A DNA stretch of 50,017 nt. Origin: Thermoplasmata archaeon (lineage in GTDB: Archaea; Thermoplasmatota; Thermoplasmata; Thermoplasmatales; GCA-001856825). Positions 1-50,017 of the stretch are shown here, one piece after another. Numbering within the stretch: position 1 is the stretch's first letter; every line of letters starts with the position of its first letter. The notes under the pieces were generated by a model, which worked only from the letters and a program-made list of their open reading frames with translations, did no database searches and was not told where the DNA came from. The translations under genes were made by a program, and so were the position numbers. Location: contig JAJYUZ010000006.1 in NCBI GenBank assembly GCA_021792255.1, positions 1-50,017 of the forward strand. Reading direction: 5' to 3'.

Positions 1-10
1 ATGCGCAAGA

Positions 11-18
11 AGTTAAAT
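11..18 (+). promoter_or_regulatory. Probable archaeal TATA box of the tRNA gene
   Basis: AGTTAAAT about 25-30 nt upstream of the tRNA 5' end, preceded by a purine-rich BRE-like stretch. Confidence 0.5.
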
Positions 19-41
19 TCAGAAGAAACATTTGCCCCAAT

Positions 42-126
42 GCGGGGGTTGCCGAGCCAGGTTAAAGGTACCAGACTTAAGATCTGGTTCCGTAGGGATT
101 CGGGGGTTCAAATCCCCTCCCCCGCA
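42..126 (+). tRNA. tRNA-Leu(TAA), integration target
   Basis: Acceptor stem GCGGGGG/CCCCCGC-A, anticodon arm CCAGA-CTTAAGA-TCTGG (anticodon TAA), long variable arm, T-loop GGTTCAAATCC; CCA not encoded. Confidence 0.95.
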
Positions 127-127
127 T
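115..127 (+). repeat. attL core CCCTCCCCCGCAT
   Basis: Identical to 49891-49903; overlaps the tRNA 3' end. Confidence 0.85.
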
Positions 128-320
128 CTACATTTGTAATCAAATCAGTCAATTCAAGCATCTAATTTAGAAATAAGAACAACTTCATTTGACTGAAGAC
201 ATTCCTTCATTATTCAATGTAAATATTGGAAATTGGAATGTTAAATTAACAATGCACCTTGTTTGCAAATTCAATGGTATTTCCCTGTCAGCAGGAGATT
301 TGCTGTCTAGGGTAATGCGT

Positions 321-1472
321 TTATTGGTTCATAAAGGCAAACATTGGCACGTCGAAATATTTCAGTAGAAACCCCTCTGGAATTATTACATTTGAAATAT
401 CTATATTCATAATAGCTGAGGCAAGAATATATCTTGCTAAATCATAGACAATTAATTTGCCTCTTTCCTTGCCTTCAGATTTTATGACTACTTCAGCGTG
501 ATCGAATGAGTTGTCCAATCCACCACGAGCAGCAAAGTCATCTAGAACCCGCTTCGCGGAGTCCGGAAAAGAAAGCAAAATTTGAACAAGGTACTCAGAA
601 TATTTGGCTTTTTCTTTGATTTTGCTCTCAATGCCACCGTAAAGACTGAAAGGTATCAAGAAAGGAAAAAACAGACCTGCCAATCTTTGGTCAAGCCTCT
701 GTATGGATTCCTTCAGTTTTCCTGGTTCTTCTTCATCGCTATCTCCTTGCCTACTTTTCTCGTTGAAAAGATTAACCAAGTTGTTAAAAACATTGTGCGT
801 TTCCCACAATTCCATATACCTTTGGACCGTCAACGAATACGGATTCAATTCAAGCTTTTCAATCATGGATTCCACATATTTCAGTTGACTACGAAGCAGT
901 TCTTCTTTAGCGGAGGAAAATTCAGGGCCTTCAATTGACCCATTCTGCCCATTCTCCGCGACATATTTCCGAGAAGAAGCTGCCTTTTGCCCAGCTAAGA
1001 TCAGGTCATCATCCGCCCTGGCAGCCTTATCCTGAACTTCCTTTGGAACTGCTGTATCGACGCCTTCCTGCCAAATAAATTTTGAAGGCGTAGACCCCAA
1101 CTTTTCTTGGAGTGACGTCGATAGTTCTTGACAGCCTCTGTAATAGGCGTCAGTCCGCATATACTCTTTCAATTTCTTTGTGAGTTCCGTTTTTGCATAC
1201 TTCGTTAGATCGAATATCTTGGAAGAGATTAACGCAAATTTTAGGGAGTCTTCTACTGGAAGCTCATAAAAGACCTTCTTAGTATTGGGAACACCACGGA
1301 GGTGTCCACTACGTATGCCTTTTATCAACCCCTCTTTTTCTAGGGATTGAAGTATTGCATGAACCGGTCTCTTGTGCATGTTCACTTCCTTTGCGATCTC
1401 AGACCACGTGTTTATCCCCATTGCTATTGACATCAGGATTAGCGCTTCGTTTCGTGCTCTATCCTTCCTCAT
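321..1472 (-). CDS. N-terminal winged-HTH protein (putative regulator)
   Basis: N-terminus 'TWSEIAKEVNMHKRPVHAILQSLEKEGLI' is a wHTH pattern; transcribed divergently from the 1664-5222 operon. Confidence 0.65.
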   Translation of the reverse strand: MRKDRARNEALILMSIAMGINTWSEIAKEVNMHKRPVHAILQSLEKEGLIKGIRSGHLRGVPNTKKVFYELPVEDSLKFALISSKIFDLTKYAKTELTKKLKEYMRTDAYYRGCQELSTSLQEKLGSTPSKFIWQEGVDTAVPKEVQDKAARADDDLILAGQKAASSRKYVAENGQNGSIEGPEFSSAKEELLRSQLKYVESMIEKLELNPYSLTVQRYMELWETHNVFNNLVNLFNEKSRQGDSDEEEPGKLKESIQRLDQRLAGLFFPFLIPFSLYGGIESKIKEKAKYSEYLVQILLSFPDSAKRVLDDFAARGGLDNSFDHAEVVIKSEGKERGKLIVYDLARYILASAIMNIDISNVIIPEGFLLKYFDVPMFAFMNQ

Positions 1473-1663
1473 TTACATGCGCCGTGGATTGATATTTGTT
1501 TAAACTACTTGAATCTTATTAAAAAATAATTATTAACTGATGCTAATTAATATAAAATAAAGCTTTAGAGAACATATTAAAGGCTAATATTCATTATACG
1601 CCCCGTCGATAATGATGCTGAAACAAAATGTAATAATATCTGATTGCGGAATGAGCACTGATT

Positions 1664-1828
1664 ATGAACATTAGAATTAGCTTTAGGTTCATGAAACAAC
1701 ACTCGAATGAATTCACGGAACCCGTTGCAACCTTGATCCAACAAGAGCCTGACGAAATGGATTTAGAGACATTTCTAGCAGATATAGCAATACTTGAAAA
1801 ACTTCTGAAAATAAAAAAGGAGAAGTGA
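1664..1828 (+). CDS. Small hypothetical protein (54 aa), not in ORF track
   Basis: ATG..TGA read manually (MNIRISFRF...LLKIKKEK); tightly packed with the next ORF. Confidence 0.5.
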   Translation: MNIRISFRFMKQHSNEFTEPVATLIQQEPDEMDLETFLADIAILEKLLKIKKEK

Positions 1829-1832
1829 TGAT

Positions 1833-1973
1833 ATGCACGAGAAATTTCCCGATACGTACAAATTCTCCAAATTTGGTGCTCCACTTTTGAATAAACTATT
1901 GAGAGAATGGAACAAGGGTCACGGCTATGAACCCAAGAACCTTGCTGAGTTAATTCAGGGGGTGCTAGAGTAA
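1833..1973 (+). CDS. Small hypothetical protein (46 aa), not in ORF track
   Basis: MHEKFPDTYKFSKFGAPLLNKLLREWNKGHGYEPKNLAELIQGVLE; RBS-like GGAGAAGTGA upstream; stop abuts the next start. Confidence 0.55.
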   Translation: MHEKFPDTYKFSKFGAPLLNKLLREWNKGHGYEPKNLAELIQGVLE

Positions 1974-2411
1974 TTGCGAAAAACTCTTATTTGCATGCTT
2001 ATAGCGAGCAGTGTTGGAGCATTCATTACTGCAGGCGTTGACTTCATTTCATCAATGAGTTTCTTTTTCACTAAAACACCGCCAATCGTGCAGTTTTTCA
2101 ATCATACATTGTTCATCTTCAAGGTCGAAAGTATCAGCTGGTTGCCCAAAATTCTTGGGATAGGTAAAAGCGGCCAGCAATCACTCGTGATCGTATCCTT
2201 TGGCCAAATGTTTACGCTGATTTTCCTCATCATGTTTCTCATTTCTGTGATCTGGAGCATTAGGAATGCCGGTAAGCTCAGTTACCAAGAAACTTTGCGG
2301 GTCAGAAATAAAGCTAGAAATAAAGAAAATTCACAAGACGCGTCGAACACACGTACTATTTCAAATGTTAGGAAACAACCCATAGATTCAACTGAAAGGA
2401 GGTCGAGATGA
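1974..2411 (+). CDS. Hypothetical membrane protein
   Basis: Two hydrophobic segments and a basic tail; operonic packing. Confidence 0.65.
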   Translation: MRKTLICMLIASSVGAFITAGVDFISSMSFFFTKTPPIVQFFNHTLFIFKVESISWLPKILGIGKSGQQSLVIVSFGQMFTLIFLIMFLISVIWSIRNAGKLSYQETLRVRNKARNKENSQDASNTRTISNVRKQPIDSTERRSR

Positions 2412-2412
2412 T

Positions 2413-2979
2413 ATGATTTACACGATGGCAGTGGCCAATCTCGACGGCCATTATATCGAAGATATAAAAATTGAAGATAGCGACCCATCCCTGCTATGGA
2501 AAGGTGCAAGTATTAGAGACGAGAAGTTCTTTACGGGAAGGGATAAGAGTACCGGAGAAATCGTTAGATTTCCCCCTGGGAAAGTAACCACAAAACAGTG
2601 GGAAGATGGAACTATTAATGTGGGCGATACCGTAAGGGTCGCGTTTAAGGTCTCCAGTAAAGGCTACCCGTATGCCTATTTCGTGCTTATCAAATCGAAA
2701 AAACAAATCGAAGAAGAGAGCCGGGAGTCAGAAAGAATTCGCAAACTAGAGGAAGAAGAGAGAAGACGGAAAAAAGAAGAAGCAGAAAGAAAGCTCAGAG
2801 ATCAAAGAGAAGGAAAGCAAAAATATCCTAACTTGAATAGGAGAATGCAAGACATTACAAGAAAGCTCCGAGAGTCGCATCCGGACGTTATTGGTAGCAG
2901 CCCTGAACATGAGAAAAAGTATCGAGAACTTATAGATGAATATAAGAAAATTAAGGCTAGGTTAAGAGAGGTGATGTGA
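2413..2979 (+). CDS. Hypothetical protein with coiled coil and C-terminal J-domain-like (HPD) segment
   Basis: 'ITRKLRESHPDVIGSSPEHEKKYRELIDEYKKI' mirrors DnaJ helix II-HPD-helix III. Confidence 0.65.
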   Translation: MIYTMAVANLDGHYIEDIKIEDSDPSLLWKGASIRDEKFFTGRDKSTGEIVRFPPGKVTTKQWEDGTINVGDTVRVAFKVSSKGYPYAYFVLIKSKKQIEEESRESERIRKLEEEERRRKKEEAERKLRDQREGKQKYPNLNRRMQDITRKLRESHPDVIGSSPEHEKKYRELIDEYKKIKARLREVM

Positions 2980-3294
2980 ATGAGTGATGAATTTGGAATA
3001 GTGCCATATGAGAAGCGGGTAAACGCAATGAAGGATGTGGAAAGAGAGATAGAAACGAAGCTGAAGCATTATCCGGAACAGATCGTAAGACAAATCGGAA
3101 ATGAGTTCGTAGAATTGGTGGAAAGGAGCAGATTCCTAGACGTAGAAGGAGGAATGACGGTGCGAGAGTTCCTGGACTACGTACTGAAGAAGTATGGGCC
3201 GGAACTGGGATACGCATGGATCCTCTATGAGATGAAATCCTGGTATGAATTCCAGTCATTCTTCAAACCCGACAAGAAAGAGGGAGAGGTGTGA
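2980..3294 (+). CDS. Hypothetical protein
   Basis: RBS GAGGTGA upstream; overlaps the next gene (GTGA). Confidence 0.7.
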   Translation: MSDEFGIVPYEKRVNAMKDVEREIETKLKHYPEQIVRQIGNEFVELVERSRFLDVEGGMTVREFLDYVLKKYGPELGYAWILYEMKSWYEFQSFFKPDKKEGEV

Positions 3295-5222
3295 CGGAAT
3301 ATCAACTTCTGAAGCATGAAATGCTGAACGTGACGTTACTGTCCATAGTTGGTTTGGTTGCAGGAACCATTCTGGGACTCGGTGTTGGGTCCGCTTTAGG
3401 CGAGTCGTCATTCAGTGAAGTGATGAAGTATGCAACATTTCTTGCCTTCTGGATCGGTATAACCCTTGCCACTGCTGCACACGAGATAAACAGGTCAAGA
3501 GGATACAAACTTAAGGATGACCTGGCAGTGGTCGGTGTAGTGAGAAAGGTGTATCAGCCCATCAGGACCAGTCGTGGAGAACACGTTCGTTACGAAATAG
3601 CAAGAGAACAGGTATATCCCTTTTCAGCTCACTTGGCCTCCTATATGGAAGGGAAGGAGCACAACTTCAACATTGCCATTGCTGGACAGTCAGGAAGCGG
3701 GAAGAGTATTCTAACATACTGGCTAATCCGTAAGATGCCCTTCAAGCACATCATCTTCAGTTACAAGAATTCAGATATGTACGTACAGCTGGGTTTTCCC
3801 GTATTATATATCAGAAATTTTAGCCCCAACGTATTTCTTGACAAGGAAAGCTTCGTGCAGGCATGGGTTACAGCATTTGTCCCAAGTTCTCAAGGGATAA
3901 CAGCGTCTGCCATAGAACCTCTTGTTAGAAGCATCGTCTCAAAGTGCAGCAACTGGCAGGAGTTCTCAGATGAGGTGGAGAGGAGACTCAGGAGGGCGGG
4001 AGACAACTATGTTACGAGTGGAGCACTCGCCGACATACAGAGCAAATTGGAGAGCGTATACAATGAGAAGATGTATTCCCTGGATTTGCCTGACGAAATC
4101 ACAATAGATTTCTCTGGCCTGAACGAGAACGCATTCACCTTCAATGCGGAGTATCTGCTGAGAAGCATTTACCGGCAGATAAAGGATGGCTCCAGGACCG
4201 GGACGATGATCTTTTGTGACGAAGCTGAACGGTTCCTCAGAGCAAAGAACACAATCTTACGGGAGATGAGTAGCATGATAAGGTCCAGAGGGGCTTTCCT
4301 TCTTTCAACTCAAAGACTTTCTGATCTGCAGGGGATAGTGGGCAATGCGGCTTCACAGTTCGTGTTCAGGCAGACGGAATCGGAGGACCTGCAGAGGATA
4401 AGGTCGTTATCTGAGGAGTTCAGGTGGACAGTCCAGAGATTGCATGCATATGAGTTCGTTGATCTTGCACAACACGAGAGTCATCTGGGAATCTACATCT
4501 TCAAACTGATTGCTCCCAATCTCGAATTTTCAGAAATCAGAGAATGGAAGCCTGACAGATATTCTGACAATACGAATGATGTGTTTTCCAGGAAAACTCA
4601 GGCGGGACCCGACAGCACTATCCTTGAACTCGAGAAGGAAGTATTTGAACAACTCGCACAACCAAGAAATGCCCAGGAGATCGCCAAAAGAATAGCAGAA
4701 AAAACAGGGGAGGATGTCAACACAGTGAGATTCCGGATAACTGCCACGAACGGGGCCATCGATAGACTGATGAGACAGGGGAAGATATCTTCCCTTAAGC
4801 TGGATTTCGTGAAATTCGTAAACAACAGAACGTACTTCGCCGACACAGAAGCGACATACTACTTCAGAACAGGCACATATGATTTCCATGATTTCGTCGT
4901 CTCGATGGTTGCTTCCATTCTCACACATAGAGGAATAGATTGCAGGGTGATGCACCATGGGGAAAGCGTCCCAGATATCATTGCAGGGAAGATGGCAATA
5001 GAGGTAGAAACGACAGACAAAAGGGGAGAAAATTTTGAAAAAGTGAGAAGGAGAATAGAACGGGAGAAGCAGGATGGTTATACCGTCATGGTGATAGTTT
5101 CTAGCCAAGACCTCAAAAGTAAATATCAGGGAATAGACGGAGTTTCTATCTTTACTCCGAGAGAGTTATGGCAGACAGACTTATCAGATAAGAAGGACAG
5201 TTCAACAGATCGGGAAGGTTAA
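3291..5222 (+). CDS. Membrane-anchored VirD4/HerA/FtsK-superfamily ATPase with C-terminal wHTH and PD-(D/E)XK-like domain
   Basis: Two N-terminal TM helices; Walker A GQSGSGKS; Walker B IFCDEAE; 'LLSTQRLSDL' motif; C-terminal 'VPDIIAGKMAIEVET'. Confidence 0.75.
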   Translation: MTEYQLLKHEMLNVTLLSIVGLVAGTILGLGVGSALGESSFSEVMKYATFLAFWIGITLATAAHEINRSRGYKLKDDLAVVGVVRKVYQPIRTSRGEHVRYEIAREQVYPFSAHLASYMEGKEHNFNIAIAGQSGSGKSILTYWLIRKMPFKHIIFSYKNSDMYVQLGFPVLYIRNFSPNVFLDKESFVQAWVTAFVPSSQGITASAIEPLVRSIVSKCSNWQEFSDEVERRLRRAGDNYVTSGALADIQSKLESVYNEKMYSLDLPDEITIDFSGLNENAFTFNAEYLLRSIYRQIKDGSRTGTMIFCDEAERFLRAKNTILREMSSMIRSRGAFLLSTQRLSDLQGIVGNAASQFVFRQTESEDLQRIRSLSEEFRWTVQRLHAYEFVDLAQHESHLGIYIFKLIAPNLEFSEIREWKPDRYSDNTNDVFSRKTQAGPDSTILELEKEVFEQLAQPRNAQEIAKRIAEKTGEDVNTVRFRITATNGAIDRLMRQGKISSLKLDFVKFVNNRTYFADTEATYYFRTGTYDFHDFVVSMVASILTHRGIDCRVMHHGESVPDIIAGKMAIEVETTDKRGENFEKVRRRIEREKQDGYTVMVIVSSQDLKSKYQGIDGVSIFTPRELWQTDLSDKKDSSTDREG

Positions 5223-5871
5223 AACGTCTTCTTTCTGGTTTAAGATTGGTCACTGCCGGGGATCTGTATGCACTCTTTGATTTTTTTATTGTCTCTATTT
5301 TATAGTAAATTGACCTTTCCAAGAGACCTACTCCGTGTTACTAGTATAGTGGTTAGAAACAATGGGAGAAACCGAGGCAGACAAGCATGTTAATGGTTCA
5401 TGTGTTGACAGATTTATATTGTTAGGTCTGCTCTTCTGTAGTCTAATTGCTTTCCCCCCCGGCTCTCGTTATGGAGCTCACCCTTTGCACTTCCTTTCCC
5501 TAAAGGTTCTAACCAGCCTCCGGATTGCACCAAACGGGAGAGGGGGGACAGACGCAACTATGGGGAAAGCTACCAAAGGACCCAAACTTACCATCTAATC
5601 CATAGACAGGAATCTCAGGATAACAAGGAAGAGGTCAAGGGGAGAGAGACCATATTCCGTCATGAAGAGAACTTTCCATGGAGAGCACACTTTCGTCACA
5701 ACTGTTCCGAGGGTGAGGGTCAAGGCAATGTGCAAGAAATTGAGGTAAATACAGTGCAATAACAGTATTTCTTGTAACCTCAATCAGACTGAGATGCATC
5801 TTGTAGAAAATTTATTTGGTTGAAACTCAGAAAAGCCATAAAGAACATAAAAAATCCAGCCACCCAGATGA

Positions 5872-6588
5872 TCAAATGTCAATCTCTCGAAATGGGAATA
5901 TAATCCTTGGGTTTTTCTTCCCTTGTTCCCAAACCTGCTGTAGTGATTCTGAAGTGAAATGAACGGGAACAACCTTTTTGCAATTACTTTCTTCTGCCAC
6001 TTTCATCACAGAGGAATATGTGGAATGCTTCCAGAAATTTGCCAATTCCCTATTACTGTCTGCATAGGTCATCTCGTGTATGAGATATTCTACTCCTGAT
6101 GCTGCTCTGACTACGCTTTCAGAATAAGACGTGTCCCCGCTATAGACTAATGAGCCGTCCCGATGATCAATCAAATAAACGTTATCAGTGATTATGTGAT
6201 CTCCATTAGAGGAACTTATGAAATCGAGTCTATTCCCTTCCACGAAATTCACGTTTACTGCGGATATGTAGGTAGACGGTGTGTTCAATAGGTCAAGCAT
6301 TTTTTCAGTAGCTTCCTTTATTCCCTTCGGACCCATGATCGTCATCTCATTTTTCACCTTTTCCTCCGCCCTGTACCACAGCAGTTCTGGGAGGCCTGAG
6401 AAGTGGTCAAGATGCATATGAGATATAAGGACAATCTCTATTTTCCTTGGGTCTATGTGGTTCTCAAATAATGAGTCCATCGTGTGAGGTCCGAATTCGA
6501 TCACAATTTTGTCATCTATGGAGATCGAAACATTCCTTTGAAATTGGATCAGATGAGATGACCAGATGCCAAGGAATTTTATTTTCAT
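5872..6588 (-). CDS. Metallo-beta-lactamase-fold hydrolase (RNase Z-like)
   Basis: SHMHLDH, YSGDT, HEMT and VHF motifs; likely start MKIKFLG at 6588. Confidence 0.85.
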   Translation of the reverse strand: MKIKFLGIWSSHLIQFQRNVSISIDDKIVIEFGPHTMDSLFENHIDPRKIEIVLISHMHLDHFSGLPELLWYRAEEKVKNEMTIMGPKGIKEATEKMLDLLNTPSTYISAVNVNFVEGNRLDFISSSNGDHIITDNVYLIDHRDGSLVYSGDTSYSESVVRAASGVEYLIHEMTYADSNRELANFWKHSTYSSVMKVAEESNCKKVVPVHFTSESLQQVWEQGKKNPRIIFPFREIDI

Positions 6589-6598
6589 TTCCTCATCC

Positions 6599-7972
6599 TT
6601 ATCTTTCTGTGAGCTCCTCGAGGCTCTTGTTTTTAGTTTCGGGTGCAAGAAATATTGTCAGCATCATCCCGATGAGCCCAGCTATTGCGAAGAACAAAAG
6701 GCCGTAACCCAATCCATAAAGCGTAACAATAGTCGGAAAAGTGGTGAGGCCCAGTATCGCTCCTATCCTGCTGATTGATGTTCCCCATCCCTGTCCAGTG
6801 GCACGTATAGACGTTGGGAAGAGTTCCTGACCGTATACGAAGTCCGTGCTTCCCATGCCCCATGACTGAGTGAGTTCGAACAGTATGTACATCGACGCTA
6901 TCAAGACACCAGTGATACCAACTGCAAATGCATCCTTGGGCGTCCTTGCTGCGATAAATGCTAATATAAGCAGCGATATGAACATGCCTGAGAAACCTAG
7001 AACTGTAACGGGCTTTCTGCCCCACCTGTCGACTGTTAAAATGCACATAACTGACCCGATTATAGCGATTGACGAAAAGACTGCAGATCCCAGGATTGAA
7101 AGGCTGTGGGTCAAACCTAGCAGCGCAAGTATTGTTGGCGTAAATATGCCTATTCCGTAGAATGCAACGTCGTAGAAGAACCATGCTGTGCCGAAATATA
7201 CAGTGTTCTTGATGTACCTTTTACTGAATAATGTCAGAAACGAAACCTTCTGCTTAGAAGACCCAAGGTCATCTGACTTTCCAACCACCTGCTTCTCTAT
7301 TTCTTTGGCTTTTGATGCATTCCCTTGATTTGCAAGCCACCTTGCTGATTCAGGTACCTTTCTCCTCAACACAAGCACGACAACTGCCGGGATTATGCCT
7401 ATAGCAAACATCCATCGCCACGAATTCACCCCAAATGGGAGAAGCAAATAACCGACGGTGTATGCAAAAGCAGCGCCGACCCACCAAGACAGTCCATCGC
7501 TTGCAAGGAACTTGCCTCTAGATTTCTTCGGAGAAAATTCAGAAATTATCGTTGCGCCTATTGCATAGTCAGCACCTATCGCAAGACCCAGAATCAACCT
7601 AAAAATGAAGAGGGACCAAAAGTTGAAAGATACTGTTATCAGTGCCGTGAATATGATGAATATTACCATATCCCACATGTACATGAACTTCCTACCTCTC
7701 AGGTCAGTCACATAACCTATGGAAAGCGCACCGAATAGCATCCCTATGATTGTGGAAGCTGCCATCAAACCCTTTCCCAGCGGAGTCGATGCATAACTGA
7801 ATGCTGAAATCGCCGTTATGATTGTGAGTGCAACACCGATTATTGAAATATCATATCCATCTAGAAAAGTTCCCGCAACAGAAAGAGCTGTTATTCGAAA
7901 GTGTGTCCTGTTTGGTGGAGCATCATCCAGAGTGCCAAAAACAGAGCTTCCTTTCATCTCACTACTGCTCAT
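6599..7972 (-). CDS. MFS transporter, sugar-porter family
   Basis: About 12 TM; DGYD, TDLRGRK, PESARWL, VDRWGRK, ELFPTSIR and PETKNKSLEEL motifs. Confidence 0.92.
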   Translation of the reverse strand: MSSSEMKGSSVFGTLDDAPPNRTHFRITALSVAGTFLDGYDISIIGVALTIITAISAFSYASTPLGKGLMAASTIIGMLFGALSIGYVTDLRGRKFMYMWDMVIFIIFTALITVSFNFWSLFIFRLILGLAIGADYAIGATIISEFSPKKSRGKFLASDGLSWWVGAAFAYTVGYLLLPFGVNSWRWMFAIGIIPAVVVLVLRRKVPESARWLANQGNASKAKEIEKQVVGKSDDLGSSKQKVSFLTLFSKRYIKNTVYFGTAWFFYDVAFYGIGIFTPTILALLGLTHSLSILGSAVFSSIAIIGSVMCILTVDRWGRKPVTVLGFSGMFISLLILAFIAARTPKDAFAVGITGVLIASMYILFELTQSWGMGSTDFVYGQELFPTSIRATGQGWGTSISRIGAILGLTTFPTIVTLYGLGYGLLFFAIAGLIGMMLTIFLAPETKNKSLEELTER

Positions 7973-8184
7973 AATTGCGCCATCATCAGGGGAACATAGT
8001 CTTGATGCATATATTGTCTATACATGTTATGACAAACATTCCGCTACGTATCCATGCATAGAATAATGGCAATGCGCTGATATAATCTCTTCCACTCTTA
8101 ATTCGGGTAATTGAAATGTATGAGGAATATTATTATGAATTGAACAAAAAGAAGGGAACGCACAGTGGAATCAAAGATACAGAA

Positions 8185-8202
8185 TGACATGGACCCCTCA
8201 AA
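8185..8202 (+). repeat. Solo 18-bp IS3-type terminal repeat TGACATGGACCCCTCAAA
   Basis: Exact reverse complement of 24364-24381, the right end of the IS3 remnant. Confidence 0.75.
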
Positions 8203-8640
8203 CCTATCTTCGCCCTTTTGTACTACTACAATCCAATCTTGAGCTTTTCTATCAACTCTCCCTGCTCCTTGGTGTATTCCACATGTGCATGCGATCCATT
8301 CGCGTAAACAACTTCCCTGATGCCTGATATGGTCTTCAGCGCCTGATTGTATGTGATGGTGCACTTGGCTGCCATGATTGCTATCATCGTATACCCAAGT
8401 ATTGTGAGGAACAATCTCGCTCTGGTACTGTATGTAGTTGCGAGAGTTCTCAATGTCCCTTGATCTGTGGATCAGTTCATTCATGGACGGAGAGCGAAGA
8501 AGGGAGAGCCCCAATGACACTGTAGCCCTTCAGGTCATTGAGATTATCTGCGCTGTAGAACCCTCGGTCGATGACTATGAGTATCGTGAGTATGCCATAG
8601 TCCTTCAGTTCGCCGGAGAATGTATGAATGGTGGATACTG
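8203..8640 (-). pseudogene. IS1634/IS4-like transposase remnant with internal deletion
   Basis: Minus strand reads 'LIVIDRGFYSADN' (DDE motif), then jumps to the C-terminal 'RARLFLTILGYTMIA...EQGELIEKLKI'; end motif CCTATCTTCGCCCTTTTG resembles the IS end at ~32995. Confidence 0.7.
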
Positions 8641-9337
8641 ATGTATGGAACCCTCAATTATAGCCTAGTGTGCTGGGTACCACATGTTTCAAGAATCCTT
8701 AGGGAATGCTATCGCTGATTTTTCGAAGTGCACAAACATCCCTTGAAAATTCGACCGATGGTTTAAATACCACTACCAGATGGATAATAGGTCGTCGCCT
8801 GGCGGCGGGGAAAAGCATCTGGATCGTGTTAACAAACCTCAGGGCACATGTAGAGCCCGGGTTTGAGAGAACAGGGGACGGGGGGTGGCGATGGCCGGAT
8901 TCCCCCGTTTCTTCATTCCATTTTCTGAACTATGATTCTGTGGGCAGTTGTGGAAATAGGGAGTACAAGAAAAAAGATAGGAGTGATCACCTTGACGGAG
9001 ACAGGCAATTCGCTCTGGAAAGGGTCAGGGAGACCCAAACCCTGAAGAAGATGCGATGTCTCTTATTGATCGGAGCATTCCGGGGAGAGAATAAGTTTTC
9101 TTGCCAAATTCCTCAGGAAGGTGCCCCTGGACAGATTCACCTTGTAGTCTCTGGGTTCAAAGCCCAGCATGCTTGGCCTCTGCACTACAGGAGTAATGGC
9201 ACCGGAATGGTTCGAACATCCGTCTACGCCCTCAGAGAGCGTTGTTCTTCACCCCTACACTACGGTGCTGTCTCTTGATTCGGTCCAGAGATTCAATAGT
9301 CTGGGGTTGACAAGAAGTACTATATTCCAAGAGCGAG

Positions 9338-9694
9338 ATGATATGTATGATGGACGATAATGGATTGAAAACAATCAGTAGGGAGGCAAGGGATGAATAC
9401 ATAAGACTGGCACTGGCCGTTACAAAGACCGCCAGGGAACTGAAGAAACCACTGTCTGAATTGGACGTTGATGTACTGGGCGTTCATCTGGAAGAGATGA
9501 AGGAGGCTGCTGCATTCATTGACAGTCTTCCAAGGAAGACCATAGCTGATGTTGTTGAAGAGGAAAGATCACCTGAGGGTGAGATGACCCGGGAAGAGTT
9601 GAACGGGATGGTCGTGACTGTAGTACAGAACGTGGTGGTCCAGGTGGGGTTCCTGATCCACAACCTGCTCATAGGTGATCTTGAAGACATTTAA
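9338..9694 (+). CDS. Hypothetical protein
   Basis: Protein-like helical, acidic composition; no recognised motif. Confidence 0.55.
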   Translation: MICMMDDNGLKTISREARDEYIRLALAVTKTARELKKPLSELDVDVLGVHLEEMKEAAAFIDSLPRKTIADVVEEERSPEGEMTREELNGMVVTVVQNVVVQVGFLIHNLLIGDLEDI

Positions 9695-9751
9695 AATCTC
9701 GGACTGAGGCTTGAGTAGAGATTACGGTGGAAGGATGGGAGAGCATGGAGG

Positions 9752-9922
9752 TTGAAGGGGAGTGAGCAACAGGGGCTTCCCTCCGGCCAGACCTCTTGTA
9801 TAGTCACCGTTGGATGGTCCACTGGCGAAGTCACTTCGCTTGGCGCTGGCGATTGCTGCAGAGCCAGCAATGTCTGGTGGACATCCGACGTTCGGGAGGG
9901 AGGCACAGTCGCCCCCTTCCAA
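9752..9922 (+). ncRNA. Candidate structured RNA/ssDNA element (branched stem-loop)
   Basis: Nested pairings 9754-9760/9913-9919, 9775-9784/9895-9904, 9808-9825/9874-9890, plus inner hairpins 9825-9839 and 9845-9868. Confidence 0.4.
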
Positions 9923-10024
9923 TTTCAGGGCAAACAGAAGAGTGCTGAAGGAGTTGATGCTGGTCGTATATTGCTTCTACGGTATTCGTCTCCCGAATGA
10001 GTGAAGGGTGCCAGTGGCGGTGTC

Positions 10025-10510
10025 TCAGAGATGTTTCATCATTGTGATCGCTGCGTCCCGATACCCCATCTTCAGGTACATATTTCTCGCTGTGGAGTTG
10101 AACCCGAAGACGTTGAGCTGGATCCTCCCTGCTCCTTCTTTCCTGGCGGTTGTCTCGAGCTTCCTCATAGCCTCCTTTCCGTAGCCCTTGCCCCGTTGAT
10201 TCTCATCGATTAATATGTCCCAGAGGTATGCCTCCTTCATCACTCTGTCCCTTATCTCGTACCATATGGTCCCGACAGCATCATTGCCGTTCATGATATG
10301 CATTATGTGATGCCCCTCCGTCGAGAGACCATTTGGAATGAATTTCCTGACCTCCATCTCCGCTTCTTCGAAAGTTATGTCATCCCTGAGGAAGCCCGCT
10401 CTCCCCATGTCCCTGATCCACGACTCGACTGAATATCTCCAGTAATCAGGGAACTCTTTTTCAGTGACAGGCTCGAAATGTATCATCCGGCATCGATAAT
10501 CCCTTCGCAT
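10025..10510 (-). CDS. GNAT family N-acetyltransferase
   Basis: Acetyl-CoA motif 'QRGKGYG' and 'LNVFGFNSTARNMYLKMGY'. Confidence 0.9.
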   Translation of the reverse strand: MRRDYRCRMIHFEPVTEKEFPDYWRYSVESWIRDMGRAGFLRDDITFEEAEMEVRKFIPNGLSTEGHHIMHIMNGNDAVGTIWYEIRDRVMKEAYLWDILIDENQRGKGYGKEAMRKLETTARKEGAGRIQLNVFGFNSTARNMYLKMGYRDAAITMMKHL

Positions 10511-10626
10511 TAAAAGGAATCACGCAAACGGATGGCGGGACTGTTTCATCGACAGGTAGCATGCCATAGACAATCAAACCATGTGCTGACTGTTCCCGGT
10601 CATCAAAAAAATGAATGGAGAAGTGG

Positions 10627-11103
10627 TCAGATTTCAGTTATCCACTTCTCCGGATTGTTTATTATCTCCGGCACCAGTGATTCCACCATTCTCCTGAAAT
10701 TCCCCGGAGTCAATTTCCCCTCAGGAGAGGAACTCACCATTTCGGCGGGGAATCGTATGAAACCTATCACATCAGAATACGACGCCAGAACTACCTTCTT
10801 CCTTTCCCTGCCGTCCATCCGCATCCTGACGTCTGAAAAATTGATCCTCCTCAGGTCGATATACTCCCCCTTCTGGTAAGCAAACTCGTCCATGATAGGA
10901 AAGGTGAAGAAGTAGAATGATTCACCGTCCGAATCAATGCCCCTCACTATTGCAACCTTCGTCCCCTCGGGAATCTGCAGCATGAGCTCTGCAAGCTGGA
11001 CCGACCATCCGACTGCTATGTCCCTCTTAGTTCTATCTGGAACTATTCCCGCAGCATTCAGTCCCCCGTCCAGAGGTAATTCCTTCCTCTCAGCCCCATC
11101 CAT
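10627..11103 (-). CDS. Hypothetical protein
   Basis: Co-oriented, 3 nt downstream of the 11107 gene. Confidence 0.65.
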   Translation of the reverse strand: MDGAERKELPLDGGLNAAGIVPDRTKRDIAVGWSVQLAELMLQIPEGTKVAIVRGIDSDGESFYFFTFPIMDEFAYQKGEYIDLRRINFSDVRMRMDGRERKKVVLASYSDVIGFIRFPAEMVSSSPEGKLTPGNFRRMVESLVPEIINNPEKWITEI

Positions 11104-11106
11104 CGC

Positions 11107-11865
11107 TCATCCCTTCCCCTGCGCTTCCCTGATTAGTATCAGGTGCTGTACCATCATCTCCAGTGAATGCAGTGCGTCGTGGAGTACGTCGACCAGCACC
11201 TCGTAGACATCCTCCCTGTTGAACATTGACTCGGGGTCTAGCCCCTTCTGGGTCCTCCAGGGGAGTTCCCTTATGTCGGGTACCACTTCCTCCAGCGTCT
11301 TGATGCTTTCAAACAGTGTTTTCAGGTCATCATCATTCACTCCCCTCCCAATGATCCCTTCCATGATGTCATTGGAATACCAGAGCTTGAGGTATCTGCC
11401 ATGCATCTCTGCGGTCATGTCCTTCGGATTCACTCCTCCCTGCTCCCTCTCCTCATCTATGAGCCTCTTCATCGCATCCACCTTTCTGTAGTCTGTAATC
11501 GCATCGTCCCGATGATGCAGCCGTAGCATCTCCCTGTCCTTCACCCACAGCTCCTTCGCCCACAAAGGTAGTTCCCTCAGGGGAATCGTATCCAGCACGG
11601 TCTCGTATGTGCTGAAGGCACCGACAAAGGTTCCATCCAGGTAAGCGCGTTCCTCTAGCCTCTCCTCGTCCCTGTTCGCATCCCTGATGCTTGCCCACGT
11701 TTCCGGGTCCAGTGGACCGTAATAGAGGTAGACCCTTGCAGCATTCTTCTTTTCGTCATACACGGCAGGCTTAGCTACCACCGTATCGGGAGCGTCCCTG
11801 CCTCCAAACTTCACCCTCACCAACATGGTTGGTGAACTGTTTATCTTATCCACCAATTCTTTCAT
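11107..11865 (-). CDS. Hypothetical protein, paralog family A copy 1
   Basis: Shares INxxPT..KPAxY..GPLxP..PxWxxxLWVKxxEM motifs with 12867-13385; likely start MKELVDK at 11865. Confidence 0.7.
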   Translation of the reverse strand: MKELVDKINSSPTMLVRVKFGGRDAPDTVVAKPAVYDEKKNAARVYLYYGPLDPETWASIRDANRDEERLEERAYLDGTFVGAFSTYETVLDTIPLRELPLWAKELWVKDREMLRLHHRDDAITDYRKVDAMKRLIDEEREQGGVNPKDMTAEMHGRYLKLWYSNDIMEGIIGRGVNDDDLKTLFESIKTLEEVVPDIRELPWRTQKGLDPESMFNREDVYEVLVDVLHDALHSLEMMVQHLILIREAQGKG

Positions 11866-12151
11866 ATTCACTGTTCTCACTTCCTGCAACAGCACATATT
11901 GGCTGCCCTCACCCCTCCCCAAAACAATGGACTCTTAACCCGCAGTGCGGGTCCACACGGGTGAGAACGTGGTTGTCACGGAGACAACCACCCTCATCCC
12001 GGGATTATGCCTTCCTCTTACCCCCAATAAACTATCTGGCATTAGTATATAATGCAACCGCTGATCAGGAATTCCTTTCGCGTTATTTACTCCTTTTTAA
12101 GGAAAGGGCTTTCCATTCGTACTCCATATCACAGTCCTACCCGCTACCATT

Positions 12152-12433
12152 TTAGTTTTCATGGGTCCTTTTGCCGTTAAGAGACCTGAGATAATATGAT
12201 GTTACGACAACAGGCAAAAAAATGAGAAGCACGATTAGCACTATCAATGCTCCATAGCGAGTGTTCAAAATCTCATTGATGATTTTACCGAGGGGGTCAG
12301 TTGTGAACAAGTAATACAATAGGTAAATTATCCCACCGTATCCTGATACTACAATTGATATTGCTAACAATGCACGAAGACGCCTTTTCGAATTTCTTTT
12401 TTGAAAAGTGGTCAAAGGCATGCCGTATTCCAC
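12152..12433 (-). CDS. Small 2-TM membrane protein
   Basis: Two hydrophobic helices; AT-richer than its neighbours. Confidence 0.5.
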   Translation of the reverse strand: MEYGMPLTTFQKRNSKRRLRALLAISIVVSGYGGIIYLLYYLFTTDPLGKIINEILNTRYGALIVLIVLLIFLPVVVTSYYLRSLNGKRTHEN

Positions 12434-12621
12434 TTCCCGGTCGCGAACATCTTCCCCTTTCCGGGATCAAGTGGACCGTGGCTCATCCACACGTTCCATT
12501 CACCCATTTCGGGATAATATTCAGCATAACTGCAGATCGTCCTCATCATTCCGCTGAAAGTGACAAGGGAGAGGAATGTTGTTGCAGAATTTATCTCATC
12601 GCAAAATTCTTTCACATCCAT
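12412..12621 (-). pseudogene. Truncated paralog family A copy 2
   Basis: MDVKEFCDEINSATT...AEYYP...HGPLDPG, ending shortly after the GPLDP motif. Confidence 0.55.
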
Positions 12622-12866
12622 CATGCATGCCATTGCACCGGTGAAATACAATGGTTCTTGTCGTTTGGGCCAAGTCCTTTTTTTGAGAATTCCGTCGTCT
12701 AATTGGCAATGAAACGACAACCCGGCCATGCAGTGCATTCAGGCATGGAATGGGAGATGACGGGAGCGGTCTTGCCAAAGAACTGTCGGGCCAGCTATCC
12801 TCCCGTCGCCATCTCCTACGTACTCACTATCCACCAATGGTACGTGATACCATCTGCCTGTGCCAT

Positions 12867-13385
12867 TTAATCGGTCTCGATGTCCTCTATCCCCGCTCCG
12901 TCGTCTCTCACCACCTTCAGCACCTCCTTCTCGTCTCCCATCCTCTCCCTGAGCCTCCTGATCCTGCTCATGAGCGACATAGACTCCTGAGACGGAATCT
13001 TTCCCTCCCTCAGCCTCATCTCCTGATATTTCACCCAGAGCATCGCCGTCCATTCCGGCATCTCCTCAGGTTGCATGAAATCGTATTCGGTCAGATATGG
13101 GCGAACGGTTTGGTCGAAGCTCCCTCCGCTGTGTCCTCCAATCTCCGCTCCATCCCTGTGCACGCCATGACTGTTCTCCATCTTGCTCCATCCCTTCGGT
13201 TCCACCTTGATCCACCCCGGTGAGAGTGGACCCTCGTACCTGTAATACCTTATCTTGCCCCTCTGCCATCCCTCCCTGGGATAGTACGTCGCAGGCTTGC
13301 ATATCACTTCCGTCCAGACCATCACCATCACCGTCGGGGCGTTGTTTATGTCAACAGCAAGTTTTCTCAGATTCACATCATCCAT
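12867..13385 (-). CDS. Hypothetical protein, paralog family A copy 3
   Basis: Strong RBS GGAGGTGA; motifs shared with the 11107 gene. Confidence 0.75.
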   Translation of the reverse strand: MDDVNLRKLAVDINNAPTVMVMVWTEVICKPATYYPREGWQRGKIRYYRYEGPLSPGWIKVEPKGWSKMENSHGVHRDGAEIGGHSGGSFDQTVRPYLTEYDFMQPEEMPEWTAMLWVKYQEMRLREGKIPSQESMSLMSRIRRLRERMGDEKEVLKVVRDDGAGIEDIETD

Positions 13386-13932
13386 TTATTCACCTCCTTA
13401 CATTCGGGCATCTTCTACCCGCCTTCCCGATGCCGGGACACGGCAACGGTATGTGCGGACACCCGCCAACCCCCGCGGGACTTCGCGGGGCCGCTAAAAG
13501 TCACCAGACGTCCACTCCATCCGGTGGCATTATTCTACAGGTATACTATCCACTGACCAAATATAAACGTTCTGATTGAGTCTATGCCAGTGCGCTCTCT
13601 TCATTTCGATCAGTTGTGTTTCCTTGAAGATACAATGTTGCTCATTGGGATAATGTCAGAAATGGCTCCCAGAAGAAAGAAGGGGACAGTTCCAGCATTT
13701 ATAATCAGTCAAATTACTCCATCCCCTTCGATCGCTCCTTTTGAGCCAGCAGGTATATCTTGGAGAAGGAGGAATATTTTTCATACACACATCGAGCAGG
13801 CACGGGAAGAGGAATCCCACAGGAGTCAGGGCATCACGCCCGGATCTGTCTTATGGAAGGGTTTAGATTATAAGGATGAGGATCGCCAGGAAAGGAATTA
13901 TTCCAATTCCAGAGGTTATGGCGAGCACCGCC

Positions 13933-13983
13933 ACAGTTATTCCAGGAGTTACCCGCGGAACTATCCCCGCAACTATTCCAGGA
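13933..13983 (+). repeat. Degenerate 12-bp tandem repeat (about 4 copies)
   Basis: AGTTATTCCAGG AGTTACCCGCGG AACTATCCCCGC AACTATTCCAGG. Confidence 0.55.
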
Positions 13984-14283
13984 ACTGGTGAGAGAACGAA
14001 GCGCGTAAATCGCAGGAAGCACGTCCCCGCCAGGGACAGGGACGAGGACGCAGTGAATAGACTGGGTCCTCTTTTTGGTCCCGGGACGAAGCCGGTGGAA
14101 CTGGAGGAACTACAGTTAGGGGACATGTTTGACGATGGCGAGACGAAGCCGGAACGGAAGAGGAAGAAGAAGGCACCCCACAGGCCCCGCAAGGCAGGTG
14201 ATTAATGTGGAAAGAATTACCATGATAATTTTTGGATTTACTCTGCTTTTTATTGAAGCGGCTCTCCTCTTCTACTTTGCAAG

Positions 14284-14481
14284 GTGATTGAAATGGAATG
14301 GATAGGGAAGAAGGCAACGGGGACGAGATGGGACAGGAGAGGGGGCAGGGACGGGTTCAGGGGACATTACAAGTATGGTCATACCATGCGAGGAGTTATC
14401 ACACGGTATAAGAAGAGGGACCAGCAGTACCAGATCACGGGTACCAGGTATGCCGTGACCCTGACGGAGAGTTTAGGATAG
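14284..14481 (+). CDS. Small basic hypothetical protein (possibly truncated), paralog family B copy 1
   Basis: RBS AGGTGA; homologous to the 17002-17211 remnant. Confidence 0.5.
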   Translation: MIEMEWIGKKATGTRWDRRGGRDGFRGHYKYGHTMRGVITRYKKRDQQYQITGTRYAVTLTESLG

Positions 14482-14680
14482 GAAGGGGGAAGGAGTGGTT
14501 TTACCGTGACCAGATAGAGATAGTGGAAGACAAGGAATCGGGAGAAGGGGTGGAGTGAAGGGCATGAGAGAAGCTTTGGTTAAGTTGATCGCTTACGGGA
14601 CCTGATGGAAAGTGTCGAACAGACAAGATTGAACGGGGGGAAAGGGAAAGGATCAGTCGAGTGAAGCGATAAGTTACCTG

Positions 14681-16546
14681 TTAACAGGTTCTAAAGTTAC
14701 TATATATCCCCTTTATTCTAAAAAGGTCTTCGTTTGGAATTTTTCCCGCATAATCAGACATACTGCATAGGTACACTTGCGGGATTTGCTCCCTTTCGCT
14801 TGGTACTTCCACGTCTATTCGACGTAGATCACCAAGATCATGTTTATGTATTTTTTTCTTTTCTCTGGGTGATAATTTTGAAAGGGCTAGGACGCCTGTC
14901 CTCGTTTGCTCATATGCCCTTAGAAATCCCCTTATATTGACAATACCATTATTTAAGTTAAGATAGAACTGCAAAAAGCTTGAAGATTTACTCCACGTAT
15001 CTTGAAGACGATGGCAGATTTCAGAAGAATAACGGGATCCTGTACCGTGAGCGACAGCAATCGAATTTATTGTTTTAATGAGGTGTCCGCCTATACAACG
15101 GTCCGCCACATTTTCCCAGTATTTCAAATCTACTGATCCAAGGTAGAGATGAGATACTGTACCCATGAATTTACTTTCACCTAGGAAATCCTCCTCTAAT
15201 ATGTGAGGCGCCCTTACCCAGCCCTTTTCTCTAAGGGGAGAGTTCGATTCCAGGTCTATGTCTTCGTATATAGATAGTATTTCTCCCCTTGGGTCATTTA
15301 AGCCCAGTACATGCAAACAATAGCGTTTTCTTTCCATATTTCCAAGATACCAGCTATTTAAGACGAGCTCAGAGCCATTTAATTCTATAAGAAAGGGTAT
15401 TCTCCGCAAGTCAATGAAATTACTATCTTCAGGGTGTTCACTTAAGTAATCAGTAAAAGAATCGAAGGATACAAAGTAGCCGTCATTTTCCTTTGCTTTT
15501 TTCACGATTAACTCTAGTGCTTCCCGTCTATTGGGGGCTTTGAGTAAATTGAATTCTTCTTTGAACTTATGAAATAGTTCAACTAATTTGAGTTGTCTTT
15601 CAAAGTCCTCGTCATAAATTACCCAAATGTTGTTAATTCCTTCTTTTCTCGCACTTTTTGCGATCATAAAGATGCTCTCAAGATACAAGCCTCCCTTTGG
15701 GCTAACATTTATGCTCTCAAGATAATGCTTCTTTTCTTTTCCCGTCCTATCGAGAAGGTAATCGCTAAATTCCAGGTGGGTCTGAGTGCGTATAATCTGA
15801 GACACTCTTACGGACTCGAAATTAGGATTACAGATGGGTGAAAGTCGTTCCGGATGAGTATCATCTTTTACACGATAACAAGATGCAACGTTTCTTCCAT
15901 CGATGAATAATGGAAGAGAAATAGATTCGTTATGACTGTCGAGATGAGGAGTTGAGCTCGAATAAATGGTTGAATAGTATTGCTTCTTACTATTCTCTTC
16001 TGTTGTATTCCCGAACCTGAGTACTTTACTGACATCTTCGAATGACAGAAACGGTTGCTGATCATCGCTAATAGGATTATTAATTGGCTCGACGATAGTA
16101 GGTATCCGTAGAACGGCTCCCAGTTCTTGATTTACCATAAAGGTGACTCTATGGCCGTTGATGAAATCTGCATAATCTTGATGCCTTTCTATGTAGTCCT
16201 TGAATCTATCGTTTGAAAGTATGTAGCCGTTACTCTTTTTTGCATATTCAATAATAAAGGAATCTGCGTCGGTTCCTGCAGGAGTTTTTTCAATCCTGAA
16301 TTTATTCTGTAAATCTGTTAACAGGTCTTTGTCTTCGGTTTCATAGACCAGATTCGCATCTAAGAAAACCCAGATATCGGTGAAACCCTTTTCAGTTGCC
16401 GCTTCGGCGGCGGTCAAAATATTCTTGATCAGGGGTTTATCGCCCTTTTCTTTGCTTCCGTAGTTCCATGCTACGTTGCTTCCGTCGATGAATAAAGGAG
16501 GTAGTTTAGTACTATCGTGGTTTGACTGAGGAGAATCTTCCTGCAT
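14681..16546 (-). CDS. Tandem NYN/PIN (Zc3h12a/Regnase-like) ribonuclease-domain protein
   Basis: Domain 1: FIDGSNVA...DAN...ADSFII...ILSNDRFKDY. Domain 2: FIDGRNVA...IYDED...FVSFDSFTDY. Unknown C-terminal region; likely start MQEDS at 16546. Confidence 0.8.
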   Translation of the reverse strand: MQEDSPQSNHDSTKLPPLFIDGSNVAWNYGSKEKGDKPLIKNILTAAEAATEKGFTDIWVFLDANLVYETEDKDLLTDLQNKFRIEKTPAGTDADSFIIEYAKKSNGYILSNDRFKDYIERHQDYADFINGHRVTFMVNQELGAVLRIPTIVEPINNPISDDQQPFLSFEDVSKVLRFGNTTEENSKKQYYSTIYSSSTPHLDSHNESISLPLFIDGRNVASCYRVKDDTHPERLSPICNPNFESVRVSQIIRTQTHLEFSDYLLDRTGKEKKHYLESINVSPKGGLYLESIFMIAKSARKEGINNIWVIYDEDFERQLKLVELFHKFKEEFNLLKAPNRREALELIVKKAKENDGYFVSFDSFTDYLSEHPEDSNFIDLRRIPFLIELNGSELVLNSWYLGNMERKRYCLHVLGLNDPRGEILSIYEDIDLESNSPLREKGWVRAPHILEEDFLGESKFMGTVSHLYLGSVDLKYWENVADRCIGGHLIKTINSIAVAHGTGSRYSSEICHRLQDTWSKSSSFLQFYLNLNNGIVNIRGFLRAYEQTRTGVLALSKLSPREKKKIHKHDLGDLRRIDVEVPSEREQIPQVYLCSMSDYAGKIPNEDLFRIKGIYSNFRTC

Positions 16547-17001
16547 CTTCACGTCGGAAATTACATTAAATCGCCATATATATGATTTATTCATTCGGTA
16601 ATAGGGAGCTAGATAATGAAAGAAATTCAGTAAGGGAGGCAATTAAAAAGGCAGTAGACGTAGGATTATGGGAAGGAACATTCCAGATTAAGTCCACAAA
16701 TTTCTAAATACGGGCAGTCCATGATAACGATTATGGAGTGGCTAAGCGGTAGAGCACTCCTGATAGTCGGGTTTTCCATGGCCCCTTTCCGCCGTCCAGT
16801 CATCTCGGTAGACCTCTCCTGGGTGAAATCTAACGCTCCTGGACCTTTAGGGATAGACCCTACCTCGCAGGGCAGGAGAAGCTTTGGGGGGTGGGAGTGG
16901 AGCGATATCCACAAGTGGATGAGGGAAAACATGGATCTGTCTTAACTGGAAGAAGGAATGCGGGTAAGACAAAGCTGGAACCTGTTTTCCAATAATGTTG
17001 T

Positions 17002-17211
17002 CAATGGAGGGAGAAGGCAGCAGGAACGCGGTGGGACAAGTCGACGGGAAGAACAAATCTCAAGGACTCTTACCGGTACGGCTACAGGATGAGAGGAGTC
17101 ATCATACGATATGATAAACCGAGCAGGAAGTATGAGATGGAGGGTACCAGGTACGTCGTAACGCCGGAGGGGGATACGCGCCAAAGGGTACGGTTCCCGC
17201 AAGAAAGCTAG
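17002..17211 (+). pseudogene. Paralog family B copy 2 (start lost)
   Basis: Reads QWREKAAGTRWDK...YRYGYRMRGVIIRYDKPSRKYEMEGTRYVVTP; in-frame TAA immediately upstream. Confidence 0.6.
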
Positions 17212-17528
17212 GAGAAGAAGAATACTCCAGACTGGACTGATCCCACAGGAAGCCCAAAAAGTGCTTATTCAGGCATGGGAGGAAAGATTTACCCCGAAGC
17301 GGCTGGAGAGACATGAATAAAACTGAGGGAATGCCATGAGCTTCAAGTACAACAAGAAAACCCTTCCATACATTGAGACTGAAGTGTCAGGGGAGCAGAG
17401 GCTCATCAAGATAGACAAGATGCTGAGGGATTACGAAATCACAGGGGACCAAGGACTGGGACTCAGACGGAATAGAGCTTAAATTTATCATTGAACAGAG
17501 AGAAGGTTAAGCAATCGGAATCAAGTTT

Positions 17529-17897
17529 GTGGCTCCATTGTTCATAGCCGGACATCGGGTCTGGAACGAAAAGTTAGGGAAATCTGAGATCAAGCAGGGA
17601 AAGAACTGGGCACAATCTCTGGCTCTGTTTGAGCATTATCTCAAAACCAAGCTGGAATCGATTGCGTATGGTCTGAGAGACGCAGAGAAAGAAGCCAAAA
17701 ATAATTTTGACATTACTCGACGAAGGTTAGTAAAGCTTACTTCAAAGGACTATTACTACTATGCCATAGGCTTCCTTTTCTCTTCTTTCATCAATACGTT
17801 TTGCGACCTGCATGACAGGGATATGACACTGGACGAGCAGGATGAAGTTGTCAGAATCGTCAAGGAAAGAGTAAAGGAGTCGATAGATAAGACATGA
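17529..17897 (+). CDS. Hypothetical protein (possibly fragment)
   Basis: ORF overlapping the next gene by ATGA. Confidence 0.45.
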   Translation: MAPLFIAGHRVWNEKLGKSEIKQGKNWAQSLALFEHYLKTKLESIAYGLRDAEKEAKNNFDITRRRLVKLTSKDYYYYAIGFLFSSFINTFCDLHDRDMTLDEQDEVVRIVKERVKESIDKT

Positions 17898-18172
17898 CAA
17901 GAACCAAGGTAAGGCCATCCAACATAACTACACAGCCTAGGAAGCCAAGAAGCAAGTTAGATATTGCAAGAATCTTGAGTCAAGCGAGAATTGAGGATCC
18001 AGTAGTCTATTCGATGAACGGCATAGTCTACCAGATGTATGGACTTTGCAGACGAGCCGTCCAAACGTTCAATTTTCAAGGGTCACCTTTCGCTGAATAT
18101 GTGTCTTTTGAAGGCGCGGTAGACATACTTTGGAAAAACCGGAAGGATGTTGTATGGGGAAAGGCAAAATGA
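17894..18172 (+). CDS. Hypothetical protein
   Basis: ATGA coupling with the previous ORF. Confidence 0.5.
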   Translation: MTRTKVRPSNITTQPRKPRSKLDIARILSQARIEDPVVYSMNGIVYQMYGLCRRAVQTFNFQGSPFAEYVSFEGAVDILWKNRKDVVWGKAK

Positions 18173-18262
18173 AGATTACCATCAAGAGAGAAGAGATAGA
18201 TGATGAGAGGAATAAAGTGATTGTCCTGCTTGTTGGACACGGGAAGAACGTTTACTACAATT

Positions 18263-19375
18263 TCAAGAGGCTGCTCTAAAGTTCTTTGACCACACAATCT
18301 TGAGGGTATCCCACCGAACATACTTGAGGCATTGTCTGTCTATCTCCTCATAGAACACTGAATCGATATCCTGGGTATTCACCTTCAGGTAGCTCTCCCC
18401 CTGCTCGTATTTCAGCACCTCCCTCAGCTGGGGTGCAAGGACAGGGATGCCCCTTCTCATCAGCGCTTCCAACATCTTCAGGTAATCATCGTGGAATGTC
18501 TCGTTCCCAACGGACAGCTCGTAATGAGAGTTGTATGAAGTATAAGTAGTGTGAAAACCGGGAGGATACAAGTAGATTCCGTAATTGGAGTAACTTGCCA
18601 CTATCTCGAATGGATGGGAACCCAGCCATTCGTTGCTTTTCAGCCATTCATTGAACTCTTCAACGCTGTCGGGGTCTTCAATATCCAGCATACCACCGTG
18701 TCTAAAATCAGCGTGTTTCACGTAGACATCCCTACTGCTCATCATCGTTGTCTCCTTCAGGACAGAACTCTTGCCCACCCGTACGACCTTGAGATAGTCG
18801 TTTAGGGAGATTCTGTGCTCCAGTGGTTTTGTCTTTGCTAAATGTGACTCATATTTAGCGAAAATCCTATCAGCGTACTCCTTGGAAACGAGGGAACTCC
18901 TATCCAGAACGTATTTTCCCTTTATCTTTCCAGTCCTGAAGAAATAGGGAACCATAGTTTCTATGGATTTTCGATTTTGCATTCTTGGGGCAAATTCACT
19001 TGCAAGCTCTATCACTCTAGTGAGAACCGTACTGGCGTGCTTGTCGCCCTTCTTTATAACTATCGATCTAAGCCATTCTGAAGATTCAAAGTGAAGAAAG
19101 TATTCACTCTTATATTCCACTATTCCCATTGCGATTAAGGATTGTTCACGCTGAAATTTCAGTGGTACATAGAAATTAAACCATCTTGTATCTATCCCGT
19201 TCCTTATTGTGGGAAATGCTGTTTCGGTGAGCCTTTTCATTTGTACGTGTAGCTGGGTATTCTTAACTAAAAAATATCCTTTCGAATCATCTCGGAGCAG
19301 ACGGGATAGATTCGCATAAGTGAACTGAGGAGTTTTCCTGGGCGCCATGACTGATTCAGTTAACGACTGTTCCAA
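18263..19375 (-). CDS. Hypothetical protein (370 aa)
   Basis: Long ORF; motif-like 'HADFRHGG' and 'GSHPFEI' of unknown function. Confidence 0.75.
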   Translation of the reverse strand: MEQSLTESVMAPRKTPQFTYANLSRLLRDDSKGYFLVKNTQLHVQMKRLTETAFPTIRNGIDTRWFNFYVPLKFQREQSLIAMGIVEYKSEYFLHFESSEWLRSIVIKKGDKHASTVLTRVIELASEFAPRMQNRKSIETMVPYFFRTGKIKGKYVLDRSSLVSKEYADRIFAKYESHLAKTKPLEHRISLNDYLKVVRVGKSSVLKETTMMSSRDVYVKHADFRHGGMLDIEDPDSVEEFNEWLKSNEWLGSHPFEIVASYSNYGIYLYPPGFHTTYTSYNSHYELSVGNETFHDDYLKMLEALMRRGIPVLAPQLREVLKYEQGESYLKVNTQDIDSVFYEEIDRQCLKYVRWDTLKIVWSKNFRAAS

Positions 19376-19521
19376 TAAATACCTAAGAGCTTATTTTCTG
19401 ATTGAAGGCTAGGTAGAAGAGATAGTAAAGGGGAGGCAATGTTTGAAAGCAATAATCCATGATTTACACAGAATCTGTGACACAGCTCGATTCACAGCGT
19501 CTTGTATTTTGTGTAGGCAAA

Positions 19522-19533
19522 ATTGTATACAAT
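19522..19533. promoter_or_regulatory. Palindromic GntR/FadR-type operator ATTGTATACAAT
   Basis: Perfect 12-bp palindrome just upstream of a TTTAAAT box (19544-19550) of the MFS-dehydratase operon; a GntR gene lies nearby. Confidence 0.6.
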
Positions 19534-19602
19534 CTACATAGTATTTAAATACCAGTTCCAATGAAAAAGGAAGAATTTATATTGGAGTAAATCTTGTAAT
19601 TT

Positions 19603-20913
19603 ATGGGGTTAGAAATGGAAGGAAATAAATCTAATCAAGAGTCAAAACCTGCGTCCATTAGGAATTTTCTTATTCTTACTGGGGCCGCAATGATAATTGG
19701 GTACATAATGTATGGTGTTGACAGACTTTCTTTTTCTGTTGTTGTACCCTATGTTATGAAAGAATTTGATATCAACAAGGCCGCAGCAGGTCTTCTTGGC
19801 ACGGTGATGCTTCTAGCACAGGTTGCAACGATTGGTATTTTTACAGTTTTGATGAGTAAATCTTCTAAGAAATCTTTATGGGCTGTTGTAAGTCTAATTG
19901 TGTTCAGTTTTGGAACTCTGCTTACGTTTCTTTCCTATTCTTACGATCTTCTATTAATTTCAAGATTGGTAGTAGGACTCGGAGAATCAATGTTCGTGCC
20001 CCTGCTATTTGGTTTTATGGCTATTCTCTTTCCAAAAAATAGAGGTGCAGCGAATGGTGCGGCACTCATAGGATTTTCATTTGGCGGATTTATAGGTCCT
20101 TATGCGGTCGGGCAACTCGTGCATCCATACGGCTGGCATTTTCCTTTTCTCCTATTTGCTGTAGCAGGCTTTATTGTTTCTCTTCTTATGTGGCTTAGTT
20201 TAAGAAAATTCACAGGTTCAGTCTCGATTCAACCTTTCTCTGTTAAGGAATCCGTTCACATGTTTGCAGAAAAGCCCATCTATTTCCTTTTAGGATTGGG
20301 GTTCCTTGCGTGGAACTTCGGGTTCTGGGCATTTGGTTTCTGGACACCAACGTTCTTAAAGGTGAATATGCACATGCCTATTACCTATTCAGCAACAGTG
20401 TACGGTATAGGCATTTTTCTTGCAGGGATAGGAGCTTTGCTATTTGGGCTGTTCGCGGATGCTTGGAAAGCTCGGAGAGCACGAGTATACATAATAGCTT
20501 TGAACGGACTGCTAATGGCCATTATGTCTCTAATATTTTATAAAGGGATAGCTGGTTATTCAGTTGCTACTGGTACTTTCTTTGCAATCACTCTTGGATT
20601 TCTTTACGGTTCTGGCGCGCCTCTAATACTTTCATTTGCACAAAATACTGAAAATAAGGGGAGAATCATTGCGCTTACTGGTCTCTTACAACAGTTTCAG
20701 TTTGTAGGAGGAACCATGGCCCCGTACGTAGCAGGACATTTCGCAGACTCGTACGGTTTAGGGAATGCACTGGTAATTACTATCGTTCCAGCGTACCTTA
20801 TATACGTAGTCTTTGCCCTTGTGGTTGGGTTTAAACTACAGGACACATCAAAGACCCAATCTGGGAAGGTACCACCGTCGCCGAAATCGGCAAGCAAGGT
20901 GGAAGGAAACTGA
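19603..20913 (+). CDS. MFS transporter (ACS/organic-anion-like)
   Basis: About 12 TM; 'YGVDRLSFS' and 'SRLVVGLGES' motifs. Confidence 0.88.
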   Translation: MGLEMEGNKSNQESKPASIRNFLILTGAAMIIGYIMYGVDRLSFSVVVPYVMKEFDINKAAAGLLGTVMLLAQVATIGIFTVLMSKSSKKSLWAVVSLIVFSFGTLLTFLSYSYDLLLISRLVVGLGESMFVPLLFGFMAILFPKNRGAANGAALIGFSFGGFIGPYAVGQLVHPYGWHFPFLLFAVAGFIVSLLMWLSLRKFTGSVSIQPFSVKESVHMFAEKPIYFLLGLGFLAWNFGFWAFGFWTPTFLKVNMHMPITYSATVYGIGIFLAGIGALLFGLFADAWKARRARVYIIALNGLLMAIMSLIFYKGIAGYSVATGTFFAITLGFLYGSGAPLILSFAQNTENKGRIIALTGLLQQFQFVGGTMAPYVAGHFADSYGLGNALVITIVPAYLIYVVFALVVGFKLQDTSKTQSGKVPPSPKSASKVEGN

Positions 20914-20914
20914 T

Positions 20915-21187
20915 ATGAAAGCATTCAAGAAAATAGCGGCAAATGATAATGTTGCAGTAGCACTCGAGGACCTTTTCGCAGGAGATGTTATCAACGTTGG
21001 GGGTATCAGTATAACTATCAGGCGAGATATCAAGTTTGGACATAAATTTGCACTTGAAAAAATTAAAATAGGCGCCCCTATAGTGAAATACGGAGAAGTA
21101 ATAGGTGAAACGACCGAAATTATTGAGCCGGGAGATCATGTACATATCCATAATTTAAGGTCTCTTCGGGCAAGGAGTGATAAATAA
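20915..21187 (+). CDS. UxaA/SuyA-type SAF-domain small subunit
   Basis: DNVAVAL...IKFGHKFAL...IVKYGEVIG...PGDHVHIHNL. Confidence 0.9.
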   Translation: MKAFKKIAANDNVAVALEDLFAGDVINVGGISITIRRDIKFGHKFALEKIKIGAPIVKYGEVIGETTEIIEPGDHVHIHNLRSLRARSDK

Positions 21188-22344
21188 TGTCTGGAAAGTC
21201 TGAAATTTCAGGATATATGAATGCAGACGGAAAATTTGGGATAAGGAAGCACGTTGCAGTAGTTTCGTTGTCAGTTTTCTCCAATGTTGCTACACAATCT
21301 ATTTCAAACTTAGTCGACGGAACAGTACCCTTAATACATCCACACGGAAGGGCAGAAATAGGCATGAATAAGAAAAACCTCGAGACAAATTTAATTGGCC
21401 AAATACTCAACCCCAACGTTCAGTCTGCACTCGTGGTAGGCTACGAGCAAAAGACCACGGAAAAATATCTCACCACTCTTTCTACTTTAACAAAGAAGAG
21501 GGTTGAGTCTTTGGTAGTCCTAGAAGGCGGCTCTATATCAGCAATTGCCGAAGGAACCAGAAAAGCAATGGAACTATCTATCGAAGCCTCAGAAGTTAGA
21601 CGGGAAACTATCGGTTTCGAGGACATTACACTGGGAATTAAGTGCGGGAGTACTGACGCGACGTCTGGAATTGCATCAAACCCAGCAGTTGGTTCCGCAG
21701 TAGACACAGTCATAAATCTTGGAGGCACGGCTATTTTCTCTGAAACGACCGAACTAATGGGTGCTGAACAAGTACTTACTAAGAGAGCAGTTAATGATAC
21801 CGTCGCAAAAAAGATTTATGAGATAGTTAAGCAGAATGAAATGTTTGCAAAACAGCAGGGAGTAGATCTCCTTGGGATCAACCCTGTTCCAGATAACATA
21901 GAAGGTGGGATCAGCACGATAGAGGAAAAATCACTTGGAGCAATACTAAAGGGAGGAACCTCAACGATCATGGATGTACTTAAATACGGTGAGCATCCCC
22001 CTGCAAAGGGTCTTTATATCATGGATTCTCCTTCAGCTGCCCAAGAAGTCCTTACTGCTCTGACAAGCGCGGGATGCCAGGCGATATTTTTTTCTACGGG
22101 TCTTGGCAACCCTTCTGGTACCCCTCTTGTTCCAGTGATAAAAGTAACAGGAAATATGAAGACTGTTAAAAAAATGAGGGACCATATTGACGTAGATGTC
22201 TCCGACATAATTTCAAATAATCTTTCATACAATGAAGCTGGAAAGAAAGTGTTCGATCATCTCGCAGCCGTAATTAATGGTGGAAAGACACGAGCTGAGG
22301 TACTTAAGCATAGAGAATTTTCTCCCATTCCAGTAGGATTGTAA
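21187..22344 (+). CDS. UxaA/GarD/SuyB-family dehydratase large subunit
   Basis: GIKCGSTDATSGIASNPAVG, FSETTELMGAE, NIEGGISTIEEKSLGAI and FSTGLG motifs. Confidence 0.9.
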   Translation: MSGKSEISGYMNADGKFGIRKHVAVVSLSVFSNVATQSISNLVDGTVPLIHPHGRAEIGMNKKNLETNLIGQILNPNVQSALVVGYEQKTTEKYLTTLSTLTKKRVESLVVLEGGSISAIAEGTRKAMELSIEASEVRRETIGFEDITLGIKCGSTDATSGIASNPAVGSAVDTVINLGGTAIFSETTELMGAEQVLTKRAVNDTVAKKIYEIVKQNEMFAKQQGVDLLGINPVPDNIEGGISTIEEKSLGAILKGGTSTIMDVLKYGEHPPAKGLYIMDSPSAAQEVLTALTSAGCQAIFFSTGLGNPSGTPLVPVIKVTGNMKTVKKMRDHIDVDVSDIISNNLSYNEAGKKVFDHLAAVINGGKTRAEVLKHREFSPIPVGL

Positions 22345-22362
22345 ACAGAAGAGGGAAATTAA

Positions 22363-23421
22363 ATGAAAAAGTACATTACAATAGAGAATGCAGAACTCTT
22401 CGTTAGTAGTACTCTCCAAGCAGTTGGAACAGAACCTGAAATTGCAAATATAGTGGCTGAGAGTCTTGTAGAGGCGGAGGCTAAAGGAGTCGGGAGTCAC
22501 GGGTTAATGCGACTTGGGTCATATATTGAAAGTGTGAAAAATGGGAGTGTATTCCCAAAATCAATTCCGACTTTACTCAAGGAAGAAAATGCGGCAACAA
22601 TTGTAGACGGACATTTTGGATTTGGAGCATATACTGGTATCTTTGCCATTAAAAAGGCAGTTAAAATTGCCGAAACTTTCGGTATAGGTTCCGTAGCAGT
22701 AACAAACATTCATCATACGGGCATGCTCTCATTCATTTCTGAAAAAGCGGCTCAAAATGGAATGATCGGCATAGTCTGCAACAATGGTCATGCAGCTATC
22801 GCCCCCCCAGGTGGTAAAAAGAAAGTGATCGGTTCTAATCCTTTTAGCATTAGCATTCCCACAGAGGACAGTCCATTTACTATTGACATGGCAATTTCAG
22901 TAGTATCAATAGGTACAGTTAGGAAATTCCTTATGGAAGGAAAAGAATTGGAAAAGTCGTGGGCAATAGACGCAGATGGTAATCCTACTACCGATCCTGC
23001 TAAGGCCCTAAATGGCTCTCTACTTCCTTTTAGTGGTTACAAAGGGTTCGGGGTTGGATTGATTGTTGATATCCTCGCAGGGCTTTTAACAGGGTCTATG
23101 GCAGGTCCTGATGTGATAACGTGGAATAACGAAGGAAAACACTGGACTACGGGGTTATTTTTGGTAGTAATCGATCCAAGTCGCTTTATAGGACGGGAAG
23201 AGTTTAGGAAACGGGTACAAGAATATCTTCTAACCATAAGAAATAGTCAGGGTGGTATAACCTTCAATATTCCGGGAGAAGACAGAACATCTAAGTTTAG
23301 AGAATCAAAGTTACATGGTATCATTCTATCCGATGAATTATACACAAGTCTAAACAAGGTTAGTTCCACATTAGACGTTATGTTAGAAGAATTTCTTGTG
23401 AAACCAGAGATTGTCTATTGA
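22363..23421 (+). CDS. Ldh_2-family oxidoreductase (ComC/YiaK/AllD-like)
   Basis: GVGSHGLMR, HHTGML, GSNPFSI, DMA, GNPTTDP, GYKGFG and PGE motifs. Confidence 0.9.
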   Translation: MKKYITIENAELFVSSTLQAVGTEPEIANIVAESLVEAEAKGVGSHGLMRLGSYIESVKNGSVFPKSIPTLLKEENAATIVDGHFGFGAYTGIFAIKKAVKIAETFGIGSVAVTNIHHTGMLSFISEKAAQNGMIGIVCNNGHAAIAPPGGKKKVIGSNPFSISIPTEDSPFTIDMAISVVSIGTVRKFLMEGKELEKSWAIDADGNPTTDPAKALNGSLLPFSGYKGFGVGLIVDILAGLLTGSMAGPDVITWNNEGKHWTTGLFLVVIDPSRFIGREEFRKRVQEYLLTIRNSQGGITFNIPGEDRTSKFRESKLHGIILSDELYTSLNKVSSTLDVMLEEFLVKPEIVY

Positions 23422-23599
23422 ATAATTATCATTAACGGCATTTGGAAGAAGGCTAATAATCTGCTACCCTCAGAACTGTAACGTCTTTCCTCACTTTTCA
23501 TTTTTTCCACTTAGAGTTTCCTGATTGTTATGAGAGGTTTAACCTGCAGTAACTGGTCAGTCTTGGGTACTTGACATAGATATTTCCTTTTCAAAATAC

Positions 23600-24381
23600 A
23601 GTACTGAAACCGAGAATGGAGGGCATAATCACCCAGAGGCCCTCATATGGCACTAGAAGGGTGACTGTGATGAGGAGGCATATGAGGGAATTGAATCTTC
23701 TCCACAGTCATAAAAAGAGGCTCAGGAAGAGCGTTCCAAGGACTATGGTGGTTTCAAGACTGAACATCTTCGGTGGGTACGGATTTCACCAAGGTCTACA
23801 TAAATAGGGAAGGATTAGTCTATTTCACTGCTTACATTGATCTGTGCTCAAGGAAGATAAAGGGCTATCTTTTCTCAAGGATGTCAAGAAGCGATGAGAT
23901 GATTGCTGCTTTGGATTCAGCGTTATTCTCAACATTCCCTGACCTTAACATCAAGGACCTGAGAATAAGGTCCGATAACGGTCCTCAGCTTACTTTGACG
24001 AAGTATGAGAATCACATCAGGACGCTTGGAATTGATCATGAGACAATTCATCCCCATACTCCAGAAGAGGATGCCTACATTGTGTCTTATGTAAACGGCG
24101 TTTACACCTATTTCGACCACTTCTAGGAAGACTATATCTACAGCAGGGAGTTCAACAACTTTGATGAATTCAGGAATTACATGGATATGGCAGTTAAGGA
24201 TTACAATTCAGTGAGGCCACCCTCATCACTGAACTATCTTATCCAGATGAATTCGAAGAGCGTATTGCTATAGACAGTGTTTTCAAGAAGAAATGGCTGG
24301 ACAGACAGGTAGGGAGGTACAAGAATGTCTTACTCCTCGAATGAACTCGAAAAGTGGTACAAATTTGAGGGGTCCATGTCA
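23600..24381 (+). pseudogene. IS3-family transposase (OrfB) remnant with right terminal repeat
   Basis: YGTRR, TDFT, IDLCSRKI, RSDNGPQ and RPPSSLNY-like motifs broken by frameshifts/stop; end ...GGGGTCCATGTCA. Confidence 0.8.
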
Positions 24382-24574
24382 TCCTTACCCACTTCTCTAA
24401 AGTCACTGTCAGGATTATATACAGATAATTGTTTTCATCGAGAAAACAAAGAAGAAAGAAGATTTCGGGGCAACTGAAATTAATAAACCTCATAACTCTG
24501 AGGAGTTAAAGCTGTTAATTTCTTTCTCGTTTTGTCTCAAGATGCGGTGAACATTCCAAGCTTTCATATTTGGA

Positions 24575-25231
24575 TCAATAATAAAGCTTAGGTATCACGG
24601 TATTCTTGACGTACTCCCATACATTCGTCTGGTGCTCGTACATTGCCATTCTGGCTCCCTCAGGGTCTCTGTTTAGGATGGCATTGATGATAGCACTATG
24701 TTCCTTGACCTCTTTATCCCTTCTCTCGATTGTGCTTAATATGGTGACTCTGACGATCCTGAGCCTTAGTCTGAGAATTCCTAGTTCTTTGAGTATCAGG
24801 CTATTCTTGCTTCCCTTTGATATAAGGGAGTGCAACTTGCCGCTAAGATTCGTGAAGGCGACAGGATCGGAGTCGCCGCTGCTTGCTTTGACTATCAGCT
24901 TTAGAATTCTCTTGAGCTCCTTTCTCTCGTTCGTGGACATTCTAATTGCAGAGAGATAAGCGGCTAGAGACTCCAGCTCTCTCCTCACTTCATAGATCTC
25001 GTTTATCTCGTTTTCATTCAGGTAGATCACGGAGTAGGAGCGACCATTCTTGGAAACAATTCCTTCACTCTGCATCGAGCCAAGGGCTTCCCTTATTGGT
25101 GTCCTGCTGATCTTCAATTCCTTTTTCAGGAATTCTTCAGTGAAAGTCTGTCCTGTCCTAAATTTACCGTCAGCAATTCTTTGCATTAATGCCTCATAGG
25201 CGAATTTTGAAAGAGGAGCCTTCTGTTTCAT
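24575..25231 (-). CDS. GntR-family regulator (FadR/FCD type)
   Basis: ISRTPIREAL HTH; EIYEVRRELE; EHSAIINAI...DPEGARMAMYEH. Confidence 0.92.
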   Translation of the reverse strand: MKQKAPLSKFAYEALMQRIADGKFRTGQTFTEEFLKKELKISRTPIREALGSMQSEGIVSKNGRSYSVIYLNENEINEIYEVRRELESLAAYLSAIRMSTNERKELKRILKLIVKASSGDSDPVAFTNLSGKLHSLISKGSKNSLILKELGILRLRLRIVRVTILSTIERRDKEVKEHSAIINAILNRDPEGARMAMYEHQTNVWEYVKNTVIPKLYY

Positions 25232-25443
25232 GTTGACCGTAATGCACTTTATTGCGCTTCGAATATATTTGTTTCGATTTATACTCGAGGACTTCTATTA
25301 TCGTCAACTTATTATACTCCCATTCAATGTTATATTGCGATCAAGAGGGTTGCCAGTGCGACCCGTTATGGAAGTCTTTCCATACTTGATTGCCACTTAT
25401 TGTTGACAAGAGTTAATTACGCACAAGTGCTAAACTCTACTGG

Positions 25444-26214
25444 ATGTATGTACTTTATCTCGATGAATCGGGGAAGGATGACAGTTGGACTGAACATAAT
25501 AATTTCGTTATAGGCGGTGTAGCCGTTCACGAAGGACAGGTTGCAGGTCTGGTTGCCGCACTGGATAGTGTCCAGCAAGAATTTTTCCCGGGAGTAGACG
25601 CTCCCTTGCACTTTCATGCAGTTGACATTTTTAAAGGCAAAGATAAGTTTAGGGAGCTTGGACCTGAAAGACAGACAGAACTTCTCAAGAGGCTGTACAC
25701 TAGGATTGGAGAACAACCATTTCCAAACTTGACCGCTTTTGCAACGACGATAGATATATCTGCAGTGAACCAGTCGACCCAAGTCTTGAAAGTTGTGTTT
25801 GAGGACGTTATTACACGATTCAACACATTCATGGCCAGGCAACATGAACGGGGCCACCCAACAAAGGGATTGGTCATCATCGATCAAGCACACAAAGACA
25901 AGTATAAAGCGATGTTCCGTGAATTTAGGGTCGGAGGAACTCGATTCGGGTCTGTCAACAATGTAGTGGATATACCGTACTTTGCGGGGAGGAAAGACAC
26001 CAGAATGTTACAAGTGGCAGATCTGATTGCCTATGCTGCCTTTCAATACTTCGAACATCAGGATGCAACATTCATCGACTTAATCAAGGAGAAGTTCAAC
26101 AAGAGAAGTGCATACGGTCCTCTTGATGGATTTAAACACATAACAAATGATAGCGGGTGTAAGTGCTATGCTTGCAACTGGAGACAGGAGAGAAACACAT
26201 TCAGGCAATACTAA
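25444..26214 (+). CDS. DUF3800-family (RNase H-fold) protein
   Basis: N-terminal YLDESG, mid-region IIDQ, C-terminal LQVADLIAY. Confidence 0.85.
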   Translation: MYVLYLDESGKDDSWTEHNNFVIGGVAVHEGQVAGLVAALDSVQQEFFPGVDAPLHFHAVDIFKGKDKFRELGPERQTELLKRLYTRIGEQPFPNLTAFATTIDISAVNQSTQVLKVVFEDVITRFNTFMARQHERGHPTKGLVIIDQAHKDKYKAMFREFRVGGTRFGSVNNVVDIPYFAGRKDTRMLQVADLIAYAAFQYFEHQDATFIDLIKEKFNKRSAYGPLDGFKHITNDSGCKCYACNWRQERNTFRQY

Positions 26215-26360
26215 GACTATTTAGGAAACATAAGCCCCGCCCCTCCTTGGTTATAGGAGGGGGCCAAGTGAGGGCGAGGCAGGTAGAAATAAATCCATTG
26301 CTTATTGAATTTCTCCTTGACTGGAAAGCATTATTTACGCATTGCAATTGAAGAATTGAA

Positions 26361-26858
26361 ATGAAGAAAGAGTCAACCACTTGACTAAAAGAAGGAGAAA
26401 ATGTTAACAGTCCTGTATCAAGGACCAGCGAAATTGCAGAGAATTACGTAAAGGATCAATTGATAGAGATGAAGTCAAGAGGGGAGATATTTGGTTTCGA
26501 GAAGGGTAGCAAGGGATGGGACTTTACTGTTCACTATTCGGATAAACCTGACCGGCATATCGAGGTGAAGGGGACTGTAGATACAAATGGGTTTGTACTA
26601 CTTTCTGATTTCAATACCAATTTTAAAGACGCCAAAGAAATGCCATCTGACTGGTGCCTTTGGATTATTGTGGTTTCTAAAGAAAAGAGGGTCGCCATCG
26701 GAGAGATTAAACTAACCAATGATAGAGTGAAAGAGAAAATTCAAGAACGCATAAAGAAAGATCGGGAGAAACACCAAGAATCAAGAACTCCCTACAGAAC
26801 ATGGGAAATAGACTGGGTCAAAGATGAGATGAGACTTCTAACTCAAGGTGAGGGATAG
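26361..26858 (+). pseudogene. DUF3883-like PD-(D/E)XK nuclease, early in-frame TGA (or shorter protein from 26460)
   Basis: GWDF...IEVKGT motif; the frame extends upstream (EIAENYVKDQL) to ATG 26361 through a TGA at 26382-26384. Confidence 0.55.
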
Positions 26859-27283
26859 AGACCGAGTATTCCTCGTGTTGGTAAGGGAGTTGAGAGAGAA
26901 GGCTGGAATGAGCGTTTTCGGTAAAGATCGGCAAATGTTACTGCTCGTACCTCTCCCTCAGTCCATAGTTTATCAGATCCATAGACAATAATATCGGGCC
27001 CATGAAAAAGGATTATTGATACCAAACTTGGTAAAATGAGAGGTTATTGGAAATCCTCAATAATATTAAAGTTGTACAAGATATCGTAAAATGGCCTAGA
27101 TTCTGCGGTCGGAAAGGCGTAACTATTAGGTAGTTAGCCATAATTGGCCAAAAACTAGGAGATAAATAGCAAAAAGAATGATGTTAAGCTTCGCTTAGAG
27201 GTTGTTGAACATACATTGACTGGCCATGTCGGGAAATTCAAAGAGAATTGATTAATGCGCCTTATTTCGAGGCGTTTGCCAAG

Positions 27284-28159
27284 TTATTGCTCTCTCTTTC
27301 TGGCGATAATCCAAGTCGAAGGGACACCATGGAGCCTCATTGGATCGAATCCAGAAAAACCGTATTCCAATACCTCAAATCCTATCGAAACCAAGGTTTC
27401 CCTCCACTCAGGTGAGGAATGATACAGTTCGACATTTGAGTCGAGTTCTCTTCCATATGTCCAGGAATTTGACCAATAATCATTTCGTAGTAGTACTTGT
27501 TTTCTTTTTCTGTTATCGAATGAATGATAACTTTGATCGAAATGGTTTGTTCGCATGACCTTATTGAGTATATCATCCAGACTATCTTCCAATACATATA
27601 TCAGCCCATGCTCATTTAGAATTTCATGGATATCGTTTAGAATGATTGCCCGGGTGTTTGTAGTTAAGTGATGCAAAGTATGAACTATTGTAATTAAGTC
27701 TATTTGCTCGGAAGGATTATTTATTTCAGTTAAGCTATTGACCCACAAGAATTTCTTCGCTAGTTTAGCAATGTTCCTAGGTAAGACAGAACTGTCTGTG
27801 TCAACTCCGTAGAGTCTCTTTGCTTTTAACATCTTGAAGAGCCATCTGCTAGATATCCCACTTGCACAACCAAAATCTAATATTTCCTTGGAAGGATTTG
27901 GAGTTTTCTTCAAGAATTCAAGGAGAGGACGATATTTCAGAAACGGAGCAATATTTTCTGTATACGACTTAAGCCTTTCAGAAACGCTTACGCGTTGATT
28001 GGGGTTTAGATTTCCAGTGATGTAATCTGCAAGAGTAAGATATCGATATGCTTCATTGCGAGGAAAAGTTAGTGCTAACAGAGACTTAAAAGATAACTCA
28101 TAGAAATCGAAGAGAAAAGAGTCAATTTCTGAATCTAGCGATTTCAATGAACCAAACAC
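27284..28159 (-). CDS. Class I SAM-dependent methyltransferase
   Basis: ILDFGCASG, YGVD, DLITIVHTLHH and LNEHGLIYVLE motifs. Confidence 0.85.
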   Translation of the reverse strand: MFGSLKSLDSEIDSFLFDFYELSFKSLLALTFPRNEAYRYLTLADYITGNLNPNQRVSVSERLKSYTENIAPFLKYRPLLEFLKKTPNPSKEILDFGCASGISSRWLFKMLKAKRLYGVDTDSSVLPRNIAKLAKKFLWVNSLTEINNPSEQIDLITIVHTLHHLTTNTRAIILNDIHEILNEHGLIYVLEDSLDDILNKVMRTNHFDQSYHSFDNRKRKQVLLRNDYWSNSWTYGRELDSNVELYHSSPEWRETLVSIGFEVLEYGFSGFDPMRLHGVPSTWIIARKREQ

Positions 28160-28287
28160 ATCTAACTAGATATTAATTTTTTCTGCAACATCAAGATTTG
28201 CAAATTATAGACTTAGAATCTAAAGTCCTTCTGGAATGTTTCTCGACATTTAACGAATTCTTGGTCCCTGTGTATGTTTAGATCTAG

Positions 28288-29256
28288 CTAAAGCAACGGG
28301 CGCATACACATTGTTATTGGTTTCATGTCTTGCTGATGGCCGAAAGTAGTTATTGCTATGCGTTTGTTATGCAATACTATCATATACTGACCATCGGTCC
28401 CGTCCACATAATAAGTCCCGTCTTTGCAGACCCATAAATAATAGCCGTAAGAGTACTTTGGGAAAACACGTTTGATGTCGTACATCGTTGGAGTCAGAAC
28501 CTTGGTTGTCCTCATCTCGTCGATCCAGACCTTGGGTACTATCTGCTCATCATTGTATCTTCCATCATTCTGGAACACCAAAGCGAACTTATGAAAATCC
28601 TCGTGAGACAACCTTAAACCAGTTGATGCTGCACAGTATTTTCCGTAGTTTTTCCATTGGAAGTCTCTTATATCAAGTGGTTCAAATATTATATCCTTAA
28701 CCCACTGCGAGAGGTTTATCCCTAGCCCTTCTTGAATCAGAACTGAAATTAGGAATGGGCCTGCATTAGCGTAGACAAAGAACTTACCGGGGTCATAAGT
28801 CATGTCAGTGTTCCAGATTAAGTCAAGATACTTTTCAGGAGGGATGTCTTTTATATCTTTACTGAACATTAGTCCCACGTCGTGTCCGATGGTGTGAGTC
28901 AGGAAATGTTTTAATTTTACCTTTTTTAGCTTAGGTATATTGTCACTGTTTGTTAGATTCACTAGGTCTTCAAAAAATGGCCAAACTAATGTATCTAGAG
29001 TAATTTTCTGACCGTCAAAGTAGAGTCCCTTTTCCAAAGCGGTTCCTAACGCTAGCCCGATTATAGGCTTGCTTGCAGAGCGAAGATCGTTGATAGTCTT
29101 GTTTCCGTTGAAATAGTGTTCTAATGTTTCTCCTTCGGATGAAGTCACTATTATGCTGTCCATGGACAGATTGTTTCCATTCTTATCCTTGGTTTCTATG
29201 AAGTTTCTTATCACTTCTTCGAAAACTTCCTTGAAGTTACCCACCTTTTCAGACAT
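28288..29256 (-). CDS. Serine hydrolase, beta-lactamase/AmpC-like family
   Basis: SxxK (RSASK), FLTHTIG, PGKFFVYAN (YxN), YGYYLW, GTDGQY; no obvious signal peptide. Confidence 0.88.
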   Translation of the reverse strand: MSEKVGNFKEVFEEVIRNFIETKDKNGNNLSMDSIIVTSSEGETLEHYFNGNKTINDLRSASKPIIGLALGTALEKGLYFDGQKITLDTLVWPFFEDLVNLTNSDNIPKLKKVKLKHFLTHTIGHDVGLMFSKDIKDIPPEKYLDLIWNTDMTYDPGKFFVYANAGPFLISVLIQEGLGINLSQWVKDIIFEPLDIRDFQWKNYGKYCAASTGLRLSHEDFHKFALVFQNDGRYNDEQIVPKVWIDEMRTTKVLTPTMYDIKRVFPKYSYGYYLWVCKDGTYYVDGTDGQYMIVLHNKRIAITTFGHQQDMKPITMCMRPLL

Positions 29257-31565
29257 TATTTTAGCTCCTTTTTCTCTTCAAGTTCTAACTCTTCATGTTT
29301 AGACAGATAAGGGATTATCAACGTTACCATCAGGGTCAAGATCAAAACGGTGATAAAACTAGGAACTAATATTACTTTCATATAATACATGATTGTTCCA
29401 GGTCTCGTCACGGTTATGGCGCCGATCACAACAATCAATATTGCAGTTGAAAATATGCCAGCAGTTCTCCAGAATGGGTTATGTTTTAGCCTATTTTTAT
29501 ACACTTCGACATTATTTGTGAGTCTTTTGATCAGCGTTACTTTGTCATTTATCTCTTTTCTGGATTTGTCTAAATTGGAACTCAGTTCTAGAATTATTGA
29601 TTCCGATTCCATTTCTTCACTTTCTCTTTTCAAGATTCCGAGTATATCCTGTGTCGAGTAATTGTATTTTTTATTATACAAAATAAGTGCTCGAACAGAT
29701 TTAGCAGTAGCCTGTAAATCCTGCTTCCAGCTTGATGTTTTGGGGTCGAACTCAGATAGTAGATATGATATCCCCTCGTCTATATTCTCTCTTAAGCCGG
29801 TATTGCTTTCAATCTCATTTTTAGCTTGGTCTAACCTGCTCTCTACCTCTAGAAGTGTCTCAATTACGTGCGAGGTCCTTACAACATCCATCCATTTCCC
29901 CCTCAGTTGAAGTTTTCTAAGTTGGTTAAGAATAGCTGCGATCGTAGATTGATATTCAGTTACGGAGGAAATGAAAAAATCTAAGTACCGCAGAAGGTCT
30001 ATTTCTGTTCTTCCTGGTATGAAGGAATTCTCAAGATCCGCAACGTTAATCTGATTGGTAACTTCATTCCACATATTTCTGGATGTTTCTTCAAGCATAG
30101 GAAGATTTAGAATAGGTCTTAATGAAGGCTCGTTCAAGACGTTACGGACTGATATGAATGCAGCTATCTTATCATTTAATGATTGAGAGTAGAAGTTATC
30201 TATGACCCATTTAAGTGATTCGTTTATCGTATCAGAGCCCATCTTAGCCATTTCGCATATGGATGGATACTTCTTATTTGCCAGAGTCAGTAACTTCAAG
30301 AGTCCAGTCGTCGCTCCCATAACTCCATCGTAACTTCCGTGTTTGTAATGCTTCTTAATATCAACAAGTACTGGCTCCAAATATGGTTCGTAACTCATAG
30401 AGTAAGTTTCCAGCATTGATATCAAATCAGTAGTAATCCAAAAATTACCTAACCACATTCTGTTATCAAACTTAGAAAGGAGCCACTGAACAGATTGATC
30501 TATAATCAAATCCACATTTCCAAATGTAGAATACTGGGAGAGTACTAACTGTTTTGCGTATAGTTGGAAGAAGTAGACCTTCTTGTATGAAGCGCTTGTT
30601 CCTTTTAACGTCGATAAGGCATCACTATGCAGAAATTTGTCAACCTCTTCTTCAGTCCATCCCGGCGATAGAATGTAAGTGTTGTGAACATTACTCATTA
30701 TTTTAGAGATGGCGTCAGGAGCAGAATATACAACGAACGGTATTTTGTTTGAAATTGCATTAGATTTCAGGAACAAGTAATCTCCCGTCTCAACTTTCTC
30801 CCTTTCAATAAAGGCCAAACGAGGAGGGCCCTCGGTAATATAACGTACGATGTTTTCCAGAATTTCATTTTGGAATTCCCAATCTATTGAAATGGTACTT
30901 ACTACAACTCTTTCATCCAAGTTAGGTGCGCTCCCTACCATGAGCAATACCCTAAAATTCTGGACTTTGTAAGATGTATCTAACAGCAATGGGATATACG
31001 CTCCTGCGGTCACTGGCACTAAATGAGACCTATAGAAATGGCGCCTGAACTCATTGTTCATACATCTTTCGTTGATCAGCTTGCCAGTAATTTGATTAGG
31101 GAAGACTAGCAAAATGTTGTCACGTGAGTCTTGGTTCACTGAAACTTGACCTTTGCCCGAGTCTTCCTCGTCACTTGGTCTCTCAACTGTCCGAAAGTCA
31201 TAGTTCTTAGGTAAAAAACCAGTAATTCCTGAATCGCCAGATAAATCACCCATGGTCGTTCTAATTCCCCTTTGGGATGAAACAAACAGACCCTTTCCGG
31301 ACTTAATGAAATCCGTTACCCGATCAACATTTTTCTTCAGTGCTTCTAAGACGAATTTATCGCTAGTAACATTAGTAGTCAGAAAGATGCTATCGAAGGT
31401 CTCTAGACAGTTTTCTCCGTTTCCAAAGAGAACATTAACATTCATTGATGTAAAAGACTCGAATTCATAACTTGATAAATTGAGAGACTGAAGCTTTGGT
31501 GTAACGTTAGCAAATCCTGAACGAAGAACCTCACTTTCATTCTGCAAAACTGCAACTCGATACAT
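29256..31565 (-). CDS. Multidomain membrane protein: GATase-like N-terminus, prenyltransferase/terpene-cyclase-like alpha-toroid repeats, coiled coil, 2 C-terminal TM
   Basis: 'FDSIFL..DFIKSGKGLFVSSQ'; repeats such as 'QSVQWLLSKFDNRMW' and 'EGISYLLSEFDPKTSSW...ATAKSVRAL'; two hydrophobic helices at the end. Confidence 0.6.
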   Translation of the reverse strand: MYRVAVLQNESEVLRSGFANVTPKLQSLNLSSYEFESFTSMNVNVLFGNGENCLETFDSIFLTTNVTSDKFVLEALKKNVDRVTDFIKSGKGLFVSSQRGIRTTMGDLSGDSGITGFLPKNYDFRTVERPSDEEDSGKGQVSVNQDSRDNILLVFPNQITGKLINERCMNNEFRRHFYRSHLVPVTAGAYIPLLLDTSYKVQNFRVLLMVGSAPNLDERVVVSTISIDWEFQNEILENIVRYITEGPPRLAFIEREKVETGDYLFLKSNAISNKIPFVVYSAPDAISKIMSNVHNTYILSPGWTEEEVDKFLHSDALSTLKGTSASYKKVYFFQLYAKQLVLSQYSTFGNVDLIIDQSVQWLLSKFDNRMWLGNFWITTDLISMLETYSMSYEPYLEPVLVDIKKHYKHGSYDGVMGATTGLLKLLTLANKKYPSICEMAKMGSDTINESLKWVIDNFYSQSLNDKIAAFISVRNVLNEPSLRPILNLPMLEETSRNMWNEVTNQINVADLENSFIPGRTEIDLLRYLDFFISSVTEYQSTIAAILNQLRKLQLRGKWMDVVRTSHVIETLLEVESRLDQAKNEIESNTGLRENIDEGISYLLSEFDPKTSSWKQDLQATAKSVRALILYNKKYNYSTQDILGILKRESEEMESESIILELSSNLDKSRKEINDKVTLIKRLTNNVEVYKNRLKHNPFWRTAGIFSTAILIVVIGAITVTRPGTIMYYMKVILVPSFITVLILTLMVTLIIPYLSKHEELELEEKKELK

Positions 31566-31567
31566 AG

Positions 31568-32788
31568 CTATCTATACTTCGGATTTGGATTGGAAATGTA
31601 TGTCCTTTTTTTGGCTCGGTCATGGACGATTTTTTCGTATGAGTACCACCTGCCGTCACTTGGAAAAAAATCTTTCGGCAACTGTTTGAGATACATTTCA
31701 CTATGCTCCTTCAACCTCTTGATCAAAGGCGCAGATTCAAAATTATATTGCTGTAGCGCTTTGGAAATAATCGGAGACACTAAATACTCTCCCATTTTAA
31801 AATCAAACATGAAACTATGCATGATTTGATAATTGTACTGATCCTTTTTCAAGCTCTTCCAAGTTCTCTCAACTGGCAACGTCTTAATATTTAAGTCCTG
31901 AATGAGTGATAGATCCTTGTCGACTGATTCCATATCTTTTATTGCAATACCTCTGATTCTCAGGTTTCTATCTATTAAGAAATTGATATTTTGGGCTTGA
32001 GCTTCGAGCTCAAGCCCGCAGACCAACAGAAGAGAAAAATAAACATCTAAGAGCGGAAAGAATAAATCTTGCAATAGGAAGTCTGATATATTCTTTTCCT
32101 GGGCCGTGAAAAGTTGAATGAGGATAGGAATTTGATTGGGATTTTTGTCATCAGAAGCGAAGAGTGAAAATCCGGGAAGTGGAAAGAGATCAGATGATCT
32201 TAGGCCATATGGGTGCGGCTCCCTCAGTACAATCCCCCATTCGCCAGTAACATCACTGCTCTGTGCGACGATAACTCTAGCAAATTTCTCTCGCATTAAG
32301 TATAGAAAGTCTGGCAGCTGACGTCCATCGATAGCCTTTGATATTATGCCGGAGACCTCGACAGCTGATTGAGCATTGTTGACGTGTATCTGACGCGGAA
32401 ATCGACCGATAAGGCCGTCGTAATGAAGTTTAATAAACCAGCCATCTTCACCCGTTGCTTTAACAGTTCTAGCGCTTGAAGTGGGGCTAACTAATAGAGC
32501 ATTGCAATCAATATCTCTACATTCTGAAAAGAAAGAATTTTTGATCATATCGGGATGTACTAACATATCAAATTTCTTGAAGAAGTCTGGCTCCTCTCCG
32601 AATTCGTGGAACGTAAAATGATTAGGGAATTTAACCGAACAAAGACTAAAGGATGTTGTGCTGTCTTTGGGGCGAGTTCCGGATGAAGTTGTGTAAACAT
32701 CGGTAAAGCCACTAGGAGACCCATCGTTTACATATCTCTCTAGATACATATAATCTTCAGTGTTTAATTTAGAATCTCTGAGGAGCAT
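31568..32788 (-). CDS. IucA/IucC (NIS synthetase)-like ATP-dependent enzyme, short divergent form
   Basis: LVHP, SPTSSARTV, FIKL, VLRE, ELEAQAQN (usually ExHxQN) and IKDMES motifs in NIS order. Confidence 0.7.
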   Translation of the reverse strand: MLLRDSKLNTEDYMYLERYVNDGSPSGFTDVYTTSSGTRPKDSTTSFSLCSVKFPNHFTFHEFGEEPDFFKKFDMLVHPDMIKNSFFSECRDIDCNALLVSPTSSARTVKATGEDGWFIKLHYDGLIGRFPRQIHVNNAQSAVEVSGIISKAIDGRQLPDFLYLMREKFARVIVAQSSDVTGEWGIVLREPHPYGLRSSDLFPLPGFSLFASDDKNPNQIPILIQLFTAQEKNISDFLLQDLFFPLLDVYFSLLLVCGLELEAQAQNINFLIDRNLRIRGIAIKDMESVDKDLSLIQDLNIKTLPVERTWKSLKKDQYNYQIMHSFMFDFKMGEYLVSPIISKALQQYNFESAPLIKRLKEHSEMYLKQLPKDFFPSDGRWYSYEKIVHDRAKKRTYISNPNPKYR

Positions 32789-32994
32789 ATTTCAACCGTA
32801 TGTAGAGATGCTTTTTTTATTTTAATTTTTATATCCTTATTTTCATTTGTGTCGCATCAGCCATATTCCTTTTTTTACAATCGAAAATTTGTAGTGGTTA
32901 GTTTTTCATTCCAGAAGCTACTGTGACCGATTCCTTTCTGATCAAAACATCTTCACTTATTACGTTTTGTAAAACCTTCATGTTTGCCTTAAAC

Positions 32995-33282
32995 TCTAAC
33001 TCCGCTCTTTTGCATAATAGGTATCCCTAGCTCATCAATGATGTCCCGTGATTTCTTAGGGATTTCGGATATTTTCCACACCTCCCCTATATTCAGCCTG
33101 CTTATCCTCTCGAGATGCTCTATCACATCCCTTGGGGAATAGTGCTTGAGCAGATCTCTCTTCCTCAGGAGGTCGTAGATGCAGTAGTGGAGCATCAGTG
33201 CTACGAAGTTCACGAACATCCACCCCTGCAACTGGTAGTCGTCCCTCACATAAGTGCGATCGGCATGAATTGTGCCCTTCAA
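32995..33282 (-). pseudogene. IS1634-family transposase C-terminal remnant with terminus
   Basis: 'DRTYVRDDYQLQGWMFVNFVALMLHY...'; end motif TCTAACTCCGCTCTTTTGCA matches the 8203 end at 15/20 positions. Confidence 0.7.
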
Positions 33283-33397
33283 GGTATCTCTCCTTTCTCT
33301 GATCTTTCAGACTAACTATTGTGGCAAAGTATCCAACTCCACCTGCAACCAATCCACCTATGATAGTGAAGATTACAGATACAATTAAGCTCATTAA
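33283..33397 (-). pseudogene. N-terminal TM fragment of a gene truncated by the IS remnant
   Basis: [39 protein letters not shown] runs directly into transposase DNA. Confidence 0.5.
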
Positions 33398-36300
33398 CTG
33401 ACCCACTCATATCCTAACAGTTTTGCCTGTTCTAGTACTGTAACTGTAGCCTTTTCACGCTTGTCAGGTGGATATCCATACTTCTTCAGTATTTTCTTGA
33501 CCATGAGCCTGAGTTTAGCCTGAACACTCTCCCTCTGCGTCCAGTCTATGGTCACGTTGTTCCTGACCGTCTGAACCAATTCTCTTGCAATGGTCCTGAG
33601 AGTCTCGTCTCCAAGCACCTGAACAGCACTCTCATTGTCAGCAAGTGCATCGTAGAATGCCACCTCATCATCACTCAGCCCCATTTTCTTTCCCCTACCC
33701 TGATCTTCCCTCATCTTCTTTGCAACGTCAATCAGCTCCTGGATCACCTGCGCCGTCTCTATGCTCTTGTTTGTGTACTGCCTTATTGCCTTCTCGAGCA
33801 TCTCAAGGAATGATTTCGATTTGACAAGGTTGTTCTTCATCCTGATCTTTATCTGGTCGTTGAGCAGTTTCTTCAGCATTTCAAATGCCAGGTTCTTCTG
33901 TGGCATGTCCTTCACCTCAGCCAGGAATTCATCTGAAAGTATTGATATGTCGGGCTTCTTGAGGCCAGATGAAGCAAATATGTCTATCACCCTGTCAGAG
34001 ACCAGAGCCTCTGAAAGTATCTGTTTGATTGCTGTTTCTGATACGCCGGAGTCTATCCTCCTTGTTTCTGTGTTCTTTATTATTGCCGACCTTACTGCCT
34101 GGAAGAATCCTACGTCATCTCTGATGGACAGTGCCTCATTATCTGGGATGACAAGTGCGAATGCCTTCGTCAGCTCAGAGACGTTGGTGACGAATCTTTC
34201 CTTCCCATCTTCCTGCCCCAGGATGTGATCCATTGCATTCTCTATTATCAGCAACCTCTCATTTGTGTTAGCTGTGAAGAATGACTTGTAATCAAAGCCA
34301 TGAAACATGTCAAGAACTATCTCGTACTTCTCCTTCAGCAGGGCTATTGCTTCATCTATGGGGATGCCAGTTTCCCTTCTGTCCCCATCAGAGTATTCCG
34401 ACAGAGCTTTCTTGAGCTCGAATGCAAGTCCAAGGTAATCGACCACGAGCCCGCCAGATTTTCCACTGAATATTCTGTTCACTCTTGCAATTGCCTGCAT
34501 CAGTGTGTGACCCTTCATCGGTTTGTCGATGTACATGGTGTTCAGTATGGGTGCATCGAACCCTGTCAGCCACATGTCCCTCACGATGGCAATCCTGAAG
34601 GGGTCTTTGGTGTCCTTGAATCTTTCAGCCAGGTACTGCCTCCTCTCCTTGTTCCTAATGTGCTCCTGCCAGCTCTCGCCATCTGCAGCAGAGCCTGTCA
34701 TGATGACCTTTACTACGCCCTTGTCATCATCTCTGCTGTACCATTCAGGTTTGAGCCTGACAATTTCATTATGAAGGTCGATTGCAATCCTCCTGCTCAT
34801 GCAAACGACAAGTGTCTTTCCATCCATCACTGATAGCCTTGATTCCCAGTGCTCCATCATATCCTTTGCTATTGCCCTTATCCTCTTTTCACTCCCAACA
34901 ACCTTCTCGATACTTGCCCACTTGCTCTTTAGCTTCTCCCTGCTCGAGACCTCCTCCCCCTCTGTGACATACTCAAACTTTTGGTCAATGTGCGGTCTCT
35001 CCTCAGGCTTGATGTCCACCTTGGCAAGCCTGCTCTCGTAGTATATCCTTACAGTTGAACCGTCTTCCACAGATTGCTGCACGTCGTAGATATCCACATA
35101 CTTTCCGAACACTGCAGGTGTGCTCCTGTCTGCAGTCTCTATTGGGGTACCAGTGAAACCTATGAACGTAGCATTTGGAATGGCATCTCTCAGGTACTTG
35201 GCGTAGCCATACTTTACAGAGACATCTTCCTCTTCGTCTTTAGAGATATTAGCCCTGAAACCATACTGGCTTCTGTGGGCTTCATCCGCTATTACGATGA
35301 TGTTACTCCTCTCGGATAGAAGGGGAAAATCATTCTTTCCCTCCTCAGGAAGGAACTTCTGTATCGTGGTAAATATAACTCCACCTGAAGAAACGCTTAT
35401 CAAAGATTTTAGGGAATCCCTAGTGACTGCCATCTTTGGTTCCTGGCGAAGTATTTCTGAACATCTTGAGAACGTGCCGAAGAGTTGGTCATCCAGGTCA
35501 TTCCTGTCGGTGAGAACTACGATGGTTGGATTCTCTAATTTGGGTTCAAGGACGAGCTTCCCCGTATAGAAAACCATCGTAAGGCTCTTTCCTGATCCCT
35601 GCGTGTGCCACACTATTCCCGCTTTGTGATTAGAGGCTATTGCGCTGACTGTTGAGATGATTGCCTTATTGGTTGCATTGTACTGCTGGTATGCAGCCAC
35701 CTTCTTTGAAGTTTTTACTGAACCGCCGCTCCTTTCAGTCTCGAAAACGATGAAATTTCTTACTATGTCTAGGAGCGTTTCTGGTGAAAGCATCCCTCTT
35801 ATTAACGTCTCTAGTTGAGTCAGACCCTTGGGTTTCTCATAATTCACTGTTTTCCACTGTGAGTATCTCTCTCTTTCTGTAGTTATTGTGCCGTATCTAG
35901 TCTCCAGTCCATCGCTTATTATGCATATCTCATTGAACCTGAATATCGAGGGTATCTCACTGATATAAGTGCCTATCTGCCTGTATGCAGACCATATCGT
36001 CGCATTCTCATCCTCTGGATTCTTCAGTTCTATGAGGACAATGGGAATTCCGTTCACAAATAAGACGATATCGGGCCTCCTTTCATGCTTGTTCTCTATG
36101 ATGGTAAACTGGTTAACTGCCAGGAACTCATTATTCTCTATGTGCTGGAAGTCGAATAGAAATATCTTGTCGTGCCTTGTTGACCCATCACTCCTCTTGT
36201 ATTGAACATCTATGCCATTGACAAGCATCCTGTGGAAATCGTGGTTATTCGAAACCGAGTCCTGACTCTCATTCTTCGTCAGTATCCTTATGGCATCGTC

Positions 36301-36501
36301 TATTGCTTCACTTGGAAACCCAAGATTTATCAGTTGAAGTCTTTCTTTGAGTCTTCCGATCAGTAGTGGTTCAGAGTATTCCCTCTCTGGTCCCTTTCCA
36401 CCTGGGGATATGTCAGGCCCGAACTTGACGGAATAACCTATTTCGGAAAGAATGTTTAGGAAAAGTTCTTCAACATCAGATTCAGTCATCCGGTTAGACA
36501 T
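33394..36501 (-). CDS. hsdR: Type I restriction enzyme R subunit
   Basis: [49 protein letters not shown] and QAIARVNR motifs. Confidence 0.96.
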
Positions 36502-37836
36502 TTATCCCTCCAAAGGTGCTCTGATTTTACCAGTTAACAATTTTGGTAAAATACTATCCCTTATATTTGACAATGTTGCTTGTTCTTTAGCTAACAATGT
36601 CTGTCGATCAATCAATCTAGATACCATCCAATTGAAATTATCCAATAACTTTAAAGGCGGTTGTATGCACACGCTTTCTTTTATGATTTCCTGACTTATA
36701 TTCTGCTGAGCAGCCCCTGTAGCAATATTGTTAAGTTCATCTCTTTTGAAAAATAACGTGTAAAATAAATATGGATATCCTATTTCGTCTTTGGCAACTA
36801 AACCAGAACAAGCTTGATTTGAAGCCCCATCCACTTTAAGTAAGCCCAATCTACCTACTGTAGGGGATGCATATAACGCAATGAGAATGGTGTTAATTTT
36901 CCACAACTTGCAAGAGGAGTTCATTAGACCTTCTCTCGTTATTTTTTCTGCTGAATCAGTGAGTGGGCGATCGTTTAGTTCACCTGTCTTGAACCAGTTG
37001 ATTTCACCATTCCAATACTTCTTTTCCATCCTTTTAGGGGTACCACCATTTTCTATTGATATACAGAGATCTTTTATTCTCTTAACTTCCCAACTCATCG
37101 GTATCTCTCCCAGTTCGGAATCAACCATCTCCCCTCCGCTTGATTTGTACGGCTTCCCCTCTTCATTTGGGAATTCAAAGTCAATAAACCAATTCCTGAA
37201 TATGGCCTGTGCAATGGCTTCAAGGGTCTTGTTCATCTTCTGGTTGAGTTCAATCTTGGAATCGAGATCGGAGAGGATTTTGGCTATGGCTTTTTGCTCG
37301 TTCAAAGGAGGAACTGGTATCAACTCATTTTTAGACCAGCTTTCGATATCTAGTGCCCACACTACCGATCCAGTACTATATAATACAGCTTTTTTCTGAT
37401 TGAAAATTAGAAAGTAATATAGAAAGTCCTTATTTGTATCATCTTCTATTTTGATTTTTGTTATATGATGAGAGAAAACAGCCCTGTCAACATTATAGCT
37501 ATTCGGAAATTCTACTATAGCTGGTGATCCTAGTAAAGAACCGTCTTTACTTTGTTCTGTGTTAGCAATAACAATTTCTCCTTGTTTAACAAAATTTTTC
37601 TCTTTAAGTCTATCGCTGATTATGTAACAAAATTCCCTCTTAAAGCTCCCACCTTCTTTTATGCTGTTAAGTGTAACAAACAAATATTTTCCACTTTCTA
37701 TGTTTTTTTCAGATCCCTTATAAGAAAACCCCCTAACAAAGCTCGCAACATCGCTTATCTTCTTGTATTTCCAATTTTTTTTAGTTTTTTGTATACATTT
37801 ATCAGGAATAATAGGATCGTTATATTCCAAACCCAA
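36502..37836 (-). CDS. hsdS: Type I R-M specificity subunit
   Basis: Two TRDs separated by the conserved '[23 protein letters not shown]'; ends with '[11 protein letters not shown]'. Confidence 0.95.
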
Positions 37837-39352
37837 TCTGCTCCAGATTCTTCTTTATCTCTTCGTCCAGTATATTGCTCTCTTCCATCTGCTGCTTCAG
37901 TTCTGATATAAGTTTCTGCATCTTTTCTTCGAATCTTTCATCATCCTCTTCCTCTTCTTCTGTGCCTACATATCTTCCAGGAGTGAGATAATAGTTATTC
38001 TTTCTTATTTCTTCAGTATCGGAGGATTTACATAAGCCAGGAATATCTTCATACTGGCCTCCTTCTCCCCTCCACGCGTGGTATGTTGATGATATCTTGT
38101 TTATATCCTCATCTGTAAGTATCCTGTGCCTCCTGTCTATCATGGTACCCATTTTCCTTGCGTCGATGAAGAGTGTTTTTCCCGTTCTATCCCTGAATTT
38201 GTTGTTCTTCTTATCCTTCGTGACGAACCACAGGCATGCCGGTATCATCGTGTTGAAAAATAGCTGAGTTGGTAAAGCAACGATACAATCCACCAAGTCC
38301 GCTTCAGTGATGTTCTTTCTTATCTCCCCTTCGTTTGATGTGTTAGAACTCATTGACCCGTTAGCGAGCACAAATCCAGCAATACCTGTTGGCGATAGAT
38401 GATGAATGAAATGCTGGATCCACGCAAAGTTTGCATTTCCGGTTGGCGGTAATCCGTACTTCCACCTGACGTCTTCCCTCAACAAATCCCCCTTCCAGTC
38501 AGAATCGTTGAATGGTGGATTTGCAAGGATGAAATCAGCCTTAAGATCTTTGTGATGGTTATTCAGGAAGCTGTCTCCCCACTTCACTTCATCGGAATCT
38601 ATATTCCTTATCGCAAGATTCATCTTGCAGAGCTTCCAGGTCGTCTGGTTGGATTCCTCCCCGAATATGTGGATATCGTCCAGTCTTCCCTGATGTGCTC
38701 TAATGAACTTCTCGCTCTGAACGAACATCCCACCTGAACCGCAGCAGGGATCAAACACTCTTCCCTTATAGGGTTCTATCATTTCCACGAGCAGTTGCAC
38801 GATTGATTTGGGTGTATAGAACTGCCCACCCTTCTTTCCCTCAGCATCAGCAAACTGGCCTATGAAGTATTCGTATACCCTGCCAAGAATGTCCCTTCCC
38901 TTTGCCTCTTCTGTCCCGAGAGTAATACCGCCTATCAAATCTATAAGTTCGCCCAGTCTTTGTTTATCAAGTGATGGCCTCGAATAATTTGTTGGCAACA
39001 CTCCCTTCAGAGATGGGTTGTCCCTTTCAATGACTTCCATAGCATCGTCTATCGTCCTTCCAATTGTTGGCTGCTTTGCATTCTTCTGCAAATATTCCCA
39101 TCTTGCCTCAGGTGGAACCCAGAAAACATTTCTTGAAATGTACTCATCCCTATCTTCTGGGTCTGAGAGATGCTCTTTGTCATTCTCCAGTTCACTATGA
39201 ACTTCACCAAAGGAATCTGATATGTATTTCAGGAATATCAGGCCAAGAACAACGTGCTTGTATTCGGCAGCATCCATGTTGCTTCTCAGTTTGTCTGCGG
39301 CCTTCCATAACTCCTTCTCTATACTGAGTTCGCTGGTTCCGCTATTTTCCAT
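37820..39352 (-). CDS. hsdM: Type I R-M methyltransferase subunit
   Basis: [24 protein letters not shown] and ANPPFN motifs; likely start MENSG at 39352. Confidence 0.96.
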
Positions 39353-39612
39353 CAAGTAAATATGGTCTAACGTTAGAAGTATTTTTCGGGTCAGCACCTT
39401 TGTGAAACGTACCCATCTTCCAAAAGTTTTAGGAGGGGCCTTTGAGGGGCAGGCATAACGTTGATTTGGGACTTAAATAAATAGACCACCTGATAGTTAG
39501 AAAGTCACTCAAAGACCTTAGGGGGGGAAAATGAGGGACAGGCATGAGGTCAATCTTCAGAGGAATAAATAATTCTTTCGGGATTAAGCGAGGCTAAAAG
39601 GACAATCTTGGA

Positions 39613-39927
39613 TCAGTCCAGTATCCTTATCAGTTCGTCCAATTTCTTGGAGAACCTCTTGCCCTTGGCAGTCAACGATACCATATTCCTGGGTGGATAC
39701 TTCCTGCTGTCCATCCTGGTCTTGACCAGGTTCAGCTCCTTCGCCTTCTCTATGCTGGAATACAGCTGGTGAACAGGGATATCCGTCTCCTCCAATATCT
39801 CCGTGAGGGCTTTCTCTTTCTTGTCCGAAAGGTATACTAGCAGTCTCAGGAATCCTGACTGCTTCTCCAGGACCTTCAGGGGATCCATCACTTGGTAATG
39901 GGTAAGAAGTGCATAATGATTTCCCAT
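39613..39927 (-). CDS. Small winged-HTH regulator (MarR/HxlR-like)
   Basis: 'LTEILEETDIPVHQLYSSIEKAKELNLV...SLTAKG'. Confidence 0.75.
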   Translation of the reverse strand: MGNHYALLTHYQVMDPLKVLEKQSGFLRLLVYLSDKKEKALTEILEETDIPVHQLYSSIEKAKELNLVKTRMDSRKYPPRNMVSLTAKGKRFSKKLDELIRILD

Positions 39928-39981
39928 TCAGCAATCAAGAATAGTTAAATGCAAGGAAATGATTGCTTGTTGGACAATCAT

Positions 39982-40737
39982 ATGAAGTCTCTCTTCCCCT
40001 ACTGTGGAGGCAAGTTCAACCAGCTGCGGGATATACTGTAGGTAATGGGGGAGCACAGGAGTTCCTTCGACTTAGTGGTGGATGTCTTCGGTGGTTCAGC
40101 CAAGGTCCTGCTTAACATACCGGACGAGTGGAAGAAGCTGAAGGTCTACAACGACCTTGACAGGGATCTTTATGTCACCTTCAAGGTGCTGCAGAATAAG
40201 AGGAAGAGCCTCGAGCTATCAAGGAGGCTGAGGGTAGCCTTCCAGGATCATGACGCATTCTTCCTGATGAGGAATCGCAATTTCAGGTCAGACGTGGATA
40301 CGGCTTTCAAGGTGTTCTACCTGCAGACCTATTCATTCATGGGTGGCGGGGCCACATTCGGCCGGTACTTCAAGGGGCACAAGAAGAAGGGGTTTCACCT
40401 GGAGGACTTCGTATATGTGAAGGACTGGATTGTGGAGAATATGGATTTCCGTCAGCTGATGGCTAAGTACAACAGGCCAAGAGTGTATTTCTACTTGGAC
40501 CCGCCCTTCCTCTCCTCGGGAAAGAAGTACAAGCACAGCTTCAAGCTTCAGAACCTGATCGACCTGAAGAAGGCAATGGATGAGCACCAGGGAAGCTTCT
40601 TGCTCAACTTGTCATTCTACGATGAAGGAATGGAGGATATTTTTGGGGAGCCTAACAAGACGATAGGTTATGCAAACCCGCTCAACGAGAACGGAAGGAA
40701 GAAGTGGGAGTGCGGGTACTGGTGGAAGCTAAGTTAG
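39982..40737 (+). pseudogene. Dam/D12-class DNA adenine methyltransferase with in-frame TAG at codon 20
   Basis: MKSLFPYCGGKF...DIL-TAG(40039-40041)-VMGE...VDVFGGS...YND...YLDPPF. Confidence 0.75.
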
Positions 40738-41388
40738 ATTTTTGAGCAAATCTTCAACTGGAGTTAAAATTTGATCATCTTTAACCGGATCTGATAAACA
40801 GCTTGGCCAGAGATTAGTTAAACAGAAATATTTCTTACCGTACTGTTCCGATTCTTGGAATTTGTCGAACTCCCTATCCCAGTTCTTTTTTGTTAGAACC
40901 AGAAGGAACATTTTTGCATTGGGGCTAACACTCCTTAAACTATTTTCTCTTTTCCTGAAATTCTTTTCCCACGTGTATCGGTCATATCCAAGCTGGGTCT
41001 TACATTCAATTGCAGAGACGATATTTTTATCTTTATCCTTTACAATAATGTCTGGTACCAAATCTTTCCCATTCTTGATTTTTATTTTTTCCTGGCCTGC
41101 AACTTCATATCTCCCGTGCATTGCCTCCATATACGCTTTTGTATAATACAGAACGGTCTTTTCAAAGAAGTAGGCTGCCGGCTGTTTAACATTATAATGC
41201 AGAAATTCTTTCTCCTTATCCTCTGCCTTATAGAATTCTCTCATTCTTGTCAATACTGCTTTTGTGATCTCATTATTCCTGTACCCTGAATTTATCGCCT
41301 CTACTACCTTATTATAATGAGAATTTAGGCCCTCAGGGCTATATCTTAACCGTTCGCAGTATGCCTCTTCCAACTCGAGTAGCCTCAT
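40729..41388 (-). CDS. PD-(D/E)XK restriction-endonuclease-like protein
   Basis: FFEK...VPDIIVK...AIECKT motif; convergent with and overlapping the methylase gene. Confidence 0.7.
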   Translation of the reverse strand: MRLLELEEAYCERLRYSPEGLNSHYNKVVEAINSGYRNNEITKAVLTRMREFYKAEDKEKEFLHYNVKQPAAYFFEKTVLYYTKAYMEAMHGRYEVAGQEKIKIKNGKDLVPDIIVKDKDKNIVSAIECKTQLGYDRYTWEKNFRKRENSLRSVSPNAKMFLLVLTKKNWDREFDKFQESEQYGKKYFCLTNLWPSCLSDPVKDDQILTPVEDLLKNLT

Positions 41389-41646
41389 TATTTCATCCTA
41401 AATCAAATTTTAAGCCTCTACTTAAGAATTTATGATTAACTGTCCTCGGTAAACAAGTGATTCCCCTGACCTGAAGGAGTCGCAGAACCTCCAGAATGAT
41501 TCATACCTCCAGAATTTATCAGTACGTAATACCCAGACAATTGACATTTTCCTGAAACCTGATGTGGTTACAGAACATTATAGGCATATCACGAAGGGGA
41601 TATATGAAGACGGAATCAGGTGGGGGTGCGGGTATTGGTGGAGATT

Positions 41647-42444
41647 TTAGCTCCAGTAGTTGTAAATCTCATCAAATTTTCTAAAGACTCCCATAATGAA
41701 TTCCGAAGCAGATTGGTACTGTTCGAGGGCCTGAGTTTTATGTTTGTCAAAGAGATCGCCAATTTTCTTTATCAATTCGTCTTGGTCTTTATAGGTTCCT
41801 TTTTGAATATCTGCTATCTGCTGAACAAGCGCGAGTCCCTCATAGTTACCGTGGCCAAGAGTGTCTCTCCTCGAGACGAAAAGACGATGACTACCGTCAA
41901 TCCTCTGATCTATAGGACTAATGTCATATCCAATTTTCTTTACCGCATCAATAGAAGGATCGAGAGATTCGATTTCATAAAAGGACCAGGTTCCATTCCC
42001 TTTGTCGAGAAATTCACCAAATCTATTCTTCCAGAAACCAAAGTATTTCTTCCCCTCAACTGTCTGTACGTCGTATCGAGCATACTTTCTAATTTCATTG
42101 GCCGTTATGCAGATTTCGTCATGTAACCCATTCAAATCCATCAAGAAGTGGATAATTTTTTCTACTGTCACCGAAGACAAAAGTAGAGAAGCGTTGAACT
42201 GTGCAATTATATACGAAGTTGATGCCTGCCTCATGATTTCTACCACTGTGTAAGGCGAGTCGTTAAGTATGTTATCTTTGTTTATGTCGTTTGTGAATTT
42301 CCAGTGTCTTAAGGTCCAAGGCCTAAAAATAGCGTCCAATTCTTTTATTCTTTCCTCCACTTCCGGTTTCCATAATAGAGATTGCTTATCGTCTGTTCTG
42401 AAAAAATCATCAAGACTTATGAAGCTACCATTACTTTCGAACAT
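41647..42444 (-). CDS. HEPN-domain protein (putative RNase toxin)
   Basis: Helix 'FNASLLLSSVTVEKII' and Rx4H motif RDTLGH (41851-41868) near the C-terminal helices. Confidence 0.6.
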   Translation of the reverse strand: MFESNGSFISLDDFFRTDDKQSLLWKPEVEERIKELDAIFRPWTLRHWKFTNDINKDNILNDSPYTVVEIMRQASTSYIIAQFNASLLLSSVTVEKIIHFLMDLNGLHDEICITANEIRKYARYDVQTVEGKKYFGFWKNRFGEFLDKGNGTWSFYEIESLDPSIDAVKKIGYDISPIDQRIDGSHRLFVSRRDTLGHGNYEGLALVQQIADIQKGTYKDQDELIKKIGDLFDKHKTQALEQYQSASEFIMGVFRKFDEIYNYWS

Positions 42445-42835
42445 GTAGAGCCACGGAAGCTAATTTCACTGAGGCATATCAATAATTTCTTGCTTTGCTT
42501 AGAATTTTATTCTCTCATTTTTTTCATTTCTCAAATCAGGCTATAAATTTTAAATATCCGATCCGAAATTTTGGTTTGTGATGTGCGTGAAAAACAACGG
42601 GTTCAACAGAGAATTTGACAAGCTGGTCGAGGGAAGGATGAAGAAACTCAACAGGATAAACCTGAAGGAGGAACTTGATTCCATGGATAACATTTCCGCA
42701 ATATCTGACAGGGACGGAGACGAAGTTTTCGGGGAATGATCTCGGTGAGTTGCAACATCAAAGATCGACAGACTATTCTGGTATGGAAAGACGGTTTGAA
42801 GGAACTTCGCCAAAGGAGGGATGTGGGACACTATT

Positions 42836-43867
42836 CTAGGATCGCCCAATATTGAACAGGTTGTGCCATAAGCCCGTGCAGAATATTGCGCTGTCAATCC
42901 TGTCATCCCTCCTCTGCGCCACATTCTGTCCCAGCATCTTCTTGTCTGCAGCAAATCCTGATTCAGAATTGCTCCTCTGATGATACTGCTCCAGATAGGG
43001 TACAGTATTCAAAAGGAAATCCTTTATCATGGATTTCCATTCTACGGAACCGTTTAGCGTCGAGTTCTTCTTGGGTATCAAGAACATCTTCGTCCCTTTG
43101 AGCGCATCCACATACGATGGAGAGGAGTAGTACCTGCCCAGCCTCAGAGAGCTCAGAGTCATTTCAATTGACTTGAGCATTTCCAGTGCCCTGTCGTACG
43201 CATCCCTCTCGGACTTCATCGAAGAACCGAATGCCACATACATCCTCGTCTTCAGATCCATCATGAAGAATGAGTATGCAAAGAGCCTCTTTCTACCAGA
43301 TCGCCCCTTCTTGTTTGATCCGTTGCTGTCCTCCTTGGCCTTGTCCTTCAATCTCTGCGCATAGGATTCGTAGTTCTTCTTTATTGTCAGGGAATAGCCA
43401 GTTCCGTCTCCTGTTGCATCGGATGAGTCTATGCCTTTATTCTTCAGTATGAGGATGTGCAGGTTGCGTATCGCCAGTATAACTTCCTGGTCTGAGTACA
43501 GTCTCTCAACACTCTTGTAGCTAACATCAATGCCGGAGAGCATTGAGAATATCACAAGCATGTTGCTGAACATCCTATTGGATTCCCCGACAAGCTGCTT
43601 TATCAGGAGCAGCTTCACCCTATTCTCTAGCGTGAGATCGTATGGATGCCCCGGACCGTGATGTATGGTTATAGTAGAAACTGCTTCCTTCACAAGAGGA
43701 TCGAGTTCCTTCATGGCCGTCTTTATCCTGTGGGAGAATTGTTGCTCATAGGTCCTCCAGTCCCTCTCCTTCATTGGATGCTCAAGCTTGTATTTCTTTG
43801 CTATGATCCTATCGATTTCCTCGAGCTTGAGCTTTATGTCCTCGTCGAAGACCTTGGGCATTGGCAA
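42836..43867 (-). CDS. DDE transposase (ISNCY/ISA1214-like)
   Basis: GDGTGYS, LRL(G)RYYS and RSNSESGF motifs. Confidence 0.85.
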   Translation of the reverse strand: MPMPKVFDEDIKLKLEEIDRIIAKKYKLEHPMKERDWRTYEQQFSHRIKTAMKELDPLVKEAVSTITIHHGPGHPYDLTLENRVKLLLIKQLVGESNRMFSNMLVIFSMLSGIDVSYKSVERLYSDQEVILAIRNLHILILKNKGIDSSDATGDGTGYSLTIKKNYESYAQRLKDKAKEDSNGSNKKGRSGRKRLFAYSFFMMDLKTRMYVAFGSSMKSERDAYDRALEMLKSIEMTLSSLRLGRYYSSPSYVDALKGTKMFLIPKKNSTLNGSVEWKSMIKDFLLNTVPYLEQYHQRSNSESGFAADKKMLGQNVAQRRDDRIDSAIFCTGLWHNLFNIGRS

Positions 43868-43935
43868 TATATATCATGGAGTAATATAAGCATGTCTATA
43901 GACATGCTTATTAACATCCATATTATTAACAGCAG

Positions 43936-44124
43936 TTGAGCAGGAAGATATTCGTGTTGAACAACTCAATGACCCTGAAGGACGATGAGATAGAGGGCAT
44001 CCTGGAGAGAACTGTTACGAAGCAGGGCACATCAGCAAAGGCAGATGTGCCAAGGAGATATCTAGGGAGGAGGGTCTACGTCATAATCACGAAATCAAAG
44101 GGAGAAGTGAGGGACGAGGAATAG
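43936..44124 (+). CDS. DUF2080-like transposase-associated small protein
   Basis: 'ERTVTKQGTSAKADVPRRYLGRRVYVII' inside the IS termini. Confidence 0.75.
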   Translation: MSRKIFVLNNSMTLKDDEIEGILERTVTKQGTSAKADVPRRYLGRRVYVIITKSKGEVRDEE

Positions 44125-44390
44125 TGTCCCACACTGCCAAAGGAGTCTAGATGAAGTTCTGAATGCGATTGGGACGGGGGGAAGGGAGAATGAATCGATT
44201 TGACAAGGAATATATAACAGGAAGGACCAGTGGGACATCGACTAGAAGATCATGATGAAGGGATACCAGACTACGAAGACCAGGGATCAGTTCTTTGAGT
44301 TCCTGAAGGAGAATATGAGCTTCGTGATAACTAAAGTTTCGAGCGAGAGGGCAGACGAGCTTATGGAGGAGCTAGAGCTGATTTAATCAA

Positions 44391-45614
44391 CTAACTCTTG
44401 GTTTTACTTGTTATGTACCAACTCTTGTATAAGAGAAGAAGTAAAGAAACTACTAGGTAAACAAGTATGATGGAAGGAATAAGCATACCTGTTATAGAAA
44501 TATTGGTGTCAGGAATTATAATGCTATACTTGGCATAATTTATGAGGTGGTACATCCCAAGTACAAGTGGAACTAGAACTATAAGATCCCAGAGTATCCA
44601 GGTTCCGAAAATTCCAAGATATCTTTGGAGAAATTTTAGTGGATCAAATACTCTATTTAGAGTCAATGAAAGGTCCCCACTTGAATCCATTATATTCTTT
44701 AGTTTCAGATTTGCTTCTGAGTTTATTAGCGTCTGAATAGGGGCATCATCTTTTATTTCCGCTTTAATGAATTCTGCAGCGTACGGACTGTTTAGTATGA
44801 TTGAATTAGAGTAATCTGTTTTAACAAGGAGAGATGCTATGTAGAAATATTTCACAAATACTGACTCGCTGGGATTAAAAGTGGGGATATCATCCTCTAG
44901 AAAGGAATAAACGTCAGTGGATATACGCTTGAGAAACATCAAATGTTCTCGCAAAAGACCAATATAACCCAAACTTCGCAAATCATCAGATTTGTTCACT
45001 ATTTTATCTAAGATTTTCTGATAGCTGAGGTATTGTGCTAAACCAGCAGCCATTTTTACATAGCCAGCATTGTCTTCCGTTTCCGATAATATCTGAGTTC
45101 CTGAATTATTTTCGTCCAGCAAATCTATTAACCTATTAAGAAAGGCGTCTGATTTCATTTCTTTCAGTTGATTAAGTAAATTGTCGTTAAACACTCTTTC
45201 CGCTTGAGGTTTTTCTGAATAGACGACCTCAATCAGCGAAACTAGAAATATGTCTCCAATCAGTGTCCTAACACGACTATCATCTATCTTTCCTTGATAG
45301 GTAGATGTTAAGTACTCTTCCAAACTATTTCTTAGGGAATCGCTCATTTTTAAAACGGAGTTATTTTGAAATTGAGTTTTCACGTTTTCCAAGATTAGTT
45401 TTACAAGTTCGTTCCTTGTGCCCCCTACCCTTGATAGAATATTCCCGAGTTGTGTTCTAGAAATGCCTATTGCTTCCCCGAAGAGGACGGCATAAAGGGA
45501 CCCCTCAGTTGGAGGCTGATTGCCAGTACTTGGATGAAGAAAAAATCTATTAAGAAGGGTTTCAGCAAATTGTATTACGAAATGCTTGTAAGTTAGTTCT
45601 CCATTGTTAGTCAT
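44391..45614 (-). CDS. Argonaute-associated putative membrane effector (helical domain + 2 C-terminal TM)
   Basis: 41 nt downstream of and co-oriented with the pAgo gene; two long hydrophobic helices at the C-terminus. Confidence 0.65.
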   Translation of the reverse strand: MTNNGELTYKHFVIQFAETLLNRFFLHPSTGNQPPTEGSLYAVLFGEAIGISRTQLGNILSRVGGTRNELVKLILENVKTQFQNNSVLKMSDSLRNSLEEYLTSTYQGKIDDSRVRTLIGDIFLVSLIEVVYSEKPQAERVFNDNLLNQLKEMKSDAFLNRLIDLLDENNSGTQILSETEDNAGYVKMAAGLAQYLSYQKILDKIVNKSDDLRSLGYIGLLREHLMFLKRISTDVYSFLEDDIPTFNPSESVFVKYFYIASLLVKTDYSNSIILNSPYAAEFIKAEIKDDAPIQTLINSEANLKLKNIMDSSGDLSLTLNRVFDPLKFLQRYLGIFGTWILWDLIVLVPLVLGMYHLINYAKYSIIIPDTNISITGMLIPSIILVYLVVSLLLLLYKSWYITSKTKS

Positions 45615-45655
45615 TGTTCTCCCATGTAATTATTTTTCATGAAAAAACGTCTCCA

Positions 45656-47383
45656 CTAGATTAGAAGTCTAATAGGAAGCGAATCAGCTAGGAGAGATAG
45701 CTGTGAAATAATCTCTGCCTTCTTTTTGAACGCAATGATAGGTTCAGGTATCCTAAGGGACGCAAGAGAATATATCCTGTAAAGTCGCCTTTTGGCAAGT
45801 CTGATTAATGATGTAACATCGTCTTCATCTATCTCAGAGTCCAGCGGATACAGCAGTTCAGAATACATCGTTCCAAAATCAAAAGGTCCCTTCAGTTTTT
45901 GAGAAGGTTGATAAAACAGATGTCTTCCGTCTATTGTCTTATAAGAGATTCTAACGTCGTCTGCATCATTTGATTCTTCAAGTCTCTCAATATTACTAAA
46001 CGTCTTCCCCTCGAGTGATGAAAGATAAAACACTTTCGATATGTTAACATCTTTTTGCCTCAAATTCCAAAGAAGAAGATTCAGATTCTCTTGCTTCATC
46101 CTTTTGGTAATGATAATACGGAAACTCAACTTGTGCAGACCCATTGAGTCGGAAACGAATTCTGCAACTTTCTGAGAGTTATTTATGATTTCGCTCTTTT
46201 CGAATTCAGCTTCATCCTGCGATTCGTCCTCAGGATCGTCAATTAAAAACACGTTTTCCTTTGACTCTCCTGCTCTATTTCCGAAGGTAACAACCACCCC
46301 CAAAAGATGCGAGTACTTGCCAGATGCTGCGAGTTTCCTATCTATCCACTCGTTGACCCTAGAGAAGTAGATGTAACCATCATCGGATATTGTTTCCTGA
46401 TTCGGATCTAATTCCAGTGGTTCTAGCCCCAGCTTCTGCAATACTTCAAGTTTGACCATATTGAGTGTTGCTATGTTAAGAGATGATACACTGATGTTTT
46501 GTGTTGCTATTCTCTTCTTAAGAGTTTCGACTTTCCAATTGAAATAATTCTTGTTCTGTGGTTCACCCTCGGAACTATTTTGGAAATTCGAGAACAGGCA
46601 GACCTTTGGGTAGGCATCTTCTGAGCAGGGTATCCCAATTGAGTGGTTGAATCTATCAGCTTGAATTTCAAATCCTAGTTTTGAGAAATCCGATGAAATC
46701 TGATTGACTAATTCATCTGAGAACCCTTTTTCAAATTCAAGTTTGTAACCCTTTCCCGTTAACTTTTTTTGAAAGTGATCTGTCACATAATTGAGAGCTT
46801 CTTTTCTTTTTCCTGAATTTAGCATATCTGATAATTTGCCTTCCCTGTTTGAACAGATTAATATCTTAGTATCTGAAATATCAACTTGGTTTTCCAATAT
46901 TAGACGGCTAAAGAATAAAGTCTGATTACTTATCTTCAGACTAAAGGTTTCATCGTTTAGAAGCTCAAGTACTTCAGAAGACTCCTTCATGATCTTCTCG
47001 GTCAACTTGATTGCATTCCTATCCTCAGGCTTTATGTATGGCCTTAAAATCAATAATATCCTATAATTTGCAACACGATATTTACCTGAAGAATACTCCT
47101 CTTTTTCATTTAGAAAATCTGTTATCAGATTCCAGCCTTCAACACTATTTCCTGATGAAAAGTTTGGGTACTTTATCCAACAGTGTGTCTTTCCCTTTTC
47201 GTTAGTCTCCTCAACACCCTCCAAGCCCTTAGATTTAGAATATTCCATAAATGATTTCTTAATCAACAGTATGTTCTCTGGTATCTTCCAGTTTGATTGC
47301 GCATTAACTATTCGGTTAGAGTAGTATGATAAAGTCAGTCCTGCCCTTAAATCATCTAAATCTGTAATTGGTTCGTTCTTCAA
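45656..47383 (-). CDS. Divergent, catalytically inactive prokaryotic Argonaute (MID-PIWI with ~250-aa N-terminal region)
   Basis: MID 5'-phosphate motif Y-K-Q-K (YFNWK...IATQNI...LQKLGLEP); PIWI strands lack Asp (GYIYFS, RIIITKR); C-terminal 'SLRIPEPII' and hydrophobic end LPIRLLI. Confidence 0.75.
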   Translation of the reverse strand: MKNEPITDLDDLRAGLTLSYYSNRIVNAQSNWKIPENILLIKKSFMEYSKSKGLEGVEETNEKGKTHCWIKYPNFSSGNSVEGWNLITDFLNEKEEYSSGKYRVANYRILLILRPYIKPEDRNAIKLTEKIMKESSEVLELLNDETFSLKISNQTLFFSRLILENQVDISDTKILICSNREGKLSDMLNSGKRKEALNYVTDHFQKKLTGKGYKLEFEKGFSDELVNQISSDFSKLGFEIQADRFNHSIGIPCSEDAYPKVCLFSNFQNSSEGEPQNKNYFNWKVETLKKRIATQNISVSSLNIATLNMVKLEVLQKLGLEPLELDPNQETISDDGYIYFSRVNEWIDRKLAASGKYSHLLGVVVTFGNRAGESKENVFLIDDPEDESQDEAEFEKSEIINNSQKVAEFVSDSMGLHKLSFRIIITKRMKQENLNLLLWNLRQKDVNISKVFYLSSLEGKTFSNIERLEESNDADDVRISYKTIDGRHLFYQPSQKLKGPFDFGTMYSELLYPLDSEIDEDDVTSLIRLAKRRLYRIYSLASLRIPEPIIAFKKKAEIISQLSLLADSLPIRLLI

Positions 47384-47414
47384 CTCTCCAGCACCCCCTC
47401 AGCCTCCATCAGCA

Positions 47415-47555
47415 TCATTTCCCCAGATTCTCCCTCATCCTATCGTACTGATCTTTCGATATTTCACCCTTTGCATACCTTTCCCTGAGTATCTCTTGAG
47501 AATTGAAATGGCGAAGGCATCTGTTATCTATGGAAATTTCTATGTTAATAGACAT
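47415..47555 (-). CDS. 46-aa SHOCT-domain peptide (not in ORF track; may be a remnant)
   Basis: EILRERYAKGEISKDQYDRMRENL is a canonical SHOCT pattern. Confidence 0.55.
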   Translation of the reverse strand: MSINIEISIDNRCLRHFNSQEILRERYAKGEISKDQYDRMRENLGK

Positions 47556-47561
47556 ATCTGC

Positions 47562-48359
47562 TCACTTGAACAATTTATCTTTTACCAATTTCTGACCCAG
47601 ATAATGGTTTACGTAGTACATGTCCGGGTCAAATCGCTGCGGTCTAGTTCTGATCTCGAATCCTGGATCATTAGGATTGTTACTGTCAAACAGAACTAAC
47701 CCAAGACCGTAAATCTGACACAGGGATTCGATCCTAAATTCGTCCTCTTCCGGGGAGTTTTTAGGGATAACAAGATATGTCTTGTTACTAAATAATCTAT
47801 AGGCGCAGGCTTGGCCAAACGCTGTGATCAAGTTGTTAGGATCCAGTTTTATCTCCGCTGACGTAACCTCTATTTGAAATTGTACTATATCACCTACCGT
47901 CGGCTTCTTTATACCTAGAACATCAGGGGTTCCCCACTTTTCCTTGAAAATATTTCCCCCCAGCGGAATTGCTTTTGTGCAATCTTCTGTTTCTTCTACT
48001 AACCATCTGGCGAAGCTTTCATAGAAATCATCCTCTGAAACCTTTTGGGGCTGTTGGGATTGCACGGTGTTATCAATCTGTTGGCCTTCAGTCCTCGCCA
48101 TTTCCTCTGTCGTTTCATCTGTATCTGCCGCCCTGAACAGCCCCCTGTCGACTTTAATTATCTTTTTTGAGTACGCAGGATCATTGACAATACCGGCTAA
48201 AGTTGTCCATACAGTACTCCTTTTAATTCCTGGGTCATTTCCGAACGAAGAAATGACCTTATGACCAAGGTCTGCATAACGCATAGTCTTAGCCTCGTCC
48301 TCGAGAATCTCGTATATTCTTTCCTTTATCCTCTGAATCTTTCCTCCTCTGTTTGCCAT
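47562..48359 (-). CDS. N-terminal wHTH (HARE-HTH/Mrr_N-like) plus PD-(D/E)XK nuclease
   Basis: HTH ending 'KVDRGLF'; SEDDFY...WGTPDVLG...SAEIK...GQACAY; RBS GGAGGT before ATG 48359. Confidence 0.75.
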   Translation of the reverse strand: MANRGGKIQRIKERIYEILEDEAKTMRYADLGHKVISSFGNDPGIKRSTVWTTLAGIVNDPAYSKKIIKVDRGLFRAADTDETTEEMARTEGQQIDNTVQSQQPQKVSEDDFYESFARWLVEETEDCTKAIPLGGNIFKEKWGTPDVLGIKKPTVGDIVQFQIEVTSAEIKLDPNNLITAFGQACAYRLFSNKTYLVIPKNSPEEDEFRIESLCQIYGLGLVLFDSNNPNDPGFEIRTRPQRFDPDMYYVNHYLGQKLVKDKLFK

Positions 48360-48524
48360 TTTACCTCCCCTCCAATATCTCCTCAATCTCCTTCAGGTGC
48401 TTTGCAACTTTCTTGCCCTTTTTCCAGTAGCATGCCCACTAGATATAGCATAATCTGTGCTTACTTAACACTTGATGTCTATTTTTCTATTCGTTCTTTA
48501 ACCTGAACTCCCGTCTTTTAGGCA

Positions 48525-49835
48525 CTATAGCCTATCGGGTAGTTTGACTACGGCCTTTTCTCCGGGAAGCGGACTTACAAAGTCCCACCCTCTCTCTATA
48601 AAGGATTCAACCTCATTTAGAGCGATGACTTTTTGTTTGTGACCATTGTTGATTATCTCTGTTTTCCTCGTATTGGTCATCTTCCTCAACTCATCCCGAA
48701 ATTCCTCAATATCTAGACCGAAAAGCCTTTCCTTTTCTTCATCACTCAGTTTCTTTCCAAACTGAGTTTCGAACATCATCAGGGCAAACTCTCTGAGCTT
48801 TCTCGTCAAATCTTCTTCCGGAATCCCGGTCCTTTCCGTTTCGAAGAACACTGCGGACTTGAGATACGCCGCTCTCATTCCCTCAACGATTTCAGGAAGC
48901 AACCTCTTGTTTGTTGAATATGTGGACTCAATGTCCCCTTTGTGACCCATCATGAACTGTCTCCATGGATGAGAGATAATTCCCTTGGACTCTGCTATAT
49001 CGAGTGCCGTGGCAAAATAAGCCCTTAAAACATAAGGTCTCATCATCAAGTCAGCGGATCGAATTGCGTTTCTAATCTCCCTCGATACCAAGAGGGTCCT
49101 AAGAAAGTTCCTTCTTGTACTTGCATTGGATGCATCAGGAATCAACAGAGGTGATTCCCTGTTCAGAATCTCGCCTGACTTTCTCCTTTCTTCTAAATGA
49201 TCCTTAATGTATTTACATCCCTCCTGACCCAGGAATGTGAAATACCTGAATCTAGCCTTGCTGAGACCGTTCCTCACGTTCACCTTAGCTGGAATGTGTG
49301 TGAATGAAACATTCTCAATGTTAAGGTCCTCAATGTCTCCCAAGAGGAGACCGTCAGTTCCTTCATAGTTCCCGAGACTTTCAGGTCTCAGGCCACTGAA
49401 AGCTAATAGCGCTATAGAGACCCTCCCCCTAGGTGTTGCCATCCTGAGTATTTTCGACAATTCGTCTTTCGTCGGAACTCTTTCGTTCAACGTGTTCTCA
49501 TTTACGTTTTCATTGGGTATATTGATCTTTATTTTATAGTCAATATCGTTGAAAACCAGCCAAGACCTAATGACTTGCCTGAATTTCCCTACGTAAGCAC
49601 CTTTCTTGCCATCTGAAATCATCTTTATGACAAAATCCTGGAAGTTGTTCTTTAAAGTGCCATCCCTAGCTTGCTCCAGGATATCATCGGGCGTGATCCC
49701 GTTCAGGTGGCAGTACAGGCCTAGATTTCGCCTCCATATATCTGCGGATATAGGAGACCTCATTCTAATATTAAGATACCATCTTTTTACCTGTTCGCTA
49801 TTTTCGAGGTTCCTGTATTTTCTTGTAAAGCTCAC
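48525..49835 (-). CDS. int: Tyrosine recombinase/integrase
   Basis: SGLRPESL, K in LSKAR, YVLRAYF (YxxR variant of HxxR), MGHKG, catalytic Y in STYS; 55 nt from attR. Confidence 0.92.
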   Translation of the reverse strand: MSFTRKYRNLENSEQVKRWYLNIRMRSPISADIWRRNLGLYCHLNGITPDDILEQARDGTLKNNFQDFVIKMISDGKKGAYVGKFRQVIRSWLVFNDIDYKIKINIPNENVNENTLNERVPTKDELSKILRMATPRGRVSIALLAFSGLRPESLGNYEGTDGLLLGDIEDLNIENVSFTHIPAKVNVRNGLSKARFRYFTFLGQEGCKYIKDHLEERRKSGEILNRESPLLIPDASNASTRRNFLRTLLVSREIRNAIRSADLMMRPYVLRAYFATALDIAESKGIISHPWRQFMMGHKGDIESTYSTNKRLLPEIVEGMRAAYLKSAVFFETERTGIPEEDLTRKLREFALMMFETQFGKKLSDEEKERLFGLDIEEFRDELRKMTNTRKTEIINNGHKQKVIALNEVESFIERGWDFVSPLPGEKAVVKLPDRL

Positions 49836-49890
49836 GAATGTTTATAACAGGCTTAGATATATACTATTCGATTACGTTCGTAATCGGGTA

Positions 49891-49903
49891 CCCTCCCCCG
49901 CAT
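49891..49903 (+). repeat. attR core CCCTCCCCCGCAT
   Basis: Direct repeat of the tRNA-Leu 3' end. Confidence 0.85.
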
Positions 49904-50017
49904 AGCAAAATAAGTTTAATGCGCTGTCTCCAATCAGCTCCCTTCATCCAACCGATATATAAAGAAATATTAAAAAATGACAATTATATATTATTAACGC
50001 CCTCTCCGTAGTTAAGA

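What the first reader, a model, noticed from the sequence alone, without database searches (positions are those of the whole stretch)
44391..47383. Highly divergent inactive Argonaute coupled to a two-TM membrane protein: candidate new pAgo abortive-infection system
Seen: the 575-aa ORF has a MID-like Y-K-Q-K guide 5'-phosphate pocket followed by 'KLGLEPLEL', PIWI-ordered strands with no catalytic Asp, the terminal 'LRIPEPI' motif and a hydrophobic C-terminus. The next gene (407 aa) is helical with two C-terminal TM helices. Established: inactive pAgos act as sensors that trigger effectors, including membrane proteins (Sulfolobus SiAgo-Aga1-Aga2; long-B pAgos with membrane partners). Inference: this is a two-gene variant with no separate APAZ/Aga1 gene. 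Its intermediate length suggests a reduced N-lobe fused to MID-PIWI, so it may be a distinct clade that standard PIWI profiles miss.
Basis: partly seen in the sequence, partly recalled or inferred. Interest (0 to 1): 0.88.

Follow-up and report, generated by a model that had tools for sequence, protein, structure and literature searches.

The report
Hidden inactive Argonaute with membrane partner
An archaeal gene that standard domain searches miss is predicted to fold as a catalytically dead Argonaute and always sits beside a two-helix membrane protein, which resembles known Argonaute suicide-defence systems in a very divergent, shortened form.

Summary
The 575-aa ORF (45656..47383, -) matches nothing in Pfam, PADLOC, NCBIfam or PHROGs. 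Its AlphaFold2 model (pLDDT 86.4, pTM 0.88) is nevertheless an Argonaute. Residues ~160-575 superpose on short pAgos (SPARDA Z 19.3, SiAgo Z 18.5). Residues 13-575 align along long pAgos, so a ~150-aa N-lobe remnant is fused and there is no PAZ.

The MID 5'-phosphate pocket is conserved across 44 relatives: Y280 39/44, K284 40/44, Q295 44/44, K317 44/44. The catalytic tetrad is gone (R342 and T426 at the first and third Asp positions).

The 407-aa neighbour is all-helical with two C-terminal hydrophobic helices. A partner of this build abuts the pAgo gene in every lineage with context: downstream in the window's clade (homologous, 24-26% identity) and upstream in two distant archaeal MAGs. No other neighbour is conserved. 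The pair lies in a defence island beside an integrase.

Most likely it is a guide-loaded sensor that activates a membrane effector (abortive infection), by analogy with SiAgo-Aga1-Aga2, the AfAgo/Af1317 operon and BPAM. That system logic, including single-chain PAZ-less pAgos with helical-TM effectors, is already in print. I therefore rate it a new, very divergent variant of a known kind. Function is untested.

The parts
45656..47383 (-). Gene for the 575-aa catalytically inactive, PAZ-less Argonaute (whole ORF including stop)
   Evidence: ORF. AF2 model pLDDT 86.4 / pTM 0.88. Foldseek gives 223 PDB matches at E<=1e-3 with Ago chains at the top. In the exhaustive VIA search all 28 chains with Z>=8 are Ago/PIWI-type entries.
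46904..47383 (-). Residues 1-160: reduced N-lobe (N/L1/L2- or APAZ/Aga1-equivalent region), no PAZ
   Evidence: Short pAgos align only from residue ~160 on (368 residues aligned). Long pAgos align from residue 13 with 440-473 residues aligned. This domain was not folded on its own.
46394..46903 (-). Residues ~161-330: MID domain with the 5'-phosphate pocket Y280-K284-Q295-K317
   Evidence: The family profile aligns this stretch to the MID of SiAgo (8znj_A) and PIWIL1. Response-regulator/Rossmann-like folds match residues 211-320.
45659..46393 (-). Residues ~331-575: PIWI (RNase H-like) domain without a catalytic tetrad (R342, T426, F552/K553); family signature D522, R533, Y535, R536, P546-E547-P548; C-terminal RLLI
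   Evidence: hhalign to a canonical long pAgo places R342 at the 'giDi' Asp and T426 at the 'RDG' Asp. EndoV/NurA RNase H-like folds match this part.
45615..45655 (-). 41-nt spacer between the two genes: GGGAG 5-9 nt before the partner's ATG; a T-run inside the inverted repeat TTTTTCATGAAAAA
   Evidence: Read directly from the sequence. A regulatory role is inference.
44391..45614 (-). Gene for the 407-aa partner: helical soluble domain (1-~325) plus two C-terminal transmembrane helices; the proposed membrane effector
   Evidence: ORF. No family match. Homologous partner directly downstream of the pAgo gene in 5 of 5 complete metagenome loci (24-26% identity, E 1e-22 to 1e-24). Adjacent locus tags in an NCBI MAG.
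44421..44621 (-). Residues ~332-398 of the partner: two hydrophobic helices (about 332-358 and 372-398)
   Evidence: Kyte-Doolittle 19-residue windows >=1.6, peaks 2.10 and 2.84. Long helices at 325-360 and 378-406 in the low-confidence model.

Best explanation
The two genes form a two-component Argonaute defence module. The 575-aa protein is a nuclease-dead, PAZ-less Argonaute made of a minimal N-lobe, MID and PIWI. It most likely loads a 5'-phosphorylated small nucleic-acid guide in its conserved Y-K-Q-K pocket and base-pairs it with invader nucleic acid. The resulting change in the PIWI lobe would then be passed to the adjacent 407-aa protein, whose helical cytoplasmic domain is anchored by two transmembrane helices. 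Activation of that protein would collapse the membrane potential and kill or arrest the infected cell (abortive infection). Shown here: the fold, the conserved pocket, the loss of catalytic residues, the conserved gene pairing and the defence-island setting. Inferred by analogy with SiAgo-Aga1-Aga2, AfAgo/Af1317 and BPAM: guide loading, target sensing, binding to the partner, membrane damage and defence.
For: Fold: AF2 model pLDDT 86.4, pTM 0.88. Foldseek finds 223 PDB matches at E<=1e-3, best AaAgo 8.2e-13. VIA second look: XauSPARDA Ago Z 19.3 (rmsd 3.6, 368 aligned), SiAgo Z 18.5 (355 aligned), CtAgo Z 19.0 (440 aligned, residues 13-575). In the exhaustive search of 48,161 chains, all 28 with Z>=8 are Ago/PIWI-type entries.

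Sequence: the family profile hits Piwi/Ago MID regions as its top 10 PDB sequences. 4 of 44 members weakly hit Pfam Piwi. 22 of 44 hit a PADLOC pAgo model, best E 5.1e-13.

Pocket and inactivity: column counts; hhalign to a canonical long pAgo.

Pairing: a homologous partner lies directly downstream in 5 of 5 complete loci of a 36%-identical lineage, plus 2 truncated ones. Adjacent locus tags QXU18_14365/14360. In two distant MAG loci (L011, L012) a 369/386-aa protein with two C-terminal hydrophobic helices abuts the pAgo start. No other window neighbour is conserved.

Context: type I R-M, a D12 methylase, an IS5-like transposase and an integrase in the window. MmeI-like R-M, HNH, NurA, PIN and AAA_15/21 near L011/L012. 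Patchy spread: apart from G000, no member of this family among 100 relatives (the two weak extra matches are discussed in the full report), and 1 of 371 genomes in another archaeal phylum.

Precedent: SiAga2 is a soluble domain plus 2xTM toxic effector that depolarises the membrane and binds SiAgo-Aga1 only when guide and target are bound (bioRxiv 10.1101/2021.12.09.471704 and PMC11788926, passages and sections read). Long-B pAgos have a downstream 'alpha-helical domain + TM' effector (PMC10954474, section 26). BPAM is described in PMC10620215 (passages).
Against: There are no functional data of any kind. Homology of the 407-aa protein to SiAga2, Af1317 or bAgaM could not be tested, because none of those sequences was available through the tools. 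Homology between the window-type partner and the L011/L012-type partner is unproven (BLAST E 0.02-0.06, hhalign probability 13.7%, E 0.002), so the pairing across the whole family may be analogous rather than inherited. The partner's model is poor (pLDDT 44.1). Its soluble part is net acidic (K+R 32 against D+E 42), whereas SiAga2 acts through a basic pocket; net charge does not exclude a pocket. The N-lobe is only about 150 aa, against 250 aa for AfAgo-N as stated in PMC10954474, so it may not support guide-target sensing in the same way. A T-run within an inverted repeat between the genes could uncouple their expression.
Confidence: 0.68

Rival explanations
1. The pAgo is tethered to, or recruited by, the membrane protein to intercept incoming DNA at the envelope (uptake, conjugation or viral entry) or to silence it without killing the cell. 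The partner is then an anchor, not a toxin.
For: The evidence for fold, pocket and pairing is the same as above. Nothing computed here shows toxicity. PMC10620215 (passages) reports that EabAgaM alone did not mediate cell death and did not form a stable complex with its pAgo under the conditions tested.
Against: In every characterised inactive-pAgo system read here (SiAgo, BPAN/BPAS/BPAM, SPARTA/SPARSA/SPARDA), the associated protein is a cell-killing effector.
Confidence: 0.12
2. The 407-aa protein is not the effector. It is a structural or regulatory complement of the truncated N-lobe, or an immunity factor, and the real effector lies elsewhere, for example the 274-aa or SHOCT genes upstream.
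For: The 274-aa gene, the 46-aa SHOCT ORF, the pAgo and the partner are co-directional with short gaps. The N-lobe is unusually small.
Against: Neither the 274-aa gene nor the SHOCT ORF is found beside any homolog. Only the TM partner is conserved. The partner is predicted all-helical, whereas PMC11788926 (section 20) describes the shared regions of SiAga1 and APAZ as beta-sheets capped by helices.
Confidence: 0.08
3. The pair is a decaying or non-defence cargo of a mobile element and has no guide-directed activity. The Argonaute fold survives only as a scaffold.
For: The family is rare and patchy. It sits next to a transposase and an integrase. No RNA data exist.
Against: Both ORFs are intact and keep their length in relatives of 36-86% identity. 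The pocket residues and the C-terminal motif are invariant or nearly so across a family with 24% mean column identity, which argues for selection on guide binding.
Confidence: 0.07

Closest known systems
SiAgo-SiAga1-SiAga2 system of Sulfolobus islandicus (bioRxiv 10.1101/2021.12.09.471704; PMC11788926)
   Same: Both are archaeal. Both have an inactive MID-PIWI with a 5'-P pocket (SiAgo H138/K142/Q153/K183) and a Thr at the third catalytic position (SiAgo T291; T426 here). The effector is a soluble domain plus two C-terminal TM helices encoded next to the pAgo. In L011/L012 the TM gene is upstream, as aga2 is. SiAgo matches the model at Z 18.5 and is the best PDB sequence hit of the family profile (E 5.1e-4).
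   Different: There is no separate Aga1 gene. Instead about 150 N-terminal residues are fused to MID-PIWI. Sequence similarity is confined to the MID motif and is no better than to animal PIWI. Homology of the partner to SiAga2 was not tested. The partner is downstream in the window's clade.
AfAgo operon and AfAgo-like long-B pAgos with Af1317-type effectors (PMC10954474)
   Same: [quoted passage not shown] The window pair has this same architecture and gene order. AfAgo matches the model at Z 15.9-17.1.
   Different: The window protein matches no Piwi or pAgo profile. Its N-lobe is about 150 aa, against 250 aa for AfAgo-N. The long-B representative RsAgo scores lower (Z 12.5) than short pAgos. 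Placement in the long-B tree was not tested, and the paper's supplementary lists could not be seen.
BPAM: long-B pAgo plus trans-membrane effector bAgaM (PMC10620215)
   Same: It is a two-gene module of an inactive pAgo and an effector with a C-terminal TM region, proposed to act by abortive infection.
   Different: BPAM pAgos are full-length bacterial long-B proteins. Here the protein is 575 aa, archaeal and PAZ-less. Homology of the partner to bAgaM (og_100) was not testable.
Short pAgo systems (SPARTA, SPARSA, SPARDA, SPARHA)
   Same: These are the best structural matches for residues ~160-575 (Z 17-19.3, 360-377 residues aligned). They also have an inactive PIWI, and the N-L1-L2-like module can be fused in single-chain forms.
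   Different: No APAZ-effector fusion (TIR, SIR2 or nuclease) is present. The effector is a separate membrane protein. No sequence-level match was found.
pPIWI-RE family
   Same: It is a distant PIWI-superfamily member. A pPIWI_RE cluster is among the nearest by language-model features (score 0.93). The family here also has invariant Arg and Glu in the PIWI C-terminal region (R533, R536, E547); that a conserved R and E define pPIWI-RE is my recollection.
   Different: No member matches the Pfam pPIWI_RE models (0 of 44 at E<=0.1). The proteins are about half the length. No helicase or REase partner is conserved.

Membership tests
Argonaute/PIWI superfamily | MID (Rossmann-like) followed by a PIWI (RNase H-like) fold | tested here: met
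   AF2 model pLDDT 86.4. 223 Foldseek matches at E<=1e-3 with Ago chains at the top. Z 15.9-19.3 to Agos with 340-470 residues aligned.
Argonaute/PIWI superfamily | MID 5'-phosphate pocket (Y/H/R-K-Q-K) and conserved C-terminus | tested here: met
   Y280 39/44, K284 40/44, Q295 44/44, K317 44/44 and last residue I/L/V 44/44. The motif aligns to the SiAgo and PIWIL1 MID. Pocket geometry in the model was not inspected.
Catalytically active (slicer) Argonautes | DEDX tetrad in PIWI | tested here: not met
   First Asp position = R342 (R in 11/44, D in 30/44). Third Asp position = T426 (T 40/44, S 4/44, never D) by hhalign to a canonical long pAgo (probability 58.5%). An alternative HMMER register puts I338 at the first position. 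At the fourth position (recalled location after P-x-P) stand F552/K553.
Pfam Piwi (PF02171) / PADLOC pAgo models | Significant match to the curated profile | tested here: not met
   The window protein has 0 hits at E<=0.1 in Pfam, PADLOC and NCBIfam. 0 of 6 further members of its clade hit PADLOC. In the wider family 4/44 hit Pfam Piwi weakly and 22/44 hit PDLC02436, over the MID motif in the three members examined individually.
Short pAgo systems (SPARTA/SPARSA/SPARDA type) | MID-PIWI-only protein with an APAZ-effector partner or fusion | tested here: not met
   About 150 extra N-terminal residues align with the long-pAgo N-lobe. No TIR, SIR2 or nuclease-APAZ gene is adjacent in the window or in 9 related loci.
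SiAgo-like system | Separate Aga1 (N-L1-L2-like) gene between aga2 and ago | tested here: not met
   The pAgo and the TM gene abut each other: 41 nt apart in the window and 0-48 nt or overlapping in the related loci.
SiAgo-like system | Adjacent effector with a soluble domain plus 2xTM, homologous to SiAga2 | tested here: inconclusive
   The architecture is met. Homology to SiAga2 could not be tested because no SiAga2 sequence was available. The partner profile finds nothing in the PDB.
SiAgo-like or long-B clade (phylogenetic membership) | Branching inside the clade in a MID-PIWI tree | not tested
   No reference set of SiAgo-like, long-B and short pAgos could be fetched. Structural Z-scores do not discriminate: SiAgo 16.3-18.5, AfAgo 15.9-17.1, RsAgo 12.5, SPARDA 19.
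AfAgo-like long-B plus Af1317-type effector | Immediately downstream gene = conserved alpha-helical domain fused to TM | tested here: inconclusive
   Position and build fit. Homology of the helical domain to Af1317 was not testable.
pPIWI-RE | pPIWI_RE_X / MID_pPIWI_RE / RNaseH_pPIWI_RE modules and a helicase + REase operon | tested here: not met
   0 of 44 members match these Pfam models at E<=0.1. No conserved helicase or REase neighbour.

The most novel reading that the evidence does not exclude
The ~50-protein family may be a separate deep branch of prokaryotic Argonautes, outside long-A, long-B, short and SiAgo-like, so far seen only in uncultured archaea and metagenomes. In this branch a minimal ~110-160-aa N-lobe fused to MID-PIWI would suffice for guide-target sensing, and the sensor would directly gate its own family of 2xTM channel-like effectors. 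Current Piwi/pAgo profiles miss the window's clade entirely, so archaeal pAgo counts would be underestimates.
Probability: 0.3. Interest if true: 0.7.

Novelty: new variant of a known kind. Interest (0 to 1): 0.55.

Why it matters
Standard profile-based surveys can miss whole Argonaute lineages. PADLOC, Pfam and NCBIfam found nothing for the window protein, and PADLOC found nothing for six further members of its clade. This lineage offers a very compact single-chain sensor (520-575 aa) coupled to a separate membrane effector. That makes it a simple two-gene system in which to ask how target binding by an inactive Argonaute is passed on to a membrane protein. This question is still open for SiAgo-Aga2, AfAgo-Af1317 and BPAM (PMC11788926 discussion; 10.1101/2025.04.08.647717 discussion). 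It would also add a defence module to Thermoplasmatales-related archaea, a phylum in which canonical Piwi genes were found in only 3 of 301 genomes searched.

Tried and rejected
Complex prediction of the pAgo (alignment A3) with residues 1-325 of the partner (A6) returned 'no answer' (score 0.00, controls not run). It counts neither for nor against binding.

The partner's AF2 model was too poor to search with (pLDDT 44.1). The protein atlas had no usable hit and no model for it. Its profile found nothing in PDB sequences. A last homolog search with a joint partner alignment (A9) returned only the 4 close relatives plus the L012 partner, so the two partner families could not be deepened.

Profile-profile comparison of the two partner families was inconclusive (probability 13.7%, E 0.002).

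I first took PADLOC model PDLC02436 (460 positions) for a SiAgo-type model and hence a sign of SiAgo kinship. I rejected this because it hits canonical long pAgos at E 1e-27 to 1e-56, and its control search was uninformative.

The first genome-contig scan with A1 found no relative. Viral contigs gave none with A5 or A3. Plasmids gave none by tblastn with P0001 or P0063.

No RNA holder was listed for the locus, so expression was not examined and read laying was not used.

The weak relatives' hits are not family members. G008 is a canonical long pAgo. G054 is a 251-aa frame with a stop and was not followed up.

No phylogeny against reference pAgo classes was made, because no reference sequences of short, SiAgo-like or long-B pAgos could be fetched. 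Supplementary files of the papers, which hold lists of pAgos and effectors, were not opened and may already contain members of this family.

No paper naming this family was found in searches. These were full-text keyword searches of the held library only.
Full report
1. What is in the sequence.
Two co-directional ORFs lie on the minus strand: 575 aa (45656..47383, TTG start) and 407 aa (44391..45614). They are separated by 41 nt, with GGGAG just before the second ATG. The TTG start is credible. It aligns with the initiator Met of the homologs and is preceded by GGAGG/GAGGGGG. Neither protein matches anything at E<=0.1 in Pfam or PADLOC, or at E<=0.01 in PHROGs. In NCBIfam the 575-aa protein has no hit. 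The 407-aa protein has only a sub-threshold hit over its hydrophobic tail (PgaD, E 0.0043, 17 bits against a cut-off of 31.45).

2. Relatives.
A word-indexed search found 7 proteins at E<=1e-3, the query included, at 36-100% identity. One is named 'MAG: hypothetical protein QXU18_14365 [Thermoplasmatales archaeon]'. An exhaustive phmmer search over 1.84 billion representatives found 50 proteins at E<=1e-3, 21 at <=1e-10 and 8 at <=1e-30. Most are 510-560 aa at 23-31% identity.

I aligned 44 of them (A2) and left out short fragments. The invariant columns are Q295, K317, D522, R533, Y535, R536 and E547. Nearly invariant are K284, E313, G336, T426, P546 and others. All named members are metagenomic 'hypothetical proteins'.

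3. Is it an Argonaute?
Yes, on three lines of evidence.

(a) Profile against sequences. The A2 profile searched against PDB sequences gave 18 sequences at E<=10. The 10 best are all Piwi/Ago proteins matched over the MID motif (SiAgo 8znj_A E 5.1e-4, PIWIL1 9e-4). A profile of the distant branch alone (A4) gave the same picture (PIWIL1 1.2e-4). 4 of 44 members weakly hit Pfam Piwi (best 7.9e-4). 22 of 44 hit PADLOC pAgo model PDLC02436 (best 5.1e-13), and in the three members examined individually the match covered only the MID region. The window protein and 6 of 6 other tested members of its clade hit nothing.

(b) Structure. AlphaFold2 with A2 gave pLDDT 86.4 and pTM 0.88. Foldseek found 223 PDB matches at E<=1e-3, headed by AaAgo (8.2e-13) and TtAgo. 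In a second look, residues ~160-575 superposed on short pAgos: XauSPARDA Z 19.3, rmsd 3.6, 368 aligned; SiAgo Z 18.5, 355 aligned; SPARTA about 18; AfAgo 16.9-17.1. Residues 13-575 aligned along long pAgos: CtAgo Z 19.0, 440 aligned; TtAgo about 17, 440-455 aligned. A Foldseek-independent search of 48,161 chains gave 28 with Z>=8. All are Argonaute/Piwi proteins, two Mediator kinase-module chains and the DdmD-DdmE complex. That those kinase-module chains are Med13, a PIWI-like protein, is my recollection.

(c) The protein atlas's own weaker model also found Piwi clusters by structure.

4. Domain reading.
Short pAgos cover only ~160-575. Long pAgos align 70-105 more residues starting at residue 13. 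The first ~150 residues therefore occupy the place of the N/L1/L2 (APAZ/Aga1-equivalent) lobe, and there is no room for a PAZ. This domain was not folded alone, so its identity is inferred. It is markedly shorter than AfAgo-N (250 aa; PMC10954474, passages).

5. Pocket and catalytic site.
Y280 (39/44; 2 H, 1 K, 1 R, 1 gap), K284 (40 K, 4 R), Q295 (44/44) and K317 (44/44) form the Y/H/R-K-Q-K pattern. This compares with H138/K142/Q153/K183 in SiAgo (PMC11788926, section 20). The last residue is I, L or V in 44/44.

hhalign of A2 to a canonical long pAgo from a genome of the same genus (L002; PADLOC PDLC02396 E 1e-208) aligned 204 columns at probability 58.5%. It places position 342 on the first catalytic Asp ('giDi') and T426 on the Asp of 'RDG'. 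Position 342 is R in the window protein and in all 11 members of its clade, and D in 30 of 44. Position 426 is T in 40 and S in 4, never D. An alternative HMMER register puts I338 at the first Asp. In either register the window protein lacks it.

After the P-E-P motif, where I recall the fourth residue to sit, stand F552/K553 (D in 2 of 44 at position 553). The whole family is therefore predicted to be inactive as a nuclease. SiAgo likewise carries T at the third position (T291).

6. The partner and the pairing.
The 407-aa protein is predicted all-helical (low-confidence model, pLDDT 44.1). It has two hydrophobic segments at about 332-358 and 372-398. It has 4 relatives, itself included, at 61-100% identity. 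One is QXU18_14360, the locus tag adjacent to the pAgo homolog QXU18_14365.

A metagenome scan returned 7 loci of one lineage whose pAgo is 35-38% identical. In 5 of 5 loci where the downstream gene is complete, it encodes a 415-455-aa protein with C-terminal hydrophobic helices. It is homologous to the window's partner over its full length (24-26% identity, E 1.5e-24 to 6.6e-22). The other two loci hold truncated or broken copies.

In the distant branch, two archaeal MAG loci carry a 369-aa and a 386-aa protein with two C-terminal hydrophobic helices that end exactly where the pAgo gene starts, so the TM gene is upstream there. These are L011 (= P0063) and L012 (= P0026), 29% identical to each other. 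The two upstream proteins are homologous to each other (25% identity, E 6.5e-22). They are only doubtfully related to the window-type partner (BLAST E 0.02-0.06; hhalign probability 13.7%, E 0.002, collinear). No other neighbour of the window pair recurs in any of these loci.

A quick maximum-likelihood tree of the 44 proteins separates the R342 clade (11 rows, the window's clade) on a branch with SH-aLRT support 100. Context is known for that clade and for the largest D342 clade, but not for the D342 clade that is sister to the window's.

7. Setting.
The window is a whole 50,017-bp contig of a 1.59-Mb genome that is 93.55% complete, and the pair occurs once. The contig carries:
- a complete type I R-M (hsdR 33394..36501, hsdS 36502..37836, hsdM 37820..39397);
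- a D12-class methylase (40045..40737);
- a weak HEPN-like ORF;
- an IS5-like transposase with a DUF2080 gene;
- the pair itself;
- a 46-aa SHOCT ORF and a 274-aa orphan gene;
- an integrase (phrog_1, E 1.4e-9) at the contig end.

L011 and L012 are flanked by an MmeI-like R-M, an IS200 transposase and HNH, NurA, PIN and AAA_15/21 genes.

The family is rare. Among 100 relatives only G000 has a strong match. Of the two weak matches, G008 is a canonical long pAgo and G054 is a 251-aa frame with a stop codon that was not followed up. It occurs in 1 of 371 genomes of the phylum of G378. It was not found in viral contigs or plasmids. G000 has no canonical Piwi gene, and 3 of 301 genomes of its phylum do.

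8. Mechanism.
The best-supported reading is a sensor-effector module. The dead Argonaute binds a 5'-phosphorylated guide and recognises invader nucleic acid. It then activates the membrane protein, with loss of membrane potential and abortive infection.

The steps after 'conserved pocket' are inferred from precedent:
- SiAga2 (soluble domain plus 2xTM) is the toxic, depolarising effector. It binds SiAgo-Aga1 only in the guide-target-bound state (10.1101/2021.12.09.471704 sections 5, 6, 8; PMC11788926 sections 20-25).
- Long-B pAgos, split or single-chain and with or without PAZ, carry a downstream 'conserved alpha-helical domain + TM/TIR/HEPN/PD-(D/E)XK' effector typified by Af1317 (PMC10954474 section 26).
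- BPAM causes cell death that depends on the TM region (PMC10620215, passages).
- A 'beta-relay' in PIWI is proposed to transmit duplex binding to effectors (10.1101/2025.04.08.647717, passages).

9. Comparison and novelty.
In how it works, the pair matches the SiAgo, AfAgo/Af1317 and BPAM logic. As to membership, it fails the profile tests for Piwi/pAgo families. It lacks the separate Aga1 of SiAgo systems and the APAZ-effector of short pAgo systems, and it is not a pPIWI-RE (0 of 44 Pfam matches). Its place in the pAgo tree was not determined.

Single-chain PAZ-less pAgos with helical-TM effectors are already described, so the system type is known. The new features are the extreme divergence, the minimal fused N-lobe, the R-for-D replacement that marks the window's clade, and the flipped gene order between clades. 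My keyword searches found no paper naming this family.

10. Verdict.
I rate it a new variant of a known kind, with moderate interest (0.55).

Noticed in passing
window 47415..47555 (-): A 46-aa ORF between the 274-aa gene and the pAgo gene matches the SHOCT domain (PF09851, E 8.7e-8, 32.1 bits, above the cut-off of 27). It starts 6 nt after the upstream stop and ends 31 nt before the pAgo start. It was not detected beside homologs, so a link to the system is doubtful.
   Followed up: partly
window 47562..48386 (-): A 274-aa orphan ORF directly upstream and co-directional has no hit within the limits searched in Pfam, PADLOC, NCBIfam or PHROGs apart from one chance-level Pfam row (E 0.13), and it is absent beside homologs. 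By eye its C-terminal half carries a D...E-x-K-like pattern. That reading was not tested.
   Followed up: partly
window 48525..49835 (-): A 436-aa protein matches phage integrases (phrog_1, E 1.4e-9) although Pfam finds nothing. It lies at the contig end, which suggests that the defence genes ride on an integrated element. No tRNA or att site was found in 30001..50017.
   Followed up: partly
window 33394..44124: This is a defence and mobile-gene cluster: a complete type I R-M (hsdR, hsdS, hsdM), a small winged-helix protein (39613..39927), a D12 methylase (40045..40737) overlapping a possible restriction enzyme (40729..41388, weak BsuBI/PstI hit, E 0.034), a weak HEPN-like ORF (41647..42444, E 0.061), an IS5-like transposase (42836..43867) and DUF2080 (43936..44124).
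   Followed up: partly
window 45615..45655: The spacer between the pAgo and its partner holds a T-run inside the inverted repeat TTTTTCATGAAAAA. It could be an archaeal terminator or attenuator that limits expression of the putative toxin. This was not tested.
   Followed up: no
L002:431-2539 (G008, same genus): A canonical 702-aa long pAgo with 'giDi' and 'RDG' motifs (PADLOC PDLC02396 E 1e-208) occurs in a genome of the same genus. G000 itself has no canonical Piwi gene.
   Followed up: partly
L008 and L009, upstream of the pAgo homolog: In the 36%-identical lineage a winged-helix regulator (HTH_45/PadR/HxlR-like, E about 1e-5 in L009) lies just upstream of the pAgo gene. By eye its C-terminal end resembles the window's 104-aa winged-helix protein at 39613..39927, which lies 4.5 kb from the pair.
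   Followed up: no
window 44391..47383: Near-identical DNA is held by runs of 3 studies labelled mine drainage, sediment and mine tailings metagenomes. The first two may be the source of the assembly.
   Followed up: no
window 29256..32788 (-): Two large adjacent ORFs (769 aa and 406 aa) have no Pfam hit (E<=0.001) or PHROGs hit (E<=0.01), just beyond the type I R-M. They could be further uncharacterised defence genes.
   Followed up: no
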